DNA of 63,855 nt, filler included. It is 4 parts of 4 records of this genome, joined end to end, with 100 filler letters (N's around TTAATTAATTAA, not from the genome) between each part and the next. Parts side by side here need not be neighbours in the genome. Positions count along the whole stretch, not along the records: positions 55,369 to 63,855 come from SRR31156797_1043; 3 more parts are not named here. One strand, 5' to 3'. Positions within the stretch are counted from its first letter, which is position 1. Each line of letters begins with the position of its first letter. Both the position numbers and the translations under genes were made by a program. Under the pieces are notes generated by a model. That model was given only the letters and a program-made list of their open reading frames with translations. It ran no database searches and was not told the DNA's origin. Positions 1-63,855 of the stretch are shown here, piece after piece.

Positions 1-1
1 G

Positions 2-49
2 GGAGCTTGTAAAATGGCTGGTCTGCCCAAGCCTACCGGCTGCGTATAG
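2..49 (+). CDS. dsrC: 3' end of DsrC (sulfur carrier of dissimilatory sulfite reduction), partial
   Basis: Frame from base 2 reads GACKMAGLPKPTGCV*, the conserved DsrC/TusE C-terminal arm with both cysteines. Too short for the ORF track. Confidence 0.9.
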   Translation, partial: GACKMAGLPKPTGCV

Positions 50-119
50 TTTTTAAGTTAATCAGTTTGTGAATTGTGAAGCAGTCGCGGTGATTGCTTC
101 ACAGCGAGTCCAAAGTCAG

Positions 120-153
120 AAAAACCCCGGGGATCGGCTCCGGGGTTTTTTTT
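120..153 (+). terminator. Intrinsic terminator after dsrC
   Basis: AAAACCCCGG-loop-CCGGGGTTTTTTTT hairpin with U-tract. Confidence 0.85.
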
Positions 154-232
154 GTTTAATTTTCGATAGATTCTTTTAAAGTATATTTGCTGTGACCAGG
201 ATAATTGCCTATGATGGCAATAGGGAGATGTT

Positions 233-2602
233 TTGGTGGCAAATAAAGAGAACAGTGAAAAATATGAACTTTTCAAGGATGTGATGGAGCATCGGCTGCA
301 ACAGGCCGATATCCGTCAGGTGTTGAACCAGCTGTCCTTGGAAGATCGTGATTTTTTTGTCGAGACGCTGACAGGCACTTTCGACAAGTTGAACGCTGTC
401 CTTGAAGTCACACACCAGGTGTCGGATATCCTGACGCTTGATATCCTGTTCTCCCGCCTTGTGGAACTGACCACTGAGGCGCTACGCGCGGACAGGGGCA
501 CGATTTTTCTCAATGATCCCGAGACGGACGAGTTATTCTCGCGCGTGGCCATGGGGGAATTGACCCAGGAAATCCGGTTTCCCAACCATTTGGGTATAGC
601 AGGTTCAGTTTTTACTACTGGTGAGTCGATCATCATTGATGATGCCTACGCCGATCCCAGATTCAATCCGGAAGTGGACAAAAAAACCGGTTATCGCACT
701 CGCAATATAATCACCGCTCCCATACGGGGGAAGGATGGCATTGCCGTGGGTGTGGTCCAGCTGCTCAACAAGCATGAAAACAATTTTTCCGAACATGATC
801 TTTCCCTGCTGGAAGCCATGGCCGCCCAGGCTGCCTCGGCTCTGATCAACGCCCAACTGTTCGAGCAGGTCACCCGTGCCCGCAAGGAAGAGACGCAACT
901 CCTGGAGGTCACTAAGGCCATTTCCAAGGAAATCCATCTCAAACCCCTCATTAAGAGGATCATGTCCACCACGTCCATGCTTTTGGAGGCTGACCGCAGT
1001 ACTTTGTTTTTGAACGATGAAAAAACAAAAGAGTTGTGGTCCATGGTCGCTCAGGGAATGGAGACAAAGGAAATCCGTTTTCCCAACCATCTTGGTATTG
1101 CCGGATCGGTTTTTACGTCCGGAAACACGGTCAATATTCCGGACGCGTATGCAGATTCACGGTTTAACCCCGAGGTGGACAAGAAGACCGGGTACAGGAC
1201 CAATACCATTTTGTGCATGCCGGTGAAGAACAAGTCCGGAAAGATCATCGGCGTGGTCCAGTCCTTGAACAAGAAGGGCGGCCCGTTCACCGGCGTCGAT
1301 GAAAAACGGCTTCATGCTTTTTCGGCTCAGGCTTCCATAGCGATCGAGAATGCAACGCTTTTTGAAGAAGTCCTGACCATGAAAAATTACAACGAGTCCA
1401 TGCTTGAATCCATGGCTAACGGCGTGGTTACATTCAACGAGAACGGGATCGCCCAAAAATGCAATTTGTCTGCGGAACGTATTCTGGAAATTCGCGAAAT
1501 GGATGTCCTTGCCCAAAAGGCGGACGCGCTTTTTGTGGATGATAATGAGTGGATTGCGAACGCTATTTACAAAACTGTTACCGAAAATACGACTGAGTTG
1601 GTCATGGATGCTGAACTGGCCACCCACGGCAAGGTCAAGTCCGTGAATCTCTCGACCAAGCCCCTGGTTAATTCCAAGGGTGTGAGTCTGGGGGTACTGC
1701 TCGTCCTTGAAGATATTTCGAGCGAAAAGCGGCTCAAGGGTACTCTGGCCCGGTACATGACCAAGGAAGTAGCCGACCAGCTTATGGACAATGAGGCCAT
1801 ACTTGGGGGGCAGCTCAAGGAGGCTACGGTATTTTTTTCCGACATCCGCAGTTTTACCACACTGTCTGAATCCTTGGGGGCGCAGGAAACAGTCTCCATG
1901 CTTAATGACTATTTTACCGATATGGTGGAAATCCTTTTCGAACAGGGAGGGATACTGGACAAATACATCGGCGACGCAATTATGGCCGTGTTCGGCACGC
2001 CCTTTGCGACGGATCGCGACGCTGATCGCGCTGTTTTGTCAGCCATTGAAATGATGCGTTCCCTGCGCGATTTCAATGAACGCCGCCTTAAGGAAGGGCA
2101 CGATCCTATTGATATCGGAATAGGCCTGAATACCGCTCCGGTGGTCGTAGGCAACATCGGGTCTCTCAAGCGCATGGACTACACCGTGATTGGTGACGGG
2201 GTGAACCTGGCGGCCCGATTGGAGGGGGCTAACAAGATGTATGGTTCCAACATCCTGATCAGCGAGTTCACGGTCGCGGCTCTCAAGGACGATTATCTCC
2301 TGCGGGAAGCGGACCTTATTCAGGTTAAGGGCAAAACCGAGCCTGTGGCCATTTATGAGGTGCTTGACCATGCCAAGGAGGAGCAGCACCCTCTCCTCCG
2401 GGAGTTAATCCGCACCTTTGCCCATGGACTGGAAGTCTATCGCAATCGGGAATTCAAGGCTGCGCGGATGCTCTTTAAGGAGTGTTCAGCACTTTTGCCC
2501 GGTGACAAGATGTGCGCAATGTATATTAATCGATGCGACCACTTCATCTCCAACCCGCCACCAGCCGATTGGGACGGCGTTTGGGTCATGAAGAGCAAGT
2601 AG
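233..2602 (+). CDS. Class III adenylate cyclase, GAF-GAF-PAS-catalytic-TPR-like (CyaB architecture)
   Basis: Two GAF repeats (EIRFPNHLGIAGSVF...DAYAD.RFNPEVDKKTGYRT), a PAS-like segment, and catalytic motifs FSDIRSFT, KYIGDAIM, DYTVIGDGVNLAARLE. Confidence 0.9.
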   Translation: MVANKENSEKYELFKDVMEHRLQQADIRQVLNQLSLEDRDFFVETLTGTFDKLNAVLEVTHQVSDILTLDILFSRLVELTTEALRADRGTIFLNDPETDELFSRVAMGELTQEIRFPNHLGIAGSVFTTGESIIIDDAYADPRFNPEVDKKTGYRTRNIITAPIRGKDGIAVGVVQLLNKHENNFSEHDLSLLEAMAAQAASALINAQLFEQVTRARKEETQLLEVTKAISKEIHLKPLIKRIMSTTSMLLEADRSTLFLNDEKTKELWSMVAQGMETKEIRFPNHLGIAGSVFTSGNTVNIPDAYADSRFNPEVDKKTGYRTNTILCMPVKNKSGKIIGVVQSLNKKGGPFTGVDEKRLHAFSAQASIAIENATLFEEVLTMKNYNESMLESMANGVVTFNENGIAQKCNLSAERILEIREMDVLAQKADALFVDDNEWIANAIYKTVTENTTELVMDAELATHGKVKSVNLSTKPLVNSKGVSLGVLLVLEDISSEKRLKGTLARYMTKEVADQLMDNEAILGGQLKEATVFFSDIRSFTTLSESLGAQETVSMLNDYFTDMVEILFEQGGILDKYIGDAIMAVFGTPFATDRDADRAVLSAIEMMRSLRDFNERRLKEGHDPIDIGIGLNTAPVVVGNIGSLKRMDYTVIGDGVNLAARLEGANKMYGSNILISEFTVAALKDDYLLREADLIQVKGKTEPVAIYEVLDHAKEEQHPLLRELIRTFAHGLEVYRNREFKAARMLFKECSALLPGDKMCAMYINRCDHFISNPPPADWDGVWVMKSK

Positions 2603-2624
2603 ACAGCAATTTGAGTTTGTTTGA

Positions 2625-3335
2625 TTACCGCGCTATCTTCTCTATCTGCTGCTCCAAAGGCAGAAAATCCGTGAATTCGTACCAAGGTTTTTTAAGAGTC
2701 ACGGCATTCTCTATTTTATCTCTGACATCACCTTTTTGGTATTTATCCATGATAAGTGCCGCGTCAGCCCTTTCATCAAAGGCAGCAAAAAATTCTTTTT
2801 GTGCTTGAGTCAAATCTCCATAATTTGAAGAACTGAATAGTTTTTTAGCCAGATCGTTATTTACTTCCCCGGCAAATCCGATGGAAATCTTTTGGGAGGG
2901 AGATATCAGTTTGGTGCAGATGCGTATTGCCGTATATCCGGGCAGGGAAGCCATGCTGTTTTTCCCTGATCCGGGCGAGACCAGAAAAGAACGGCAGTAA
3001 TAACTTTCACCTGCAATATTTCGGGTATAAATGCCGGTGTTGGGCAGTTCTTCCCCCGGTACTTTTTTCGGGCGTACACTCCACCCTTGACGCATAGTGA
3101 TGATTTCTACCCATGCTTCTTCTCCGCCGTCCCTGCCAGCATAAAAGTAAGTGTGCACGCTGGCTTTGTCTTTTGTTTCCTTGGATTCACCCTGATATTC
3201 CAAACCGTTGAATTTTACGGTCAAGGACGGTGATTTGGTGGAATAAAAACCATGCTTGCCGGGAACTTTCTGGGCCACGCATCCAGAAAGAATGATGGCG
3301 GTCAGCAAAGCGAATAACAGTAAAAGTTTTTTCAT
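2625..3335 (-). CDS. Hypothetical lipoprotein
   Basis: MKK + hydrophobic stretch + LSGC lipobox; 236 aa. Confidence 0.7.
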   Translation of the reverse strand: MKKLLLLFALLTAIILSGCVAQKVPGKHGFYSTKSPSLTVKFNGLEYQGESKETKDKASVHTYFYAGRDGGEEAWVEIITMRQGWSVRPKKVPGEELPNTGIYTRNIAGESYYCRSFLVSPGSGKNSMASLPGYTAIRICTKLISPSQKISIGFAGEVNNDLAKKLFSSSNYGDLTQAQKEFFAAFDERADAALIMDKYQKGDVRDKIENAVTLKKPWYEFTDFLPLEQQIEKIAR

Positions 3336-3368
3336 ACTGATAATCCGGTGGTTTAGATTTGGTGTTTA

Positions 3369-4496
3369 CTATGTGTTCTTTAAGTCGTTCAGAATGATCT
3401 CAGCAGTGCGTGAAGCTACGCCCGGTTCTCCTATCATTTTCCGCAGTTCTTTTAGGTCCGCTCTCACTCTTTGTGCTGATTCCGGGAAGCTTACCCATTC
3501 ATGGATCTGTTCGTAAAAGTTATCAGCAGTGGCATTTTCGAGCAGATATTCCGGTAGGATAAGTTTGTCCGGGATAATGTTGGCGAGGCTGACGTATTTA
3601 ATATCGAGTATCTTCTTAGCTAAGAACCCGCTCAGCGCGGACATTTTATAAGCTACCAGCGTAGGTGTACCGATGAGTGCGCATTCCAAAGTGGCAGTGC
3701 CGGAAGCAGCCATAATCGCATTGGCATTGCGCATTAAACGGTATCTGTTTTCCGGCTGGTTGATGGTCACCGGGATATGGTCCGGCCAGAAATGGCGCAG
3801 CTTTTCTTCTTTGACTCCGGGTGCACGGGCAATTGAAAATTTTAAATTCGGGAAATCTATGGAAAGCCTTTCCGCTGCCGCTGCGAATTCCGGGAGCAAC
3901 GATGAAATTTCCTTACTGCGGCTGCCCGGAAGAATACCAATCAGGTTCGGGTCTGGATCAATGGTATCCAGTTCATCAAGGGGCATGAGGTCAAGAAGGG
4001 GGTGACCCACGTACTGGGCATCGACCCCGCGATCCTTAAAGAACTGTTGCTCAAAGGGCAAAATGCACAGAATTTTACGCACATGTTTTTGCAGGAATTT
4101 TGCACGTCCCTGCCGCCATGCCCAGATTTGCGGGGTAATGTAGTAGTAAACGGGAATATCCAGTTTGCGGGCGATCTTGACCAGTCTGAAGTTGAAGTCC
4201 GGGCAGTCTATGAGGATGATTGCCTTGGGACGTTCGGCTTTGAGGATATCCCCGATCTGGCCGAAAAGTCGGAGCAGCCGTGGGAGCTTGGGCAGGACTT
4301 CAGTCAGCCCTACCAGCGAAATCAACTGCATGGGATAGCGGATATCGCAGCCTGCTTCTTCCATTGCCGATCCACCCATACCCATTACTTTCAGGCCGGG
4401 GTCGCGCTCCATGAGTTCTTTTGCCAGTTTTGCCCCGTGCATGTCGCCGGAAGCTTCACCTGCGTTAATCCAGATAGAGTTATTTTTTATGGTCAT
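3369..4496 (-). CDS. lpxB: Lipid-A-disaccharide synthase
   Basis: AGEASGD, ID.PDFN, PQIWAWR, VGHPL, LPGSR, ASGTATLE motifs. Confidence 0.95.
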   Translation of the reverse strand: MTIKNNSIWINAGEASGDMHGAKLAKELMERDPGLKVMGMGGSAMEEAGCDIRYPMQLISLVGLTEVLPKLPRLLRLFGQIGDILKAERPKAIILIDCPDFNFRLVKIARKLDIPVYYYITPQIWAWRQGRAKFLQKHVRKILCILPFEQQFFKDRGVDAQYVGHPLLDLMPLDELDTIDPDPNLIGILPGSRSKEISSLLPEFAAAAERLSIDFPNLKFSIARAPGVKEEKLRHFWPDHIPVTINQPENRYRLMRNANAIMAASGTATLECALIGTPTLVAYKMSALSGFLAKKILDIKYVSLANIIPDKLILPEYLLENATADNFYEQIHEWVSFPESAQRVRADLKELRKMIGEPGVASRTAEIILNDLKNT

Positions 4497-4709
4497 TATT
4501 TGTTCTCATAAATGTGGTTTAAAGTCGGACAATACGTTTGCATTCTTGAAAAAGCAACGCTTGCTGAGACTAAGGAAGCCAGTTGAAATTTATTTGCGAA
4601 TTTATCCGTTATAAGGGGAACTGCTTGCAATGATGGATTAAATAGTGTTAAGCCACGATATGGTTGTGAGGTAGTTTTTTAGAATTTCATTTTATTTAAG
4701 GAGTACTCA

Positions 4710-4970
4710 ATGGCTCAAAAGAACGTAAAAAATATGATGGGCGTTCTGTCCGGGGTTTTTGCCCATACCGGTCACCTTTCCAAAGAGGAAGCCATGAAGA
4801 TGGCTGGCATGGATGAGGCAGAATTCAAGACCGTTTACGACAAAGCTGCAAACGTGGTTAAAAAGCTGGAAAGCTATGACACTGCAGCTGAAAAATATGA
4901 CAACTTTTCAGAGCACCTTTGGGAAGAGCTTCAAGAATACGTTAAGAAGTTCGGTCCCTTCGGCGTTTAA
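4710..4970 (+). CDS. Small hypothetical protein, monocistronic
   Basis: Strong RBS (AAGGAG) and its own terminator downstream; 86 aa. Confidence 0.75.
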   Translation: MAQKNVKNMMGVLSGVFAHTGHLSKEEAMKMAGMDEAEFKTVYDKAANVVKKLESYDTAAEKYDNFSEHLWEELQEYVKKFGPFGV

Positions 4971-4989
4971 TTAAATTTCCGTGTCTACG

Positions 4990-5028
4990 GAAAAAGGGAG
5001 GATGCTTTGCCCGCGTCCTCCCTTTTTT
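4990..5028 (+). terminator. Intrinsic (probably bidirectional) terminator
   Basis: AAAAAGGGAGGA...TCCTCCCTTTTTT between convergent genes. Confidence 0.8.
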
Positions 5029-5031
5029 ATT

Positions 5032-5814
5032 TTAAATTAAATACCAATTCCAGAACGGTTCGGCATAAAGAATGGTCAGCATGGACCCCAGCGCGAGAAA
5101 CGGCCCGAAGGGAATCATTGACCCGTATTCCTGATCCTTATCCACCACCATCATGATCAGTCCGGCTACCAGCCCGGTAAATGCCGAAACCGTGATCACC
5201 AGAGGCAGGTTCTGCGGTCCGGACAATGCCCCGATCATGAACATTATCTTCACATCTCCAAGGCCCAGTCCTTCGGTTCCTTTGAGTCCCCGGTAAAGCA
5301 ATCGCAGGGACCAGAATAGACCTCCTCCTATGCCCGCGCCGAGCAGCGCTCCTTCCCAGCCCACCGGAGTAAACATGGCTGCACAGGGAATGGCTGCAAT
5401 TGAACCGGGAATGGTGATGATATCGGGCAGGATGAAGGTTTGCAGGTCAATAAAAGATGCTACGATCATCAGTCCGCCGAAAAACATGTACACCAGCCAT
5501 TCTGTCGAAGGGCCGAAGGTGAGCATGAGCAGCACCGCCCATGCAACGGACACAAGTTCAATTACAGCATACATGGGGCTGATTTTATGTTTGCAGGATG
5601 AACATTTGCCGCGCAGCAGCAGGTAGCTGATGAGCGGAATATTCTCAAACCAGCGGATGGTATGCCCGCAATCCGGGCAGGTGGAACGGCGTGGGTTGGT
5701 CAGAGTCTGTCCGTTGATGTAGCGGAAAACTGCACAGCCATAAAAACTGCCCAAAACCGCACCGAGAAGGGCGGCAGCAGTGATAGAAAAAATATTGATT
5801 GAAATTAGATGCAT
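5032..5814 (-). CDS. pilD: Prepilin peptidase / N-methyltransferase (A24)
   Basis: RS.CPDC...ENIP..SY..LRGKC..C zinc motif, ID...FILPD, G.GDVK, IPFGPFL. Confidence 0.9.
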   Translation of the reverse strand: MHLISINIFSITAAALLGAVLGSFYGCAVFRYINGQTLTNPRRSTCPDCGHTIRWFENIPLISYLLLRGKCSSCKHKISPMYAVIELVSVAWAVLLMLTFGPSTEWLVYMFFGGLMIVASFIDLQTFILPDIITIPGSIAAIPCAAMFTPVGWEGALLGAGIGGGLFWSLRLLYRGLKGTEGLGLGDVKIMFMIGALSGPQNLPLVITVSAFTGLVAGLIMMVVDKDQEYGSMIPFGPFLALGSMLTILYAEPFWNWYLI

Positions 5815-5936
5815 GTTGACCTTGGATAACTTGAAGATTTAGGGTGTCCCTGCAAAACAATTGCGTCTGATTTATTTAGTAAAAAAGTGGATACGACACT
5901 TAGGATAATTGAACAAGCTTTCTACGGAGACATAAA

Positions 5937-7226
5937 ATGGGCGGCAAATATAGATTCATACCGGAACTGAGTACACAGGAACTGGCTGATAAACAGTTGG
6001 AAGGATTGAAATGGACCGTAGCGCATACCGCCACCAACAGCCCTTTTTATCAGGTGCAGTACAAAGGGCAGGGCGTGGAAGCGGGCGACATTAAATCTCT
6101 TGATGATCTGCAGAAACTTCCTTTTACTACTGCCGACCACCTTAAGGAAGGTTATCCTCTACCGCTTCTCTCCGTTCCCGAAGAGGATGTGGTGCGTATC
6201 CACGGTTCCAGCGGAACCACCGGAAAACGCAAAATTCTTTCCTATACCCGCAAAGATATTGAAACATGGAAAAATATGTTCGCTCGCTGCTACGAGCTGG
6301 CCGGACTGACAACTCTTGACCGGGTGCAGGTCTGCGTAGGCTACGGCTTATGGACTGCCGGGGCCGGATTCCAGCTCGGCTCGGAACATTTCGGGGCCAT
6401 GACCCTGCCTGTGGGACCGGGCATGCTTGAAATTCAGCTCCAGATTCTGGAAGATCTCGGGGCGACCTGTCTTTGTTCAACTGCTTCTATGGCCTTGTTG
6501 TTGGGTGAGGAGGCGCAGAAGGCCGGGATTGTGGAGCGGCTCAAGCTCAAACGCTGTATCTTCGGTGGCGAAGCCTGTTCGTCCAAGATGCGTAAGCAGT
6601 TTGAGGAAGCCCTCGGCCTTGAATCAAGCCACGATATTTCTGGTATGACCGAACTTTACGGTCCTGGTGCCGGGATCGAATGTAACGCGCATGAAGGCCT
6701 CCATTATTGGGGAGATGAGTACATTGCCGAGATCATTGATCCGCTAACCCTCAAGCCTGTGCCTGACGGTGAAGTTGGCGAGCTGGTGGTGACTACATTG
6801 AACAAGGAAGCCTCCCCGCTGGTCCGGTACCGTACCCGTGACTTGACCCGGATTATTCCCGGCGAATGTTCCTGCGGTTGTTCTATGCCTCGCCATGACA
6901 CCATTTCCGGGAGAAGTGACGATATGTTCATTTTTCGTGGGGTCAATATTTATCCAGGTCAGATCGCTTCCGTACTGGAGTCCTTCCCTGAAGCAAGCTC
7001 GGAGTACCAGATCTACTTGGAGCGGCGTGAAGGGCTGGATCATATGTCCGTGCGTGTGGAGCGTATGCCCGAAGCCTCCGAGGCCAATGACGTAAATCTC
7101 GCCAAGGCAATCTGCAACGAGATTAGGAAATTTATTCTTGTGCGAGCCAATGTGGAAATTCTCAAGCCCGGATTGCTGCCAAGAAGTTTCGCCAAGACCA
7201 AGCGTGTTTTTGACGAAAGAGTCTAG
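5937..7226 (+). CDS. paaK: Phenylacetate-CoA ligase family protein
   Basis: HGSSGTTGK P-loop, GYGLWTAG, GELVVTTL.KEA.P.VRYRTRD, GRSDDM...RGVNIYP. Confidence 0.85.
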   Translation: MGGKYRFIPELSTQELADKQLEGLKWTVAHTATNSPFYQVQYKGQGVEAGDIKSLDDLQKLPFTTADHLKEGYPLPLLSVPEEDVVRIHGSSGTTGKRKILSYTRKDIETWKNMFARCYELAGLTTLDRVQVCVGYGLWTAGAGFQLGSEHFGAMTLPVGPGMLEIQLQILEDLGATCLCSTASMALLLGEEAQKAGIVERLKLKRCIFGGEACSSKMRKQFEEALGLESSHDISGMTELYGPGAGIECNAHEGLHYWGDEYIAEIIDPLTLKPVPDGEVGELVVTTLNKEASPLVRYRTRDLTRIIPGECSCGCSMPRHDTISGRSDDMFIFRGVNIYPGQIASVLESFPEASSEYQIYLERREGLDHMSVRVERMPEASEANDVNLAKAICNEIRKFILVRANVEILKPGLLPRSFAKTKRVFDERV

Positions 7227-7230
7227 AATG

Positions 7231-7263
7231 AAAAAGGGGTGCTGGTTAATCAGTACCCCTTTT
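7231..7263. terminator. Bidirectional terminator
   Basis: AAAAAGGGGTGCTG-loop-CAGTACCCCTTTT between convergent genes. Confidence 0.75.
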
Positions 7264-7265
7264 CT

Positions 7266-8186
7266 CTATTTCAATCCTTCATATATTCTGTCCAGATTTT
7301 CCGAATACAATTTCAGTAGCCTTTGTCTTGCTGGCTGATCTGTTGATGCTGATGGCACTAGCGTGGTTAGGACAATTGGCTGTGCACCATTGTTTACAAT
7401 GACTTCGAGTATTTTACCTTGCGGCATGCGATTACAGAGTACGGCTTTGATTTCATTTTCGCGGATAGCCTCTTCCAGTGCGGCAATATCCGATTCATCC
7501 CAATCGATTTGCTGCTTTAGGAAATTTCCAACCACCTCAATGCCGAATTCTGATATAAGATAATCAAAATCATCGGTCAGGCTGATGACTTCTGTTGATT
7601 CGAGATCAATTAATTTTGATTCATAATTGGTTCGTAGTTTGAAGAGATCCTGCTTCAGTGATTTCAGGTTGTTGTATATTTTAGGGGCGTGATCCGGGTA
7701 AAGGGCCATGAGATCCTTAGCAACGAAGTCCGCCATCTTGGTAAGGTTGCCCGGAGAGCGCCAGATGAATGGCAACACCTGTCCTTCCTTTCTCGCTTTG
7801 GTTAACTTGACCCCTGCTTGTGTTTTGTCGACCGGGGCTGAACCGTCGATTTCCACAATACGTATATTGGCGCGTCGGGCGTAGGGGTACAGGTCATCGT
7901 GCTTCCATATGGACCGGATGGTCACGCAGGCTGCACTTTTTGCGGCCTGTTCATGGAATTTTATTTTATGCTTCTTAAGGTATCTGGCCTGAGAATTCAT
8001 AGAATAGGTGGCAGGTACAGTAAGGACTGTTTTGATCCCGGTTCCATCGGTTAAGGTCAGGGTAAGCAGCTTAGTGGCTTCAAGAGAAGTCAATATCTGC
8101 ATATCCGATGTTTGGGGATGTTTGGTCGATTGTTTGGCGCATCCCAGCAAACTGAGCAGCATAATTAACGGTAGTATCTTTTTCAT
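7266..8186 (-). CDS. Second metal ABC substrate-binding lipoprotein (FpvF-like)
   Basis: Lipobox LLGC; the IRSIW..DDLYP.ARR.NIRIVEID...PVD segment matches Pseudomonas FpvF as I recall it. Confidence 0.75.
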   Translation of the reverse strand: MKKILPLIMLLSLLGCAKQSTKHPQTSDMQILTSLEATKLLTLTLTDGTGIKTVLTVPATYSMNSQARYLKKHKIKFHEQAAKSAACVTIRSIWKHDDLYPYARRANIRIVEIDGSAPVDKTQAGVKLTKARKEGQVLPFIWRSPGNLTKMADFVAKDLMALYPDHAPKIYNNLKSLKQDLFKLRTNYESKLIDLESTEVISLTDDFDYLISEFGIEVVGNFLKQQIDWDESDIAALEEAIRENEIKAVLCNRMPQGKILEVIVNNGAQPIVLTTLVPSASTDQPARQRLLKLYSENLDRIYEGLK

Positions 8187-8202
8187 AACAGAATCCTAAT
8201 TC

Positions 8203-9111
8203 TTAAATTGCTGCTTCTCTAAAGGAAGGCAGTGTTGCGCGCAGCAGGGAAGTCAGAGCAAAGAGCACTGCTGCCACGATGATGATCGCCCCGCCGGAGG
8301 GGACCGGAATCTCGTATTGCATAGGTATGATCACACCCAGCAAGCAACTCAGGGTAGCAAAGAGCATGCTGTAAAAGAAAAATCCGCGCATGGATTTGCT
8401 GATATTGCGCGCAGCCGCAGCCGGAATGATGAACAGGGCTTCCACCAGCACTGCGCCGACGATTTTGAGTGCTGCCACGGTAATTACGGTAATGATGAGA
8501 ATGAACATGTAGTCAACAAGCTTGACGTTGATGCCGCGTACATGGGCAAGGCTGGGGTTGAAGCTCGCCAGCAGGATTTTATTGAACATAGGCAGGCAAA
8601 CCGCTGTACAAGTAGCACATATTACAGCCAGCACGTTGATGTCGGTATTGTTTACGGTCAGGATGGAACCGAACAGGATGTTGTCCAACACGTGCATGTT
8701 GACCTTCCCGGTCACGTAAAGCAGCACACAGGCGCCCACTGCGAGTGAGATGGACAGGAATACACCGATTACTGTGTCAGATGACATGCGAGTCCGGTTG
8801 CGGGTGAAGTTCATGAGCAGCCCGAAAAGGATGCAGAATCCGAAGAGGGAAACGTAAGGCGCGGTATATGGCTCACCGAGGACAATGCCCAGCGCAACCC
8901 CGGTCAGTGCTGCCTGTCCAACTGCCTGTGAGAAAAAAGCCAGCCGTTTGGCAACCACCATAGTTCCTATACCACCGAGAATCGGTCCTGCCAGCAGGGA
9001 GCAGATCAGGGCGTTGATGACAAAGGCGTACTGGAAATAATCCGGCAGTACGCCGTTTTTGCCCATTTCCATAAGCGGGGTCCTGATCAGGTCGTAGAGG
9101 AAATCCATCAT
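8203..9111 (-). CDS. Metal ABC transporter permease (ZnuB/FpvE-like)
   Basis: ABC-3 permease motifs (LFGSILTV, KIVGAVLV.AL.IIPAAAARN). Start moved to the ATG overlapping the ATPase stop. Confidence 0.88.
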   Translation of the reverse strand: MMDFLYDLIRTPLMEMGKNGVLPDYFQYAFVINALICSLLAGPILGGIGTMVVAKRLAFFSQAVGQAALTGVALGIVLGEPYTAPYVSLFGFCILFGLLMNFTRNRTRMSSDTVIGVFLSISLAVGACVLLYVTGKVNMHVLDNILFGSILTVNNTDINVLAVICATCTAVCLPMFNKILLASFNPSLAHVRGINVKLVDYMFILIITVITVAALKIVGAVLVEALFIIPAAAARNISKSMRGFFFYSMLFATLSCLLGVIIPMQYEIPVPSGGAIIIVAAVLFALTSLLRATLPSFREAAI

Positions 9112-9836
9112 GCCGCCTGCCTTGCTGAGCTGAATATGTTCAAGATGCGGTCTGCGGTGAGTTCTTTTGTGGGGCATCCCGAAAAAAGAACCTCGCGGTT
9201 GATACAGGTCACGCAATCACCGATTTTTTTCACTTCCATCAGGTCATGATGGATGATTAGGATGGTCACGCCTTTTGTTTTCAACTCCTGAAGTAAGCCG
9301 CGCATGATGGCTGCTCCGGCCTTATCCAGTCCGGTGGTTGGTTCATCAAGAATGAGCAGGGCAGGTTCAGGGAGGAGGGATTGTGCGAGGAGTACCCGTT
9401 GCCGTTCTCCGCCGGAAAGTTGGCCGAAAATGCGTGTGGATTTTTCTGCCATATTGACCCGTTCGAGAGCCGAATGGATCGCTTTACGGTCCTTGGCAGA
9501 GGGATTCATAAAAGCAGGCCTGTTCTGGCAGGTCATGGACATGAAATTTTCCACAGTAACCGGAAGGGTGGTGTCATAGTTCAGGGTTTGGGGCACGTAG
9601 CCGATGGTCCGATTTTCCTGCCAGTCTATGCTGATATTCCCGGAATGGGGCATCTGGCCGAGTAGGCAACGTAGCAAAGAGGTCTTGCCGCCGCCGTTGG
9701 GGCCGATAATGCAATGCAGTCCGCCGGAGAATATTTCAAAGTTCAAGTCTTTGAGGATGCTGGTATTACCGAGGGTCAGGCTGACGTTTTCGAAGTTGAT
9801 CGACGGACCGTATTTAGTTTGTATCATGGTGTTCAT
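9108..9836 (-). CDS. Metal ABC transporter ATPase (ZnuC/FpvD-like)
   Basis: GPNGGGKT, GYVPQ, LSGGERQR, LILDEP, IHHD. Confidence 0.92.
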   Translation of the reverse strand: MNTMIQTKYGPSINFENVSLTLGNTSILKDLNFEIFSGGLHCIIGPNGGGKTSLLRCLLGQMPHSGNISIDWQENRTIGYVPQTLNYDTTLPVTVENFMSMTCQNRPAFMNPSAKDRKAIHSALERVNMAEKSTRIFGQLSGGERQRVLLAQSLLPEPALLILDEPTTGLDKAGAAIMRGLLQELKTKGVTILIIHHDLMEVKKIGDCVTCINREVLFSGCPTKELTADRILNIFSSARQAA

Positions 9837-10751
9837 TTACTTTTCTTCCTTGATCTTGTGGGCCTCGATGAGAGCATCTGTCAGAGCTTTCATGTTGGCT
9901 TCGATGCCATGTTCAAAATCATCGGGGGTGTATGCCCCGCCAGTGAGGTGGGAAAGGTGACGGATGCGGATTCCTGTTTCCATATGGATGGTGTCCACGT
10001 ATTTGTCCGGGAAGTGCATTTCAGTGAAGATAACATCTACATTGAGGGCCTTAATTTTCTTGATGGTCTTGGCTAACTGATTGGCCGTTGGTTTGAGGCC
10101 GTGGTTGGGTTCGATGACTGCTGTGACCTGAAGGCTGAAATCCTGCAGAAGGTAGTCATAACCGCCGTGGATGGTGGCGCATCGGAATTCAACGTCCGGC
10201 AGGTCGGCAATGCGTTGCATGTATTTGGCTTTGACCTTACGCAGTTTACGGACGTATTTGCGGGCGTTTTTCTTGTAGAATTTAGCGTTGTCAGGATCAA
10301 TCTCAGCTAGCTCTGAAGCAATTGTGTAAATCTGCTGGATAGAGGTGGTCACCGAGATAAAGGTGTGCGGATTGACGATTTTCAGGTCGTCCATGTTTCC
10401 GGCAACCGGGATGAGGGAGACGTCCTTATTGGCGAAGATGACCGGAATTTTTCCCTTCATCTGGGCCGCCCCAAGAATTTCCATAGCGAATTCATCATGG
10501 CCGATGCCGTTCACTACCAGCACATCCAGATTCATAACTTGCTTTATGTCTTCGGGTTGGGGCCGGTAGTTGTGTGGGTTGAACCCTTCACCGATAAGAG
10601 GCTGCACAATGGCCCGGTCTTTTACGATATTGGTAACAAAACTGTAGTAGGGATGCAGGGTTGTACCGATAACAAGTTTCTTGGCATGTGCTTGAGCTGA
10701 GAAAGCGATAACCAGTAATGTGGCCAGTATAAAAATTTTAATGCGTGACAT
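9837..10751 (-). CDS. Metal ABC substrate-binding protein (cluster A-I, FpvC-like)
   Basis: Signal peptide; IG.TLHPYYS, FNPH.Y.P, NG.GHD, NPHTF, H.GYDY, EP.HG metal-ligand motifs. Confidence 0.88.
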   Translation of the reverse strand: MSRIKIFILATLLVIAFSAQAHAKKLVIGTTLHPYYSFVTNIVKDRAIVQPLIGEGFNPHNYRPQPEDIKQVMNLDVLVVNGIGHDEFAMEILGAAQMKGKIPVIFANKDVSLIPVAGNMDDLKIVNPHTFISVTTSIQQIYTIASELAEIDPDNAKFYKKNARKYVRKLRKVKAKYMQRIADLPDVEFRCATIHGGYDYLLQDFSLQVTAVIEPNHGLKPTANQLAKTIKKIKALNVDVIFTEMHFPDKYVDTIHMETGIRIRHLSHLTGGAYTPDDFEHGIEANMKALTDALIEAHKIKEEK

Positions 10752-10754
10752 GAT

Positions 10755-11384
10755 TTATCCTTTTATTCTTTTAACTTCGTCTTTCCCGCTGTAGGCGATG
10801 ACTTCTTTCCAGCCAGCGGATATGAAACCCTGATCGGTTGCGATTTGCGGGGCGGGTTTATTGGCAGAGGGGTGGTACCAGATTTCGTAAGGGGCGTGGC
10901 TCGGCTCGGTTCGGGCACTACCATGTCTTTGTGTATGGTCATGAAGAAATAGCAGGATAAAGGAACCTGTTTCATCTTGACTGGGGTGTCCAGTATACAG
11001 GGCAATATCCATTGAGCCTGCAGGACGCAGGGTTCGTTCCCAGTTGAACCTACCGTTTTTCTTCCAAGATGCGTCTTTGGTGAAGGGTGGCATCAGCTCT
11101 TCTTCGAGCTGGGCCACGGTCAGCCATTCTTCTTCCTCATTGTGGATTTCATTAATTTCCACCGCAGCCGTGTATAGGCCGTTGAAAAGTGCCAATTCTT
11201 TTTCGTTGAGGTGGGAAAAGGCCCTGATCTGGAAGTCCGCTAAGTCAGCGATTTGTGACTGCTTCTGATTGGTATAAATGAGTGTGGCGCAGGTTACGCT
11301 TACGAGTAAGGCTGCAAGCAGGACGTACATGCTTTCCTTGCCTTTGCCCGAAGATAAAACCAATTGTCGGGATGATTTATTCAT
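10755..11384 (-). CDS. Membrane-anchored accessory protein (DUF6162/FpvK-like)
   Basis: N-terminal TM helix after G..E..YVLL. First gene of the ABC operon. Start set at MNKSS, which has an RBS. Confidence 0.6.
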   Translation of the reverse strand: MNKSSRQLVLSSGKGKESMYVLLAALLVSVTCATLIYTNQKQSQIADLADFQIRAFSHLNEKELALFNGLYTAAVEINEIHNEEEEWLTVAQLEEELMPPFTKDASWKKNGRFNWERTLRPAGSMDIALYTGHPSQDETGSFILLFLHDHTQRHGSARTEPSHAPYEIWYHPSANKPAPQIATDQGFISAGWKEVIAYSGKDEVKRIKG

Positions 11385-11407
11385 ATGATTCCTATTTATT
11401 TGATAGT

Positions 11408-11426
11408 GGAGATGAAAATCATTATC
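11408..11426 (-). promoter_or_regulatory. Fur-family box upstream of the metal ABC operon
   Basis: Minus strand GATAATGATTTTCATCTCC matches 14/19 of the Fur consensus GATAATGATAATCATTATC, about 24 bp upstream of the start. Confidence 0.7.
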
Positions 11427-11485
11427 GTTAAGTGGCGAGCACGTCAAGAGAGGAACTCGATTATGATCTGTGTAGATAGGGGCAC

Positions 11486-11516
11486 AAAAAAGCCGTCAGG
11501 TATTGACCCGACGGCT
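11486..11516 (-). terminator. Terminator after the alpha/beta hydrolase
   Basis: AGCCGTC...GACGGCT stem with A-tract on the + strand (U-tract on -). Confidence 0.7.
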
Positions 11517-11574
11517 CGTAATATGGTCTGAATGATTATAAATGTGAGAGATAAATGCCTTGTATAGCTCTAAT

Positions 11575-12504
11575 TTAATTGTTGTTTTTGAGAATTGTTT
11601 TTATTGTTTTATCCAGAGCTTTATTAAATTCGTCAGGGCGGGCCAGCATAAGGAAGTGTGCAGCTCCCTTCAACGTTATTGCGTTGAAGGAACTCATGTG
11701 TCTGCGGTTTGCTTCATAATTAATGGGCCATAATTCACCACTTACGCAATAAACAGGTTGGCGCACCTCGTCAAAAATTGAAGCAGCTTCACCTGTTACA
11801 TATTGATCGAAATAAGCATGGTTGGCACTCAGTGCGACTTCTGGCGGGGCGGAAGACATATCAGCAACTACCCATTCTCGGATGCGCTGTGAAGTAGAAT
11901 TTGAAAACATAGTATTCACAACTTTTCTGCTTCCGGAGGGAAAATCTTTTTCAAGCGGGGCAAGGAATGCGCGTTTCCCTTTTTCATCAAGTGGATATTC
12001 GATGTTTTCAAACGTATCTATACCCACCAATGCGACAACTTTATTCGGGATCATTCGTGCGGTTTCAGCTATGACAGGACCGCCCATGGAATGTCCGATC
12101 AAGATTGCTTTTTTAGCATTGATAGCATTGATTACTGCTGCAACGTCTTCGCCAAATGATTTCATTGTGTAGTTCGAACGCTTAGCAGAAGAGTGTCCAT
12201 GCCCGGCGAGGTCAACGAGAACCACTTTATATTTTTTTGAGAAAAAGGGAGTTTGCATTCTCCAGTATCTGCTATCGCAACACCAACCATGTACAAAGAT
12301 GAGAGGGAGTTCCCCTTTGCCGTATATTTCATAAGAAATTGTACTTCCATCTTTCGAGGTAGTTGTTAACGGTAAATCAGTGTCTGCTTGAACATTTTCC
12401 GTGCTGATACTGAGCAAGACGAGGCTGATTAAAATTACTGATAATAGCTTGAGGGAAGAAGGTGTGGGAATTTTTCTTAAATTTCTTTGCTGTGATTTCA
12501 TCAT
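11575..12504 (-). CDS. Secreted alpha/beta-fold hydrolase
   Basis: FVHGW, DLAGHG.S, GHSMGG nucleophile elbow, C-terminal His (AAHF); signal peptide. Confidence 0.85.
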   Translation of the reverse strand: MMKSQQRNLRKIPTPSSLKLLSVILISLVLLSISTENVQADTDLPLTTTSKDGSTISYEIYGKGELPLIFVHGWCCDSRYWRMQTPFFSKKYKVVLVDLAGHGHSSAKRSNYTMKSFGEDVAAVINAINAKKAILIGHSMGGPVIAETARMIPNKVVALVGIDTFENIEYPLDEKGKRAFLAPLEKDFPSGSRKVVNTMFSNSTSQRIREWVVADMSSAPPEVALSANHAYFDQYVTGEAASIFDEVRQPVYCVSGELWPINYEANRRHMSSFNAITLKGAAHFLMLARPDEFNKALDKTIKTILKNNN

Positions 12505-12606
12505 GACCTCATTTGTATGCAGTCTTGTTGTGATTGTGTCTGTGATATTTTGTATATTTTGTTTTTGAGACGGTCAAGAATCCAGCGTCCTTACATAAAA
12601 GAACAT

Positions 12607-12639
12607 AAAAAAGCCGCTGGGTGTTAACCCAGCGGCTTT
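12607..12639 (-). terminator. pnp terminator
   Basis: AAAGCCGCTGGG-loop-CCCAGCGGCTTT. Confidence 0.8.
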
Positions 12640-12662
12640 GAATATACTTATCTGAACAGGGA

Positions 12663-14903
12663 TTACCTGCGGCGTCTGTCGTCACGGCGTCCGCCACCGC
12701 GTCTGTCGTCACGGCGACCGCCATCACGTCCGCCTCTGGGACCACCGGGGCGTCCGCCGCCCATCTTGAATTTTTCAAGATCGACTTCCTGTCCGGCCTG
12801 CTCCATGAGCCATGCCTTACGGGAAAGACGGATACGTCCGTTAGGCTGTACTTCAACAACCTTGACAGTGATTTCCTGACCGAGCTGTACAACATCGGTA
12901 ACTTCAGCGATGCGTTCAACGTCAATCTGGGAGATGTGCAGCAGGCCTTCAAGACCGGGCAGGATTTCAACAATCGCACCGATTTCGAGGATCTTCTTAA
13001 CGGTACCCACGTAGTTTTTACCCAGTTCTGCGGTCTGGTCGTAGTACTGAACCATTTCCACAGTTTTCTTGAGGGACTCAAGGGTGGGCGCGAAGATAGA
13101 AACTTTACCGGAATCTTCGATGTCGATGTCGGCTGCAGTTTCAGCAGTAATTGCCTTGATGTTTTTACCGCCGGGTCCGATGAGATCACGGATCTTCTCG
13201 GGGTTGATCTGCAGTACTTCCATCTGGGGAGCGTTAACAGAAAGTTCAGCTCTGGGTGCGTCAATCACCTGTTTCATATCATCAAGGATGATCTGGCGAG
13301 CTTCTTTAGCCTGACCAAGTGCGTTGCGCAGAACTTCTGCGGGGATACCGCTGATTTTGATATCCATCTGAATTGCGGTGATACCTTCTTCGGTACCGGC
13401 AACTTTGAAGTCCATATCGCCGAGAGCATCTTCGTCGCCGAGGATGTCGGTGAGAACATAGTACTCATCGCCTTCCTGGCAGAGACCCATGGCGATACCT
13501 GCAACAGGCGCGCTGATGGGAACACCTGCGTCCATGAGGGACAGGGTGGTGCCGCATACGGAAGCCATGGAGGAAGAACCGTTGGAGTCCATTACTTCGG
13601 AAACAACACGCATGGTGAAGGGGAACTTCTCTGCAGCGGGCAGTACCGGGGTAAGGGCGCGTTCAGCGAGTGTTCCGTGGCCGATTTCACGGCGGGAAGG
13701 TGCGCGCAGGAATCTTGCTTCACCAACGCAGTACGGAGGGAAGTTGTAGTGCAGCATGAAACGCTTGGTGTCTTCACCGATCAGGGTTTCAAAACGCTGC
13801 TCATCACGGGTGGAGCCCAGTGTGCAGACAGCGAGAGCAGAAGTCTCACCGCGGCGGAACAGAGCGGAACCGTGGGTCATGGGCAGGCTGCCCACTTCCA
13901 TGGAAAGATTACGTACAGTGGTCAGGTCACGTCCGTCGATACGAACACCCTTGTCCACAATGCGCTTACGCACGATTTTCTTTTCAAGGTCACCCATTAC
14001 ATCGCCGACAGCCTTAACTCTTTCAGGCTCTTCGGGGAATTTTTCTTCAACCAGAGCTTTGGCCTTGGCTTTAACTTCAGACTTGGCATCCTTACGTTCC
14101 ATCTTGGCGGGAATAGTCAGGGCCTTGTCGAGTTCGTCGGAAAAGTTTTCGGTAACGAGGGTGATAACTTCTTCGTCTTTTACAGGCTCAGCTACTTCCA
14201 TTTTGGGACGGCCGACTTTTTCGCGCAGTGCGTCCTGCAGGTCGAACATAGGAGCCATCTGCTCGTGACCCCATTCCAGTGCTTCTGCAATGGTGTTCTC
14301 GGAAAGGAACTGGGAGCTACCTTCAACCATAATTACAGCGTCGCGGGTAGCGGCGAAGACGAGGTTGAGGTCAGACTGCTCAGCAACACCTTTGTAGGTG
14401 GGGTAAAGTACGAATTCGTTGTTCACGAGGCCAACACGGGCAGCAGCAACAGGACCGTTGAAAGGCAGGTCGGAGATGTGCAGGGCTGCAGATGCACCGG
14501 TCATTGCCAGAACATCGGGGTTGGTGTCGGTGTCAGCGGAAAGAACGGTTGCGATAACCTGAACTTCATCACGGTATGCTTTGGGGAACATGGGGCGGAT
14601 GGGGCGGTCCATGAGACGGGAAACCAGAGTTTCACGGTCGGAAGGACGGCCAACTTCGCGGCGGAAGTAACCACCGGGGATGCGACCCGCAGCGTAGGTT
14701 CTTTCAAGATAGTTACAAGTCAGCGGAAAAAAATCGCGCGGACCGTCAGCGGGCATACCTACGGCAGTAACGAGAACAACAGTGCCGCCGGACTTGATCA
14801 GTACGGTTCCGTTGGTCTGGTTAGCCATACGTCCGGTTTCCAGTGTGATGTCGAGATTACCGACATGACCGGTTACGGAAGTGGGTTCAAAAGGTACTAA
14901 CAT
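12663..14903 (-). CDS. pnp: Polyribonucleotide nucleotidyltransferase
   Basis: DFFPLT, AGRIPGG, RREIGHG.LA, SNGSSSMASVC, GDMDFKVAG, KH and S1 domains. Confidence 0.98.
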   Translation of the reverse strand: MLVPFEPTSVTGHVGNLDITLETGRMANQTNGTVLIKSGGTVVLVTAVGMPADGPRDFFPLTCNYLERTYAAGRIPGGYFRREVGRPSDRETLVSRLMDRPIRPMFPKAYRDEVQVIATVLSADTDTNPDVLAMTGASAALHISDLPFNGPVAAARVGLVNNEFVLYPTYKGVAEQSDLNLVFAATRDAVIMVEGSSQFLSENTIAEALEWGHEQMAPMFDLQDALREKVGRPKMEVAEPVKDEEVITLVTENFSDELDKALTIPAKMERKDAKSEVKAKAKALVEEKFPEEPERVKAVGDVMGDLEKKIVRKRIVDKGVRIDGRDLTTVRNLSMEVGSLPMTHGSALFRRGETSALAVCTLGSTRDEQRFETLIGEDTKRFMLHYNFPPYCVGEARFLRAPSRREIGHGTLAERALTPVLPAAEKFPFTMRVVSEVMDSNGSSSMASVCGTTLSLMDAGVPISAPVAGIAMGLCQEGDEYYVLTDILGDEDALGDMDFKVAGTEEGITAIQMDIKISGIPAEVLRNALGQAKEARQIILDDMKQVIDAPRAELSVNAPQMEVLQINPEKIRDLIGPGGKNIKAITAETAADIDIEDSGKVSIFAPTLESLKKTVEMVQYYDQTAELGKNYVGTVKKILEIGAIVEILPGLEGLLHISQIDVERIAEVTDVVQLGQEITVKVVEVQPNGRIRLSRKAWLMEQAGQEVDLEKFKMGGGRPGGPRGGRDGGRRDDRRGGGRRDDRRRR

Positions 14904-14934
14904 TTAGATTCCTCACTAAATAAGTTGTAATGAC

Positions 14935-15043
14935 GGAACCCGGTGCTGTCCGGATTTTCCAGCCGGCTAAGGGAGGATTTCATATCGGGGATGAACCCCT
15001 TCCTCAGCCAACTAAAAATCCATTGCAGGAGAGCACGGATTCC
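14935..15043 (-). promoter_or_regulatory. Long hairpin in the pnp leader (putative RNase III / autoregulation site)
   Basis: Nested inverted repeats over about 110 nt; several + strand A/C mismatches become G-U pairs on the mRNA strand. Confidence 0.55.
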
Positions 15044-15116
15044 TCTGTTCATTCAAATCTAACTACCATCTATATGATGGCAAGCAAGATGAAAATACAA
15101 ATGTGTGTTTATTTAT

Positions 15117-15144
15117 AAAAAAAGGGGAGGGTAAACCCTCCCCC
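15117..15144 (-). terminator. rpsO terminator
   Basis: GGGGAGGG-TAAA-CCCTCCCC stem with A-tract. Confidence 0.85.
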
Positions 15145-15152
15145 GAAACTGC

Positions 15153-15422
15153 TTATTTGCGCAGACCAAGTCTTGCGATAAGATCGCGGTAACGCTGAAT
15201 GTCTTTGGACTTCAGGTATTTCAGGATGTTTCTGCGCTGGCCGACCATTTTCAGCAGGCCGGTGCGGGAGTGGAAATCCTTTTTGTGGCTCTTGAAGTGG
15301 TCGGTCAGGTACTTGATTCTTGCGGTAAGAAGAGCAACCTGTACTTCAGGGGAACCGGTGTCACCAGGCTTGGTCTGGTATTCTTCAATAACTTTTGCCT
15401 TGTCTTCAGCAGTCATAACCAT
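15153..15422 (-). CDS. rpsO: 30S ribosomal protein S15
   Basis: [18 protein letters not shown]...[18 protein letters not shown]. Confidence 0.98.
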
Positions 15423-15494
15423 AGCGTTATCCTCCAATTCACGGCTAACCGTGAATGTTTAGTTTGTGCTGGAAGTAGAAATTCCCGCGGGGAA

Positions 15495-16427
15495 TCAGCC
15501 CCACAGGCCGCGAAGAATTACCCAGAGAAGCTTGCCGTCGATCTGCTTCGTCTCCATCAGAGCCAGAGCGGTTCCATCAGGTTCAAGGAGCATAGCCCTT
15601 TCGCCTTCGATGATTTCCTGATCTGCAGCAATATCCCCGACAGGGATTCTTGTTCCGTTCTTGATGGCTTTGGACATGTTTTCCGAGACGGTAAACTTGT
15701 GCCAATGAGGCAGGGCATCCGCTAAGGGAATAATCCGTGCCTCGAACCCTTCAGGATCGGCAAGAACCTCATCGAGGTTATGCGCTTCGCTAAGTCGGTA
15801 AGGCCGACTTTCTTCACGCCTAAGTGATTCCATTACCGCGCCACATCCGAGCCGCGACCCCAAGCTATGGACCAGGGAGCGAATATAGGTGCCGGCAGAG
15901 CACCCAACCCGGAAACGGGCCAGTGGCAGACTCACTTCCAGCGGTTCTGCATCAAATATTTCTATGCTCTTGATTTTGACCGGGGTTTCCTCCCCTTTTC
16001 TGGCCAATTCATAGAGCGGTTTGCCTTTATGCTTTGCAGCCGAATAGGCAGGAACTTCCTGACTAGTCAAGTCATTCCAGTGTAAAATTTCGTTTTCCAC
16101 CATTTTTTCCGTAATTTCGGAAATGTCCCCGGTGGATGTTTCTGTACCCTGAATGTCGTAAGTGTCTGTAGTTCTACCTATACTCAAACTGCCAGTGTAT
16201 ACTTTATCATGTCCAAGCAGATAAGGCCCGAGTTTTGTGGCCTGACCCAGCATGACAAGCAGTACTCCCTCTGCCAAGGGATCAAGAGTACCGGCATGGC
16301 CGATCTTGTACTGCTTCAGTTCGCGTTTGATGGAATTGAGGCAATCAGTAGAAGTCGGGCCGGATGGCTTGTGTAGCACCAGAACGCCATGCTTCTGAAA
16401 AGGGCTTTTTTTAGGTTTTCTTCCCAT
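15495..16427 (-). CDS. truB: tRNA pseudouridine(55) synthase
   Basis: KIGHAGTLDPLAEG, Q..PAYSA.K..GKPLY.LAR, CSAGTYIRSL. Confidence 0.96.
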   Translation of the reverse strand: MGRKPKKSPFQKHGVLVLHKPSGPTSTDCLNSIKRELKQYKIGHAGTLDPLAEGVLLVMLGQATKLGPYLLGHDKVYTGSLSIGRTTDTYDIQGTETSTGDISEITEKMVENEILHWNDLTSQEVPAYSAAKHKGKPLYELARKGEETPVKIKSIEIFDAEPLEVSLPLARFRVGCSAGTYIRSLVHSLGSRLGCGAVMESLRREESRPYRLSEAHNLDEVLADPEGFEARIIPLADALPHWHKFTVSENMSKAIKNGTRIPVGDIAADQEIIEGERAMLLEPDGTALALMETKQIDGKLLWVILRGLWG

Positions 16428-16440
16428 ATTCTAAAAACTT

Positions 16441-17406
16441 TTAACTCATTACTTTATCACCGATAGCAGCGATAAGGCGCTCGCGTACGGTGTCAGGGGT
16501 GTTTTCGATAAGTCCGCCGCTGGCGTTCTTGTGACCTCCGCCTCCGAAGAGTGAAGCCACAACCTGTACGTTGTCGCGGGACTGGGAGCGCAGGCTGAAT
16601 TTATAGCGCATGGGGCTGTCTTCACGGATAAGCACGGCTACGCGTACTCCCTGAATGCGCAGGATAAAACTGACCAGCCCTTCACAATCGGGACCGGAAG
16701 CCCCGGCTTCGTCAAGCATTTCCTGAGGGATGAAGAGCATGGCGGTCTGCCCACCATGATGCATTTCAACTTTGCCGAGCGCGGTGGCCCAGAGGTTGAT
16801 ACGTTTCATGGTCCACTGGTTACGAATTTTGGGTACAAACTCGCCCAGATCAAGACCGTAGCGGATGATGTCCGCAATGATTTCAAGAGTCTCGGGCTTG
16901 GTGTTGTTGTAGGTGAAAAATCCGGTATCAGTGGCAATGGACAGGTAAATGGACTCTCCAAGTTTGCCGGAGAGGGAAATTTTAAGCTCTCTGGCGATGA
17001 GGGTGATCATTTCACCCACTGCCGGACGGTTTGTGTCCACCCAGTTTACAGCAGCGAAGCCGGAATTTCCCATGTGATGGTCAATGTTAATGGATTTTTC
17101 CTGGTCCATGGCATTCATGAGCGTTTCACCCATGCGGGGTGCGTCACCACAGTCGAGAATGATGTACCAGCCGTCAAATCCCTTGGGGATTTCAGTCAGG
17201 ATGGGGGAGGGAGTCTCGAACCAATCCATAGCTTTGGGCTTACCGCTCTGGTTGTAGAGACGATAACGTTTACCAAGCTTTTCAAGGATATAGCCCATTG
17301 CGGCGGTGGAGCCTAAGGCATCCCCGTCAGGATTGAAATGTGCTGCAACGAGAAAGTCGTCCTCTTCTTCAAGAATCCGACAGATCTCTTTTAGTCGAGC
17401 TTCCAT
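16441..17406 (-). CDS. nrnA: DHH/DHHA1 phosphoesterase (nanoRNase/pAp phosphatase)
   Basis: H.NPDGDALGS, NIDHH, TDTG.F, GGGGHKNASG; canonical position between rbfA and truB. Confidence 0.88.
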   Translation of the reverse strand: MEARLKEICRILEEEDDFLVAAHFNPDGDALGSTAAMGYILEKLGKRYRLYNQSGKPKAMDWFETPSPILTEIPKGFDGWYIILDCGDAPRMGETLMNAMDQEKSINIDHHMGNSGFAAVNWVDTNRPAVGEMITLIARELKISLSGKLGESIYLSIATDTGFFTYNNTKPETLEIIADIIRYGLDLGEFVPKIRNQWTMKRINLWATALGKVEMHHGGQTAMLFIPQEMLDEAGASGPDCEGLVSFILRIQGVRVAVLIREDSPMRYKFSLRSQSRDNVQVVASLFGGGGHKNASGGLIENTPDTVRERLIAAIGDKVMS

Positions 17407-17722
17407 AAACCATCTCCTCAAGGAAGTTGTCGTGCACGAACCTGAGTTCGGGAATTTGACGGACACGGATACGTTTGCTCAGTTTGCTGCGCATATAACC
17501 CTTGGCTTTGTCCAGAGCTTTGACCGCAGCAGCAATTTTATCCTTGTCCCCGGCCATGGTGAACATCACCTCGGCTATTTTGTTATCTTTATTCATACGC
17601 ACTCCGCTGATGGAAACCATCTCAAGGCGGGGGTCGCCAATCTCTTCAATGAGCATTGTCGCAATTTCGCGCATGATCTGGTCGCCCATTTTAACAGAGC
17701 GGCGTGATATAGAAGTCTTCAT
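17369..17722 (-). CDS. rbfA: Ribosome-binding factor A
   Basis: DPRL..V, R.IPELRF..D; follows infB. Confidence 0.93.
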   Translation of the reverse strand: MKTSISRRSVKMGDQIMREIATMLIEEIGDPRLEMVSISGVRMNKDNKIAEVMFTMAGDKDKIAAAVKALDKAKGYMRSKLSKRIRVRQIPELRFVHDNFLEEMVYGSSTKRDLSDS

Positions 17723-17760
17723 TTCTTAGTCCTCAAAAAAAGTTAACCTGACCATAAAGA

Positions 17761-18048
17761 TCAGGAACTGAAAATTTCTGTTTCGCAATGTATAAGCTCA
17801 GCCGGGGCCATCGCTTCGATCATTGCGAGTACTTTTGACAAGGTCGATTCGACCTTGCGAGTTTCGTTGGCGACGGTCACTGCAGCTAGTATCAGCCTTT
17901 CATGGGAGTCCATTGCTTCAACTTCTGATATCGATAGGTTGAATTTGTTTCGAAGCTTTTGCTTCAGGCTGAGGGATATCTTGCGTTTTCCCTTGAGAGA
18001 TCTATTTCCGTGCAGTCTGAATTCCAGTGACAGTACGCCGATTATCAT
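17761..18048 (-). CDS. DUF503 (YlxP-like) protein
   Basis: SLK.KR.....K.KL..KFN.S.SEV motif; conserved infB-rbfA position. Confidence 0.85.
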   Translation of the reverse strand: MIIGVLSLEFRLHGNRSLKGKRKISLSLKQKLRNKFNLSISEVEAMDSHERLILAAVTVANETRKVESTLSKVLAMIEAMAPAELIHCETEIFSS

Positions 18049-18095
18049 ATCTTTAAAAACAGGGACGGACCTTAAGTCCGTCCCTGATGTATTTA

Positions 18096-20172
18096 TTATT
18101 CGAGAGTTCTTGCTACTTCGACAACCTGGAAGGCTTCAATTACATCACCCTCTTTAATGTCGTTGTATTTTTCAAGACCGACACCACACTCGTAGCCCTT
18201 GGCCACTTCCTTGGCGTCATCCTTGAAGCGTTTCAGCGAAGTCAGCGCACCGGTGTAGATAACTACGCCGTCACGCAGCAGACGAACCTGAGCATGTCTG
18301 GTCAGCTTGCCATCGACCACGTAACAACCGGCGATGACACCGACTTTGGGAACGGAGAAGGTCTGTTTGACTTCTGCCTGACCGAGGTACTCTTCCTTGA
18401 TATCCGGGGAGAGCATGCCGCCCATAGCGTCTTTGATCTCGCCGACCAGCTTGTAGATGATGTCGTAGAAACGAATTTCCACTTCTTCTCGTTCTGCGAT
18501 TTCCTTGATCTTCACAGTCGGTCTTACGTTGAAGCCGATGATGATTGCCTGTGAAGCGGAAGCCAGCAGGATGTCGGATTCAGTGATCGCACCGGCACCG
18601 CCGTGGATAACGTCAACCTTGATCTCATCAGTAGCCAGTTTGGCAAGAGCTTCGTTAATAGCTTCAAGTGACCCCTGTACGTCAGCCTTGAGGACAACGT
18701 TGAGGGTCTGTGCATCCTGATCCGGTTTGGAAGCGAGGAAGGATTCAAGGGTAACCTTGGATTTTCCTGCCAGTTCGCGTTCACGGTGCTTGAGCTTACG
18801 TTCCTGCGCAATACGGCGGGCGACTTTGTCGTCAGCTACGCAGATAAACTCGTCACCGGCTTCGGGGATGCCGTCAAAACCCTGAATTTCAACCGGGAAG
18901 GCTGGACCAGCGGATTTGATTTTGCGACCACGGTCATCAAACATTGCGCGAACACGGCCATGGTAGAGACCGCAGACAAAGGGATCACCCTGGTTGATGG
19001 TACCTTCCTGAATGAGGACGGTTCCAACAGGACCACGGCCCTTGTCGAGTTTTGCTTCAACGATGTTACCGCGAGCACCCTTATCCGGGTTGGCTTTGAG
19101 TTCGAGAACTTCAGCCTGCAGCTGAACCATTTCGAGCAGGTTGTCGAGACCGGTTCTCTGTTTTGCTGAAACAGGAACGAACATGGTGTCGCCGCCCCAG
19201 TCTTCGGGAACGAGGTCGAACTCAGCAAGTTCACGCTGTACGCGTTCAGGATTGGCACCTTCTTTATCCATCTTGTTGACTGCAACAACGATGGGTACGC
19301 CGGCTGCCTTGGAGTGACTGATAGCTTCACGGGTCTGATCCATGACGCCGTCATCAGCAGCTACAACAAGGATAACAATATCGGTAACCTGTGCTCCGCG
19401 CATACGCATGGTGGTAAACGCTTCGTGACCGGGGGTATCGAGGAATACGATCTCACCGCGGTCGGTGGAAACGTGGTACGCACCAATGTGCTGAGTAATA
19501 CCACCTGCCTCGCCGTCGGTAACCGCACTGTGGCGGATAGCATCCAGCAGGGATGTTTTACCGTGGTCAACGTGACCCATGATGGTCACGATGGGCGGAC
19601 GGGGCTTAAGGTTTTCTTCTTTATCCACTTCGCTGGTCGGAATAAGCAGTTCTTCTTCGGAGTAAGATACGTTTTCAACTTCGTATTCAAACTCTGCGGC
19701 CAGCAGGGTCGTGGTATCAAGATCCAAAGACTGGTTAATAGTCGCCATTACACCGAGACCGAAAAGGGTCTTGATGAGTTCCTGAGCTTTAAGTCCCATC
19801 TGGTGGGCCATGTCGGAAAGGCGGATAGCTTCGTTGAACTTGATTTTACGTTTTGCAGCCTTGAGAGGTTTCTGAACAACAGGAGCCTGTTCAATACGGT
19901 TCTTACCTTTCTTGCCTCTTTTTTTGCCGCGAAACTTACTTTCAAGTTCTCTTTCGTGATCGTTCTTGCGGTGATCTTTACCGAATTCAACGACGCGTCT
20001 ATCTTTTTTGAATTTTTTCTTCTTGCTCTGATCATTGCCGGGAGCGGGAGCACCGGGAACGGGTCTACCGCCTCCTCCGCCGGGACGAGGACCACTGGGT
20101 CTGCCTCCGCCGGGACCGCCGGGACGACCTCCGCCGGGACCGCCGGGACGACCACCACCGGGTCTACCGCCA
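18096..20172 (-). CDS. infB: Translation initiation factor IF-2, 5'-truncated by the contig end
   Basis: [26 protein letters not shown]. The frame stays open upstream of the called Met, through Lys/Gly/Arg/Pro-rich sequence toward the gap. Confidence 0.97.
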
Positions 20173-20272
20173 NNNNNNNNNNNNNNNNNNNNNNNNNNNN
20201 NNNNNNNNNNNNNNNNTTAATTAATTAANNNNNNNNNNNNNNNNNNNNNNNNNNNNNNNNNNNNNNNNNNNN
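20173..20272. other. Artificial contig spacer (N-run + TTAATTAATTAA)
   Basis: Stop-codon linker flanked by Ns; composition and taxonomy change across it. Confidence 0.98.
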
Positions 20273-23200
20273 AATCTGAGCAATCCCGATTCGTTGTTTC
20301 ATACCCCCCGAGAAAGAGCCGATTTTGTCGTCTTTACGATCGTACATATGTACACTTTTTAGTACATATTCCAAACGTTCGTTTCTTGTCTTGTTGTCTT
20401 TGATTCCTTTTAATATGGATTGATAATCAAGAAAATCCCAGGCCGACATATTCTCATAAGTTCCGAAGGCCTGTGGCAGATAACCGATTAATCCCTGCAG
20501 TTCTTCTCTGTATTTTTGAGTATCTTTTCCATTTATCCAGATCTTTCCGTAGCTCTGTTCCAGTATTCCGCAAATAATTCTCATCATCGTCGATTTCCCT
20601 GCACCATTAGGTCCAAGCAAGCCAAACATTCCTGTTTTTATTTCTAACGAAACGCCATTTAATGCGCGGAAAGGCTTTTTCCTTTTTCCTATAATTGGTA
20701 TTTGTCTAACCATTGTAAAATACCCTCTGCGCAAACCACTAAGCCGACCTTCTATTCTGGCGATATTTAGATTTTTTTGCTGAATGTAATCGCCTGATTT
20801 GTATATAATTAATAGTAGAAGCCAAATAATTCCTATAAAAATTACCATTCCTATATTATCCCAGCGGAGAAAGAATATAAACAGGAAAATTAATGGAGGA
20901 ACCCAAAAAACAACATTCCCAATAATCTTATTTATTTTTAGATATCCCTTTTTAGTTGTAGCCTCATATTTGTTTCTCAGTACTTGTCTTAGAGGTGTGA
21001 ACAATAAAAAACCAAGGAAATAAACGACATGAGATAAAACCCACATCCAAAGGTTGTTGTCGAGGTAGAAGAAAGTAAAGTAAACAACAAAAACGAAAAG
21101 TGGGATTTGCCAAATCAGATCGTAAAAGTCGCGAATTGATTTATAATCTTTCAGGAGGCCAGCTCGTTTTCTGATATTGATTCCCGATTTCCATTCGCGT
21201 ACAAATCTGCTATCGCGATCGTAAATTTTAACTAATCTTCTGATTTTAATTGTAATCGGTTCGTCTTCGTCGATTACTTTTGTATTGGCTTGTCGTAAAC
21301 TTGTCATAATAAATGCTGTTACTCCCGGAATTAAAATTACCAGAATCATAAAATCGAGCATCTGCCATACTAAATCGTCGACTTCAAAATAGATGTAAAT
21401 TGCACCGACAATAAAAAGTATTAACTGACCAGCTTTTAACATCCAGTTTAGCGATTTCATCCAATTCAGTGTATTTTCCAGTCCGGAATATAATGTAGGA
21501 ATAAAAACAAGAGTAAGAATTGTACTGAATGCCAGACCACCAATAACTACAATTGCGAATGGAGCTCCAATCATGCCAACATATTCCGATTGTCCCATGG
21601 CCAGCGGCATCATAGCAACGATGGTAGTTATTGCTGTAATTAAAATAGGACGAACCCTGGAAAGCCCGGCAGTGATTAATGCCCGCGATTTTCTATGGCC
21701 TCTTTTTCTGAGAATATTGGTATAGTCTATAAGAATAATACCGTTGTTTACCACAATTCCCAGTAAAATCAGAAATCCCATTAATGTATTAGCCGATAGC
21801 AAACCGTTACCTGTAAATAGTAAAGCAAGCAGAGAGCCAATTGCTGCCAATGGTATCGAAAACATTAAAACAAAAGGTGTTATTAATGATTCAAATACCG
21901 ATGCCAAAATCATTATAATTAATAAAAATGCAGCACCAATAAGAAAGTAGAATTCAGAGAATTGATCTTCTTCATGAATAACTTCGATGGCAATTCCGCT
22001 GGGAATTTTATATGAAGCAACAATTTCATCAATTTCCAGACGGTAAGCTTCCAGCAAATCTTTTGATTCTTCTGCCTCATCGACAAAACTATAAGTAACT
22101 TCAATTTGTTTTTCCTGGTTAACCCGATTTATGGATGACATACCTTCATCGTAAACAAATTCGGTAATATCATTCAAATCAAAATTAGCACCCGAGGTGT
22201 TGGTAATTTGCAATTGCTTAAGGTCGTCAATGGTTCTCTCGTTTTCTTCATCCTCTTGGTCTTCTACTTTTTCTTTAATAATAATATCATATTCTTCATC
22301 TGCTTGTTTGAAGGTCGACCCGGAAGTTATTTCGCTAGGAAAAGAACTGAGTCCGGAGGAAATGGTATTCAACGAAAGATCGTTTTCTGTAAGCAACAGT
22401 TGATCGAAAAACATATGAACCTCGGGCTGACTACGGGATATATTTGTGCTGACATTATTTATTGATTCGAGATCTTCTATGAAGTATTCCAAATCTTCAG
22501 CAACGCCACTCATTTCTTCAAAATTTTCGCCTTTAATTACGATTCGTTCCTGTTCGGTTCCAATTCCTAAAAATGAGTTGAACCCCATGGCTCCTCCACG
22601 TCCTGCGCCACCACCGTAACGTGCACTTGAAGCTGGTGCTGTAAGCTCTACGTCGGCCACCCGGATATTTCTTACTCTTTCTTCGACATCCGATTTTATT
22701 TCGTCGATTGTTCGTTCGTCAATATCAAAATAGTCTTCTTTAAGAACAACTGTCAATACAGCTTCCTCGTCTTCGATATTGGAAACTATATCTTCTTTTT
22801 CCGCAATGTCCTCAAGCCTGGCTTCTACATCCGCAACAATCTGGTCGGCTTTGTCTAAGGTTGAACCAGAAGGCATGGTGACATACACCTGGAACTGAGT
22901 CTCCTCAGCTTCTTCTAGCGTAGAAATACTAACTGCAAGCACGCCAAAAACAGTAATAAAAAATACCACAACTGCACCAATTACTGTTGCTGCAGGTTTT
23001 CTCATACTTGATTTTAAGAGCAATATATAAATCTGTAAAATCCGGTTATTTGTAGTTACTTTTTCATAAAAAATATTGTGCGACGATTTACCTTTAAGTA
23101 AGAGATGCGCACCCATTGGTATTAATAAAAGAGCAACAAATAATGAGATTACCAGCGTAGATATAATTGAGATCCCGATATGATTTCCATAAAGTTTAAT

Positions 23201-24556
23201 GTTAGCATCGCTTGAAAAAACGAAGGGTAAGAATACTGTAATTGTGGTAAGTGTTGCAGCTACAATAGATCTCCAAACTTCTTTTGTCCCCTGTACAACA
23301 GCATTTTCTGCATCGTATCTTTTTCCTGAGAGCCGATAAATATTTTCAAGAACAACCACACTGTTGTCAAGCAACATTCCGATGGCCAAAACCAGTCCAA
23401 TTAATGTTAAACTATTCAGCGAAATATTAAATGCATAAAACAAATTAAATGCTGAATAAACGGATATTGGAATGGCTAAGGTGATGAATGATACAATTTT
23501 GAAATTCTTCAGAAAAATCCAAAGAATAAATATGGCCAATAGTCCACCAACGAGAGCTAAATTAATAATCTGATTAATATTTTCCTCCATGGTTTCAGCC
23601 GTGTTAGACTGAACCACAATCTGAACATCGTACTGGGCAAGTTCTTTGTTAAGCTCTAAAATTTTATCTTCAACCCGATGTGCCAAATCAATCAGGTTTG
23701 CCTGAGAATCGCCAACCAGTGTCATACTTACCGATTCGAGTCCATTCACACGACTTATACTGGTTCTTTCTTTTACACCAAAATAAACTTCGGCAACATC
23801 TTTCAAATAAATGGGCCCATCGGCAACAACAATATTTTCAATGTCGGTTACCAGTTCGTAGTCGGCCGAAACATGCACAAAATATTCTGTTTGAGCATCG
23901 TGTACATAACCAATAAAAGTTCTTTCGGTAGCTCCATTGTTAATTGCATTTCTGATTTGCAGTGGCGTAATATTGTATGCTTCACAAACTGCTGCGTCGT
24001 ACGTAATTTCAATGGATTTTTCACTGCCGCCAAACACTGTAACAGAGGCAATTCCATCAATATTCTCGATAGGAGTTGTTATTTCCTGGTCGACAATACT
24101 TCTAATTCTGTCGGCACCTTCGCTTCCCCGAATTTGCAATTCCATGAACTGCGAGGAAAGTTGTTGGGTATTTACCCTGTTTACAATTACTGTAAAATTA
24201 TCGTCCAGCGTACCGGCAACCTGATTTATTGTTTCCTCAAGTTTTAAGTAGGTGTATTTAAAATTTACATTTTGGTTGAAACTAACCTGAATTGAAGCTG
24301 ACCGGCTGTTTATCGATGTCTCTATGCTTTCAACTCCTTCCATTGTGCCAATTGCCCCTTCGATTTGAATTACAGCCTGGTTTTCCATGTAATTCGGATC
24401 GACCTCGTTACGGGATTGAATCTGAACAAATAGCATTGGAAGTTCAGCATTTGGTATTAACTCAACTTGTAGCTTATTATAGGAAACAACGCCTAAAACG
24501 GTTAGTCCTATAAAAAGCATACTGATGAGTATTTTTCTATTTATGATGAATTTCAT
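20273..24556 (-). CDS. RND permease fused to extra TM segments and a C-terminal ABC ATPase (3'-truncated by the contig end)
   Basis: First ~1025 aa form a full RND (GMLLDNSVVVLENI; GIVVNNGII; RVRPILIT). The same frame continues into GPNGAGKST, GYLPQ, FSGGMKQRIGIAQ. Confidence 0.9.
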
Positions 24557-24574
24557 CCTTTAACAATTCTGTTA

Positions 24575-27500
24575 TTAAACTTGCTCAGCTACTGATTTCT
24601 TCACAAAAAGACCTTTAAATCTGTCTAATACATCGTAAACACAAGGAATTACTACTAATGTTAATAATGTTGATGTTACCAGACCTCCAATTACGGCCAG
24701 TGCCATTGGAGACCTAAGTGCGGCACTTTCGCCAAAACCAATAGTTAACGGTAATAATGCAAGTATGGTTGTTAAACTTGTCATAATTATTGGTCGAATT
24801 CGTTGTTGCCCGGCTTGTAAAATGGCATCTTTCCGTGGCATTCCTTCTCGTATTAACTGGTTAATTCTATCGACCAAAATGATGGAGTCGTTAACGGCAA
24901 TACCAACCAACATAATTATACCGATTACTGCCATCATGTTTAATGTTTTACCCATGATAAAGAAAGTGACCACACTTCCTACAACAGCGAGTGGAATGGT
25001 TAATAATATGGTAAATGGGTGAATCAGAGATTCGAATTGCGATGCCATAACCATATAAACGAGAACGATTGAAAGCATCAATGCAAAGCTAAGGTTACTC
25101 ATCGATTCTTGTCTTTTTTCTTCTTCACCGGTTATCAGAATATTATATTCTGGTGGCAATTGTATATCGGCGGTAATTGTTCTGATATTTGCAGCAACAT
25201 GGTCGAGAGCAACTCCTTTATCCATTTGTGCAGTTACTTTTCCAATTCGGTTTTGATTTCGGCGGTATATTTCTTTTGGTGAAACGCCATAAGTAATATC
25301 TGCGATTTCATCGAGTCTAAAAATCTGGTCTCCTGAGGTTATGGTAAGCTCATTTACTTCGGCTAACGTTTTTTCAGGGACTTTAATCGTAATATCCTGA
25401 AGTTCTCCATCTTTTTCAAGCTGACCGGCTTCGGTACCTTCCAGCTGGTTTTGCAGTTGAGAAATTACATTACTTACGTCGATGCCATAAAAACCAGCTC
25501 TTAATCGATCGACTTCTATCTCGATTTCAGGAGCCCCATTTTCGATGGAAGATTGAATATTGAAAAGACCATTCAGTTCCAACATTCTTTCTTTCACCAC
25601 GTTCACAATTTCTTCAATCTTTTCCATCTCCTCACCGCGAATTTCAACAACCAGTGGATCTTCATCGGTACCAAGAATAGATTTCAGTGCGCTTTCTTCT
25701 TTAGAAAAGCTTAATTCCAATCCTTCGATTCCGGATGCCAGGTTATTGATGGTTGTGATAACGGCATCGGAAGAAATACTTGTGTCATCTCTTAATACAA
25801 TTTTAATTTCAGCTGTATTTTCTCCCTGGAATACTGCATCTTCATCGCTTTCCAAACCAGAAGAGGGGCCACTGTGTGAATATATTAATTCCAGATCTTC
25901 ACCTAAATAATCGGTAACAATTCTTTCTATATTTTTTACGGTTGACTCTGTGCGTTCAAGTTTTGTCCCTTCCTGAAGTTTTACGTTCATTGTAAATTCG
26001 TTGGTTTCGCTTTTTGGCATAAATTCGGTACCTATTTGTGGAACCAGCAAAACCGAACCACCCACCAGAATTGTGGCAATAACAATAACAATCCATTTTG
26101 CCTTTAATACTTTTTCCAGAAAACGGCCATATCCGGTAACTTTTACCGATTTATGTTTCACAGGAATAGTTTTGTTTTTATACAGCCTGTGGTACAACAT
26201 GGGGATTAAAAATATGGCAACAAAAAGAGAAGAAATAAGTGAAAATGCCACAGTCCATGCTTCATCTTTAAACAATTCACCTGAAGCCCCGTGTATATAA
26301 ACAATTGGTAAAAAGACCACAATTGTTGTGAGGGTTGATGCAGTTATTGCGCCACCGACCTGCGATGTTCCAGTAATTGCGGCATCTTTTGCACTCATTC
26401 CGCTTTCGTGATTCCGGAAGATATTTTCCATAACAACAATGGCATTATCGACCAGCATTCCTGCACCCAGTGCCAATCCTCCCAGGGTCATTATATTAAT
26501 GGTGAGATTATTAAAGTACATGAGGTTAAATGTTGCAATTATTGAAATTGGAATTGCGACACTTACAATAAGTGTTGTACCAAAACGGCGTAAGAAAATA
26601 AATAAAATTACAACCGCCAGCAAAATTCCTAATAATGCCGATTCCTGAACCTCGCCAATTGCCTGGCTAATAAAAGTACCCTGATTCGAAACAAGAGCTA
26701 GCTTATAACCGGGAAGTGCCTTTTCAATATCGGCCAATGATTCTTTAATTTGGTCGACCGCCTTAACGGTATTGTATTGTGTTTCTTTGTAAATTGAAAG
26801 GCCAATGCATCTTTGTCCGTTGATGTGAACAATATTTGTCGGTTCTTTATTTTGAATGGAAACCGTTGCTACATCTTTCATGTAGATAGGAGCCATTTCT
26901 ATATTTGGTTGGCCTCCGTCTGTTTCTGCTCTTACCGCTTTATACCCAACAATAAGATTTTCAAAATCCTCGACTTCCTCCAATAAACTGATTCCTTTTA
27001 CTACATACTGTGTTCCAAATTCACTGATTGTTCCACCCGATACACTTTGGTTAAAATTTGCAATACGGGTGCTAATATCGCTCATGGTCAGATTTTGTGC
27101 ATCTAACCGATAGGGATCTGTTTCAATTATAATTTCACTTTCTTCTTGTCCTGAAAGATCTACTTCTGCTACTCCCTCTAACCGAACAAGTTCATTTCGG
27201 ATATAATTCTCGGCCACTTTTCTTAACTCGTTCATATCGGTAATTTCGCTGTGAGTTAAGCCAAGAACCATTACCGCGGAAGTATTTGGGTCGTGCTGAG
27301 TAATTTGCATTTCGTCTACGCTTGCACTTAATGAACTAAGCGCTTTTTGCAGATTCAGAAATGCTTCGTCCATATCTTTATCCCAGTCGTATTCAACTGT
27401 AATTTGTGCTGTACCAACTTTAGAAATGGAAGAAACCTGAATAACATCTTCTTCCTGGCTTGCAAGAGATTCAATGTCTTCAACAAATTGTTTTTCCATC

Positions 27501-27676
27501 TCTTCGGGTGGTTTCTGTCCCGACGTTATCTCAACAAATATTCGTGGAGAATTAAGGTCGGGAAATAAGTCAACACCCAGTTTATCGAATGATATATAGC
27601 CCAAAAGAATAACAGCTAAGACTACCATTAAAACGGTTACCGGGTAATTGACAGAAAATTGAGTTAATTTCTTCAT
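24575..27676 (-). CDS. RND (AcrB/AcrD/AcrF family) permease
   Basis: 1033 aa; LGVDLFPD, GMLVDNAIVVMENI, ASQFES..HPF, RIRPIIMT, GGL.TSTLLTL. Confidence 0.93.
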   Translation of the reverse strand: MKKLTQFSVNYPVTVLMVVLAVILLGYISFDKLGVDLFPDLNSPRIFVEITSGQKPPEEMEKQFVEDIESLASQEEDVIQVSSISKVGTAQITVEYDWDKDMDEAFLNLQKALSSLSASVDEMQITQHDPNTSAVMVLGLTHSEITDMNELRKVAENYIRNELVRLEGVAEVDLSGQEESEIIIETDPYRLDAQNLTMSDISTRIANFNQSVSGGTISEFGTQYVVKGISLLEEVEDFENLIVGYKAVRAETDGGQPNIEMAPIYMKDVATVSIQNKEPTNIVHINGQRCIGLSIYKETQYNTVKAVDQIKESLADIEKALPGYKLALVSNQGTFISQAIGEVQESALLGILLAVVILFIFLRRFGTTLIVSVAIPISIIATFNLMYFNNLTINIMTLGGLALGAGMLVDNAIVVMENIFRNHESGMSAKDAAITGTSQVGGAITASTLTTIVVFLPIVYIHGASGELFKDEAWTVAFSLISSLFVAIFLIPMLYHRLYKNKTIPVKHKSVKVTGYGRFLEKVLKAKWIVIVIATILVGGSVLLVPQIGTEFMPKSETNEFTMNVKLQEGTKLERTESTVKNIERIVTDYLGEDLELIYSHSGPSSGLESDEDAVFQGENTAEIKIVLRDDTSISSDAVITTINNLASGIEGLELSFSKEESALKSILGTDEDPLVVEIRGEEMEKIEEIVNVVKERMLELNGLFNIQSSIENGAPEIEIEVDRLRAGFYGIDVSNVISQLQNQLEGTEAGQLEKDGELQDITIKVPEKTLAEVNELTITSGDQIFRLDEIADITYGVSPKEIYRRNQNRIGKVTAQMDKGVALDHVAANIRTITADIQLPPEYNILITGEEEKRQESMSNLSFALMLSIVLVYMVMASQFESLIHPFTILLTIPLAVVGSVVTFFIMGKTLNMMAVIGIIMLVGIAVNDSIILVDRINQLIREGMPRKDAILQAGQQRIRPIIMTSLTTILALLPLTIGFGESAALRSPMALAVIGGLVTSTLLTLVVIPCVYDVLDRFKGLFVKKSVAEQV

Positions 27677-27708
27677 GCTAATAAATTTTTATTAGATTAC
27701 CTGGAGTC

Positions 27709-28767
27709 TTATAGTTCAACTCTAACTTTTGAACGATTGCGCAATGTTTCAAATCCTTCTGTAATTAATCTGTCATTTCTTTCAAGCCCGTCAATTACTT
27801 CAACGTATTCCTGATTTTGAAGACCAATGGTAATGATCCGCATTTCAGCAGTATTATTTCCGCTAACAATAAATACGTATTTCCCCCGATTTCCTGACAT
27901 TATAATGTCTTTCGGAATTACAATAGTACTATCGCTTTGGGCAATAATAATATCTGCTTTTACAAACATACCCGGGCGTAATTTTAATTCCGGATTGTTT
28001 ATTTCAATTGTACCTTCAAAAGTTCTTGTTTCGGTACTTATCATTGGAGATATTTCGGTTAATGTTCCTTTTAGTGTATCTTCTGTTAAAGTATAACTGG
28101 TAACAATTGCTTCCTGTCTTTCCGATACATCAGCTAACCTTTTCTCAGGAAGATTTATTTCAAGGTACATTTTGCTGTAATTCATTAAGGTTACTACTTC
28201 GGTTCCGGAAGCAACGATTGTTCCTTTTGTATAATATGGTAAGTCAACAATAATACCGTTAAAGGGAGCAATCACATCCATTTTTTTAAGGTTGATAAGG
28301 GCACTTTCGTACGATGATTGTGCATTTAACATGGAAACTTCTGAATTACGTACATCGTATTGTGTAACACCTCCTTTTTCAAATAACGATTTTTGTTTTT
28401 CATATTCATCTTTTGAAATTTCAAGGTCCAGTTCAACAGATTCCAGTCCGATGTTATTTACATATTCTTCATCATCGAGATGAACAATTACGTCGCCTGC
28501 TTTAACCTGGTCGCCCAATTTAAAAGGTTTCCCGGTTCGGGGATTATTCATTACACTAAATTTACCACGCATTTCGGTAGCCAGCGTTGTTTCATGTGTT
28601 GCTTTCGCTGTCCCCGTGGTATTAATATATTCACTAATGTTTTGAAGCGTAACATTTTCAGCCGTAACCGGAGATGCCAATTCAGTCCCCTCACTTTGAG
28701 TTTGATTGTTGCAGGATATTACAGTAGCAACAACTGCCAGAAGTAATAGTAATTTTATATTTTTCAT
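27709..28767 (-). CDS. Periplasmic adaptor / membrane fusion lipoprotein
   Basis: Lipobox ISC; IAPFNG, LRPGMFV, G.......EV..GL. Confidence 0.92.
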   Translation of the reverse strand: MKNIKLLLLLAVVATVISCNNQTQSEGTELASPVTAENVTLQNISEYINTTGTAKATHETTLATEMRGKFSVMNNPRTGKPFKLGDQVKAGDVIVHLDDEEYVNNIGLESVELDLEISKDEYEKQKSLFEKGGVTQYDVRNSEVSMLNAQSSYESALINLKKMDVIAPFNGIIVDLPYYTKGTIVASGTEVVTLMNYSKMYLEINLPEKRLADVSERQEAIVTSYTLTEDTLKGTLTEISPMISTETRTFEGTIEINNPELKLRPGMFVKADIIIAQSDSTIVIPKDIIMSGNRGKYVFIVSGNNTAEMRIITIGLQNQEYVEVIDGLERNDRLITEGFETLRNRSKVRVEL

Positions 28768-28787
28768 TGTATAAGTTATTTTCTAGG

Positions 28788-30290
28788 TTAATTATTTTCG
28801 TTTATATACAAATCTGCCGGCATAATTGGCCGATTGGTTTCAAAATCGTATAACGATTGAATTTTAAGGTTTAACAATTCTAATTTATAATTTACTTGAG
28901 CCTGGGAGTAAGAGATTTGAGCATCAGATAATTGAGTTTGATATTGACTTAATTCCATACCTGTTAGTTCTCCGTTGTTATATCTTTCGTTACTTAAATC
29001 GTAAGTAAGCTGTGCGTTTTTTACGTTTTGTTCGGCAATTTGTATTTGTCTCCATTGATTTTGTAAACTACGATACACCTCACGAATGGAGATTATAATA
29101 TCTTTTTCCTGTTCTTCATAATCGATTTGGATAGATTCCATAGCTGCTTCCTGTGCGGCAACCCTGGCCTTTTTCTCTCCCCAGTCGAAAATTGGAATAT
29201 TAAATGAAACACCTACCGAAGGGCTTTTGGTAGGATTGTCGTACAAATTATTTAAAGCAGGGTTGTCGCCTGTTAAACCTAACCGCAAGTTCATTTGTCC
29301 CGAAAATTCATTACTTGCTTTTGTTTGTATCATCTGAAACTGGCTGGTTTCGATATCAATTTCTCTTTGGCGCAATTCCATCCGGTTTGCTAATCCATTT
29401 TCTATGGCTTTTTCTAATTCAACCGAAATGGCTTGCTCTGTGGTGAGTACTAAATCTAATATTGTAAAGTCCTGATATAAATCCATGCCCAGTGTTAACT
29501 TCAACTGGTCTTTTGCATTTTCGTAAGTAACGGATTGTTGTTCAACCGACGATTGTGCCTGCATCAGGTTTAGTTCTGCCTGGTATAATTCTTCCATAGC
29601 AACTAGTCCTGCGTCTGCTTTATTTTTTACAATATCATAATTTGCTTGTGTATTCGCCAATTCATCATTTGCAATATTCAGGTTTCTTTGTTCCATATAA
29701 ACCAAGTAGAATTGCTGGGTAACATTTCTTTCCATGTTTAAACGTTGTAAAGCATAACTAATATTTGCGTTTTCATATGTCAGCTCTAACTCCTTTAGTT
29801 CCATTTTTTGTCGGTTGTAGGTAAATAACGGCTGATTATAACTTAAGTACAATTCATTCGAAAACACTTCGCTTTCTGAATCATTTGCTGAAGAATTACT
29901 GCTCTGCCAGCCAAATGTATTATTGAGCGAGATTGTTCCATCGGAGAAAAGGATGGGTTGTGAAACAGTAAAAGTTGTATTCGTTTCAAGAGTCTCGTTC
30001 GTGTACCACTCCGAAACTCTTGTATCGAACTGTCTTCTTTGACTATAATTTACAGGATTTAAAGTTAAAGAGAATCTTGACTTCAAGGCAGCTCTTTGAG
30101 CCTCTAAACTTTTTTGTCTTTGTTCAATGTTTAGTTTAGATTGTTTTATACTTGGACTTTGTGTTTCGGCATACTCCAATGCTTTTGCAAGGGTAAGCAT
30201 TTCCTGTGCATTTATTCCAGACACGGTGAATGTCAAAATAAACCCTATTATTACAATCTTAAGTAACGGTTTAAGTTTTAATAAATTCAT
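28788..30290 (-). CDS. TolC-family outer membrane factor
   Basis: Signal peptide, QP(L/I)F and IPIFDWG repeats, RY..G motif. Confidence 0.9.
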   Translation of the reverse strand: MNLLKLKPLLKIVIIGFILTFTVSGINAQEMLTLAKALEYAETQSPSIKQSKLNIEQRQKSLEAQRAALKSRFSLTLNPVNYSQRRQFDTRVSEWYTNETLETNTTFTVSQPILFSDGTISLNNTFGWQSSNSSANDSESEVFSNELYLSYNQPLFTYNRQKMELKELELTYENANISYALQRLNMERNVTQQFYLVYMEQRNLNIANDELANTQANYDIVKNKADAGLVAMEELYQAELNLMQAQSSVEQQSVTYENAKDQLKLTLGMDLYQDFTILDLVLTTEQAISVELEKAIENGLANRMELRQREIDIETSQFQMIQTKASNEFSGQMNLRLGLTGDNPALNNLYDNPTKSPSVGVSFNIPIFDWGEKKARVAAQEAAMESIQIDYEEQEKDIIISIREVYRSLQNQWRQIQIAEQNVKNAQLTYDLSNERYNNGELTGMELSQYQTQLSDAQISYSQAQVNYKLELLNLKIQSLYDFETNRPIMPADLYINENN

Positions 30291-30309
30291 TTTTATTGTT
30301 TTTATTGTA

Positions 30310-33300
30310 TTATAGCTTTACAAATTTTACTGCATCGGCGTAGACCGAACTCAGTTTCGTGTCATTGGATAGTTCAATAATTGCAGTTCCTTCAGAGAAA
30401 CCAAATGTTCCTATCGGATTCCATCCTTCTTCTGTGTCGTTAGGGTTTAAAAGTTGTTCAACAGCACCATCATTACAGTGTATTGTAAAATGATAATCTC
30501 CGCTTTGACTTCCACCGAACCTAAAGCCACCTCTTCCACCTCTTCCTCTCATCATTGGATTGTTAAACATGTGATAGTGAACTTCATATGTGCCTGCTTC
30601 TTTAATGGGTACGTTCCATTTTGCCACTTGTGAACCATCGCCACTACTTACATAATACCCGGAAAGGATATAATTTCCATAAAACGCTGTATTTGTAATT
30701 GCGGTCCAGCTTGTAGGAGGTCTCCAGTTATTTATTCCTTCATATTTTAAGCTGCTTTCATCTTCTGTTATTAACCATTTCTCCAGCAGGCTTTCTTTTT
30801 TATTGTTTGTAATTTCGAAACCCGGATCTTCGTTATCAACGATAATCTCTCCGGGTTGTATTTTAAGAACCGGACTATCTGAAATTTTTTGACCTTCAAC
30901 CGGGGTTATTCTGGTGTCTTCTTCAATTTCCCTGAAATTCTCGGTTAATACCTGTGGAATATTTTGTGAAGTCATGGTATTTACCATTACCATTCGGGGC
31001 TCGGCATCTAAAATAAAGCTAACTTCTTTTGATTGATGTGGTTCCAGATAAATTAATTCGTTTACCATATCACTGGATCCACCGCCGCCACCTCGGCCCA
31101 TTCCCGGGAAACCGCCGCCACTGCTAAGCATAAATGATAACTTAATTAATCCTTCAGTTTCTGAGAAATTGGTTGCCTTAAGCGAAATCATTGTTTTCAT
31201 CATTTCGCCCGATTTAACTTTAACGGCATCGATTGGTGAAACAAGGAATCCAGGTAAATCTTTAGCGGTAAACCAATCGTCCATTACCGGAATTAATTCA
31301 ATACCAAATTCTTCTTTTAGCTTCTGGTCAAATTCTTCAAATGAGATATTTTTAAACCGGTACTCTTTTAGTATTTTTTGCAGAAATTCAGAAAACTCTT
31401 CTTCTCCTGCTTCGTATTGAATTTTGGAGAATAAATAATCGCCCTTTAATTTAATTACATCGTTTATAATATCTTTCTGTTCAATATCTGCTAAGATCTC
31501 TTCAAATGTATTTTCCTGTAATGCAATATTTGCTTTTTCTTCTCCGCTTAAACCTGTCATATTGCTCATGAAAATTGATCTGACATCAATATCCTGATTT
31601 TTAATATATGCTTCAAATACCCTGTTGGTAATTGGCCAGGAATCTGATTGTATATTATTTTGGAAATTATAAAAAAGCGGGAAAATAAAATACGGATTTT
31701 TTTCCTGATTAATACTGCCTGGCATTGGTGGCCCGCCCATCATCATTCCTCCGCCAAAACTGGTAGATTCTTCTTCTGTAAAGTTCCTTGTCATGCGCCC
31801 CAATACACTAATTTGAACATCCTTGGGAGACATTGCTCCTCCACGGTTTCCAAATCGTTCCATCCTTTTTTTAGTACCTTCAAAATCAAATTCCCCAATC
31901 ATATAACCTTTTTCAGGAATTAAAATTTGTTCGGGCTGAATGTTTTCTTGCAACGATGTCCACGAACGTTCATAGGTTTTCATTTGAGCGGGGACTTCAA
32001 CCAGCGATAACCTGTCGAAAGCATATTCCAGATTATATGTTCTTTCGAAATCTTCGAGGTATTCGTTAATAATACTTGGAATGGTATCGGAAATTTCAGT
32101 AAAAATTCCGGAAAAAAAATCGTGACCTTCGATAATCCAAATGCCATATTCTAAATTATCGGTTTCAAATTTTTTATATTCATAATTACCGATTGTGAGG
32201 GAAAGCTGTGTTAGTGAATTTTCATTATCAAATGTAAACTGTCCGGTTTCTGTTTCAGTTATTTTACCTTGCGAGATGGCTTTTAATCCGGGTTCTGTTT
32301 TAACTTTTAAATTATAATCGACAAATTGGTTATGGCTCCAGCTAACATCTTCTGAACTATATGTTACACCTGCTTTGGGGTACCAGGAAGACTCGGGTGT
32401 TAACATCACATAATCGGGAGTCAGAAAAGCGTAACGTTTATCAACATTAATTACAAATTTTCCATATTTCTCCTGAATAGTTTCTTCGTCGATGTCTAAA
32501 TAACACAGATTTTCATCAATCTTACCAGAGTAGTTAAAAATAACTTTTGATTCTTCTCCCGGACTCAGGTTAACGCCTTCTGAAATAAAAATTAAATGAT
32601 TTTCTCTTTTAAATTGAACCTCTTTTCCGTTATATTCAATTTTTGAAATTTTCAGTCCGGTATTTAAATTAAAGATCAATTGATTTAGAACTACATCGTT
32701 TTCGTTTTTAATCTCCATTTCAGAAGTTACTCCAATTGTTGCACCCTGATGTTCTAAATTTATTGTGTGGGTTAAAACTATTGGCAGCTTTTCTTTTACA
32801 TATTTATTGTTGAGTTCAATCGCACTTATTCGTTGTTCTTCTTTTTGTTTAAATTGATCGATGTGTCTGAATGCGAAATAACTACCAATGCCAATAAACA
32901 ACACACTAAAAATGAGGGATACATATGTCATTGTTTCGGATTGTGGTAGCCTTTTTAGCAGGAAAATAGTAAGAAAAATAAATCCGGTTCCAAGAAATAA
33001 ATAAATTCCCCTGTGATTTAGTATTACATCGGTATTTCCAAAGCCAACGATATCGGAACTCAGCATTGGAATATTGTAGGCCATGTAATCGAAAATATAA
33101 TAGAATTTTGCCTGCAGCAGGAACAGTGTAATTCCAATATATCCTAATACAAGTACAAATGTAATTGCTTGGTTTCTAATTACACTCATTAAAAGAAACG
33201 ATAATCCCATTATAAATATTAATGTGGGCACACTGATGGCAACCAGGTAAAAACCGTAGGAAATCCAGTTAACTGATGTATTTTGAGCAAGCATATTAAA

Positions 33301-33696
33301 GATTAATGCCAATGCCACAACCAGGATATTTAACACCAGAAAAACCTGTAGGTTACCCCATGTTTTTCCAATTACATATTCGCTATTGGTCATTGAACGC
33401 ATATAAATAACTTCGGTTGTGTCTAATTTTTTGTCGCGTTTCAAAAAGTCGGAAGCTAAAAAGACAGCAATTACCGCCTGGGCAATATTTAAAATTAACA
33501 GATTGAAGTATGGAATGGCACTCGGGATACTGCGAATGGCCCAGCTTTGTTCACCACCACCCTGAATAACCATTGCAAAGTTGATCCCAAAAAGTACGAG
33601 TATTGAAATGACACTAAAAATTCTGAAAAACCAACTCCGGAATAATGTTTTCCGCTCGTATTTAGCTATTGAAAATATATTGTGTAATGAAATCAT
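30310..33696 (-). CDS. Giant ABC-2-type permease with M1-aminopeptidase-like ectodomain and C-terminal Golvesin/xanthan-lyase-CBM-like domain
   Basis: IAKYERK.L.R N-terminus plus several TM helices; SWYP and M1-like beta region; IIVDNEDPGF...AG.YEV...YADAVKF C-terminal module; no HExxH seen. Confidence 0.7.
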   Translation of the reverse strand: MISLHNIFSIAKYERKTLFRSWFFRIFSVISILVLFGINFAMVIQGGGEQSWAIRSIPSAIPYFNLLILNIAQAVIAVFLASDFLKRDKKLDTTEVIYMRSMTNSEYVIGKTWGNLQVFLVLNILVVALALIFNMLAQNTSVNWISYGFYLVAISVPTLIFIMGLSFLLMSVIRNQAITFVLVLGYIGITLFLLQAKFYYIFDYMAYNIPMLSSDIVGFGNTDVILNHRGIYLFLGTGFIFLTIFLLKRLPQSETMTYVSLIFSVLFIGIGSYFAFRHIDQFKQKEEQRISAIELNNKYVKEKLPIVLTHTINLEHQGATIGVTSEMEIKNENDVVLNQLIFNLNTGLKISKIEYNGKEVQFKRENHLIFISEGVNLSPGEESKVIFNYSGKIDENLCYLDIDEETIQEKYGKFVINVDKRYAFLTPDYVMLTPESSWYPKAGVTYSSEDVSWSHNQFVDYNLKVKTEPGLKAISQGKITETETGQFTFDNENSLTQLSLTIGNYEYKKFETDNLEYGIWIIEGHDFFSGIFTEISDTIPSIINEYLEDFERTYNLEYAFDRLSLVEVPAQMKTYERSWTSLQENIQPEQILIPEKGYMIGEFDFEGTKKRMERFGNRGGAMSPKDVQISVLGRMTRNFTEEESTSFGGGMMMGGPPMPGSINQEKNPYFIFPLFYNFQNNIQSDSWPITNRVFEAYIKNQDIDVRSIFMSNMTGLSGEEKANIALQENTFEEILADIEQKDIINDVIKLKGDYLFSKIQYEAGEEEFSEFLQKILKEYRFKNISFEEFDQKLKEEFGIELIPVMDDWFTAKDLPGFLVSPIDAVKVKSGEMMKTMISLKATNFSETEGLIKLSFMLSSGGGFPGMGRGGGGGSSDMVNELIYLEPHQSKEVSFILDAEPRMVMVNTMTSQNIPQVLTENFREIEEDTRITPVEGQKISDSPVLKIQPGEIIVDNEDPGFEITNNKKESLLEKWLITEDESSLKYEGINNWRPPTSWTAITNTAFYGNYILSGYYVSSGDGSQVAKWNVPIKEAGTYEVHYHMFNNPMMRGRGGRGGFRFGGSQSGDYHFTIHCNDGAVEQLLNPNDTEEGWNPIGTFGFSEGTAIIELSNDTKLSSVYADAVKFVKL

Positions 33697-33713
33697 TTTG
33701 AGTTATTTATCAG

Positions 33714-34607
33714 TTATGCGTTAGACCATTGATTAAGTTTATTCTCCATAAAATGTACATAAGCATGTTCCAGGTTTGGGGTAATTAGTTCACCTGTAAA
33801 TCCATCAATATTTTCAGAAACAACCTGAACCTCCCAACCGGCAGCAACCGGGATAGTTGAAATTACCGGATATTTTTCATTTATTTCCAGGTATTCACTT
33901 TCAGAAGCTTTTATTAACCAAACACTACCTTCTGCTTCTTTAACCAATTGTTCCGGAGAACCTGCAAATGCAAGTTCGCCTCTATTTAATAATGCCATTT
34001 TATCGCAGGTACTTGAAATGTCGCCAACAATATGCGTTGAGAGGATAATTACCACATCGCGTGTACTAATATTCGACAGAAGATTTCTGAAACGTATTCT
34101 TTCTTCAGGATCCAGTCCGGTTGTTGGTTCGTCGACAATAATAATTTTAGGATCATTTATTAATGCCTGTGCAATTCCAAGTCGCCGTTTCATCCCCCCT
34201 GAAAGTTTGTTTGCATTTCTGTCGCGTGCCTCGTATAAGCCAACTTCTTCCAGCATTTGGTCTACTGCGGTTTTTCTTGCAGCGCCGTTTTTCATGCCGG
34301 CAAGCCGGGCTGTATAATCCAGAAATTCGTAGGTTTTAAGTTTTGAAAAGAAACTAAAATCTTGTGGTAAATAACCCAGCATCGAACGAATTTCTCTTCT
34401 GTTTTTTGCTAAATCCAATCCATCAATGGTAACTTTTCCGTTTGAAGGTTTCATTAATGTAACAAGTATTCGCATTAATGTTGATTTGCCAGCTCCGTTT
34501 GGTCCCAATAATCCAAACATTCCATTTGGAATTTCAAGATTTAAATTCTTAATGGCATAATTCCCGTTGGGATATACTTTGTTTAGATTTTCGATTTTTA
34601 TATGCAC
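33714..34607 (-). CDS. ABC transporter ATP-binding protein
   Basis: GPNGAGKST, GYLPQ, LSGGMKRR, IVDEPT.GLDP, STHIV. Confidence 0.95.
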   Translation of the reverse strand: MHIKIENLNKVYPNGNYAIKNLNLEIPNGMFGLLGPNGAGKSTLMRILVTLMKPSNGKVTIDGLDLAKNRREIRSMLGYLPQDFSFFSKLKTYEFLDYTARLAGMKNGAARKTAVDQMLEEVGLYEARDRNANKLSGGMKRRLGIAQALINDPKIIIVDEPTTGLDPEERIRFRNLLSNISTRDVVIILSTHIVGDISSTCDKMALLNRGELAFAGSPEQLVKEAEGSVWLIKASESEYLEINEKYPVISTIPVAAGWEVQVVSENIDGFTGELITPNLEHAYVHFMENKLNQWSNA

Positions 34608-34613
34608 GGTTTT

Positions 34614-34713
34614 NNNNNNNNNNNNNNNNNNNNNNNNNNNNNNNNNNNNNNNNNNNNTTAATTAATTAANNNNNNNNNNNNNNNNNNNNNNNNNNNNNNN
34701 NNNNNNNNNNNNN
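34614..34713. other. Artificial contig spacer
   Basis: N-run + TTAATTAATTAA. Confidence 0.98.
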
Positions 34714-34747
34714 CGTTGCGAATCCCTCTTGAACAGTTTGTTAGAGC
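34714..34747 (-). repeat. attC (VCR-type) of cassette 2, truncated by the contig end
   Basis: Minus strand GCTCTAACAAACTGTTCAAGAGGGATTCGCAACG is nearly identical to the start of the upstream attC; GCTCTAAC is complementary to the cassette's own GTTAGAGC start. Confidence 0.9.
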
Positions 34748-34758
34748 GCAACTCACAG

Positions 34759-35061
34759 CTAGCCATCAAACTTAACATTTAATTCATCGATAACTGTATC
34801 GCCTTGAATGAGTTGAACTTGAATTTTGCTCACATCAGGTAAGTTTTGAAATGGTCCCGATGGGTCATATGACTTGTAATATAGACGAACTCGGCTACCA
34901 TCAGATTCAACTTTCTGAACGTCCATTCTCATATAATTGAATTCACCACTAGCTTGCCAATTTAGTTCTTTGAATGTGTTAACAAGAGTATCCGTATCTA
35001 AGTCTAACTCTGCTTTTCGAACTAAAGATGTAACGAACTCATATGTTTCTGAAGCTTCCAT
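34759..35061 (-). CDS. Integron cassette 2, hypothetical protein
   Basis: 100-aa ORF with RBS (AGGAG) filling the space between two attC sites. Confidence 0.8.
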   Translation of the reverse strand: MEASETYEFVTSLVRKAELDLDTDTLVNTFKELNWQASGEFNYMRMDVQKVESDGSRVRLYYKSYDPSGPFQNLPDVSKIQVQLIQGDTVIDELNVKFDG

Positions 35062-35080
35062 TTTTGGTTTTTCTCCTGCG

Positions 35081-35206
35081 CTCTAACGCCCTGTTAAGGT
35101 GTGAGCAACGCAATACCTAAGCTTCCGCATACCACCTTAACCACTAAAACCAACGCATAGCAAAAATGCCACGCGTTGCGAATCACTCTTAAACAGTTTG
35201 TTATGC
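35081..35206 (-). repeat. attC (Vibrio VCR/VXR-type) of cassette 1
   Basis: GCATAACAAACTGTTTAAGAGTGATTCGCAACGC...GCGTTGCTCACACCTTAACAGGGCGTTAGAG; about 126-bp imperfect inverted repeat with AAC/GTT cores. Confidence 0.95.
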
Positions 35207-35791
35207 CTAATATCTATTTGGGAAATGCTTTTTCCCCGCCAGCCATAAATAAATATCAATTTCTCTCAAGCTGAACCCTTCCAAAGAGTAGTACCGACTA
35301 AATTCCTTAATTATTTGAACGAATCTGCGATAGTTTTTAAGATCATCTTTTTTAAATTGACAAAAGGAATCCCGCCTCTTGAAATACATGAGCATTTTTT
35401 CTACATATGAATCATAAATTGGATAATCATTGGGTTTATGGTGACTACAATACTTAGTAGCAAAAGAATAGAATCTTCGGGTTTTACCTTTGATTTCAAT
35501 AGGTGCAACTTCATCAACCAAACCTAGACAACCTCGGTTAAGCTTCTCATCAATGTTCAAACCAAGTATATGTTTTGAAACTGAGTAAGTATCGTAGATA
35601 TTAGTACTATAAAAGTCATTGAGAGCACTAACCTTTAGCAACACATCTTCTATTTTGTCGTTCTGAGGACAAAACTTTTTAAACAGCTTTTCCAACGACT
35701 TTTCTTGAAGGGTGTAACTCTCCAATGTGTGCCAAAGCTCCAAGTAGCCCTTTACAACATCAATACTCGGGTTTTCTGGGGATGTCACCAA
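35207..35791 (-). CDS. Integron cassette 1, putative HhH-GPD/OGG-like DNA glycosylase-fold protein
   Basis: SFATKYC.HH.P..YPIYDS and C-terminal R.ID.YLW motifs; RBS AAGGAG. Confidence 0.55.
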   Translation of the reverse strand: MVTSPENPSIDVVKGYLELWHTLESYTLQEKSLEKLFKKFCPQNDKIEDVLLKVSALNDFYSTNIYDTYSVSKHILGLNIDEKLNRGCLGLVDEVAPIEIKGKTRRFYSFATKYCSHHKPNDYPIYDSYVEKMLMYFKRRDSFCQFKKDDLKNYRRFVQIIKEFSRYYSLEGFSLREIDIYLWLAGKKHFPNRY

Positions 35792-35803
35792 TATCTCCTT
35801 TAG

Positions 35804-35850
35804 GCATAACGCTCTCTATACAACTTACTACACTATAAATCCGTTCACTA
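35804..35850 (-). other. attI site (crossover G/TTATGC at 35810)
   Basis: GTTATGC core matches GCATAAC of the cassette-1 attC and lies between the first cassette and intIA. The upstream extent is approximate. Confidence 0.75.
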
Positions 35851-35976
35851 TGAATAACTTAATTTATTGAGGCATTCATTGAGCAAAGAAAAATTTCCAT
35901 GTATTCATAATATTAGATTCGGTCAGTTTTACTGAAAAGAGAACTATACGGATTTCATACTTTTAGTATCTTGACG

Positions 35977-36011
35977 TTGAGACAGATATAAAGCACTGTA
36001 TAAAAACACAC
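35977..36011 (+). promoter_or_regulatory. Putative PintIA promoter overlapped by a one-mismatch LexA box
   Basis: TTGAGA-16bp-TATAAA; CTGTATAAAAACACAC at 35996-36011 versus consensus CTGT-N8-ACAG. Confidence 0.55.
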
Positions 36012-36033
36012 TATCAAATCCATGAGTGATGGA

Positions 36034-37002
36034 ATGAAATCCCAATTTTTGTTGTACATAAAAGAGTATATGAGCAGCCGTCATTATGCGCAGAAAACCA
36101 TAGAAGCTTATATACATTGGATAACGCGATACATCCTTTTTCACAATAAACGCCACCCAAATACAATGGGAACAGCAGAAGTTGAGCTATTTCTAACTCA
36201 TTTGGTGACTAAAAATAATGTAGCAGTAAAGACCCAGGCTTTAGCACTCAATGCACTTAAGTTTCTCTATAGTGAGATTATTCACCAGCCAATCGAAACA
36301 AACATGAAGTTTAAAAAATCGCAGCTTGAACGAAAGCTTCCTGTTGTGCTTACTAAAGAGGAAGTCGTACGTTTCTTCAATCATGTTGATCCTCGATATC
36401 AACTACCAATCAAACTGCTATATGGTTCTGGTTTGAGGTTGATGGAATGTGTTCGGTTGAGAGTTCAAGATATCGATTTTGACTACGGCGCAATAAGAAT
36501 CATGAACGGTAAAGGAGGAAAAAATCGCACAGTGACTCTTGCCAAAGAACTTCACCCTCTACTTCAAGAACAGATAAACGTATCAAAACGTTATTATAAC
36601 AAAGACATGCACACAAAAGGCTACGGCGGGGTTTGGTTACCCAACGCATTGGCAAAGAAATATCCAACTGCACCATTTGAGTTTCACTGGCACTATTTAT
36701 TTCCTTCGCATGTGGCCAGTATCTCTGACTCAACCAATTATTTAAAACGACATCATATTAACGAAACTGCACTTCAACGTTCCGTGAAAAAAAGTGCCCA
36801 ATCTGCGGGAATAGAAAAGCACGTGACTTGCCATACATTAAGGCATTCATTCGCTACCCACCTTCTAGAGCAGGGTTCGGATATCCGAACCGTACAAGAA
36901 CAGCTTGGCCACAGTGACGTGAGAACAACCCAAATATACACACATGTGATCGACCGAGGTGCAAGTGGGGTACGAAGTCCTCTATCGCACTTAGGACTAT
37001 GA
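36034..37002 (+). CDS. intIA: Integron integrase
   Basis: MKSQFL N-terminus as in Vibrio IntIA; YGSGLR, GKGGK.R, integron-specific insertion, HTLRHSFATHLL, LGHSDV.TTQIY; divergent from the cassettes. Confidence 0.97.
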   Translation: MKSQFLLYIKEYMSSRHYAQKTIEAYIHWITRYILFHNKRHPNTMGTAEVELFLTHLVTKNNVAVKTQALALNALKFLYSEIIHQPIETNMKFKKSQLERKLPVVLTKEEVVRFFNHVDPRYQLPIKLLYGSGLRLMECVRLRVQDIDFDYGAIRIMNGKGGKNRTVTLAKELHPLLQEQINVSKRYYNKDMHTKGYGGVWLPNALAKKYPTAPFEFHWHYLFPSHVASISDSTNYLKRHHINETALQRSVKKSAQSAGIEKHVTCHTLRHSFATHLLEQGSDIRTVQEQLGHSDVRTTQIYTHVIDRGASGVRSPLSHLGL

Positions 37003-37030
37003 AGACCAAGCAACGATTCGAGATTAATAA

Positions 37031-37636
37031 TTACTCCAGCGGAACGGAGACTGATTTCACGGTCGCAAAAATTTGCTGTTCATACTTACTAATTTGGATG
37101 TGCGTTAAACTCTGATTACCAATATTCAAAGTTGTATAGAGCTGTGGGTTCTTCCAGTCCAGGCCTAAAAGATGCGCCAAAATATAACGAATAGGGCCAC
37201 CGTGGGTGATCACCAATGTATCTTGTTCACACTGCTGTACAATTTGTTCCCACGCTTCGATCACTCGGGTGTAGCCATATTCAAGAGGTTCAGAATCTGG
37301 TAAGGGAAATTGAGCAGGTGCTTCCCAAAAGTTTTCTAATGTTTGCCACTCGCTCTTCAGCTCGTCGAACGGTACACCATCAAACTTACCGAAGTTGAGT
37401 TCCATAATTCTCGGTTCAATCACCAATCTTAAAGCTGAGTTCGATGCTGTTAAGAGCTCCGCCACTCTGGAACACCTTTGCAAAGGTGATGTATACACTT
37501 TACTAAACGCGTACTTCTTTGGTAGAAGATCGGCGATGTTTGCTTGTATCGACTCATCAACAGCAACATCAGTATGCCCGTTCAGTGCGGCTTTACCTTG
37601 TGTTTTGCCATGGCGCAAGAGATATAAGTTCAGCAT
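37031..37636 (-). CDS. cobC: Alpha-ribazole-phosphate phosphatase (histidine phosphatase)
   Basis: LLRHG, SPL.RC, E.NFG, THGG.IR; overlaps the cobU stop. Confidence 0.8.
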   Translation of the reverse strand: MLNLYLLRHGKTQGKAALNGHTDVAVDESIQANIADLLPKKYAFSKVYTSPLQRCSRVAELLTASNSALRLVIEPRIMELNFGKFDGVPFDELKSEWQTLENFWEAPAQFPLPDSEPLEYGYTRVIEAWEQIVQQCEQDTLVITHGGPIRYILAHLLGLDWKNPQLYTTLNIGNQSLTHIQISKYEQQIFATVKSVSVPLE

Positions 37637-38190
37637 CCGCTTCCCTTCAGTGTCATTGGTAGACCAGCGACAACAAAATCCACCTGTTCTGCAACTTTGG
37701 CTACGCCTTGATTCATCCATCCTGCGTGGTCAACATACAGACGTGTCAATGCATTCATTGGCACGATTCCCAACCCAACTTCAGTGGATACACATATAAT
37801 TGTCCCTCTCGTTTCTGCAAGAGCATCGGTTAACTCCTTGAGTTTAGACTGGATATGGTTGGTTTCAGCATCTTCACCTAAATAGTGAATCACATTGTTT
37901 AGCCAAACAGTTAAACAATCGACCAACACAATGTCATTTTCAGTGAAAGAACCCAATGCCTGAGGAAGTTCGACGGGCACTTCGTGGTTCGTCCACTGAC
38001 CGTCACGACGCTCCTGATGCAAAGCTATTCTAGCTTTCATCTCATCATCAAACGGTTCAGCCGTCGCAATATAGTGGAGTTGAGTTTGAGGCTTGTCCCG
38101 CTTACGTTTTGCCAATAGTTTTAGCGCCTGTTGCTCTGCGTAGCCTGATTTACCGCTGCGAGCCCCACCAATAGTTAGCGTTACCGACAT
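37630..38190 (-). CDS. cobU: Adenosylcobinamide kinase/phosphate guanylyltransferase
   Basis: GGARSGKS, YIATA, RI..H...R, VDCLT.WL.N, EVG.GIVP. Confidence 0.93.
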   Translation of the reverse strand: MSVTLTIGGARSGKSGYAEQQALKLLAKRKRDKPQTQLHYIATAEPFDDEMKARIALHQERRDGQWTNHEVPVELPQALGSFTENDIVLVDCLTVWLNNVIHYLGEDAETNHIQSKLKELTDALAETRGTIICVSTEVGLGIVPMNALTRLYVDHAGWMNQGVAKVAEQVDFVVAGLPMTLKGSGC

Positions 38191-38401
38191 CACATCTTCC
38201 TTCTTAAATCGATTCCTTAGATTAAGCCATAGAATCCCCTGTATTCACAGTGACTTGGTACACTTTTCTTGGTTATCTTTCTGTTGTTTTCGATCTATCC
38301 CCTTCACTACTGAACAATGATATTTCAAAAATAATAATTGGCATATGCTATCTATTGCCACATTATGTAATTATGAAATGAAGAGAGTAAAGGAAACTAC
38401 C

Positions 38402-38887
38402 ATGAAATATGCAGTTCCAATTTGTGACGAAAAACTATTCAACCATTATTCTAAAGCACCACAATTTCTGGTCATTGACGACACATCCAAGCAAAGAATC
38501 TACATCGATATTGAACAGCAAAGTACAGCAGAAAGCTGCGGTAAAAAAAGTAAAATTAACGCTGTGCTCAAAAATCATCACGTAAATGCAGTGATCGTAA
38601 AGAACATTGGTGAATCCATGCTAGCAAGCCTCTTCCAGCAAGGAATCAAAGTTTTTACTACAGTTAGAGGTATGGATATTAATAACTTGGATTTTGATGC
38701 GCTCGTTCCGGTGAAGGACATAAGTTACGCCAGACCGTCATTAAACAAGAAAAACAAGGAACATAAATGCTGTAATCATCACCATGGACACCATCATGGC
38801 CGCAGAGAGACTGCACTCTCTCCAGCAAGGAACCGTCTGGGTATAAAAGCATTGAGTAAGTTGCAGCGTATTCATAAGTTCCAATAG
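38402..38887 (+). CDS. NifB/NifX (FeMo-cofactor-binding fold) family protein with Cys/His-rich tail
   Basis: AVP......NHYSKAP.F, V.AVI..NIG.......L...GIKV; CCNHHHGHHH. Confidence 0.7.
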   Translation: MKYAVPICDEKLFNHYSKAPQFLVIDDTSKQRIYIDIEQQSTAESCGKKSKINAVLKNHHVNAVIVKNIGESMLASLFQQGIKVFTTVRGMDINNLDFDALVPVKDISYARPSLNKKNKEHKCCNHHHGHHHGRRETALSPARNRLGIKALSKLQRIHKFQ

Positions 38888-38899
38888 TAAGGAGGAAAG

Positions 38900-39106
38900 A
38901 TGACTTACCTGATTACGTTTCTGGCATTTATTATTTTCATCGTGCTGATGACTATAGGAGTAATGGTTAAACGCAAGCCGATTCAGGGAAGTTGTGGCGG
39001 CCTATCAAACGTAGGCGTCGATAAAGTATGTAACTGTGAAACCACCTGCAACGAACATCAACAGAAGCTCTACCAAATAGAAGAACCGAATACAAAACAT
39101 ATGTAA
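38900..39106 (+). CDS. nqrM: NqrM (DUF539)-family small membrane protein
   Basis: TM helix + K.IQGSCGGL..VG..K.CNC..TC. Confidence 0.8.
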   Translation: MTYLITFLAFIIFIVLMTIGVMVKRKPIQGSCGGLSNVGVDKVCNCETTCNEHQQKLYQIEEPNTKHM

Positions 39107-39108
39107 AC

Positions 39109-39139
39109 AAAAAATCCACCAGCCTGACTGGTGGATTTT
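39109..39139. terminator. Bidirectional terminator
   Basis: AAAATCCACCAG-loop-CTGGTGGATTTT. Confidence 0.8.
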
Positions 39140-39153
39140 ATCAACTCTGGCAG

Positions 39154-40743
39154 CTACTGCTGAGTTTGCTTCATAGCTTTTTCAATCGTTTCTGCCATAT
39201 CAAATGTACTCCCCCCTTGTGTTGGCGGGTAATCAACGAGTGATTGTACATGTTGCTGAACGATTTCTTGCACTGGTGCGAGTAGCCAAGACATTTTTTG
39301 AATCAAATGACCATACGCATCGATACTGCCATAACTTTCAAACGGGTCAGCGCGCAAGTTATAGAAGCGTGGTTTAGCGTACGAAGTCAAATTGTCGTAA
39401 TAGTGTTCTGCTGTTGCAAAGTGGAACTTCCATGGCCCAACACGTACCGCAGATAATTTGCCCTCAAAATAATAAAGAATGTGGTTACGTGCAGACTGAT
39501 CAGATTTACCCATCCAGTAATCCAGATTATCAACACCGTCGATAAACTGTTTTTTCTCATCCAACATCTGCTGCTTAACGTCTTTAATACCGGCCGCATC
39601 GGCTAGTGTTACAAACAAGTCCTGGTGTCCCTGAATGCCGTTGAGCACCTGCCCTTCAGGGATTTTACCGGGCCAGCTAACCATAGTCGGAACACGTACC
39701 CCACCTTCGTAGGTCGTCATTTTCTCACCCCGGAAAGGCGTTGTCCCACCATGAGGCCATGAAGAGTGTTCGGGACCATTATCCGTTGTATATACGATAA
39801 TCGTATTGTCCTTCACGCCGCGCTTTTTAAGCTCTTCCAACAAGAAACCAATATCATCGTCATGCTGCAGCATACCACTACCGTAATAATCATATTCACT
39901 GGTGTAATTTTCAGCAGCGTAGCGCCATTTGTCATTCAGACGAGTGTATAAGTGCATTCGGCTGGTATTTATCCAGGTAAAGAATGGTTTATCATCTTTC
40001 ATCGCTTTATCTATAAAGTTAAGTGCGGCAGGAAGCATTTCTGCTCGGTCGAAATCTTTCATTCGCTCCTGACCTAGCGGGCCTGTATCTTCACATTTTT
40101 GTTTACCCACTTCACCAAAACGTGGGTCAACGGTGGTGTCTGCTTTATCAGTTGCATAACAATGAAGAACTCCGCGTGTACCAAACTTCTTCGTATACTC
40201 TTCAACTGAGCCGGAGTATGCTTTAGCGAAGTTTTGATAGTCACGTTGTTCGTGTTCTTCTTGAGTATTTAAGTGATAAAGGTTGCCGAAGAACTCATCA
40301 AAACCATGGACGGTAGGAAGCGCAAAGTTATGATCACCAAGGTGATTTTTGCCAAACTGTCCGGTCGCATAACCCGCTTTTTTTAACACTTCAGCCAATG
40401 AAGGGGACTCTTTTTTGATTCCCAACGCCCCACCCGGCATAGCGACTGTAGTCATCCCAGAGCGGATAGGATACTGACCCGTAATAAACGCAGCCCGCCC
40501 GGCGGTTGAACTGGGCTGCGCGTAATGGTCGGTAAACTTAATACCTTCGTTAGCGATACTATCAATGTTAGGCGTGGTGTAACCCATAGTACCCATGCCG
40601 TAAGCACTGACGTTTTGCCAACCGATATCATCACCAAAAATGACGACAATATTAGGTTGTTCTGACTTAGCCTGTGCCGCTGCCGGTAATAACGCACACA
40701 ATACCGAAGCGATAGGAGTAAGACGCCTGACGTTTGTCTTCAT
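39154..40743 (-). CDS. Arylsulfatase (Ser-type, formylglycine-dependent), secreted
   Basis: [17 protein letters not shown] active-site motif, GKNHLG, TTDNG, EGG.RVP. Confidence 0.9.
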
Positions 40744-40884
40744 AACTCTATCCTTGTTTTGACTTATATTCACAACCAGCCAACTATGGCTAACCTTTTG
40801 TTAAATATAGGCAAGGATAGCGGCAACACCAACTACCGCTCATGTTATTTTTAAGACAATCGATCCTTTATTGATATTACCGAT

Positions 40885-41128
40885 TCATGCGAGGTCACTG
40901 AATTGACGGGGCCAGCCTCGTTTGTCCTGTTTGCTTTGCTTCCATTCGGCTATCGTTTCCTCATCAATCCAAAAGATCAGGGAACCACGGTTTATTAAGG
41001 CTTAATTGTATTGCTTCCAGTTGCTTGTTTTGTAACGAGGACTTGACATGAGTCTACATGAAGTTATGGGTGTAGCCGATCAGAACGCAACTTCCTGATT
41101 AAGTTCAATTGAATTACGCAACAAAACC
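40885..41128 (-). mobile_element. IS5-family (IS903-group) remnant: left end plus truncated transposase pseudogene
   Basis: Terminal GGTTTTGTTG (cf. IS903 GGCTTTGTTG). ORF from 41049 reads MSSPRYKTSNWKQYN*ALINRGSLIFWIDEE...RQFSDLA*. Confidence 0.85.
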
Positions 41129-41267
41129 TAAAGCCGCTAGCTCAATCATCAAACTGATCCTAGCAACTTTTGTGTACAATGAGTTTTATAGAAATATTCA
41201 ATATGTTGCTTACATTTCATTGTATTAAGTGATATACCTCAGGTCTATTGCCGTAAGGAGATCACTG

Positions 41268-42455
41268 TTGTTTAAAAGCCAAACTACCGTTCTATTCGTG
41301 ATGAATGGAACAACCGCACTCGCATTTGCGTTCATTGTACCGATTATGAGCCTGTTTCTTGTCACTGAACTCAAGACTGAGCCAGCACTGATCGGGCTTT
41401 ATACTTCATTAACCGCGTTAATGACGATTTTTGTAAGCCAAAAGCTCACTGGATTGATTGATAAAGGTGTCTCCAGTAAATTCTTATTGCTATTCACATT
41501 ATGCGGAATAATGGCTTCTGCTACGGCATTTACTTTTGCGACCCAGTTCTGGCATGCCTTGGTGATTGGCTGTGTTTTGATGCCGATTGCTTCAAGTTCT
41601 ATCCCTCTGATACTCACCGTTATTCGACGCTACGCAGATTCAACAGGTAAAAACAGCGCTAAGTTAAACTCTCAAATGCGCTCGTCAGTTTCGTTCTTAT
41701 GGATATTTGGACCGCCGCTGGCGTTTTTGTCGGTCGACCAATTCGGTTTTGCCAATAACTTTTACTTATCGGCGGCGATCGCTGGCTGTGTATTTCTATG
41801 GATTGTGTTGTTGCTTGAAGCACCTAAAACCATAAAGCACAACAGCAATGATAACCGCTCAACTAAGCTACCAGCCTCCGTTTGGTTTTTGGGGTTAGTG
41901 ATACTACTCGCCAACATATCGAACAGCACCTACATCAACGCAATGCCTATATATCTCACCCAGGAGCTCGAAATTGCCAAATCTTACCCTGGCTATTTAA
42001 TGGGGATTACTGCTGCGGTTGAAATTCCGGTAATGTTGCTTGCGGTTAACTGGGCACATCGTTTTGGCAAGATGCGAGTGATGAAATGGGGATTTATCAT
42101 TGGTGCAATGTTTTATCTTGGAATGTATTTCGCCACGTCCATCCACTCATTATTCGCATTACAAATTTTGAACGGTTTGTTCTTCGGCATTTTTGTTGGA
42201 CTCGGCATCACCATCATGCAAGATCTCGCTCCGAACGCGGTGGGTAAGGCGTCAGCGTTTTATACTAACTCAATGCTTGTCGGAACAATGCTAGGAACAA
42301 CGACAATGGGGATTGTATCTCAATACTTTAGCTTTAAAGCCACCTTTTTACTGAGTTTAGTGGCCATATCGCTATCACTGATTGGTCTCATGCTGTTTGA
42401 CTCATACAGTGAAAAACAGCAACAAATATCGCAAACGCCTAACTCAACAAGCTGA
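41268..42455 (+). CDS. MFS sugar efflux transporter (SetA/SotA-like)
   Basis: About 12 TM helices; MRSSVS..WI.GPPLAF, TA..EIPVML, QILNG.F.GI..GLGIT..QD; TTG start after AAGGAG. Confidence 0.85.
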   Translation: MFKSQTTVLFVMNGTTALAFAFIVPIMSLFLVTELKTEPALIGLYTSLTALMTIFVSQKLTGLIDKGVSSKFLLLFTLCGIMASATAFTFATQFWHALVIGCVLMPIASSSIPLILTVIRRYADSTGKNSAKLNSQMRSSVSFLWIFGPPLAFLSVDQFGFANNFYLSAAIAGCVFLWIVLLLEAPKTIKHNSNDNRSTKLPASVWFLGLVILLANISNSTYINAMPIYLTQELEIAKSYPGYLMGITAAVEIPVMLLAVNWAHRFGKMRVMKWGFIIGAMFYLGMYFATSIHSLFALQILNGLFFGIFVGLGITIMQDLAPNAVGKASAFYTNSMLVGTMLGTTTMGIVSQYFSFKATFLLSLVAISLSLIGLMLFDSYSEKQQQISQTPNSTS

Positions 42456-42600
42456 GTCGTCATCGATTTTTATTCGAAGAGACAACCAAATATTTGCAGT
42501 AAAATGGTGGGACTGGAATGATGAACACATCAAAATTCAATAGCAATGCTGTGTTCATCGGATATTGAAGGGCTTGTTCAGCTGTGGAAAACCTTGTGGC

Positions 42601-43044
42601 TTAACGATTAATGTCTTTGAACTGTTTATAAAAATACCAATAGAATAGCAAGTTCCAGACAATCATGACGTAAGCTTCAGCGGTTGTCGCGAAATCGTTA
42701 TTTTGCTCAGAGAAAAACAATGCAACCACGATTCCTACTGGAATGGTAACCACCATGAACCTTATCACCACCACAAAACCAAGACTGAAATAGCGACCTA
42801 AGAAATCTCGTCCACTGCTTTTACCATTCACATGATAGAGCAAATACGTCCCAGTGATGTAGATGGTAAAGTTCAATATCGACACTATGCTATCCCTGTC
42901 ATTACCATCCTCAATTACGGGGAGAAATTCTATGACGGCGCTGGTTAAAATAAAATAGATGAAGAAATAGATAAAACGGTCTGTCTCAGTGAGCTGATTC
43001 GTTTTTAGCTCCTCTTTCAGACTGCTAATATTCCAAATGTACAA
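42601..43044 (-). CDS. Hypothetical inner membrane protein
   Basis: 147 aa, about 4 hydrophobic segments. Confidence 0.65.
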   Translation of the reverse strand: MYIWNISSLKEELKTNQLTETDRFIYFFIYFILTSAVIEFLPVIEDGNDRDSIVSILNFTIYITGTYLLYHVNGKSSGRDFLGRYFSLGFVVVIRFMVVTIPVGIVVALFFSEQNNDFATTAEAYVMIVWNLLFYWYFYKQFKDINR

Positions 43045-43095
43045 TATGATTACTCCATGACATTAATAACAGAACGACTCAATTTGCACTCGTCG

Positions 43096-43326
43096 CTATT
43101 CAAATTCATCTCCCATATTTTCGAGCTCTTTCTTGCCGCAAATCGTGCATTGAACATAGCGATTCATATTGTAGTAATGCCCGCCGTTAATAAACTCATG
43201 CACAAATAACATGAGCCTTCCCGGTATTGTCTTCTTGGTATCGTAGCTTGAAGGCTTGCGGACTAAGGTTTCTTTATGCTCTGTCGAGCATTTACAACGG
43301 TTACAATATCTCAGCATGAGAATCAT
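43096..43326 (-). CDS. Small zinc-ribbon-like hypothetical protein
   Basis: C..C ... C..C pairs, 76 aa. Confidence 0.5.
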   Translation of the reverse strand: MILMLRYCNRCKCSTEHKETLVRKPSSYDTKKTIPGRLMLFVHEFINGGHYYNMNRYVQCTICGKKELENMGDEFE

Positions 43327-43804
43327 CCATATGATGGGGTCCGCTACCCAATATATTCCTCTAGGTAACAGTAGAAATAATGAGTGTAATAATATGCGAC
43401 TGACATTCGAATAATTAGCGATACAAGAGTTTTTTCAATTTGAAATGTTTAGGGTTGTTCGCGTAATAAATATATTTTTATTCGATAACGTTAATATTCT
43501 TAGAAAATTCAGAATATAGGTTTATAAACACAGAAAATTCTGCGAATACTCCTTGAAAACTAGTCTTTGAACGATTACCGACAGTCCCTTATTACATTGA
43601 ATACTCTTTACATAAACTGTTCATGATAGGCTCCAATATTGGAGCTAACAATGAGGAAGAAGCTGAACGAGCAGCTATCCGTCAAAAATGATAACAAATA
43701 CACTTAAATTACGTATTTAGATCAATTCAACTTAACTTTCCGTTTGCTTAACAGTCAGTTTGATATTAATTTTGTCTCACATCAGTGACTAGGCAAACAC
43801 AAAA

Positions 43805-45685
43805 ATGAATAAATTTAAATTACAAATAATATCAGCAATTAGCGCTGTAATAATTCTAACGGTATTCGTCTTAGTATCGTTAAGTTATCACTCTTTTAGC
43901 GATGAAAGCATCACATTAACCAAACGCATTCTACGCGAGAAAAACCAAACCGTTAAAACCGCCCTAGAAGGGAAGTTTATCTATATAGAAAAAGCTTTAT
44001 CCGCTGTAAATGTAAGCGGTTCCGAAGTGGATTCTGATACTTTATCAGCGCGTTTTATCTCGCAGTTACAAGCGACCAGACAGATGCTAGAAAAATCTTC
44101 TGAGAACGTTTATGTCTACTTGAGTAATGGTGATGTCTATGACGTCTCGGGTAATAAACTCAAGCAAAACCTTAAAACCAGTAATAGTGACACTTTCAGA
44201 CAACTTTTCAGTCATAAAGATGCCTTTTACGTTTCAAAATCAGAGCGTTCATTGGTATCAGACAAAAACGTCATCACCATAGCAAATAGAATTAACTCAG
44301 ACATCGCTATCGTTGCGACCGTTGACCCGAAAGCATTTTTCTCAGATATCGCCAACAGAACCGATATCATGGTTTATAACAGTCAAGGGACAATATTAAT
44401 TGGCCAATATCAGAATCTTATCGGTAAAAACATTTTTGACTTTAGACCGCTATACAAACAGTTTAGCAAGTCCTCTCCAGAATTATCGTACGATACGGTT
44501 GTAGATGGGAGCCCGGAAACCTTCACTGCATTTTGGGATAAGTTGTCATTGAGCGGCTGGCAGTTTATTAGTTACATTAATAACGATGAGATAGAGAGTG
44601 GCGCAAATAGACAGTTGACCCAAGCACTTTTAATTGGGTTGGTCAGTCTAGTAATTAGCGTTGTTACGATATTGATTGTGCTACAGAAGCTGGTATTAAA
44701 ACCTGTTGGCGGCGCTCCGGATGAAATCGCAGAACTCATGGCTAAGATGGCCAATGGTGATATGCGTAACCAAATCACCGCTACAGGAAAAGAAACCGGT
44801 ATTAACCTATCGTTGTTGAATTTAACTTCAGAACTAAGAGCTTTAATTAATAGCTCTTCCAATATTTCACAAAATGTATCTTCTGCAGCTCACGAACTGA
44901 ATGCGGTTATGAACGACACATTGCGCAATGTTAGACATGAGCAATCTCAAGTAGAGCAAATAGCGACAGCGGTCAATGAACTATCCGCAGCTTCTCTAGA
45001 AGTGAGTAACAAAGCAAAAATGGCTGACAATGAAACCAAAAAAAGTCACGAAAGTATCGACAATGGTAAAGTTCTGTTAGCTGACAATATTGCTTTAAAT
45101 GACAACCTACGCGAGTCATTTACCGATATGGCTAGCTTGATATCACAACTGCGTCAGTTCGCTGCGGAAATAGGCTCCGTCACCGAAGTCATCAATAATA
45201 TTTCGGAACAAACCAACTTACTCGCCCTCAATGCAGCCATTGAGGCAGCTCGTGCAGGAGAAGCAGGTAGAGGTTTTGCCGTTGTTGCAGACGAGGTTAG
45301 AAATCTGGCGTCGAAAACCCAACAATCTACCGTCAATATTCAGGGCATCATCACCCAGTTACAACAACAAACTGAACAAGTTAATGATGGAATGACTCAA
45401 AACGTCGATCTGATTGAACAAGCGGTAGGACAAGCCGAGCTTATCCGATATGCTTTTGAAGAAATTTCCACATCGATAGTGTCGCTCTCTGACATCAATG
45501 AGTCTGTTGCTGCGGCTTCACAGCAACAATACAGTGCTACAGAAGAGATATCTCGTAACACAACTCAGGCATTTGATTTGGTACAACAAAATTCATCCGC
45601 TGTAAATCAAACGCTACAAGCTTCATCCGATTTAGCTCAATTAGCGGTTAAACAGCAAGAAACCATCGCTTTCTTCAAACTCTAG
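43805..45685 (+). CDS. Methyl-accepting chemotaxis protein
   Basis: Two TM helices, periplasmic domain, [31 protein letters not shown]. Confidence 0.95.
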
Positions 45686-45703
45686 AATACCTCTCACTCA
45701 AAC

Positions 45704-45731
45704 AATCAAGCCCTCTATATAGGGCTTGATT
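45704..45731. terminator. Terminator-like hairpin between convergent genes
   Basis: AATCAAGCCCT-loop-AGGGCTTGATT. Confidence 0.7.
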
Positions 45732-45762
45732 CAACATAAAATAGACTTCGATTTCGTCCTAA

Positions 45763-46239
45763 TTAAGGATGAAGTCGATGTAACACCACCGATTGATCCA
45801 GTTCACTTTGCCACAGTGTATAATCCAGTCCTTTGTCGAAAATGAATTCAGTCACCAGTGTTCGAACACATTCAATTAACTCTGCCGTTGCCCAAGGTTT
45901 TTCAAAATAACGGTTTATGCCAGCACTGTTAATTGCGTTAATGGTATCAGTATGAGTCGCCTGCCCTGTTAGCAGAACTTTCTTAGTGTAGAGAAAACGC
46001 GTATCGGCAGAAATCTCCGTTAATAGCTCTACACCTGTTTTCTCTGGCATCACATGGTCAGAAATAACCAATGCGACATACTCGCCGTTGGCATCGAGCT
46101 CATCCATCAGATCCAAAACTTCAGCCGCAGATTCACAGTCTTCAATGTTTAACCATTGGTTCAGTGGCTCTAGATCTTGTAACACAGCACTAAGCACTTC
46201 CCGTTGGTCGTCAACGCAGATGATATTAAGTTTCTCCAT
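45763..46239 (-). CDS. Single-domain response regulator
   Basis: CVDD, ISDHVMP..TG.ELL, LLTG, KPW. Confidence 0.9.
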   Translation of the reverse strand: MEKLNIICVDDQREVLSAVLQDLEPLNQWLNIEDCESAAEVLDLMDELDANGEYVALVISDHVMPEKTGVELLTEISADTRFLYTKKVLLTGQATHTDTINAINSAGINRYFEKPWATAELIECVRTLVTEFIFDKGLDYTLWQSELDQSVVLHRLHP

Positions 46240-47560
46240 GTTCACCCTCTACTGGTAACTTGATTCTAAAAATAGTTGCTTGTTTGTCACTCTTTACGGC
46301 AATACTTCCACCATAGCCAGACACGATTCGTTTGACGATGGATAACCCTAAGCCCAAACCAAACGATAGACCGTCTTTTTTTGTGGTAAAACTGGGCTGA
46401 AAAATTTTACGCCGGGTCGCTTCACTGATTTCTGGACCGTTGTTCGTCACGGTCACTAATAGTCGCTGTTTACTGAACTTGGTTTGAATATCAATACTTG
46501 GGTCGGACGTCACCATCATAGCGTCACAGGCATTTTTAATGATATTGACCCACACTTGAACCCACTCAGTTTGTGAACCTTTTAACAGCGGTAATTTGCC
46601 CGGTCTCGTTCGAACCGATACTCGTCTTAAATCACTTTGCAGCAAAGTCAGCGCTCGGTTAATGGTTTCGTTGATATCAAGCTCTTCTTCAAGATTGACT
46701 TCACTTCGGGCTAACTGCTTCACCGACTTAACAATGCCAACGGTATGGCTAGAAGCGAGTCGCAGATCGTGTAAGTCTCGCCCCATCTGCCAGTATCGAA
46801 TCGCTAAATGCGGGTTGTTAAGCCAGTGGCGCGACAAATGCTCTTCCGGGACTGCGCGAGCTAAATCGCGAGCAATGCCTTTGGGTAACTGGTACTTTTT
46901 CTCCAGAATTAAGCCACGCTTTCTCGCCTCACTTGAAGAGACTTTTTGGCCATGCATCAAACCAAAATCAAAGAATTGGCTTGCTTCTGGATGAACTTCT
47001 TCCAGTAAATCCATAAACAGGTTTTCTAACCGCTCTGTCTTACTGCTCACCACGCCAATCGCGTTGTTTAACTCATGAGAGATACCCGCCGCGAGTTGCG
47101 CCAGTGTTGTCATCTGTTCTGCTGAGTGGAGTTTTTCTAACGCTTTTTCTTTGTCGACGGCTTCTTGGTGCGCTCGTCTTTGTCGGCGATTGAGTTCAGC
47201 GACGATTAACGGCATAAATTGGGTCGTCAGAGGGCCAAACTTATCTTGTTCCACAACCTCAATATTTCGATCAATCCAGCTCAGCGTGACCTCTGTTTGG
47301 GCGATAACGGTAGATGAAGCAATCCAGGCTCCAGAAAAGAAACTGTGAACACCGATAAAAGCGCCTTTGGATGCGGAGAACACTTTAACGTGGCGGCCTT
47401 CCGTCTCTTCAAAATCGCCAGCAAGTTCACCGGAGTGGACATAGTAGAGCCTGTCGTTATAGCCATCCTGCTGCAAAATTTTGCTGCCTGTAGGTAAGGT
47501 CACGGTTCGCTTGGCGTTGCGAAAATAACGCTCAACGAGGGTGCGTTCTTGTTCATTCAT
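46226..47560 (-). CDS. Cytoplasmic histidine kinase with N-terminal cNMP-binding-like domain
   Basis: LYYV.SG...G.F.G cNMP-like segment; HELNN, N..KNA.DA, NNGP.I, F.P.FTTK, GLGLGL. Confidence 0.85.
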   Translation of the reverse strand: MNEQERTLVERYFRNAKRTVTLPTGSKILQQDGYNDRLYYVHSGELAGDFEETEGRHVKVFSASKGAFIGVHSFFSGAWIASSTVIAQTEVTLSWIDRNIEVVEQDKFGPLTTQFMPLIVAELNRRQRRAHQEAVDKEKALEKLHSAEQMTTLAQLAAGISHELNNAIGVVSSKTERLENLFMDLLEEVHPEASQFFDFGLMHGQKVSSSEARKRGLILEKKYQLPKGIARDLARAVPEEHLSRHWLNNPHLAIRYWQMGRDLHDLRLASSHTVGIVKSVKQLARSEVNLEEELDINETINRALTLLQSDLRRVSVRTRPGKLPLLKGSQTEWVQVWVNIIKNACDAMMVTSDPSIDIQTKFSKQRLLVTVTNNGPEISEATRRKIFQPSFTTKKDGLSFGLGLGLSIVKRIVSGYGGSIAVKSDKQATIFRIKLPVEGEHGET

Positions 47561-47565
47561 CGTAA

Positions 47566-48987
47566 TTAGCCAATAAACCCAACAAAATTAAGTATCGCCA
47601 CCATTAAGAAGCTGAGCAGAACACCAACAACACCCAAGATCACTCCGACTCTGGCCATCTGGTTACTTTCAACATAACCCGTCGCATGTGCCAGTGCGTT
47701 AGGCGGGGTACTGATTGGCAACGACATACCTAATGAAGCAGCAAAAGTAACAACCAAAATAAGCGTCACTTCACCACCTAATGGCGTGAGCGAAACCATA
47801 GAAGCACCAAGTGCAGCCATAATTGGCATTAATAAGTTGGCTGTGGCGGTGTGTGACATAAAGTTAGCCATTAACAAGCAAAGTAGAGCTGCGCCAACTA
47901 AAACCACATACGGAGAGTAATCACCAAATGGAATGCTGTGCACCACAAGTTTAGCCAACCCTGTTTTATCAAGCGCCAGTCCAAGGGCAATACCACCTGA
48001 AACCAACCAAAGCACATCCCAAGAGATCTTTTTGAGATCTTCTTTATTGATAATGCCAGTGACGGAAAACACCGCCACAGGAATCAAGGCGACAGTATAG
48101 GAGTTCATGCCATGTGCTGAACCCATTAACCACAAAAGAATGGTCGTCGCAAAAGTAATGTAAACGACGATCGCTTTCGGTGTTTTTAAGAACTTACCTT
48201 TGATTGTCAATTCGATACGTTGCTGATCGGCTTTGTAGAGTGAGCCAATGAGTATCCAAGCCAAAGCCATCATAACGATAACAAAAGGCACCCCAAACGC
48301 CATCCACTCACCGAACGTAATCAAGTTATCCCCGACCAAATACTTAAGAGCAATCGCATTCGGCGGCGTACCGATAGGGGTACCGATACCACCAATGTTT
48401 GCAGCGACTGGAATACAGAGAGCAAAAGCGATTCTACCTGGGTCTTTCGGTCCGAATACCGCAATCACCGGCGCTAAGATGGATAGCATCATTGCTGTGG
48501 TGGCCGTGTTGGACATAAACATCGAGAATACGCCAGTGATCAACATTAGCCCAAGCATGACGTATTTCGGGTTTTGTCCGAACGGTTTGAGCAGTACGCG
48601 CGCTAAGTTCACATCAAGTCGATATTTGGTTGCCGCCATCGCCAAAAAGAAACCGCCTAAAAATAGCATGATGATTGGGCTAGCAAACGTCGCCATTATG
48701 TCACTGTATTTAAGCAGATGACCAAACTCCGGCTGCCCTTCACTTAAACGAAATAGTATTAAGCCTTTATCAGACAACATTAACAGCTCTAATACGATGA
48801 TTACTACCGACGTGGCATAAATAGGAATAGGCTCGAACACCCACAGGAGAGCTGCCAGAAGGAATATTGCAATCACACGTTGTTGGATCAGTGTCAAACC
48901 GTCAAAGGGAAAAGCCGTGACAGGCAACAGCAAAATGAGTAACGGAATAACAATGGGGATAATAAACTTCAAATAAGGCCGTATCAT
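47566..48987 (-). CDS. SLC13/DASS family anion:sodium symporter
   Basis: SMFMSNTAT, GGIGTPIGTPPNA, LPISTPPNA. Confidence 0.92.
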   Translation of the reverse strand: MIRPYLKFIIPIVIPLLILLLPVTAFPFDGLTLIQQRVIAIFLLAALLWVFEPIPIYATSVVIIVLELLMLSDKGLILFRLSEGQPEFGHLLKYSDIMATFASPIIMLFLGGFFLAMAATKYRLDVNLARVLLKPFGQNPKYVMLGLMLITGVFSMFMSNTATTAMMLSILAPVIAVFGPKDPGRIAFALCIPVAANIGGIGTPIGTPPNAIALKYLVGDNLITFGEWMAFGVPFVIVMMALAWILIGSLYKADQQRIELTIKGKFLKTPKAIVVYITFATTILLWLMGSAHGMNSYTVALIPVAVFSVTGIINKEDLKKISWDVLWLVSGGIALGLALDKTGLAKLVVHSIPFGDYSPYVVLVGAALLCLLMANFMSHTATANLLMPIMAALGASMVSLTPLGGEVTLILVVTFAASLGMSLPISTPPNALAHATGYVESNQMARVGVILGVVGVLLSFLMVAILNFVGFIG

Positions 48988-49204
48988 TGATCAGCTTCCT
49001 AGCAGTCGGTGTACGATAAACATCGAAGCGTAGAGCATTTATTCTACCCTTCTCACTCATAGATACATTATGGAAGAGCACCAATGAAATGTTCGGCGCA
49101 AGATCAAACGTAACTCATTCACATAGCAGAAGATGTTAAAAATGAGGGGTAGCTAACAGATATACCTGCAAGCTCAATAAGCCAGTTTTAAAGCTAGCAA
49201 TTGG

Positions 49205-49309
49205 CTAACAGTTTGATGCTGCATAAGCGGCAAGAGTTGGGCCACACAGCAATAAGCCTGTGACGAGATAGGTCAGTACTTGAGGGGATAATCCGTGTGA
49301 TCTTTTCAT
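49205..49309 (-). CDS. Small hydrophobic protein (34 aa) not in the ORF track
   Basis: GGAGAG RBS then MKRSHGLSPQVLTYLVTGLLLCGPTLAAYAASNC*. Confidence 0.5.
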   Translation of the reverse strand: MKRSHGLSPQVLTYLVTGLLLCGPTLAAYAASNC

Positions 49310-49422
49310 TGTCACTCTCCGACTTAACTACAGGAATCAAAGCGGTTACCTAATACCAATGAAAACGTAAATCTTATGATAGGTCAAACATTTGATAAAA
49401 AATTTACTTTTCTTTACCAATG

Positions 49423-49445
49423 AAAAATCCGGCCAAAGCCGGATT
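49423..49445 (-). terminator. Terminator after the tyrR-rimJ-HD-DUF2947 run
   Basis: AATCCGGC-CAAA-GCCGGATT with A-tract. Confidence 0.7.
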
Positions 49446-49449
49446 CAAA

Positions 49450-49923
49450 TTAATCATGTTTGCCAAGTTTCACTTTGCCATTGGTACTGAACCACAAAGC
49501 TTCTTTTCGGCGACGACCGAGTAAAATAGGCCCATCATCATAGAACAAGAAGTTTTTCCAATGACGCTTGAATATCGACCACTTTGTTTCTATTACATTA
49601 TACTTTTCGTAACAGAAATAGACGGTAACATCATCCTGCCAGTCAATATGCTCTAAAATAGCTTGTGGTAATGACTCATCATCACTCTCCCACTCGCCCA
49701 TCCAGTCTACTTCATTAGCCCAACTTCCCGCTTTACTCGGCCAATCCTGCGAACTGAACCGCTCTGCGTCCGGACTTTGAGCACTGAGGTTGTCTTTCCA
49801 ATACTGCGCAGAACGCAACGGGGTCATTGGTTTAATCTGCTCAAGATCCTGTTCGGGCACAGGCATCGATTGATGGGTAAAAATCCATTTTCTTTGGTAA
49901 TCATCCAAAGGCAAATACGACAT
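49450..49923 (-). CDS. DUF2947 family protein
   Basis: Y..KWIF...I.P, ET.W..F.R.WKNFLF.DDGP.L. Confidence 0.75.
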   Translation of the reverse strand: MSYLPLDDYQRKWIFTHQSMPVPEQDLEQIKPMTPLRSAQYWKDNLSAQSPDAERFSSQDWPSKAGSWANEVDWMGEWESDDESLPQAILEHIDWQDDVTVYFCYEKYNVIETKWSIFKRHWKNFLFYDDGPILLGRRRKEALWFSTNGKVKLGKHD

Positions 49924-49932
49924 GAAATGTCC

Positions 49933-50523
49933 TTAAGCTTTTAGCCAACCGTTCTCGGTGGCTTGTTCGATCATTTGCTGGGCATATTGCCACAGCGCAT
50001 GTGAACCGTCATCTATACGACGGTTTACGGTTAATGCTTGTTGGCGGGTTACGCCATTTTCTCGCCAGCCAATCCCCTGATTATTGAAGTTCAACAACAT
50101 CGGGATAATTCGGTCTAGCGCTTTTGCAAATTTTGCATCTGAACTCGTTGCTTGTTCAAACTCACACCAGAGAGAAAAGAGTTCCTCACCCTGCTCTTTT
50201 GGCAGCATACCAAACAGACGTTTCGCCGCTTGTAGCTCTTTTTCACTCTGCAACTCAGAAGCCGCAGCATCATATACGAAGGTATCGCCGGCATCAATTT
50301 CAACCATGTCGTGCATTAGAAGCATTTTAAGTACACGGCTGATATCGACGGGCTCATTGGCATACTCTTCCATCAGAAGAGCCATCATAGATACGTGCCA
50401 ACTGTGCTCGGCACTGTTTTCCATACGGTCATCTGCACACTGAATTCGAGTGCGGCGCAGCACCGATTTTAAACGGTCTAACTCTAAAACCAATTGTAAC
50501 TGCTGCTGCATTCGTGTGTTCAT
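49933..50523 (-). CDS. HD-domain phosphohydrolase
   Basis: LK...R, ENSAEHSW, HD.VEIDAGD, FAKALDR. Confidence 0.88.
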   Translation of the reverse strand: MNTRMQQQLQLVLELDRLKSVLRRTRIQCADDRMENSAEHSWHVSMMALLMEEYANEPVDISRVLKMLLMHDMVEIDAGDTFVYDAAASELQSEKELQAAKRLFGMLPKEQGEELFSLWCEFEQATSSDAKFAKALDRIIPMLLNFNNQGIGWRENGVTRQQALTVNRRIDDGSHALWQYAQQMIEQATENGWLKA

Positions 50524-50524
50524 T

Positions 50525-51106
50525 CTATTCCTCTTTCCAATCAGTATTGACCAGAGCCATCAAGTTGTGATCTTCCCACTGACCATCAATGAGAATGTAA
50601 TCTTTAGCATGCCCTTCATGAACAAAACCGACACGCTCTAGCACCGCTTCACTGCGTTTATTGCGTGGGATGTAAGCCGCCATAATGCGGTGAATATTCT
50701 GTACAGAGAACATGTAATCACACGCCATTGTCAAAGCGCGAGTCATAATACCTTTGCCCTGCACATTTTCCGCTAATGAGTAACCAACGTTGCATGAGTG
50801 AATAGGAAAACGACACAAGTTACTGAACGATATGGTGCCAATAACCTTATCTGTGTTGACATCAACAATCAGCAGATAGTAGCCCAATGATAGTTTGTGC
50901 ACTTCTGTGAGCTTGAGCAGGCGCTGTTGCCATCCTTCCACAGTATAGAAAGCAGCTTCACGTTTAGGATCCCATGGCTTTAGATGCGCTCGATTGGTGA
51001 TAAAATAATCTGCAATACGCTCAGCATCACTCAACTGAGCGGTAACGAGCAGAATTTCACCATCAGTTTCAAATACTCTTGAAGGGGTGCTTTTCGATTT
51101 AATCAA
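50525..51106 (-). CDS. rimJ: Ribosomal protein S5-alanine N-acetyltransferase
   Basis: NR.HL.PW.P, GY......QGKG.M, AY.P.N.RS, I.G.WEDH. Confidence 0.88.
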   Translation of the reverse strand: MIKSKSTPSRVFETDGEILLVTAQLSDAERIADYFITNRAHLKPWDPKREAAFYTVEGWQQRLLKLTEVHKLSLGYYLLIVDVNTDKVIGTISFSNLCRFPIHSCNVGYSLAENVQGKGIMTRALTMACDYMFSVQNIHRIMAAYIPRNKRSEAVLERVGFVHEGHAKDYILIDGQWEDHNLMALVNTDWKEE

Positions 51107-52647
51107 CGTTTCTTAATTCCATAATCACGCAGTTTATTCGCAACAGAGGTATGCGATACATCCAAACGTTTAGCCAACTTACGACTTGATGGGAACGATT
51201 GATACAGACGATCCAGAACCTGCGCTTCATAGTCCTTCATAATGTCATCAAGCGAACCATCAAGGTTAATGGTGGTGACACCAGCTTGAGTGTTTTCTAA
51301 CTGAGGGAGGTGGAACAGATCCGCGGTTAATACATGACCCTGTAACTCTGTTAAAGCTCTTAACACCATATTATCCAGCTGGCGCATATTGCCCGGCCAC
51401 TGGTACAGTTCTAACTGATCCAGTAATCCATCATCCAGTTCCGGCTTCGCCATCCCCAGCTTGCCTATGTGCTTAGACATGAACAGCTCCAGCAGAGGCT
51501 GAACATCACTTGGACGCTCTCGCAATGGTGGAATGGTGAGTGTCAGGACATTCAAACGATAGAACAGATCTTCTCTAAACATCCCTGATTCTGCCAGCTC
51601 AGCCAACTTATAACGCGTTGAAGCGATAACACGAACATCAACATGAATTTCGTGCTCTTCACCCACGCGGCGGAAAGTGCCATCTTGCAAAAAGCGCAGC
51701 AGCTTAATTTGCAAATGCGGACTCATTTCACCAATTTCATCCAGTAGAACCGTACCACCATTGGCCTGCTCAAAGATGCCTTTGTGGCCTTGCTCGTGGT
51801 TAAACGAACCTGGGGCATGACCAAACAGTTCCGTTTCAGCAACGTCATCAGGCATAGATGCACAACTTAATACCAAAAATGGAGAGTCAGCGCGCTCAGA
51901 GCGATTATGACACGCACGGGCAAGCATCTCTTTACCTGTACCGGTATCCCCTTCAATCAACAAGGGTTGGTCGAGCATCGCGAGTTTTTTTGCTTGGGTG
52001 ATGAGTGCTTTATGGCGATTTGAAACGCCAACAAAGTGCTCAAAGCCTAAGTTATTATGCAGTGACAGTTGAGTGGAGTTCACCGCGACTGATACGCGAG
52101 GACGGATGATCATCATCGCGCTGGCCAAGGTCGACTCTTTTGATTCACCAGTGATGTACACAGGCATCATTTCCATCACGTAATCTAAACCATCCAACAC
52201 GATTTCATCACGTAGACGGGATTTGCTGCCATCAATCCAGCGCTGGAAGTTAAATCCCGGCAGCAGTGCCGAGATCTGCACGCCAATCATCTCGGCGCTC
52301 TCTCGATTGAATAGTGACAGTGCAGAATGGTTAGCCATATCCACCGCCCCTTTAAGGTCGATAGATAATACGGCATCAGGCAAGTTGTTGAGCAGAGAGA
52401 TAAGCTCGGTGTTGTGCCTTTCCATTGGCATAAACTGGATTTTACGCACGTCTTTAACGCCGGAGATCCTACGAATTTCTGCCATCAGTTCACTGAAGGT
52501 TTCAAAGTCGATATCAGGGCAATTGAGGTAGATGATCCCAATAACATCGATTTCTATACCGCGTAAATCAATGTTTTTCGAGGCAAGTATATCGAGTAAT
52601 TCTCGAGTCAGTCCTAACCTATCTTCGCAAGTTACTTCAAGACGCAC
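51103..52647 (-). CDS. tyrR: Transcriptional regulator TyrR
   Basis: MRLEV.CEDRLG ACT domain, PAS, AAA+ (GDTGTGKE, ELFG, REDLFYRL), C-terminal HTH. Confidence 0.95.
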   Translation of the reverse strand: MRLEVTCEDRLGLTRELLDILASKNIDLRGIEIDVIGIIYLNCPDIDFETFSELMAEIRRISGVKDVRKIQFMPMERHNTELISLLNNLPDAVLSIDLKGAVDMANHSALSLFNRESAEMIGVQISALLPGFNFQRWIDGSKSRLRDEIVLDGLDYVMEMMPVYITGESKESTLASAMMIIRPRVSVAVNSTQLSLHNNLGFEHFVGVSNRHKALITQAKKLAMLDQPLLIEGDTGTGKEMLARACHNRSERADSPFLVLSCASMPDDVAETELFGHAPGSFNHEQGHKGIFEQANGGTVLLDEIGEMSPHLQIKLLRFLQDGTFRRVGEEHEIHVDVRVIASTRYKLAELAESGMFREDLFYRLNVLTLTIPPLRERPSDVQPLLELFMSKHIGKLGMAKPELDDGLLDQLELYQWPGNMRQLDNMVLRALTELQGHVLTADLFHLPQLENTQAGVTTINLDGSLDDIMKDYEAQVLDRLYQSFPSSRKLAKRLDVSHTSVANKLRDYGIKKR

Positions 52648-52670
52648 AGAACAATATCCTAATTAAAAGG

Positions 52671-52688
52671 TGTCACGAAAAGTTGACA
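52671..52688. promoter_or_regulatory. TyrR-box-like palindrome (likely autoregulation)
   Basis: TGTCACGAAAAGTTGACA, 18 bp, versus TGTAAA-N6-TTTACA; immediately upstream of tyrR. Confidence 0.6.
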
Positions 52689-52749
52689 GTAGTTTCTACC
52701 AAGCCCTGAAATGCGTCAAGTAATCTATGTACGAATCGCGTGATTTCAG

Positions 52750-53772
52750 TTATTTGACGGTTAATGCACTCACTTTGGCAACAATCTGTTTGCGAATCGC
52801 ACTTAATTTTACAGCACGGTCTTTATGCCATGGTAACGGGCGTAACAAGGACATCGCTTTAAGGCCTAAACGAGCGGTTAATATACCAACACCAACCCCT
52901 TGCCCTGCTCTCGCAGATACCTTGCCAGCGAGATCCATCGACAGCAGATCCATACCCGCGTCTATCGCCAGCTCGCTTGCTCCTGCAGCCGCCATATTCA
53001 CCAGAACAGATTTAAACAGCTTAATACGAGACCAGTACCCAAGTTCTACCCCATATAATTCTGCAAGCTGGTCAATCATGGTGAAATTGCGCCAGGCTAC
53101 CAGCAACATATCTGCAAGCGCTAACGGGCTAATGGCCACGAGTGCCGCTGACTCTGTGGCAAATTTTGATACGATTTGGCTGGCTTTTTTATCTTGCTCT
53201 GCAAGTACCATCGCATCATACATATCGAGTATTTCAGCATCACTATGACTGCTACTAACACTGTTTACCCAGCGATCATAGGCGGGCGATTGTTTTGAAA
53301 TACCGCCTTGTTTTGCAACCGATTCACAGAACTGTTGGCCTTGACCAACCGCATCGTTAACGATTAACGCTTCTGCTTGCTCCTGAACACTAAAATGATG
53401 ACGTAATTTACGCAGCTTCCATAACTCTTTCGCTATGGCTCCTAAACCTAAAGATGCCAACACAGAGATAAAGCCAGTCCAGCCAAGACTTAGCCAGTCG
53501 GCACCCTGTATCGATTGAATGACCGAGTCAACCGCTTGCCAGCCCACAAGACCGCTGAAACCTGCCAACAAACCGGAAGCCAACCAACGGCGACCACGTT
53601 TAGGTCGGATAACTTGTTCAAGCTGAGCTTCTATTTCCGTATCTTCTTGTTCGGTGACGGAAGGCACGAACTTCTCTTGTTGTTCAAACTGCTTCTGCGC
53701 CGTAAATTCACGGCTGTCTTTTTCTGAATCTAATGTCTGGGTAAAGACCTGTTTGGATTTCAACTCACTCAT
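52750..53772 (-). CDS. ycjF: YcjF family membrane protein
   Basis: AISPLA..D, YG.ELGYWSR, SAR.GQG.G.G.LTARLG; ycjX-ycjF-tyrR synteny. Confidence 0.92.
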
Positions 53773-55148
53773 TTCAATTTATCTCCAATCAAGGTATCCA
53801 ACGCTTTATCAATCCGAATATGCTGACACGGCTCATCTTGATGACCACTCATTGGGCGGAAGGACGTAAAGTCAAACTGATTGTTGTGCCAGAACGCTGA
53901 ACTTGGCAGCTTGCTGGGTACTTCTCCAGGATAGAGAGTAATGGCCTCGCCCTTCTCTGTCGTCCCTTGTATCGCAGCAACTTTGCCTTCGGATGTATCA
54001 ATATGTCCAGACTGCGTCGCTCGTACAGAAGCCATACTCATACAGCTCATTTCGATGTTTTCATAGGCGGCTGTTTGCCAAGCAGGATGAATCATTTGCT
54101 GCAGCAATGAGACCAAATTACCGTATTGATCCGGCGTGATATGGTCAGCTTTAGTGGCGGCAAACAGTACCTTATCAATCTTGGGTGAGAAGATACGCTT
54201 AAGCAGTCCGTTGCGACCATATTGAAAACTATGCATGATCTGCTCGAGTGCACTTCTCATGTCCATAAACGATTCATGCCCAGCATTAAGCGGCGTTAAG
54301 CAATCGACCAATACGATTTGACGATCAAATGTCGAGAAGTGATGCTTATAAAACGCTTTCACAACTTTGTTTTGATACTCTTCATAACGACGTTTTAAAA
54401 GTGCCAACGCACTGTGTTTACCACTACCTTTTACCATTTCCATTTCTTTGCAAGGAAAAAACTGGAGAACAGGAGCGCCTTCTAGTTCGCCGGGTAACAC
54501 AAATCGCCCCGGTTGTACCCAGTGTAAACCCTGTTCTTTGCAGCGATGAAGGTAGTCTGTGTAGAGCTCTGATACATGGGCCAATATCTTTTCATTCGCT
54601 TCTTCCGCCAAATCGAGTTTATCCAACTCTTCCAACCAAGGCTTAGCCAATTCAGCACGAACGCCATGCAAAGCATTGAACTGCTGTTGCGACCAAGTAG
54701 CGAAGTCTAAGTCAAGCATAGGCAGATCGAGTAACCACTCTCCAGGGTAATCGATAATATCCAAATATAGGGTCGAGCTACTGCTAATCAGCTTTCTACT
54801 GGTCTTGGTGGATTTATACTTAATCGCTAGCCGAATTTCGCTCACATCTCGGGTAGGCACCGGCCACTCAGCTGGTGATGAATGCAACTGAGCCATCGCC
54901 TCATCATAACTAAATCTGGGTACCATCATGTTGGTTTGGGGAACACGCTTAGCACCGATAATGCGCTTATCTCGCGCCGCAGCAAGCAACGGAAGATTGT
55001 CATGAGTAGAGGTATGGAGAAGTTGATTGACCATAGAAGTAATAAACGCGGTTTTACCTGCTCTGGAAAGCCCAGTCACTGCCAACCTGACATGAGCATC
55101 CAATCCGCGGTTGATTAAGTCATTCACTTCTTGGCGAATTCGCTTCAT
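53769..55148 (-). CDS. ycjX: YcjX family GTP-binding protein
   Basis: [41 protein letters not shown]. Confidence 0.95.
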
Positions 55149-55238
55149 TCACAATCTCCAAACATTAATACACTGACTGACCTATTATGAACAAAAAAGC
55201 CTCCGAATAAAATCAGAGGCTTAATATCAAAAACGAAT

Positions 55239-55268
55239 TATACTCAAGTGACCTCAAGATGCAGGATT
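55239..55268. repeat. Terminus of a Vibrio dispersed palindromic (MITE/ERIC-like) repeat
   Basis: TATACTCAAGTGACCTCAAGATGC resembles the end of a Vibrio intergenic repeat as I recall it; the contig breaks inside it. Confidence 0.5.
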
Positions 55269-55368
55269 NNNNNNNNNNNNNNNNNNNNNNNNNNNNNNNN
55301 NNNNNNNNNNNNTTAATTAATTAANNNNNNNNNNNNNNNNNNNNNNNNNNNNNNNNNNNNNNNNNNNN
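55269..55368. other. Artificial contig spacer
   Basis: N-run + TTAATTAATTAA. Confidence 0.98.
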
Positions 55369-56292
55369 ACCGGAAACTTCGGCGCCCCCATGAAATACAA
55401 TGATAACTGGGTCGGCCGGTATTACGTCCAGGAAGCAACGCTGGTTGGGCTCTCCTTTGTGCCGGCCGTTTCCTACAGGGTGACCCCCAAATTATCCCTG
55501 GGGGGGAGCATCACGGCAATGAACGGGATTTACAGGAACAAGGTGGCCATCAACAATGTCGACCCCCGCTATGGTGATGGTCAGCTCAAGATGGACGACA
55601 ACGCCTGGGGGTGGGGTATTAACCTGGGGGTACTCTATGAATTCACCGAAGGTACACGGTTTGGACTCACCTGGAACTCTCAGGTGAACCTCGATTTCGG
55701 CGCCCAAGCGGAGTTCTCGAACCTTGCGCCGGGCGTTCAAAATCTTTTGAATCGGCGCGGATTGACGAATTCGACCATTAACGTAGGTATCAGTGTGCCC
55801 CAGCAATTGATGGGGAGTATCTTTTCCCAGGTAAGCGATCGATGGGCGGTTCTGGGAAGTGTGGGTTGGCAGCAATGGTCAAAATTCGGGCAGGTCATGT
55901 TCGGCATCGAGGATACACTCAATCCAACCAGCCTGACACAGCAACTCGACTTCAAGGACACCTGGCATTTTGCTGCGGGAGCTCAATACCGAATCAGTGC
56001 GCCGTGGCTGCTCAATTTCGGCATCGCCTATGACTCGGATTTCCAGGACGGATCCAGCGTTTCCCCCATGTTGCCGGCCAACTCGGCCTGGCGGTTCGGC
56101 GCGGGCGTCGAAAACCAGGTGAACAAAATGTTCAAGTGGGGTGTGGCGGCCGAGTATCTCTACGGCGGGACCCTGGATACCAACCTGCAAAGCACTCTCC
56201 CCGTGGCAGTTGGGCAGCGAGGGGATCTGGTTGGATCTTACGAGAACATCGGGACCCTTTTTGCCAGCGTTTATTTCAACTGGACGTTCTGA
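55369..56292 (+). CDS. OmpP1/FadL-family outer membrane transporter, 5'-truncated
   Basis: W.GRY, G.N.G.LY, W..WS.F, .KDTW....G..Y, terminal aromatic residue (WTF); frame open from the contig start. Confidence 0.85.
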   Translation, partial: TGNFGAPMKYNDNWVGRYYVQEATLVGLSFVPAVSYRVTPKLSLGGSITAMNGIYRNKVAINNVDPRYGDGQLKMDDNAWGWGINLGVLYEFTEGTRFGLTWNSQVNLDFGAQAEFSNLAPGVQNLLNRRGLTNSTINVGISVPQQLMGSIFSQVSDRWAVLGSVGWQQWSKFGQVMFGIEDTLNPTSLTQQLDFKDTWHFAAGAQYRISAPWLLNFGIAYDSDFQDGSSVSPMLPANSAWRFGAGVENQVNKMFKWGVAAEYLYGGTLDTNLQSTLPVAVGQRGDLVGSYENIGTLFASVYFNWTF

Positions 56293-56315
56293 TTCTAAGC
56301 CAAGAGAGAACCCAT

Positions 56316-57281
56316 ATGCGTTATTTGAACGAGAAAGACCTGCTGGCCGTTGGGTTGAACTGGAATGACACAATCGATGCGATTAAAGATGCTGTGGTGT
56401 GTCTTGAGAAGAAGGATTTCGCCCAGCCGGTAAAACCCTACTTGAGATACAGGGACCCCGTAAACCGGATCATCGCCATGCCGGCCTTCGTTGGCGAAAA
56501 AGTGAATCTCGCCGGGATAAAGTGGATCGCCAGTTTTCCGGGCAATATTGATAACGGCATTCCCCGGGCCCACGCCGTTGTGATTCTGAACAAGGCGGAA
56601 ACGGGCGAACCCGTCAGCGTCATCAACACCGCCCTTCTGAGCATCATACGCACAAGCTCCGTCTCAGGTCTGATGATCCGTTATTTCCTTAAAGCCAGGC
56701 CGATGGAGAACATCAACCTTGCCATTATCGGATGGGGCCCGATCGGTCAGCATCATTTCCAAATGGTGACATCCCTTATGGGGGACAACCTGAACAAGAT
56801 TTTCCTGTATGATCTACGGGGAATCGATCAGAACTCAATAGACAGTCCTTATAAGGACAAGATCGTAGTTGTTGATAATTGGCAGGAAGCTTATACGGAT
56901 ACGGATATCTTCATCACCTGTACGGTTTCCAAAGCTCCCTATGTGGATCTGCCGCCGAAAGTAGGTTCCCTGCAGCTGAACTGTTCACTCAGGGACTACA
57001 AGGTGGATATTCTGGACCACACAAAGGCAATCATCGTCGACGACTGGGAAGAATGCTGCCGGGAGAAAACGGATCTTGAAATGATGCATCTTAATAGGGG
57101 CCTGATGGAGCAAGACACGAAATCTATCGCGGATGTGGTGGTTCATAACTGCATGGCCGACTATCCGGCAGAAGAAGCGGTTATGTTCAACCCCATGGGC
57201 ATGGCCATATTCGACATCGCTACCGGGAAGTATTATCTGGAGAAGGCGAGGGAGATGGGCTTGGGCCGGGAGCTTGAGTAA
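56316..57281 (+). CDS. sbnB: SbnB-like 2,3-diaminopropionate biosynthesis protein (ornithine cyclodeaminase family)
   Basis: RIIAMPA...AGIKWIASFPGN...G.PRA.A..ILN...TG.P, G.GPIG, SLRD, FNPMGMAIFD. Confidence 0.8.
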   Translation: MRYLNEKDLLAVGLNWNDTIDAIKDAVVCLEKKDFAQPVKPYLRYRDPVNRIIAMPAFVGEKVNLAGIKWIASFPGNIDNGIPRAHAVVILNKAETGEPVSVINTALLSIIRTSSVSGLMIRYFLKARPMENINLAIIGWGPIGQHHFQMVTSLMGDNLNKIFLYDLRGIDQNSIDSPYKDKIVVVDNWQEAYTDTDIFITCTVSKAPYVDLPPKVGSLQLNCSLRDYKVDILDHTKAIIVDDWEECCREKTDLEMMHLNRGLMEQDTKSIADVVVHNCMADYPAEEAVMFNPMGMAIFDIATGKYYLEKAREMGLGRELE

Positions 57282-57303
57282 CAGCCAATGGGGAGAGCAT
57301 GAG

Positions 57304-57857
57304 ATGACGGATAAGCAGATACACGACAGTGTTCTCGAGCTGGTTGGAAACACCCCCATGGTGCGATTGAACAATATCTGTGCGGATGTGGAGTCCGAGA
57401 TACTCGTCAAGCTGGAGTATCTGAATCCATCCGGAAGTCTGAAAGACAGAATCGCTCTTGAGATGATTGAAGAAGCCGAAAAGTCGGGGCGAATCAAGCC
57501 CGGGGCCACCATCATAGAATCGAGCACCGGCAACACGGGGTTCGCCTTGTCGACCATAGGGAGACTCAAGGGCTACAACACATGGATTTCCCCGCAACTG
57601 AAATCAAGGGCGGGATTATTTCCAAGATGCTCAAATCGGGAGCTGTGGATGAGCTCGTGCGGATCACGGATGGTGAGGCCCGTGAGATGACGCACAGGCT
57701 GTGGCGGGAGGAAGGTCTCTATTGCGGTGTATCGTCGGGGGCAAACGTCTATTTTGCCATGCGGGAAGCGAAAAAGACCGAGAAAAAGCTCAGAATGGTC
57801 ACCCTGCTCAACGACCACATGAACAGGTACCTGACTGAAGAGAGATACGTGACCTGA
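57304..57857 (+). pseudogene. Cysteine synthase (CysK/SbnA)-family PLP enzyme with internal deletion and frameshift
   Basis: N-terminal part (VGNTP, KLE.LNPSGSLKDR, ESSTGNTG) joins at about 57580, out of frame, to the C-terminal part (EEGLYCGVSSGAN, D...RYL). The central GTGG loop region is absent. Confidence 0.8.
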
Positions 57858-57954
57858 TTATCGTAAAAAGTAGTCTGATCTGAGTAATTGTAGTAAAATA
57901 TCATAGGGATATTTAATTTATATTGTGCTAAAACCAAAAAGAGGAGGATACGTG

Positions 57955-58344
57955 ATGAAAACCATAGTGATGTTGATGCTTGCTGCCATGTTGATGATTG
58001 GTGCTGCTCCTGCATACGCAGCTGAAGTCATTCAGATTTTTCACTGTCAACAGGACGATGATGCAACTGAGAAGGATTTGGAAGCGGCTGCTTCGGAGTG
58101 GCTCAAGGCCGCAAAGACAATGAAGGGTGGTGATCAACTGGAGGCCTACCTGCATTTCCCCGTTGTCGCCCAGATGGGTGAAAATGATTTTTTGTTTGTG
58201 ATAAGAGCACCTTCCATGGAGAAGTGGGGTATGTTTATGGATGCTTACCACGGTTCTCCGGCCCAAGAGGTGGACAAGAAGAAGTTTGACGATCTTTGTG
58301 ATTGCCCGGACAGCGCCTTGTGGGAACCCATAAAGATTAAATAG
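57955..58344 (+). CDS. Secreted hypothetical protein
   Basis: RBS GAGGAGG; signal peptide ending AYA; about 129 aa. Confidence 0.75.
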   Translation: MKTIVMLMLAAMLMIGAAPAYAAEVIQIFHCQQDDDATEKDLEAAASEWLKAAKTMKGGDQLEAYLHFPVVAQMGENDFLFVIRAPSMEKWGMFMDAYHGSPAQEVDKKKFDDLCDCPDSALWEPIKIK

Positions 58345-58436
58345 TGGTGTGCCCATCCGATCAAGCCGTTTGTGTAGATTTAAAGCCGCCATTTCAGGGA
58401 CCAATGGGGGTAAATCCACTGGGAAAGCATCATTAA

Positions 58437-59486
58437 ATGTCAGTCGTATGGAGTTGCAATGAGTGGGATCAACTGGAAGAAGTGATTGTCGGAAATCCGC
58501 TGCGTGCGCGATTTCCGACACCGGACCGGAGTACCCTGCTGGCGGAATTCCCCGATCGTTCACTGGAGGAAATACCGCAGGGTCCTTTTCCACAACAGAT
58601 TATTGAAGAGACCGAAGAGGACTTGAATACATTTGTTGCCGTCTTGGAAAAATTGGGCATCACCGTCAAACGCCCGGAAACATGGCCCCACGCGGCCAAA
58701 TTTTCCACCATTCATTGGGAATCCGAAGGGTTCTACAACTACTGCCCCCGCGATGTCATGCTTGTCATAGGCGACCACATCATCGAAACGCCCAATGTCA
58801 TCCGCAGCCGCGCCCAGGAAACATTCAGCTATCGCACCATGATGGTTGACTATCTAAAGTTAGGCGCAAAATGGTACAGCGCCCCCAAGCCCATGCTTTT
58901 AGACTCTCTGTTTGAGGTTGATCCGGACAAACCCACGCCACGGAACCATGAACCCGTTTTTGATGCGGCAAACGTCCTTCGTCTCGGCCGGGATTTGATA
59001 TATCTGGTCAGCGGTACGGGCAACGAAATGGGGGGGGAATGGTTGCAGACCATTTTAGGCGATCATTATCGGGTTCACTTCCTCAAAGATGTCTATTACG
59101 GCTCCCATATTGACTCAACATTTGTGGCCTTGCGCCCCGGCCTGATGCTCTGTAATCCTGCTCGCCTCAGTGACGACACCCTGCCCGGAATCTTAAAACA
59201 GTGGGACGTGATTTACAGTCCACCCATGGAGAATACAGGCAGATACGATGCCGACTACCTATCCAGGAGCATCGGCAGCGACTGGATCGATATGAATCTC
59301 TTCAGCATTAATCCGAATTTGGTCGTGGTCGACCAAGACCAGAAAAATCTGATCAAACTGTTGGAGAAACAGGGTCTCGATGTCATCCCCTTGAAATTGC
59401 GGCACGCCAAAATGTTGGGAGGTGGGTTCCATTGCGTAACCCTGGACATCCGCCGGACGGGAACGCTCCAGCGATATTTTGATTAA
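58437..59486 (+). CDS. Amidinotransferase (StrB1/glycine amidinotransferase family)
   Basis: NEWD.LEEVIVG, YCPRD, FDAAN (Asp), HIDST (His), GGGFHCVTLD (Cys). Confidence 0.92.
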   Translation: MSVVWSCNEWDQLEEVIVGNPLRARFPTPDRSTLLAEFPDRSLEEIPQGPFPQQIIEETEEDLNTFVAVLEKLGITVKRPETWPHAAKFSTIHWESEGFYNYCPRDVMLVIGDHIIETPNVIRSRAQETFSYRTMMVDYLKLGAKWYSAPKPMLLDSLFEVDPDKPTPRNHEPVFDAANVLRLGRDLIYLVSGTGNEMGGEWLQTILGDHYRVHFLKDVYYGSHIDSTFVALRPGLMLCNPARLSDDTLPGILKQWDVIYSPPMENTGRYDADYLSRSIGSDWIDMNLFSINPNLVVVDQDQKNLIKLLEKQGLDVIPLKLRHAKMLGGGFHCVTLDIRRTGTLQRYFD

Positions 59487-59576
59487 ACACCCTGCTTTTT
59501 CGCTATACCCAACAATATTGGCGTTTGAACCCGGGACCCCAAGGGTCTCTACTTCACGACCATGTGGAGAAAACAC

Positions 59577-62500
59577 ATGGCACATATTTTAACAACCATA
59601 TTCATACTCTTCTTTGTCGTGACGTTTGCGGCGTGGCGGCGATACCTTTGGGTGGCGGAAAAGGCGCCGCACGGGCAGGTGGACACCTGCCCATACAGCT
59701 TGACGGATGTCTTTGGCGACCGCCACCTCGTAAACGTACCGCATCAGGAAGGAATAAAGTGGCTTACAGAGGTCTTCAGCCGCTCCGCCCTGAAGTACCC
59801 GGATCTCACGGCCTTGCAGATTCCCCACACCGGAGAGTCCCTGACCTTCGCTGAACTCGACTCGCGGGCCGAAAACGTGGCTGCGGCCCTTTCTCCCTTC
59901 CTCACAGGCCCGGACCAGGTCGTGGCCGTGGCCATGAGCCAGGACAACTGGCAAATCGTTGCCTCTCACCTGGGTATTCTCAAGGCCGGCGGTACCATGA
60001 TGTTCCTCGACACCGCTTTGCCCGAGGCCCTGATCACCCACATGCTCAAGGACGCAGAGCCGGTGGTCATTCTCACGCGGGGGCAAGAGAAGTTCCTAGA
60101 TCTGCCGACCCTCGACATCCTGACCTTGCCGGAGAGGATGCCCCGAAGGGCGTCGCCGTCCTGGCTGGACGACCCAGCAGAGCGCCTTGCCACCATCTTC
60201 TACACGAGCGGAACCACCGGGATGCCCAAGGGCGTGGAGTGCCCGCACGCAGGCTATGTGAACCTGGCCCTGAGCTACGCCGATTATTTTGATCTCATTC
60301 CGGGCATGGACGCCACCTCGCTCACATCATCCTTGGGATACGACGGCAGCATCTCCGAGATGTACAGCGCCTGGGTGTCGGGTTGCGCTGTGGTCATGCT
60401 GACCAAGGAGCAGATACGGTCCGGCCCGGACCTCGTTGCCGTTCTCCGTGAAGCTGAGGTGACGGTGCTCTTCTGTCCGCCGGTGCTGCTGACCACCCTC
60501 ACATCAACCCCCGAGCTTGATCTTCCCTACCCCCTGTGCCGCTACGTGGTACCTGCGGGGGAAGCCTTCCCCGCCACGCTCGTGGCGCCCTGGACCCGCG
60601 GCAGAAGGCAGATCATCAACACCTACGGCCCTACGGAGGCGAGCACCGACACGAGCCGCCAGAGCCTGCGGCCGGGGGAGCCCATCACCATAGGCTCGCC
60701 CTTCGCCAACGTCACCTACGTCATCCTCGAGGTGGACCAGCTTCGTCCACTGCCCCACGGGGAGGTGGGCGAACTCTGCATCGGCGGGGTACACGTTGGG
60801 CGGGGGTACCGCAACTTGCCGGAACAAACGGCCCGGAAGTTCATCACGCACCCCCGGTTCGGCCGCCTCTTCCGTACCGGGGATAAATGCAAAATCGACA
60901 TCCGGACACAGCGCGTGCACTTCCTCGGCCGAATCGACGCGCAGCTCAAGGTGCGCGGGCACCGCGTGGAGATACAGCCCGTTGAAGACATCCTCCAGAC
61001 GCAGTTCAGGGAAATCGAAGCCGCTGTGCTGGACTACCAGAACCAGGAGTTGGTCGCCTTCGTGGCCGCGCCGTCGGTCTCCGAAGCTGTTGTCCCGGGG
61101 GTCGTTCCGGCGCCGGCGGCATGGGCTGCCCGGGTCACGGCGACCCTGGCCGGACAACTTCCAGAGCCGTCGGTCCCCACGAGGATCTTCCTGGTGGAAA
61201 AATTCGCCATGAAGCCCATGTCCGGAAAAATCGACCGGGGATGCTTGCCCGACCTGTCCCATCTGCCGACAACCGCCGATCCGGAATCGGCGGACGCCTG
61301 CAGTGGCGCACCGACCCGCACGGAGAACAGAGATGCGGGGAAAGCCAAACCGCCCCACACCGATTCGGGCGTGGAACCGGGCTGTGAGGAAGTGCTTGAG
61401 ATCTGCAGGGCCGTGTTTGAAACCCCGTTGGGATGGGACGATGTATTCGCTGACAATGGTGGGCACTCCATCGTCATGGCACGACTGGCGCAGCGCTTGC
61501 AGGCCGCAGGATGGGCGGCGCCGGTCCGGGCGCTCCTCAGTGACTGCGACACCCCGCGAAAGGTGGCTGATCGCCCGCGGCAGCACCGGCAGGCCTCCGA
61601 GACCCCCACGGCTGTCGCGGAATCCCACCGAAAATGCACAGATCGGGATGAAACAGCGGCAAGGGTACTCTCCGTGAGATATTTCACCGTCCTGCAGGTC
61701 TTGTTCCTGTGGTTGCTGTACTCCCCCCCCTAATGGGTTTTCTGGGGCTCATCGCTTTCGCGGAAATCGGCGAGTTCTTTATGACCGCACACCTCTGGGA
61801 GTTCATTGGCGTCGGCTTTTTGATGTACTTGTTTGCCCTTGTCCTGCCCTTCGCCGGCCTGCTCTGGGTCATGGTGATCAAGCGTTTCATGGGCGGTGAC
61901 ATTTACCGAAACAATGTGACGCCGGGCGCGTACCCCAAGTGGAGCAGAATGCATCTGCGAACCTGGTGTATCGGGCGGCTGGAAGCGACAGTCCTCGGCC
62001 CCTTAGGTACAATGTTTCGCAGCGCGCCGCTCATGGCATATGTACTGCGGCGGCTCGGGGCCACCGTGGGCGACAACCTTCAGTGCGCGCACAACGCGAC
62101 GTTCTCCGGACCGCTGGACTTACTCTCCGTAGAGGACGATGTGGCCATCCAGACCGGCGCCTACATCCACATGTCGAGGTGGGTGGGGCAGGAGTTAATT
62201 ATGGGTCCTGTTCATCTTGCGAGCGGCTGCAAGATCGGAATGCGGGCCGCCGTCGCCAACCATGTGAGGGTGGGCCGCGGCGCCTGGATCACGCCCTTTA
62301 CGCCCATCCTCGGCGACGTCGGTTCCAAGGAGATGTGGGAGGGAGCCCCGGCGAGATTCAGTGGCTGTTGCACCGAACTGAAGCGTACGGCGAACAGCTG
62401 CCGGTACGCGTACCCGTCCTGGTTTTTGGAGACCCTTAACATCCTGATGCAGATCTTTTTGGACTTCTGGCTCTTGGTGGCTCCCACCGCTGCGGTTACC

Positions 62501-63855
62501 TGGTTCGCCGTCACCTTCATACCCGCCAGAGGAACAGCGCTCGCCAGTGAATACTTCAAGATAACGCCTCTGCACGAGATTGTCTGGCACATGGGACTCT
62601 ACGCGTTCATCACCTCCTGGGTCACAGTCGTCCTCATCTCAGTGCTGGGCTGCCTCTTTCTTCGCTGCACGGCCGCCTCGCCGGGGCTGTACCCCTCGCG
62701 CGGGCTCAAGGCCGCTCTCCTCATGTACAGACTGAAGAAGATGAACCGGATCCAGCGCCTGTGGACCTGGAGTATCACCGGGCAATATCTGCGCGCACTG
62801 GCCGGCGTGCGTTTTTCGCGCGTGGGCGCCTCGGAGTGCGACGTCATGTTCAACCTTGTTCCGGAGGCTGCCGGCGCCGACGCCCAGGTGTTCTGGTCCA
62901 ATGGGGGCTTCACGAACATGCTCGATTATGGCGCCGAGCACTTAAAGCTTCGCCGGCTCGACATGCCCGCCAATTTCTTCAGCGGTAATAATTGCGTCGC
63001 CGAGTCCGGGCAATTCCCCACCAATTTCCTCCTGGGCGTCTCCACCCCGGGGAATGATATACTATTCCGGCGCCAGATGCAGTCGCGGCTCGGCGAACCC
63101 ATCACTGTGGCTGGAAACCCGCCGGTGAAATTTGCCAGCGCCGACTTTGAGGCGGAAAATGAAGCCCATGATCTGCCGAGCCTCCCCCTCTTTATGGGGC
63201 GCGTCTTCCTGAATGACATTTTCAGCGGCGGCATTCTGCACATCGCCAATGTACTTGTATATGTGGTTTTGTACACCATCCTGCTGCGGTTGGACGTCCA
63301 CCTGGTCGTCAGCGCATTCATAGCTCTGATTCTCGCAGAGGTCATCCTGGTTGTGTCCTGCGCCGGAACCAAGAAGCTCCTCGTGGGCAGCTGGGGTTCC
63401 GCTCACGCAACCCCATTCTGGTCCTGGCGGCACTTCACCTACTTCTTTGCGCAGGACTGCTTCTTCGCCTGGTGCAGGATCCCTTTGGCAATTTCGGCCG
63501 GGACTGTGTTCTCGAATATTATCCTTCGGGTCATGGGGTGCCGGATCGGCAAAGGGACCATTCTTACCTCGCCCATGCAGGCCTCCGACTGGAACGCGGT
63601 GCGCTTGGGAAACGATTGCATTATCGGCGGTTTTCTGCAGTTCCACACCCTCGAAAATATGATGCTGAAGGTGAAGCGAACCCACATCCGGGACGGCGGC
63701 GCCGTCAACTTCGGCGCCACGGTCATGGGCGGTGCGGTCATGGAACCTGGGACAACGCTCCTGCCCTTGAGCATGGTCCTGAAGGAGATGCACCTGCCCT
63801 CAGGGACTTACTGGGGCAGCCCCGCGGAACCTATCGTTCAACACGCCTCTCCCCT
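59577..63855 (+). CDS. Pls/PosA-like membrane NRPS (A-T-TM-three beta-helix domains), frameshifted at C8 (61723-61730) and running off the window
   Basis: A domain YTSGTTGMPKG, NTYGPTE, GELCIGG, RTGD, GRID.QLKVRGHR.E, SGKIDR; T domain GGHS. A second frame from 61733 stays open to the window end, with PG.YP.W, LG..(V/I)G hexapeptide repeats, W.G.PA and HTLEN motifs. Confidence 0.85.

Follow-up and report, generated by a model that had tools for sequence, protein, structure and literature searches.

Gene content of the locus

The window analysed here is a stretch of DNA of 63,855 nucleotides composed of four contigs, joined by N44-TTAATTAATTAA-N44 linkers at 20173-20272, 34614-34713 and 55269-55368. 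The locus under study is exactly one of them, a metagenomic contig of 14.3 kb (20273-34613) with a GC content of 0.35-0.38, as against 0.49-0.51 and 0.41-0.46 outside it, and the DNA beyond its ends gives no genomic context for the genes that it carries. These are six of the seven genes of a conserved envelope export cassette, ordered as NBD-A; TMD-A with a large extracytoplasmic domain; an outer membrane factor (OMF); a periplasmic adaptor (MFP); RND1; the fusion RND2-linker-NBD-B; and TMD-B. All six were recovered as minus-strand ORFs separated by 17, 19, 20, 32 and 18 nt, matching the co-oriented genes with gaps of about 17-32 nt described in the initial annotation. The features are as follows.

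33714-34607, minus strand: NBD-A, free DrrA/GldA-type ABC-2 ATPase, 297 aa, complete (Pfam ABC_tran, 116 bits)
30310-33696, minus strand: TMD-A::PD, ABC-2 membrane domain plus a non-membrane region of ~850 aa, 1128 aa (ABC2_membrane_2, Golvesin_C)
28788-30290, minus strand: OMF, TolC family, 500 aa (Pfam OEP, 151.5 bits, 3 stretches)
27709-28767, minus strand: MFP, 352 aa (TIGR01730 RND_mfp; Pfam HlyD_D23 and HlyD_3)
24575-27676, minus strand: RND1, unfused RND permease, 1033 aa (Pfam ACR_tran, 750 bits, residues 5-1017)
20225-24556, minus strand: sixth ORF as listed, the fusion, its last 15 codons being N
21485-24556, minus strand: RND2 domain of the fusion, residues 1-1024 (Pfam ACR_tran, 536 bits, residues 2-1024)
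20660-21484, minus strand: fusion linker, residues 1025-1299 (hydropathy and AF2 model of an orthologue)
21296-21442, minus strand: TM13-14 of the linker (hydropathy)
21221-21256, minus strand: detached first NBD strand 'ITIKIRRLVKIY' with an invariant Tyr, within the linker
20801-21118, minus strand: TM15-18 of the linker (hydropathy)
20273-20659, minus strand: NBD-B, N-terminal 129 residues, cut by the contig end (Pfam ABC_tran, residues 1299-1427)
20588-20614, minus strand: NBD-B Walker A
20471-20485, minus strand: NBD-B Q-loop
20291-20314, minus strand: NBD-B signature
20173-20272, no strand: artificial contig joint, where the locus lacks the remaining ~145 aa of NBD-B as well as gene 7 (TMD-B)

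The in-frame fusion first reported for the sixth gene stands, while the final 15 codons assigned to it belong to the N joint. The fused gene itself stops after 'GIAQI' at the contig end, a truncation that reflects the contig end and not decay. Because the window lacks both the end of this gene and gene 7, statements on either rest on relatives. At the opposite end of the contig, the GTG start of NBD-A lies 6 nt from the last base, and 297-aa orthologues align with NBD-A from residue 1.

An RND permease continuing into an ABC ATPase

After RND2 the reading frame stays open across six additional TM helices and on into an ABC NBD, and the ABC_tran match in NBD-B (78.5 bits) covers profile positions 1-121 of 137. 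A Pfam search returned no family covering the linker. In the AF2 model of the L022 orthologue (pLDDT 84.4), helices are predicted at 14-34 and 38-63, a strand at 79-88 and four helices within 126-236. The first NBD strand is placed between TM14 and TM15, four TM helices away from the rest of NBD-B. The best fold matches of the model are ABC-2-type NBDs, namely TM_1403 (4yer, E 1.4e-19), LptB and NosF. Across 49 sequences, Y88, K297, Q338 and S392-G394 are invariant, and D415, E416 and H447 are conserved in at least 90%; Trp, Pro and Phe positions in the linker are likewise invariant, and its 275 aa align end to end in 180 genomes.

Within the window, NBD-B shows Walker A, Q-loop and signature, and the remaining motifs are read in relatives. 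Full-length relatives (1555-1580 aa) have Walker B, D-loop, H-loop and a C-terminal domain, contrary to what a vestigial domain would show, and by its motifs NBD-B is predicted to be functional. NBD-A displays Walker A, Q-loop, signature, Walker B (IIIVDEPTTGLDP) and H-loop (STH) in the window. The full set of ABC ATPase hallmarks (Walker A, Q-loop, signature, Walker B, D-loop, H-loop and A-loop aromatic), traced for NBD-B partly via relatives, classes both as ABC ATPases. The motifs quoted earlier as common to the two NBDs are indeed found in both: GMFGLLGPNGAGKST, GYLPQ and the signature, which reads SGGMKQRIGIAQ in the fused and SGGMKRRLGIAQ in the free domain.

The RND2-NBD fusion is real, and it is common in one bacterial family. 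Every related locus long enough to show it has it (58 of 58), the other 17 all being cut by the locus end, and the six-gene order is identical in 43 of 75 loci and contradicted by none. In the Prolixibacteraceae-type family, the linker was matched in 180 of 201 sampled genomes, mostly within open frames of ~1570-1600 aa and with no stops inside the match; of the 401 genomes sampled across the phylum, only 4 have the fusion. The best 120 matches of a linker plus NBD search all carry PF00873 and PF00005; 109 of these 120 are 1533-1580 aa long, some of them on contigs of 6-8 Mb, and relatives in this search are 75-82% identical to the window over linker and NBD.

An artefact, be it chimeric assembly, frameshift read-through or a decaying gene, could be suspected from the fact that the gene abuts the contig end and that the assembly graph forks nearby, the Logan contigs of run X1 branching at 20273-20305. 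Yet an independently assembled contig of a public run spans 20276-22300 in one piece with even depth, and a 4806-nt contig from a different assembler crosses the RND-linker-NBD junction. More than 100 full-length database proteins have the same fusion, and the related loci and family genomes counted above, the latter free of stops inside the match, speak against it in the same way. We rejected this explanation, whose probability we regard as negligible. The initial annotation had named beforehand three outcomes that would count against the fusion (its absence from related genomes, a lack of read support across the junction and a vestigial domain), and all three came out for it. It had also stated that no characterised RND-NBD fusion was known; our literature search likewise found no published study of one.

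The RND pair and its partners

RND1 and RND2 are both full-length RND permeases (12 TM helices and two large periplasmic loops), matched end to end by ACR_tran. Among solved structures, MdtB (9lyq_B) scores best with each (E 2.9e-91 for RND1 and 6.4e-56 for RND2), and the two are 27-29% identical to one another. MdtC and MdtB are also the best equivalog-level NCBIfam models for RND1, at 394 bits versus a cut-off of 1774 and 364 versus 1584; the RND2 orthologue P0005 scores 239 bits with MdtB and 233 with MdtC. Identity as an MdtB or MdtC equivalog was dismissed, the scores lying well under the NCBIfam equivalog cut-offs.

The canonical proton relay, TM4 Asp-Asp plus TM10 Lys (D407, D408 and K940 in AcrB), is found in neither RND. 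When aligned to MdtB, TM4 reads D-N and not D-D in both, and the TM10 Lys is replaced by Asn, RND2 having N-N in 57 of 57 sequences and RND1 having N then D in 33 of 65 and N then N in 31 of 65. Both RNDs conserve the TM4 Asp as well as Arg and Thr in TM11. As neither RND has the AcrB-type relay, proton coupling of the RND part is only assumed. The D-N/N-N pattern is also present in L084, an unfused, non-cassette RND of Maribellus luteus, which marks it as a subfamily trait that does not stem from the fusion.

Cognate MFP and OMF genes lie in the same operon, one of each serving the two RND paralogues. The MFP scores 212 bits with TIGR01730 RND_mfp (cut-off 94.9), and the OMF matches the NCBIfam models outer_NodT and type_I_sec_TolC below their cut-offs.

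ABC-2 membrane domains and the relationship of the two NBDs

The first ~280 aa of TMD-A hold ~7 hydrophobic segments, with none past residue 276. Its N-terminal 300 aa score 28.4 bits with ABC2_membrane_2 (cut-off 27.2), a family that the whole 1128-aa protein matches only below threshold and that 25 of 38 TMD-A orthologues match; TMD-A is accordingly an ABC-2 membrane domain. The C-terminal part of the protein matches Golvesin_C (50.2 bits, cut-off 31.6). A Peptidase_M1 match is restricted to profile positions 141-218 and, at 25.7 bits, stays under the 27.7 cut-off. A search of the 1128-aa protein for the HExxH (zinc site HExxH...E) and GxMEN motifs found neither, and identity as an M1 zinc aminopeptidase was discarded on these grounds.

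The seventh gene encodes 239 aa. Wherever a locus has the fusion in full length (56 of 56), this gene comes directly after it, separated by a median of 4 nt. It lies beyond the contig end, and was hence invisible when the locus was first annotated. Comparison with Pfam, NCBIfam and PDB sequences gave no match, and a profile comparison with TMD-A was not significant (E 0.085). Its model (pLDDT 85.4) superimposes on NosY with Z 16.6 and an rmsd of 3.8 A over 219 of 238 residues, and all 50 entries listed in the fold search are type V ABC transporters. From this predicted fold, gene 7 would be a type V (NosY-like) ABC-2 membrane domain, carried by the relatives and not by the window. TMD-A by its family match and gene 7 by its predicted fold both qualify as type V (ABC-2) membrane domains, and gene 7 is the candidate membrane partner of the fused NBD itself.

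The best-scoring NCBIfam model for both NBDs is drrA; for NBD-A it gives 203 bits and GldA 189 bits, both under their cut-offs. Fused and free NBDs are 40-47% identical over ~270 aa. In the tree they form one clade (94/89) together with L113, a paralogue from an unrelated locus, as an unresolved trichotomy, so the sister relationship of the two cassette NBDs stays a candidate only. Within it, the branching of the fused-NBD clade mirrors that of the free-NBD clade. L113, from Maribellus luteus, is the nearest outside paralogue and belongs to an ordinary two-gene pair of ATPase and long ABC-2 permease.

Comparison with known export systems

In NosDFY(L), a type V ABC system drives a partner in the periplasm. 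Like the cassette, it pairs an ABC-2 module with a large periplasmic component; among solved folds, NosY comes closest to the gene 7 product, and NosF ranks tenth among the fold matches of NBD-B. However, no sequence-level relationship to the cassette was detected, Nos has no RND, MFP or OMF, and its periplasmic partner NosD is a separate protein. MacAB-TolC and HlyBD-TolC share with the cassette the combination of ATP hydrolysis, an MFP and a TolC-family duct in one export system. Their sole inner-membrane component is an ABC protein of type VII (MacB) or type IV (HlyB) fold, whereas the ABC parts of the cassette are of predicted type V, its MFP is RND-type by TIGR01730 and it has two RND permeases. 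A tripartite ABC pump of MacB or HlyB type was set aside, as the NBDs score best on drrA/GldA, their partners are ABC-2 and the core is an RND pair.

MdtABC-TolC of E. coli, whose RND part is an MdtB2C heterotrimer, likewise combines a neighbouring pair of RND paralogue genes with a single MFP gene and a single OMF, and MdtB is the closest solved relative of both cassette RNDs. The cassette differs from it in that RND1 is well below the MdtB/MdtC cut-offs, the RNDs have TM4 D-N and no TM10 Lys, one paralogue bears six extra TM helices and an ABC NBD, and the operon adds two ABC-2 membrane proteins and a second ATPase. Mycobacterial PDIM export involves the RND MmpL7, the type V ABC exporter DrrABC and LppX, and this single pathway for an envelope lipid needs both the RND and a DrrA-type ABC exporter with two different membrane subunits (PMC11539658). 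The likeness is an RND together with a DrrA-type ABC, the cassette NBDs scoring best on the drrA model. The mycobacterial components are there separate proteins with a single NBD type and no MFP or OMF, MmpL is another RND subfamily and the organisms are unrelated; the cassette, in contrast, has RND and NBD in one polypeptide and a tripartite, outer-membrane-spanning system.

Possible modes of operation of the cassette

The full-length 1128-aa permease and the linker co-occur in the same 4 of 401 genomes of the phylum sample, on the same contigs and nowhere else in that sample, which is in favour of one functional unit. The seven genes still occur together strictly at identities as low as 38-47%, among records that carry the labels Bacteroidota, Aminicenantes and Eubacteriales MAGs. 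In an exploratory analysis of residual rate correlations, RND1-RND2 ranked highest of 45 pairs (0.40), followed by OMF-MFP, NBD-A/TMD-A and OMF-RND2 among the pairs above NBD-A versus NBD-B, which came fifth at a weak +0.23; NBD-B versus TMD-B gave -0.19. Our preferred reading, the chances of which we see as evenly balanced, has an MdtBC-like RND heteromer with a type V ABC exporter module tethered to it, the two working as a relay on ATP plus proton-motive force. We counted in its favour the conserved fusion, the intact motifs of NBD-B, the seventh gene, the ABC-2 identity of TMD-A, the unit-like behaviour of the cassette and the precedent of an RND with a type V ABC exporter (MmpL7 with DrrABC), and we counted against it the missing canonical proton relay in both RNDs, the assignment of gene 7 through a predicted fold with no sequence-family match and the negative rate residual of NBD-B and TMD-B.

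The initial annotation had proposed that the fused and free NBDs could heterodimerise and so tie a heteromeric RND to the ABC permease. Spelled out for the whole cassette, an NBD-B/NBD-A heterodimer would sit on a TMD-A/TMD-B heterodimer, as in ABCG5/G8, and this single module would be bolted to the one RND2 of an RND1(2)RND2(1) trimer. Such a scheme bears on the pairing alone and can be reconciled with the relay. The NBDs and the ABC-2 TMDs of the strictly conserved cassette each come in exactly two types, permease and fusion are together in 4 of 4 carriers while the other 397 genomes searched have neither, the two NBD clades co-diversify within one clade (94/89), and their rate residual is positive, if weak and exploratory. 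Each NBD gene is, however, directly followed by a TMD gene of its own, the usual layout in homodimeric ABC-2 systems, and since the fused NBD has its own candidate TMD, a single heterodimer and a pair of homodimeric ABC modules are equally plausible. The plain ATPase and long permease pair of L113 and its place in the trichotomy also tell against heterodimerisation, and both NBDs are canonical in all motifs, so that no degenerate site marks an obligate heterodimer. We hold the heterodimer to be possible, at somewhat under an even chance.

A different role for the tether would be that NBD-B, anchored by the six linker helices right next to the membrane domain of RND2, passes ATP-dependent movements on to the RND TM bundle. 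Functional rotation driven by protons would thereby be replaced or gated, and gene 7 would be an accessory, as would the other ABC pair. The covalent link kept at fixed length in 180 genomes, the invariant Trp, Pro and Phe, and the lack of the D-D/K relay in both RNDs would fit such ATP driving or gating, and with the first NBD strand lying between TM14 and TM15, NBD closure could pull on membrane helices. We nevertheless consider it unlikely as a whole: the D-N/N-N pattern extends to the unfused L084, the retained TM4 Asp and TM11 Arg and Thr leave a possible proton path, NBD-B adjoins a complete predicted type V TMD, the normal client of such an NBD, and we know of no precedent for an NBD powering an RND fold. 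Similarly improbable, in our estimate, is a tether that serves co-assembly only, in which two or three independent transporters of related substrates would be fused to secure co-localisation or stoichiometry, with no hand-over or coupling. Gene fusions between pathway partners are common and every module has a full set of parts of its own, but the strict co-occurrence of seven genes across such divergent records, and the finding of no permease without the fusion among the 401 genomes searched, are at odds with independent transporters.

In the preferred ATP-plus-PMF relay, the type V ABC module would comprise NBD-B with TMD-B and NBD-A with TMD-A, and would spend ATP on extracting an envelope substrate, hydrophobic or amphipathic, from the cytoplasmic side of the inner membrane or on flipping it out. 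The covalent tether would keep this module against an MdtBC-like RND1/RND2 heterotrimer, and having one fused and one unfused RND paralogue may let the three-fold RND assembly accommodate a two-fold NBD pair. By pure inference, the substrate would be handed over from the ABC to the RND module: the heterotrimer would take it up from the outer leaflet or the periplasm and, driven by the proton-motive force, expel it via the MFP and OMF.

Gene content of the cassette contig

The six genes at 20273-34607 occupy exactly one 14.3-kb contig, and DNA outside it cannot be used as context, because artificial joints lie at 20173-20272, 34614-34713 and 55269-55368 (each of 44 N, TTAATTAATTAA and 44 N) and GC content differs among the pieces (0.49-0.51 left of the first joint, 0.35-0.38 in the cassette contig, 0.41-0.46 in the third piece and 0.52 in the fourth). 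Given these clear differences, the four pieces may derive from different organisms of one bin or metagenome. The left contig ends inside a gene for translation initiation factor IF-2 (18096-20172, minus strand; Pfam IF-2, GTP_EFTU and IF2_N), whose Gly/Pro-rich N-terminal region reaches the joint and which is by GC unrelated to the cassette contig. The co-oriented operon with short gaps described in the initial annotation was recovered as six minus-strand ORFs separated by 17, 19, 20, 32 and 18 nt:

33714-34607, minus strand, NBD-A, a free 297-aa ABC ATPase of the DrrA/GldA (ABC-2) kind (Pfam, NCBIfam)
30310-33696, minus strand, 1128-aa protein, the membrane part of which is termed TMD-A
28788-30290, minus strand, OMF, TolC family (Pfam OEP, 151.5 bits)
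27709-28767, minus strand, MFP, RND-type adaptor (NCBIfam TIGR01730, 212 bits against a cut-off of 94.9)
24575-27676, minus strand, RND1, a 1033-aa RND permease (ACR_tran, 750 bits)
20273-24556, minus strand, RND2 fused to the ABC ATPase domain NBD-B (ACR_tran over residues 2-1024, ABC_tran over residues 1299-1427)

The fused gene is cut by the contig end: its ORF, which is not 1443 codons long, enters the N linker after residue 1428, with the break in the signature motif region. At the opposite end the NBD-A gene starts 6 nt from the contig boundary and is complete, because 297-aa orthologues align from residue 1. A tblastn search of the window with the end of a full-length fusion relative (P0005) matched only the truncated stub and the free ATPase, and found no remaining fusion end. 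The NBD motifs originally quoted for the fused and free ATPases are present in both. Low-complexity inserts, which are Gly-rich, Gly/Arg-rich or acidic, occur in the periplasmic part of RND2 and in the 1128-aa protein, for example as G runs with R or S and as an E/D-rich stretch in RND2.

The RND2-NBD-B fusion is real

A protein search with fused residues 1030-1428 (linker plus partial NBD) returned 120 proteins among the matches listed, all 120 of which carry both PF00873 and PF00005 at 74-82% identity to the query; in 109 of them the length is 1533-1580 aa, the other 11 being shorter, partial calls. Contigs of 6-8 Mb carry several of these proteins, and the fusion occurs in the named isolates Maribellus comscasis, M. 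luteus, M. sediminis and Tangfeifania diversioriginum. In a library clustered at 50% identity, approximately 25-30 representatives of 1550-1590 aa match from the start of the linker, at identities down to ~31%. Some database proteins comprise only linker and NBD (P0133, 526 aa; P0158, 501 aa; P0137, 451 aa), with P0133 starting with Met at TM13; they may represent either split versions of the fusion or calls that a frameshift or contig end has cut short.

Support from sequencing data was also found. A 4806-nt contig produced by a different assembler from a public DNA run (X1) spans 20276-22300 unbroken, with four mismatches to the window and an even depth of 31.9; this run may be the window's own source. 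Three further contigs of the run share only 20273-20305 with the window (depths 80, 67 and 31.5). Two contigs of ~1.39 kb that overlap 20273-20302 would be expected to hold the remainder of NBD-B together with gene 7, and the depth of one of them (31.5) is near the 31.9 found here. The contig therefore ends, and the gene is truncated, where the assembly graph branches at conserved signature-motif sequence. The probable cause of the branch is that the sample contains a second strain, or else a paralogous NBD. That the fusion arose as an artefact, on a contig that does break within its NBD, is vanishingly improbable.

The initial annotation had also allowed for a missing C-terminus devoid of Walker B and H-loop. 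Three full-length relatives have the Walker B and D-loop (ILVVDEPTAGLDP) and the H-loop (STH), and carry a further C-terminal domain of ~90 aa after the NBD-B core. Across the linker and NBD alignment, Y88, K297 (Walker A), Q338 and the signature SGG are invariant, and D415, E416 and H447 are conserved at 90% or more, the window row being without those three columns. Judged by sequence, selection maintains NBD-B as an ATPase, and the domain is not vestigial.

A membrane linker splits NBD-B

The 275 residues that separate TM12 of the RND from Walker A contain six hydrophobic helices, two followed by four, and this arrangement leaves the NBD on the cytoplasmic side. The stretch 'ITIKIRRLVKIY' between helices 14 and 15 resembles an NBD's first strand, complete with the Tyr that stacks on adenine; its NBD-A counterpart, 'HIKIENLNKVY', stands directly before the core. 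An AF2 model of linker and NBD was built for the closest full-length relative from an alignment of the window with 48 of the 56 full-length fusions (49 sequences in all; pLDDT 84.4, pTM 0.67). In it, the stretch forms a beta strand (model residues 79-88), after which four long helices lead up to the NBD core. We infer from this model that the detached strand would pair with the core sheet of NBD-B. Fold matches of the model are to ABC-2-type NBDs (TM_1403 with E 1.4e-19, LptB, NosF and ABCA NBDs); the NBD dominates the Foldseek result, which holds no specific match for the six linker helices. A split NBD whose first strand lies four TM helices away from its core is in itself an unusual ABC architecture.

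Two ABC-2 membrane domains

All hydrophobic segments of the 1128-aa protein fall within its first ~280 residues, and this N-terminal part alone matches ABC2_membrane_2 at 28.4 bits against a cut-off of 27.2, a match also found in 25 of 38 orthologues. The remaining ~850 residues, which we read as a large extracytoplasmic domain, give a sub-threshold Peptidase_M1 match and end in a Golvesin_C domain. A role as zinc aminopeptidase was ruled out, as the protein has neither an HExxH nor a GxMEN motif. An Atlas look-up of the periplasmic part returned only hypothetical Golvesin_C-bearing clusters, and a literature search on the architecture of the 1128-aa permease found nothing.

Clustering of flanking ORFs revealed a seventh gene, co-oriented with the fusion gene and directly 3′ of it (median spacing 4 nt), which encodes a membrane protein of ~239 aa (TMD-B). 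By tblastn it is present in all 56 loci with a full-length fusion; for the window its position falls beyond the contig end. The protein has no Pfam, NCBIfam or PDB sequence match, its profile gave nothing meaningful against PDB sequences, and comparison of the profile with TMD-A was not significant (hhalign E 0.085). An AF2 model from 41 sequences (pLDDT 85.4, pTM 0.83) contains an interfacial helix and six TM helices and superposes on NosY with Z 16.6 and an rmsd of 3.8 Å over 219 of 238 residues. All 50 entries listed for the model are type V ABC transporters (NosY, ABCG, ABCA, ABCH, Pdr5 and a mycobacterial pump), with weak Foldseek E-values of 0.02-0.6 against the same targets. With gene 7 modeled as a type V fold, the cassette has two NBDs and two ABC-2 membrane domains.

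Synteny and distribution

Using RND1 as query, we retrieved 77 loci from species-representative genomes and kept 75; L076 and L077 were dropped as unrelated RND pumps (24% identity, no fusion). The six genes appear in the order of the window in 43 of the 75 loci. As for the question of whether related genomes carry the fusion, 58 of the 75 have the RND-linker-NBD arrangement, 56 of them with frames above 1500 aa; an unfused RND2 was seen in none of the 75, the other 17 loci ending before the point where the fusion could show. By record title, RND1 identity is 70-78% in Prolixibacteraceae genera and 53-59% in MAGs of Rikenellaceae, Cytophagia and Cyclobacteriaceae and in Agaribacillus, and it is 46-49% in MAGs with Aminicenantes and Eubacteriales labels.

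In the family to which Maribellus luteus belongs, 201 genomes were sampled, and the 275-aa linker found a match in 180 of them, usually within an open frame of ~1570-1600 aa. Among 401 genomes sampled evenly over the phylum it was matched in five, four of them strongly and in frames of 1572-1586 aa; the fifth match is weak (E 1e-4), is confined to a frame of 149 aa and does not represent a fusion. The 1128-aa protein has full-length matches in exactly the same four genomes of the 401 and on the same contigs, and the other 21 genomes with E at or below 0.001 gave short, weak matches only (E 7.9e-8 or above). Within the genomes searched, permease and fusion are never apart.

In 18 loci (22 ORFs, e.g. 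L002:2347-2931), an ORF of the same orientation lies ~200 nt upstream of the ATPase gene; its ~195-aa product has an N-terminal hydrophobic leader and weak, sub-threshold matches to Por_Secre_tail and DUF3244. Loci that lack it have other upstream neighbors. The 194-aa ORF at 35207-35791, on the next contig of the window, is not homologous to this upstream secreted protein. Rikenellaceae-type loci have ORFs after the cassette that we take, from their sequence, to be rimP-like and nusA-like. Housekeeping genes adjoin the cassette in several loci.

Relationship and pairing of the two NBDs

NBD-A and NBD-B are 40-47% identical over ~270 residues. A tree was built from 15 fused and 16 free NBDs together with 18 further ABC ATPase rows of Maribellus luteus, of which two were one gene from overlapping loci. 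The fused clade has support of 100/100 and the free clade 83/92, and together with a paralogue from outside the cassette, L113, they form one clade (94/89) as a trichotomy. The proposal that the two are close paralogs thus holds as far as membership of one clade and sequence identity are concerned, but the trichotomy with L113 does not make them sisters. The inner topologies of the fused and free clades mirror each other. The cassette NBDs are therefore related paralogues that have diversified together. L113 (G001:C333:159061-162909) is a stand-alone ATPase/permease pair of M. luteus (ORFs 1447-2364 and 2367-3848). Its DrrA/GldA-type ATPase is 45% identical to NBD-A and in the tree is as close to the cassette NBDs as those are to each other; the downstream protein, of >494 aa, has a weak ABC2_membrane_5 match and resembles a long ABC-2 permease.

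A heterodimer of NBD-A and NBD-B is possible and is favored by strict co-occurrence and by the inventory of two NBDs plus two TMDs. Two homodimeric ABC modules are an equally possible arrangement, in view of the separate TMD gene that follows each NBD gene, the simple pair to which the outside paralogue L113 belongs and the lack of a degenerate ATP site in either NBD. An exploratory rate-correlation of ten domains over 39 loci gave its highest values for RND1-RND2 (0.40), OMF-MFP (0.35) and NBD-A/TMD-A (0.27), and a mixed picture for NBD-B (+0.23 with NBD-A, -0.19 with TMD-B); pairwise distances being non-independent, these values are descriptive and were not used to decide pairing.

Energy coupling of the RND subunits

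Aligned to MdtB, both RNDs have D-N in TM4 where AcrB-type pumps have D-D. The TM10 Lys site is occupied by Asn, as N-N in 57 of 57 RND2 sequences, while of 65 RND1 sequences 33 have N then D and 31 have N then N. Both RNDs retain the TM11 Arg and Thr. Among full-length RND paralogues of M. luteus with motifs detected by patterns, three are canonical, with D-D and Lys, and one that is unfused and lies outside the cassette (L084, 1176 aa, G001:C290:8687-14977) shares TM4 D-N and TM10 N-N. Because L084 has this pattern, the deviation is a subfamily trait and no evidence for ATP replacing protons; relay loss as a mark of an ATP-driven fused RND was dropped, as RND1 has the pattern too. Proton coupling of the cassette RNDs is assumed here.

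Discussion

RND pumps, which run on protons, and ABC exporters, which run on ATP, are usually presented as alternatives for the inner-membrane engine of a tripartite system. The cassette is a fixed seven-gene unit in which a tripartite RND set (OMF, MFP and two RND paralogues) is combined with the components of type V ABC exporters (two NBDs and two ABC-2 TMDs), and a covalent link joins one of the NBDs to one of the RNDs. We class it as a tripartite RND pump to which a type V ABC module is covalently attached. Our literature search for RND-ABC fusions in the searchable main texts of PMC found nothing relevant, the papers listed being general efflux reviews and studies. Numerous database copies go by generic names such as 'ATP-binding cassette domain-containing protein', 'efflux RND transporter permease subunit' and 'AcrB/ABC-type ... 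ATPase subunit'.

A relay from the ABC module to a tethered RND heteromer, and on through MFP and OMF, is the mechanism we consider most likely and hold, taken whole, with moderate confidence. At the expense of ATP, the ABC module would bring an envelope substrate of hydrophobic or amphipathic nature out of the inner membrane's cytoplasmic side. The tether would hold the module beside an MdtBC-like RND heteromer, and the heteromer would expel the substrate via MFP and OMF. The coexistence of fused and unfused RND paralogues would reconcile a three-fold RND with a two-fold NBD pair, either as two fused and one unfused subunits (an NBD-B homodimer) or as one fused and two unfused subunits (NBD-B with NBD-A). 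The nearest functional precedent is PDIM export, which according to PMC11539658 needs the RND MmpL7 as well as DrrABC, a type V ABC exporter.

Two other readings of the tether seem to us unlikely, and similarly so. One is a dual-energised pump, with ATP binding and hydrolysis by the tethered NBD mechanically coupled to the RND cycle, which would then be driven or gated by ATP instead of by protons alone, or by ATP as well as protons. Such coupling would draw on the first NBD strand, threaded between membrane helices that would pack beside RND2, and a 2:1 or 1:2 RND heterotrimer would again match three-fold RND to two-fold NBD dimer; the altered TM4 and TM10 residues, being shared with L084, lend it nothing. 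Only if the ATPase acts on the RND cycle would the system be categorically new. By the other reading, the fusion would be a tether for co-assembly only.

What is observed is a single polypeptide that unites an RND with an ABC engine. Of the 201 genomes sampled from one family of Bacteroidota, 180 have kept it along with six fixed partners, and the fusion cassette also occurs in scattered lineages outside that family. If the modules hand over substrate, as the relay would have it, the cassette would be a natural covalent two-step efflux relay (from cytoplasm or inner leaflet to periplasm to outside) and the covalent counterpart of the MmpL7-DrrABC cooperation. Because the cassette is near-universal in one family and adjoins housekeeping genes in several loci, one may speculate that it has an envelope-building role rather than that of an accessory drug pump. 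With cultured carriers in Maribellus and Tangfeifania it offers a tractable model, which could reveal how symmetry mismatch, stoichiometry and two energy sources are combined.

Follow-up and report, generated by a model that had tools for sequence, protein, structure and literature searches.

The question raised by this locus is whether a membrane domain sits within the first β-hairpin of an ABC nucleotide-binding domain (NBD) that follows an RND permease in one polypeptide, as an earlier note on this DNA had proposed. The window, i.e. the whole stretch of 63,855 nucleotides that was analysed, is put together from four contigs with N/TTAATTAATTAA linkers in between, and one such artificial joint, with N runs around TTAATTAATTAA, is seen at 20173..20272. 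All genes and features described below are encoded on the minus strand.

Extent and domains of the fusion gene

The RND::NBD fusion gene (20274..24556) was delineated from the ORF and its translation; 1427 complete codons are seen and the 3' end is cut. Since the gene runs off the contig at 20273, the NBD in the window ends after SGGMKQRIGIAQI. Full-length homologs in relatives comprise 1555-1580 aa. The window's other three contigs were searched with tblastn for the rest of the fused NBD and for the downstream permease, and neither was found there. From the sequence and from fold models, the polypeptide very probably consists, in this order, of a 12-TM RND permease of the AcrB type, two TM helices, a cytoplasmic β1 strand with the A-loop tyrosine, an amphipathically flanked four-TM insert and the rest of the NBD. 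The strength given to this structural reading is based on conservation and the fold models.

The RND permease domain with its 12 TM helices spans residues 2-1024 (21485..24553) and was identified with Pfam ACR_tran (E 2.1e-160; 536 bits versus a cut-off of 28), the match covering profile positions 3-1018 of 1021. Among PDB sequences, it matches MdtB, MexB and AcrB. The NCBIfam cut-off for the HAE-1-type families RND_permease_2/_1 was missed (431.8 bits versus 1250), and the MdtB/MuxB score is likewise below its cut-off (235.7 versus 1584). Two additional helices, TM13 and TM14 (residues ~1040-1088; 21293..21439), are predicted to bring the chain back to the cytoplasm. They were placed at ~1040-1060 and 1067-1088 by hydropathy, which bears out the two further TM-like helices that had been noticed between the RND end and the strand, and models of relatives contain helices here (H2-19/H23-52 and H9-29/H33-59).

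The part of the NBD downstream of the insert (residues 1299-1427; 20276..20668) contains β2, Walker A (GPNGAGKS), the Q-loop (LPQ) and the signature (SGGMKQR). It was recognized by Pfam ABC_tran (PF00005) with 77.8 bits versus a cut-off of 25 over profile positions 1-121 of 137, the match being truncated by the contig end. Walker B, D-loop, H-loop and the C-terminal domain are seen in full-length relatives only (VVDEPTAGLD, STH), as the window is cut earlier. Across an alignment of 48 family members, none of the catalytic motifs varies (Walker A G..G.NGAGK.T, Q-loop PQ, signature SGGM.QR, Walker B VDEPT, H-loop STH). Judged by the motifs of the full-length relatives, the fused NBD appears to be a catalytically complete ABC-2-type NBD. 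The named ABC-2 ATPase families of NCBIfam were not reached (GldA_ABC_ATP 171.9 versus 402.6 bits, drrA 166 versus 312.45 bits); because these scores are under the curated cut-offs, no named subfamily fits the fused NBD.

The displaced strand and the four-helix insert

The displaced β1 strand belongs to the motif I.I..L.K.Y....RF.REW at residues 1101-1122 (21191..21256), which was delimited by conservation, model strands and the ranges of VIA alignments. As the earlier note had read it, IKIRRLVKIY is translated from 21221-21250 and is separated by exactly 184 codons from RALNGVSLEI (20639-20668), after which Walker A follows. The 184-codon insert in the β1-β2 hairpin (20669..21220) is made up of an amphipathic helix, four TM helices and a basic linker, as judged from hydropathy, charges and model helices. 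Hydropathy and segment charges confirmed the four hydrophobic segments claimed for this region, namely 21059-21121, 20990-21049, 20867-20929 and 20789-20851 (residues ~1146-1166, 1170-1189, 1210-1230 and 1236-1256). The predicted cytoplasmic loops contain 15, 6 and 11 Lys plus Arg and the predicted outer loops 0, 0 and 1; this positive-inside distribution fits the topology. The insert is without any Pfam, NCBIfam or Atlas match, and a Protein Atlas search with residues 1036-1298 gave no usable match. An internal duplication of TM hairpins was also considered using hhalign (TM13-14 versus TM15-16 77% over 33 columns; other pairs 40% and 1%) and was rejected as too weak and composition-prone.

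Because the number of insert helices is even, both ends of the insert would be cytoplasmic, so that strand 1 would be able to pack next to strand 2, thereby completing the ATP site. Tyr 1112 of the displaced strand is presumably at the position of the adenine-stacking A-loop residue. The β1-β2 hairpin would thereby staple the NBD under the membrane.

Strand conservation was determined in 34 diverse representatives of roughly 30-53% identity. The lysine is present in 34/34, Tyr (Y1112) in 32/34, Leu in 30/34 and the first Ile in 28/34 sequences, and W1122 in 31/34. Mean column entropy is 1.72 bits for the strand; the membrane segments and loops on either side have 2.4-3.1 bits and the NBD proper has 1.39 bits. 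Full-length ATPase profiles reach the fusion only from profile position 5-18 on and the free ATPase of the same operon from position 1; MAFFT pairs the N-terminus of this free ATPase with the upstream strand over a gap of ~190 columns. One relative without the TM insert (P0272) has a β1 reading IEIRNLCKIY, followed by 28 residues and then by ALKKIDLKI; P0295 is a further fusion lacking the insert.

Two independent AlphaFold2 models were used for structural comparison. The model of P0133 (a fragment; its contig has 2433 nt and its cluster mate 1567 aa) has a pLDDT of 87.7, a pTM of 0.73 and the strand at E64-73. The model of residues from the relative L034, which is 80% identical to the window in the modelled region, has a pLDDT of 85.3 and the strand at E74-83. 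In both models, the upstream strand is a confident β-strand (block pLDDT ~92-95). In VIA alignments, 1vpl matches the two models with Z 28.0 / 27.9, an rmsd of 1.6 Å and 235/238 residues aligned (model residues 62..524 and 72..538, chain residues 2..239). Alignments of NBD-only crystal structures skip the insert; they start at chain residue 1-2 and, on the model side, immediately ahead of the upstream strand. Among the VIA matches listed, 50/50 per search have their first aligned model residue at 57-63 or 67-73, respectively. The β1-β2 pairing is suggested by the aligned ranges and aligned counts and not by hydrogen bonds. As a point against the structural reading, AlphaFold2 may impose a learned NBD fold. 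Foldseek whole-model matches to ABCA transporters, which would indicate a type-V membrane domain, extend over >450 columns with an rmsd of ~20 Å and were rejected. Conservation and structure prediction, the two checks proposed for the strand, thus both gave positive results, and the claim that a membrane anchor is spliced into the first β-hairpin of the NBD is supported by the 34 representatives together with the two models.

The upstream motif might instead be an unrelated conserved cytoplasmic segment, the NBD then working without a canonical β1 or being a degenerate regulatory module. Taken alone, the match of these 10 residues with the free ATPase does not reach significance (BLASTP E=2.9), and the window's six-frame translation (127,706 residues) contains 7 occurrences of a loose strand regex, both of which speak for such a segment. 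It is homolog conservation and the fold models, not the 10-residue match, that raise the strand identity above chance. An invariant Lys with near-invariant Leu and Tyr is the pattern of an ABC β1 and A-loop, the strand is included in two fold models and in 100/100 structural alignments among the matches listed, the relative without the insert has the same motif 28 residues before β2, and all catalytic motifs are invariant; hence, we consider an unrelated segment very improbable. The draft assembly of short contigs and the cut of the gene by a contig end could further point to an assembly or annotation artefact, i.e. to RND, membrane and ATPase genes that are in fact separate and were chimerically joined or read through. 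This is effectively refuted, and its probability is negligible, since the same frame of ~1570 aa is uninterrupted in isolates and long contigs, including Maribellus comscasis (7.8-Mb contig) and Tangfeifania, and no internal stops occur in any of the genome matches listed.

The insert region was found in 132/151 sampled genomes of one Bacteroidota family, with open frames mostly of 1566-1604 aa, and the fusion family in 2/301 genomes sampled across the phylum. The carrier family comprises marine and sediment Bacteroidota including the cultured, non-pathogenic genera Maribellus, Tangfeifania, Mariniphaga and Labilibaculum. There are also members from Latescibacterota and KSB1. A free-standing split NBD was sought among proteins of 218-697 aa, and the best 120 candidates contained no consistent unfused form: most are on contigs <10 kb or labelled partial, and in the 11 whose contigs reach at least 15 kb, the start lies at an arbitrary internal position.

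Operon context and proposed function

Upstream of the fusion, a second, unfused RND permease of 1033 aa (RND1; 24575..27676; Pfam ACR_tran 749.7 bits) is encoded; its global alignment with the fused RND gives 29% identity (316 of 1092 columns). It is preceded by genes for a periplasmic adaptor (MFP; 27709..28767; Pfam HlyD_D23, and NCBIfam RND_mfp with 212 bits, above the cut-off of 94.9) and a TolC-like outer-membrane factor (28788..30290; Pfam OEP 151.5 bits). A membrane protein of 1128 aa (30310..33696) has ABC-2 permease, M1-peptidase-like and Golvesin_C regions in Pfam, of which Golvesin_C passes alone (50.2 bits versus 31.6) and ABC2_membrane_2 (25.2 versus 27.2) and Peptidase_M1 (25.7 versus 27.7) are just under their cut-offs; in NCBIfam, no family was found for it. 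The free ABC-2-type ATPase (33714..34607) has a contiguous β1-β2 hairpin and begins ..IKIENLNKVYPNGNYAIKNLNLEI, in agreement with the start given for it previously. It is 42% identical to the fusion over 272 residues, C-terminal domain included, only from free-ATPase residue 18 on.

The gene order OMP-MFP-RND1-RND2::NBD is present in 40/42 loci of at least 18 kb, and the combination of two paralogous RND genes with a single adaptor in one operon is as in MdtBC-type pumps. Directly after the fusion, 75/80 loci of relatives encode a six-TM protein of 238 aa (12 nt downstream in L034). Pfam searches on 24 members of this family gave ABC2_membrane_3 in 5 (best E 6.2e-8) and ABC2_membrane_2 in 2; ABC2_membrane_3 is absent in 19/24 members, including the closest relative of the window, and the family profile gave chance matches only against PDB sequences (BCL6, E 0.02). 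By its sequence, the downstream protein is a putative divergent ABC-2 permease, weakly ABC-2-like.

With this data, the following functional model is proposed. The fusion would act in the conserved operon together with the outer-membrane factor, the adaptor and the second RND paralogue. ATP would be hydrolysed by two NBDs that meet when two fused protomers come together, and the paired NBDs would drive the small ABC-2 permease encoded immediately downstream in relatives. Docking of this permease onto a heteromeric (MdtB2C-like) RND pump would be the task of the six extra helices. Export across the envelope by RND and OMF would in this way be linked physically to an ATP-driven step at the inner membrane. 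We give this model an even chance of being correct; the best explanation as a whole, structure and function taken together, is considered probable. The model leans on relatives, because the NBD is incomplete in the window and the downstream permease is absent at the contig end. RND pumps are trimers, and a trimeric RND versus a pairing of two NBDs counts against the model. Compared to MdtB, the fused RND has DN for DD in TM4 and NN for KN in TM10, and the TM11 Arg is kept; RND1 has DN in TM4 and ND in TM10, the TM10 Lys being absent. We take these TM4, TM10 and TM11 positions to be the proton relay D407/D408/K940/R971 of AcrB. Since the TM4 Asp and the TM11 Arg are kept, the fused RND may still use protons. 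The operon's own free ATPase beside a large ABC-2-like protein makes the partner of each NBD ambiguous.

The fused NBDs could also act directly on the RND protomer via TM12-TM18 and replace or gate proton coupling, resulting in an ATP-energised or ATP-gated RND with the downstream protein as an accessory. The NBD is covalently joined to TM12 of the RND, with membrane helices built into its hairpin; furthermore, Asn takes the place of the second TM4 Asp and of the TM10 Lys in the fused RND when compared to MdtB, and RND1 is without the Lys as well. Retention and conservation of the TM4 Asp and the TM11 Arg argue against a direct drive, as does the fact that NBDs of the ABC-2 group normally pair with ABC-2 permeases, a putative one of which is encoded after the fusion in the 75/80 loci mentioned, and we regard it as a serious but rather unlikely alternative. 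Clearly less probable is a heterodimer, in which the fused NBD and the free ATPase would jointly drive the 1128-aa ABC-2/M1-like protein and tether that transporter to the RND pump. It would accord with the 42% identity of both NBDs over 272 residues and with the loci of relatives, in which the 1128-aa protein's C-terminus is encoded directly ahead of the OMF gene (59 tblastn matches among 80 loci; all 40 among the tblastn matches listed at locus positions 1-1221). However, each NBD has its own adjacent gene for a membrane partner and, as the motifs of both NBDs are complete, nothing demands a heterodimer. More speculatively, and unlikely on present data, the system might be a dual-energy exporter spanning the envelope, in which NBD closure is transmitted via the hairpin-spliced helices and TM13-14 to the small ABC-2 permease and to the RND protomer, so that ATP hydrolysis and proton flow together power a single cycle that starts in the cytoplasm or the inner leaflet and ends outside the cell. 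If this were true, the TM-split NBD would be a new coupling between ABC motor and membrane, via the hairpin and not via a coupling helix only.

Significance and comparison with known systems

In the literature searched, including the portion of PMC8277102 that was covered, no description of an RND-ABC fusion or of a TM-split NBD was found, which is consistent with the claim that this topology is not known from described ABC ATPases. An RND pump with a membrane-split ABC ATPase is a conserved but unstudied design. According to textbooks, RND pumps are proton-driven and ABC pumps ATP-driven, and a conserved weld of both challenges this clean division; it could also uncover an export pathway with two steps, leading from the inner membrane out of the cell. 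The NBD is among the most studied folds, and here the fold tolerates a membrane domain within its hairpin, which makes the split NBD a natural test case for the coupling of NBD motion to membrane helices. Since the system is near-universal in a family with cultured genera, it is experimentally tractable.

The nearest precedent is the ‘regulatory insertion’ of CFTR NBD1 (residues 404-435) between NBD strands 1 and 2 (PMC2217481). It uses the same β1-β2 hairpin site as the insert of the fusion, an analogy of site and not homology. The CFTR insertion is ~30 residues long, soluble, mobile and phosphorylated, whereas the insert described here has 184 residues and four conserved TM helices, and the NBD is bacterial, ABC-2-type and located behind an RND permease.

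For the RND part, MdtABC-TolC and MuxABC-OpmB are similar in that two tandem RND paralogues (here 29% identical), one adaptor and one OMF are encoded in an operon, and a MdtB2C1 heterotrimer stoichiometry is given in PMC7015380. The NCBIfam matches here include models for MdtB/MuxB and MdtC, all under their cut-offs. Unlike the fusion, the Mdt and Mux proteins are without an NBD or extra TM helices, and the TM10 Lys is, in contrast to Mdt/Mux, missing from both RND paralogues of this locus.

The best structural matches of the NBD are ABC-2 ATPases with a C-terminal domain, i.e. T. maritima TM_1403 (4yer), TM0544 (1vpl) and DrrA/GldA-like proteins; 4yer_B matches the two models with Z 28.9 / 29.4 and 264 residues aligned, and GldA_ABC_ATP and drrA are the best NCBIfam ATPase matches of the fused NBD. 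TM_1403, TM0544 and the DrrA/GldA-like proteins exist as separate soluble subunits whose hairpin is uninterrupted, whereas the hairpin of the fusion is split. MacAB-TolC, finally, resembles the proposed system in combining an ATP-driven inner-membrane component with an adaptor and a TolC-like duct, and the NBD of MacB also turned up in the structural searches (5lj9_B, Z 25.9 / 26.5). MacB, however, has an N-terminal NBD, four TM helices and a periplasmic domain but no RND module, and both its architecture and gene order differ from those of the fusion.

Layout of the fusion gene and its surroundings

Contig joints lie at 20173-20272, 34614-34713 and 55269-55368 of the window, with N runs on either side of TTAATTAATTAA, giving four contigs. 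The G+C content changes from ~0.51 to 0.37 at the first joint, and the values across the pieces are ~0.51, 0.37, 0.42-0.46 and, where the window ends on the right, as much as 0.63. Given these strong differences, the four pieces may not be neighbours and perhaps do not even come from one genome.

The contig of the fusion (20273-34613) carries six genes, all on the minus strand: a free ABC ATPase (33714-34607), a 1128-aa ABC-2/M1-peptidase-like/Golvesin_C protein (30310-33696), an outer-membrane factor (OMF, 28788-30290), a periplasmic adaptor (27709-28767), the RND permease RND1 (24575-27676) and the RND::NBD fusion gene, which runs from 24556 down to 20273 and is truncated because the contig ends there. 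Of the fusion gene, 1427 codons are visible, the last ones being SGGMKQRIGIAQI; its full-length relatives have 1555-1580 residues. The 1128-aa protein combines an N-terminal ABC-2 permease-like region with an M1-peptidase-like segment and a Golvesin_C domain, and no NCBIfam family matched it.

On the first contig, an ABC-ATPase-like stretch (9168-9470, -) matches the C-terminal NBD part of P0006, a protein redundant with that of the window (tblastn E 1.3e-12). The last ~140 bases of this neighbouring contig (20030-20172, +) are made up of ccgggacg/ccgccggg units that repeat right up to the contig end, either a Gly/Pro/Arg-rich coding repeat or a simple repeat. A tyrosine recombinase with a Phage_integrase and an N-terminal SAM-like domain (36022-37002, +) is located on another contig than the fusion and is therefore no evidence for operon mobility.

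Assignment of the upstream strand to the nucleotide-binding domain

The earlier note had proposed that a four-helix membrane domain is inserted in the first beta-hairpin of the NBD, and its sequence layout was exact. Translation of 21250-21221 (-) gives IKIRRLVKIY (residues 1103-1112), followed by 184 residues (21220-20669) and by RALNGVSLEI (20668-20639) and GLLGPNGAGKS. Pfam assigned residues 2-1024 to ACR_tran and 1299-1427 to ABC_tran, with no Pfam domain between them, and the insert had no Pfam, NCBIfam or Atlas match. Hydropathy reproduced the four hydrophobic helices within the insert (~1146-1166, 1170-1189, 1210-1230 and 1236-1256) and the two further helices between the RND domain and the strand (~1040-1060 and 1067-1088). 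Lys+Arg counts were 15, 6 and 11 in the predicted cytoplasmic loops and 0, 0 and 1 in the predicted outward loops. The C-terminus of RND permeases is cytoplasmic; with two and then four helices following, the strand and the NBD are both placed inside the cell.

The free ATPase and the fusion share 42% identity over 272 residues, starting only at residue 18 of the free ATPase; its own strand 1, IKIENLNKVY, gave a short, insignificant match to the upstream strand (E 2.9). Full-length ATPase models of NCBIfam covered the free ATPase from their position 1, but their alignments with the fusion began no earlier than profile position 5-18 (GldA: positions 16-211).

When 1.84 billion cluster representatives were searched, 111 matches were obtained at E ≤ 1e-30, among them ~25 full-length proteins of 1550-1590 aa with 30-53% identity across the region. 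The conservation alignment was built from 35 representatives, the window protein and P0006. P0272, which has no insert, and P0006, which is redundant with the window protein, were left out of the counts and the window row was not counted (n=34). The strand is conserved upstream of the insert, as the proposal would predict: K1110 is kept in 34/34, Y1112 in 32/34, L1108 in 30/34, W1122 in 31/34 and I1103 in 28/34. Mean column entropy was 1.72 bits for the strand motif, 2.4-3.1 for the adjacent helices and loops and 1.39 for the NBD. We take I.I..L.K.Y to be the pattern typical of strand 1 in ABC domains and the aromatic at its end to be the A-loop residue stacking on adenine, a role which would explain why this aromatic cannot be lost. 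A 48-row alignment shows no variation in the residues of Walker A, Q-loop, signature, Walker B and H-loop, by which the NBD appears complete apart from the split hairpin.

Two AlphaFold2 models were computed, one from a 48-sequence alignment with the relative P0133 as first row (pLDDT 87.7, pTM 0.73; strand at 64-73, block pLDDT 95), the other for the last 541 residues of the protein from Maribellus maritimus (locus L034; pLDDT 85.3, strand at 74-83), whose identity to the window protein is 80% across the matched region of 398 residues. Such models may favour a learned NBD fold, and the placement of the strand was taken from structural alignment ranges. In VIA-align comparisons with solved NBDs, 1vpl gave Z 28.0 and 27.9, rmsd 1.6 Å and 235/238 residues aligned, chain 2..239 being covered by model ranges 62..524 (P0133) and 72..538 (L034); for 4yer_B, Z was 28.9 and 29.4, and the alignment took in 264 residues, beginning at residue 1 of the chain. 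Of the matches listed per search, 50/50 had an alignment start slightly ahead of the strand, in the model range 57-63 or 67-73. Because these alignments take in almost all residues of the small NBD chains, strand 1 of those chains must correspond to the upstream strand, with the insert skipped. The models and ranges support the proposed place of IKIRRLVKIY in the NBD sheet; together with conservation and profiles, they assign the upstream strand to the predicted NBD.

Distribution, insert-less forms and operon context

Of 118 candidate stretches from a pattern scan of GTDB species genomes, 93 were relatives; 80 loci were retained. The majority belong to Prolixibacteraceae (Maribellus, Mariniphaga, Draconibacterium, Tangfeifania), and further ones bear the titles Labilibaculum, Marinifilum, Ancylomarina, a Saprospiraceae MAG and a MAG labelled Chlorobiota. 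When the strand plus insert (210 residues) served as query, 132/151 sampled genomes of the family of L034 had a match, in open frames of mostly 1566-1604 aa and none with stops. In an even sample across the phylum, 2/301 genomes matched, one being that of L034 itself. Latescibacterota and candidate division KSB1 appear among the source names of more distant members; in all, three names of phylum level were encountered. The fusion proteins themselves bear generic names in their sources ("ATP-binding cassette domain-containing protein", "efflux RND transporter permease subunit", a JGI double label).

P0272, present on two contigs, is a 1425-aa RND-NBD fusion with the same NBD type and without the four helices, its hairpin reading IEIRNLCKIY, 28 residues, ALKKIDLKI. 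Judged by sequence, it represents a natural control for the insert in an RND-NBD fusion, and it may have kept an ancestral-like form or have been shortened secondarily. The best 120 matches in the size range 218-697 aa revealed no consistent unfused form: the majority come from short contigs or bear the label partial, and in the 11 whose contigs reach 15 kb or more, the start positions are internal and arbitrary. P0133 is likewise a fragment.

The order OMF, adaptor, RND1, fusion is kept in 40/42 loci of at least 18 kb (exceptions L053 and L058). The C-terminus of the 1128-aa protein was found directly upstream of the OMF gene, with 59 tblastn matches among the 80 loci; among the matches listed, 40/40 fall at locus positions 1-1221.

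In L034, a gene for a 238-aa six-helix protein begins 12 nt past the fusion gene (L034:11639-12355), and a homolog follows the fusion in 75/80 loci; its lack in the window is due solely to the end of the contig. The protein is weakly ABC-2-like, with the invariant motifs FYP..GIQND.D and WN.FLNP. Among 24 aligned members of its family, Pfam ABC2_membrane_3 matched 5 (best E 6.2e-8) and ABC2_membrane_2 matched 2; the L034 protein itself matched neither in Pfam, and a PDB profile search with the family gave chance matches only. We interpret it as a divergent permease of the ABC-2 type, which is probably the partner of the fused NBD in the membrane.

Proposed function and comparison with known systems

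Identity between the fused RND and RND1 is 29% (316 of 1092 alignment columns). The positions compared in TM4, TM10 and TM11 are presumably those of the AcrB proton relay. Against VVDDA and VKKNA of MdtB (9lyq_B) in TM4 and TM10, the fused RND has LLDNS and VVNNG, and RND1 has LVDNA and AVNDS; the TM11 Arg is retained in the fused RND. Compared with MdtB, both paralogues (21470-24556 and 24575-27676, -) are without the TM10 Lys and have Asp-Asn, not Asp-Asp, in TM4; RND1 has an Asp one position further on in TM10.

Anatomy, conservation, predicted fold and operon were established by computation; the sequence layout described in the earlier note is confirmed, and its interpretation as a split NBD is supported. 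For the function, we infer that the insert and TM13-14 would staple the NBD beneath the membrane via the beta1-beta2 hairpin. The NBDs of two fused protomers could then dimerise, and ATP hydrolysis there would drive the small ABC-2 permease, thereby docked on a heteromeric RND/adaptor/OMF pump. The fused NBD might instead act on the RND protomer directly, or pair with the free ATPase encoded on the same contig.

The fusion of an RND permease to an ABC NBD that is interrupted by a membrane insert of four helices is a real and conserved variant, and apparently an undescribed one. The earlier note knew of no such topology among described ABC ATPases, which is consistent with the part of the literature searched, where none of the papers listed described an RND-ABC fusion. 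In the searched part of a review (PMC8277102), "fused" and "single polypeptide" refer to MacB and SecDF only. Tandem RND paralogues, here RND1 and the fused RND, likewise occur in MdtBC, and MdtB2C1 is the precedent for two RND paralogues within one pump (PMC7015380). The regulatory insertion of CFTR NBD1 occupies the same hairpin site (PMC2217481) and is soluble and mobile, not membrane-embedded.

Follow-up and report, generated by a model that had tools for sequence, protein, structure and literature searches.

A conserved amidinotransferase and Pls-like synthetase cassette, candidate source of a guanidino-bearing cationic isopeptide

The natural cationic homopoly(amino acid)s in the papers considered are all made from unmodified diamino acids. 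The synthetases Pls (Streptomyces albulus), PosA (Acinetobacter baumannii) and the PDAP synthetase combine an adenylation (A) domain, a carrier (T) domain and a membrane beta-helix region that matches TIGR02353. Glu at the specificity code's position 3 is presented as the mode 1 hallmark of Pls and PosA in the accessible parts of PMC10522769 and PMC12042044, and Pls operons include a peptidase gene (PMC8117764, accessible text). Guanidino acids made by amidinotransferases are coupled by PGM1-type ATP-grasp ligases in the pheganomycin and ketomemicin pathways, and PGM1 takes an alpha-guanidino acid as substrate (excerpts of PMC8939145). Arginine, itself a guanidino amino acid, is activated by the Pls-like Bdello_A clade (code DSECYGGVTK), as far as the available description goes. 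In the literature covered, with most subscription papers outside it, no amidinotransferase-Pls pathway was described. The locus reported here pairs these two enzymes, and genes for an amidinotransferase, a PPTase and TraX or DUF418 partner its synthetase only, as compared with those of Pls, PosA and PDAP.

The DNA analysed (the window, 63,855 nucleotides) contains three N44-TTAATTAATTAA-N44 linkers, at 20173, 34614 and 55269, and is therefore four concatenated records. The cassette copy sits on the last record (55369-63855), behind the unstranded linker at 55269..55368; the DNA left of this linker belongs to another record, of lower GC, whose genes are Vibrio-like on our reading of the translations, and the host of the cassette is a sediment-type bacterium. 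All genes of this record described below are on the plus strand. Two overlapping contigs of run X1 (55369-60728 and 60700-63855) cover the record without differences; X1 is the probable source run of the window DNA and not an independent sample. The window end truncates the Pls-like gene, and the X1 contig extends into PPTase and TraX homologues. Runs X2, X3 and X5 (small share) gave only many short related pieces.

The amidinotransferase gene (58437..59486) is intact and StrB1-like: StrB1 (1BWD), the L-arginine:inosamine-phosphate amidinotransferase, was the best PDB match (E 7.6e-109), and the catalytic Asp, His and Cys align. Asp106, Asp176, His224 and Cys333 were found in 100/100 aligned rows and Asp226 in 96/100; we take these residues to be the Cys-His-Asp triad, which the earlier note had rightly called intact, and the amidine-binding Asp residues. 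A StrB1-type plasmid protein is about 49% identical to the cassette enzyme, and the flap is LYASTH in StrB1 but YYGSH, with a 4-residue insert, in the cassette enzyme, a flap specific to this clade. Unlike at StrB1, no aminocyclitol genes recur among the locus neighbours. The closest plasmid amidinotransferase (the Robbsia relative, 62% identical) has the same flap and insert; a PGM1-related ligase gene is two genes away from it and ectB is nearby. In this it resembles the pheganomycin and ketomemicin pathways; the cassette coupler, however, is a membrane NRPS-like protein and its product likely an oligomer. A putative functional fusion of amidinotransferase and A domain (P0241) was rejected as a deletion chimera, from which half of the A domain is missing along with the catalytic His and Cys.

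Directly downstream lies the Pls-like synthetase gene. Its first half (59577..61733; the start is probably 59577, the ORF finder giving 59562) encodes a hydrophobic N-terminal helix, the A domain and the carrier domain (Ser in GGHS) and ends at a premature stop. The second half (61733..63855) is predicted to encode three helical hairpins and beta-helix domains, with the C3 motif QFHTLENM at about 63638-63661. As in Pls and PosA, the architecture is a single A-T module with a membrane C-terminal domain and neither C nor TE domain; full-length relatives are mostly 1,400-1,470 aa. The structure model of the second half (pLDDT 74.1, pTM 0.77) and the hydropathy profile give three transmembrane hairpins, each with a left-handed beta-helix, of which repeats 1 and 3 are confident and the middle one weak (pLDDT <50 at 361-395 and 410-480), and left-handed beta-helix acyltransferases were the fold matches. 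TIGR02353 matched the C-terminus (E 8.1e-41) at 140.1 and 145.7 bits, below the curated cut-off of 423.1; other Pls-like C-termini are 23-31% identical, and the cassette enzymes form a clade separate from them. Gln636, His638 and Glu641 of the Gln-x-His-x-x-Glu motif are retained in 101/101 cassette rows and 15/16 distant Pls-like rows, but C3 ends in Asn-Met (88 and 100 of 101), where the distant proteins have Asp-Arg (14 and 15 of 16), which may mean a different acceptor. The extra N-terminal helix also distinguishes the enzyme from Pls and PosA.

The adenylation code is DGSFVATTDK in 80/90 rows (the other 10 differ by one or two residues), and it is unchanged in P0252 despite a C-terminus only 36% identical, which favours one substrate for the whole clade. 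Position 3, with the register checked against TycA, is Ser in 163/170 rows and Pro in 7/170, and the cassette clade thus lacks the Glu hallmark of Pls and PosA. The same extraction yielded DSECYGGVTK, as printed in PMC10522769. Bdello_A-type proteins, seven of which were among the distant Pls-like matches, keep Glu at this position, and they are not sister to the cassette clade in quick trees. DGSFVATTDK contains only one acidic side chain and is not a full match to any of the three diamino-acid modes in the literature, which speaks against the Dap reading set out below. The cassette synthetase is a clade of its own with a near-invariant code; this clade could appear in Supplementary Table 2 of PMC10522769.

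The window copy is probably inactive, since its synthetase is frameshifted and its cysK-like gene deleted. The earlier note had read a Pls-like NRPS directly after the amidinotransferase; the adjacency, the A and T domains and the TIGR02353-like C-terminus were all found, but the coding sequence is divided between two ORFs (59562-61733 and from 61709 past the window end), broken at a C8 run (61723..61730) that is one base shorter than in aligned in-frame relatives. The run is unchanged in the X1 contig at 40.9x, and the 415-bp cysK deletion is likewise present in X1; the recurrence of both lesions in 40x contigs of this run makes an assembly error unlikely, although X1 may be the source of the window DNA. 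An old pseudogene was rejected, as deviations at conserved columns (2/243, 1/392 and 2/336 in the window proteins) do not exceed those of relatives. The tract is likewise out of frame in L085, L086 and L120. Loci with a C run of at least 7 were out of frame in 3/13 cases versus 0/112 without one, two of the three being identical across the tract; programmed phase variation at the run is possible.

Pairing of the amidinotransferase and Pls-like genes, first noted in the window, is conserved across phyla. A Pls-like gene was found in 74/80 amidinotransferase-anchored loci (in 68 as the next gene, in 3 at a distance of one gene and in 3 at another place in the locus), which rules out an accidental pairing; among the remaining 6, four loci were too short and two had no Pls-like gene, and where the genome of Pls-less loci was searched, Pls was on another contig in 2/5. 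With Pls as anchor (80 loci, 42 of them too short), the amidinotransferase was present in 32 of 38 informative loci, and in 4 Pls loci it remains within the locus after an inversion. The genes are typically arranged as sbnA–sbnB–amidinotransferase–Pls–PPTase–TraX or DUF418. Examples of intact cassettes are those of the complete Halioglobus genome L022 and of the delta proteobacterium NaphS2 (L006), and the cassette is common to bacteria of many phyla. TraX was found in 41, DUF418 in 7, both in 0 and neither in 7 of 55 well-covered loci (77, 27 and 0 for TraX, DUF418 and both in all 160 loci); the two swapped at least 5 times on the tree, and both match Acyl_transf_3.

The Dap genes are a looser part of the cassette. 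Both proteins tested from the usual cassette, the SbnA of L024 (376.9 bits) and the SbnB of L048 (384.8 bits), score above the cut-offs of TIGR03945 and TIGR03944, the families of the staphyloferrin B diaminopropionate synthase. SbnB lies within 2.5 kb upstream in 50/80 amidinotransferase loci and is absent despite at least 2.5 kb of upstream sequence in 18/80. Sixty SbnB proteins fell into six clusters with 26-53% mutual identity, beside amidinotransferases 74-95% identical to that of the window, which suggests that SbnB was recruited repeatedly. The same adenylation code is kept in 11/11 well-covered sbnB-less loci. Conserved columns have diverged somewhat more in such copies (with kinship ignored, p is 0.014 and 0.030 in the two halves of Pls and 0.19 in the amidinotransferase), which is consistent with their decay. 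Among 25 genomes chosen for having no intact adjacent sbnB, all MAGs of unstated completeness and 2 also without Pls, SbnB was above cut-off in 1 and SbnA in 2; this scarcity counts against the Dap pathway.

In the window, the Dap-type genes belong to a neighbouring block, as does the FadL/OmpP1-type outer-membrane channel gene (55369..56292; PF03349 profile positions 121-414 of 421), which is outside the conserved cassette. The FadL-like channel of the earlier note is present, though incomplete, its 5' part being removed by the record start; homologues in L001, L082 and L083 are 90% identical. The co-oriented sbnB it had listed is confirmed as an intact SbnB-like dehydrogenase gene of the diaminopropionate synthesis family (56316..57281), which scored 319.2 bits against TIGR03944 (cut-off 326.9; next family only 111.7). 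Its best PDB match was 4M54 (E 4.7e-44), S. aureus SbnB. This SbnB is of a rare clade, only 26-30% identical to the two common cassette SbnB clades and 53% to the SbnB of L005; the window query found no match to this clade in 301 genomes of L001's phylum. The supposed CysK/SbnA-family gene proved to be a CysK-like PLP enzyme pseudogene (57304..57857; PALP profile 2-83, then 236-295). It spans 554 bp versus 969 bp in the aligned intact L082 orthologue; the 415 bp missing after about 57579 take out the central part of the protein and shift the frame. The intact orthologue scored higher with CysK/CysM (266.6) than with SbnA (193.2; TIGR03945 cut-off 349.95). An SbnA being an intact protein above 349.95 bits, the window gene, deleted and nearer CysK, falls outside that family, unlike the staphyloferrin B enzyme; a CysK-like partner for the window SbnB also counts against the Dap pathway.

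An AT-rich intergenic gap follows (57858..57954, unstranded; GC 0.375 in 57800-57999), without a sigma-70 consensus match: the promoter scan gave 2 sites versus 4.3 expected, and zero inside the gap. The caution that sbnB may belong to a separate transcript was justified, because in the closest relatives (L082, L083 and L001) the FadL-sbnB-cysK-secreted-protein block lies on the opposite strand, downstream of TraX. The sbnB-cysK block can move and is in decay. Rfam gave zero matches in 55369-63855 at E up to 1 and only a tRNA in seven loci, hence no guanidine riboswitch lead.

The earlier observations are thus partly confirmed, and their interpretation, a Dap-based or amidino-modified cationic polymer or surface modification, is partly supported. 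We tentatively favour, at slightly less than an even chance, the reading that intact copies turn diaminopropionate into a short cationic isopeptide with guanidino groups, with the amidinotransferase and Pls-like synthetase as core; all substrates, the amidination site and the product are what we infer from comparison of sequences. SbnA and SbnB would provide L-2,3-diaminopropionate (Dap), as Dap-supplying genes do for PDAP. The amidinotransferase would move the amidino group of arginine to Dap, most likely to the alpha-amine, leaving the beta-amine free. After priming of the carrier domain by the PPTase, the A domain would activate amidinated Dap; judged from the sequence register, Asp261, next to Gly262, would bind the alpha group and Asp363 the beta-amine. 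In SulM A3 the beta-amine of Dap is bound by the Asp at code position 9 (PMC12042044). The membrane beta-helix domain would link units through the beta-amine, just as side-chain amines serve for linkage in Pls and PDAP synthetase. The acyltransferase-like membrane protein TraX or DUF418 would likely acylate or anchor the resulting oligomer; its trimming or detoxification would likely fall to an S41 or DUF4344 peptidase, whose gene adjoins many copies. AmtA, the one amidinotransferase with a Dap test in the papers considered, did not accept Dap (PMC4887976), which counts against Dap as acceptor. The fullest form of the proposal, a beta-linked polymer of alpha-guanidinylated Dap, made in at least six phyla of soils and marine sediments by a Pls clade of new specificity and acylated by the interchangeable TraX/DUF418 to a cationic lipo-oligomer, is rather unlikely. 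If it is true, nature has its own version of the synthetic polyguanidine antimicrobials, and DUF418 and non-conjugative TraX proteins gain a first function. A guanidino-bearing homopolymer would enlarge a class that serves for preservation and for cell penetration, and its pathway would include an adenylation code and an amidinotransferase reaction that are both new.

The same genes might instead modify the envelope. Dlt and Alm systems add positive surface charge, and the cassette could do likewise by making 3-guanidino-L-alanine (beta-amidinated Dap, hence without a free side-chain amine), one or a few residues of which the synthetase would move to a membrane lipid or glycan with help from TraX/DUF418. 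The acyltransferase-like membrane gene in 48/55 well-covered loci, from two mutually exclusive families, agrees with this, as do the extra N-terminal hydrophobic helix, the altered C3 motif and a modelled C-terminal fold resembling sugar and serine O/N-acyltransferases. At code positions 2 and 3, Gly and Ser would widen the pocket, and arginine is activated by a Bdellovibrionales Pls-like A domain (PMC10522769, in the accessible part). True polymerases such as PosA have the same beta-helix fold, however; the peptidase gene of 34/55 well-covered loci suits a peptide-bonded product, and the 45 most frequent neighbour families include none for glycans or lipids. We consider this route unlikely.

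The role of Dap could itself be different. An amidinotransferase acting on a general amine (lysine, ornithine or diaminobutyrate) would supply homoarginine or a similar monomer, with sbnAB as optional passengers. The same code is indeed kept in genomes with the pair but without SbnA/SbnB above cut-off, ectB lies near the Robbsia relative, and McyK, an inosamine-phosphate amidinotransferase, is cited for homoarginine formation (PMC12283262, excerpt). Six distinct SbnB clusters adjoining the same core speak against such passengers, and Phe at code position 4, with no acid at 3 or 4, would disfavour a long cationic side chain; the idea is distinctly improbable. A slimmer prospect is a synthetase that polymerises unmodified Dap, for which the PDAP synthetase with NjxA/NjxB is a precedent (PMC4668381), followed by modification or capping of the completed chain by the amidinotransferase. 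By analogy with SulM A3, the Asp residues at positions 1 and 9 would suit free Dap, but the PDAP synthetase has Phe at 2 and the CHPA synthetases Glu at 3, where the cassette clade has the roomier Gly and Ser. No siderophore synthetases were among the recurring cassette neighbours. That the neighbourhood is an accident or assembly artefact is barely credible: the window does concatenate records and the sbnB-cysK block is movable and decaying, but the locus counts show a conserved cassette and the X1 contigs match it throughout.

The last gene of the block (57955..58344) encodes a small protein with a signal-peptide-like N-terminus, the secreted protein of the earlier note. Pfam and NCBIfam gave zero families for it. 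By tblastn it is a recurring cassette companion in the marine-type clade (53/160 loci). S41 was found in 30, the secreted protein in 16 and both in 0 of the 55 well-covered loci, and they occur together once in 160 loci (L055); this exclusion tracks the main split of the tree and was not read as functional. Unnamed clusters match the small protein at 0.90-0.91, and 12% of the members of one cluster at 0.84 carry a NIPSNAP annotation, a lead only.

The filler runs at 20173, 34614 and 55269 divided the window into four metagenome records placed end to end. The last record (55369-63855) had a GC content of 0.50-0.67 in most 200-base bins and differed from the preceding one. All the genes listed in the earlier note were present on it in one direction: those of a FadL-like channel (here truncated by the record start), of an SbnB-like and a CysK-like protein, of a short protein with a signal peptide, of an amidinotransferase and of a Pls-like synthetase. 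The amidinotransferase gene was intact, and the triad noted in it (Asp176, His224, Cys333) was found in 100/100 rows; its closest structure match was StrB1 (1BWD, E 7.6e-109). The secreted protein (57955-58344) had conserved cysteines and matched no family. Two proteins of other records were read from translation: a tyrosine recombinase resembling an integron integrase in the Vibrio-like record (36022-37002), and a double-GAF, PAS-like, adenylate cyclase-like protein in the first record (233-2602).

The assignment of one gene to the CysK/SbnA family was correct as to CysK-like sequence, but the gene is broken (554 bp versus 969 bp in the orthologue of locus L082, the 415-bp loss shifting the frame) and the intact L082 orthologue is not SbnA: it scored 266.6 bits as CysK-like versus 193.2 as SbnA, and its PDB match list agreed. 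Similarly, a Pls-like NRPS does lie beside the amidinotransferase, but its gene is split at a run of eight C (61723-61730). Relatives of the synthetase are mostly single chains (1,400-1,470 aa), 74-90% identical across the C-terminal half. Run X1 may be where this DNA came from. Its contigs spanned 55369-60728 and 60700-63855 at ~40x with zero differences or gaps; therefore, both lesions probably exist in the DNA and are not the product of one assembler. The synthetase frameshift is recent, because the window proteins carried no surplus of changes at conserved columns. The junction was in frame in 122/125 loci, and the three out-of-frame loci (L085, L086, L120) all carry a C run of at least 7. 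Past the window end, the X1 contig continued into PPTase and TraX homologues, and an inverted paralogue of the secreted protein lay ~1.7 kb beyond that end. Run X1 also held an 11,700-bp contig at 615x, from a second abundant organism with a Pls-like C-terminus ~82% like that of L082.

The best 120 amidinotransferase matches were 87-95% identical. A synteny search, proposed in the earlier note, found the gene pair conserved elsewhere: in genome loci anchored on the amidinotransferase (80 kept of 90 found), Pls came next in 68/80. A single gene intervened in 3 others, and 3 had Pls at another place in the locus; 2 loci lacked it and 4 could not be judged. These rows are not fully independent, because many derive from one Danish-style MAG series. 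Whole-genome searches in five of the six Pls-absent or unjudgeable cases located the gene on another contig in two. In metagenome loci anchored on the Pls C-terminus (80 kept of 399 found), 28 had the amidinotransferase immediately upstream and 4 had it at another place; 6 lacked it, and 42 could not be judged. The usual order was sbnA-sbnB-amidinotransferase-Pls-PPTase-TraX, and record titles named Alpha- and Gammaproteobacteria, Acidobacteriota, Desulfobacterota, Verrucomicrobiota, Gemmatimonadota, Nitrospira, a cyanobacterium and Oligoflexales. The nearest named relatives, Desulfobacteraceae MAG L001 (82-89% identical at the DNA level, block by block) and delta proteobacterium NaphS2 (L006), grouped with the window in the tree; the host is likely a Gram-negative, sediment-type Desulfobacterota, a weak placement because the cassette moves between phyla. 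In three soil Alphaproteobacteria without adjacent sbnAB (L015, L050, L051), Pls-like genes were duplicated inside the cassette. In a Caldilineaceae genome (L010:1436-7827), a 75% identical amidinotransferase followed a PKS and a C-A-T-reductase NRPS; a search of that genome found no Pls-like gene.

Accessory genes were counted where a locus extended at least 3.5 kb upstream and 3 kb downstream, which left 55 loci: TraX was present in 41, DUF418 in 7, both in 0 and neither in 7, while 30 had a PPTase and 34 an S41 or DUF4344 peptidase, the peptidases being reminiscent of pls-pldII (PMC8117764). Across all 160 loci, TraX occurred in 77, DUF418 in 27 and both in 0, and the tree calls for no fewer than 5 swaps. 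Both families matched Acyl_transf_3 (37.3 bits, above the cut-off, and 29.2, just below). Because two membrane acyltransferase-like families are interchangeable here, they point to an acylation or transfer step that the cassette would need.

SbnA and SbnB would supply L-2,3-diaminopropionate (Dap). The sbnB gene lay on the same strand, at most 2.5 kb upstream, in 50/80 loci; it was elsewhere in 2, missing from 18 with sufficient sequence and not judgeable in 10. One SbnA (376.9) and one SbnB (384.8) representing the usual cassette scored above the cut-off. The 60 SbnB proteins formed 6 clusters with 26-53% identity between them and the cassette core was far more uniform, a divergence that we read as repeated recruitment of the Dap source. 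The window SbnB shared a rare cluster with those of L082 and L083, two loci in which the FadL-sbnB-cysK-secreted block follows TraX and is encoded on the opposite strand; in L001 this block survives without cysK and with only a remnant of sbnB. The mobility and decay of the block bear out the doubt, raised from the sequence, that sbnB shares the cassette transcript. The tree calls for 9 or more changes in the presence of sbnB. Copies lacking it were somewhat more diverged in Pls (p 0.014 and 0.030; amidinotransferase, p 0.19).

The second half of the synthetase was modelled (pLDDT 74.1, pTM 0.77) as three hairpins of helices accompanied by beta-helices, with poor resolution of the middle one. 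The predicted fold matched left-handed beta-helix acyltransferases by Foldseek and VIA-align (E 4.7e-6; Z 16.7, rmsd 1.8 over 97 residues); PosA has been modelled with a like fold. An extra hydrophobic helix was found at the N-terminus. Among 50% clusters of the C-terminus, fragments at 45-89% and one protein at 36% were followed by a drop to Pls-like proteins at 23-31%, and quick trees of both domains recovered the cassette family as one clade (100% SH-aLRT). Gln636, His638 and Glu641 of the membrane domain were invariant in 101 rows and common to 15/16 distant rows; after this motif, the distant Pls-like rows have Asp-Arg whereas the cassette family has Asn-Met. The nearest outside rows in the quick trees were P0333, P0348 and P0352, proteins of 2,000-2,300 aa with Pls-like domains and eukaryotic-looking N-termini.

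The adenylation code, with its register set against TycA, comprised D261, G262, S265, F304, V330, A332, T354, T362, D363 and K556. Among 90 rows, it read DGSFVATTDK in 80, DGPFVATSDK in 7 and DGSFIATTDK in 3; D261, G262, D363, K556 and the carrier Ser636 were present in 170/170. P0252, with a 36% identical C-terminus, had an identical code. The same extraction on seven distant proteins gave DSECYGGVTK, the code printed in PMC10522769. According to PMC10522769, Glu at position 3 is conserved across all synthetases of cationic homopoly(amino acids), and position 2 determines chain length, with Phe for Dap; PMC12042044 describes Glu at position 3 as the mode 1 hallmark, and Asp at positions 8 and 9 of SulM A3 as binding the Dap beta-amine. 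The cassette synthetase has no Glu at position 3, one Asp at position 9 and Gly at position 2. We infer a short substrate whose beta-amine sits on Asp363 and which places a group bigger than an amine close to Asp261 and Gly262. Such a pocket would suit alpha-amidinated Dap.

The nearest plasmid amidinotransferase, from Robbsia (62% identity), has the YYGSH flap and insert of the clade, both absent from StrB1-type proteins, and lies near a PGM1-related ligase. PGM1 ligase couples an alpha-guanidino acid (PMC8939145), and amidinotransferase-ligase pairing also appears in PMC11943689. This one neighbour offers a lead towards alpha-amidination. The Robbsia andropogonis plasmid locus (L161:3696-13041) comprises ectB, SIS, SDR, the PGM1-related ligase, an aldehyde dehydrogenase and the same-sub-clade amidinotransferase.

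The cassette would work like a Pls pathway, yet its synthetase falls below the TIGR02353 cut-off and lacks the position 3 Glu. Our tentative preference, held at slightly below an even chance, is for a beta-linked, amidinated Dap oligomer, in which alpha-amidinated Dap would keep its side-chain amine unblocked for isopeptide formation of the Pls type. A 3-guanidinoalanine would not, and its transfer to an envelope acceptor is rather unlikely. That an amine other than Dap is the acceptor seems improbable, and two results bear on it: the code was kept in 11/11 sbnB-less copies, and 25 genomes picked for no intact adjacent sbnB (completeness not given; L010 and L011 also without Pls) held SbnB above the cut-off in 1 and SbnA in 2, the next SbnB scores being at most 157 bits, which counts against an obligatory Dap link. 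Amidination only after polymerisation is slightly more improbable still. That the neighbourhood is an accident is very improbable indeed, given the pairing across phyla. No description of an amidinotransferase-Pls pathway was found in the literature searched, in which PMC10522769 was covered without its supplementary code table.

Amidination may be paired with amino-acid activation in another way in the actinomycete-like proteins P0242-P0245, where the partner fused to a more distant StrB1-like amidinotransferase (~48% identity) is a class II aminoacyl-tRNA-ligase-like domain (PF00152). Streptoalloteichus hindustanus, a known cationic homopolymer producer, encodes a TauD-amidinotransferase fusion (P0246).
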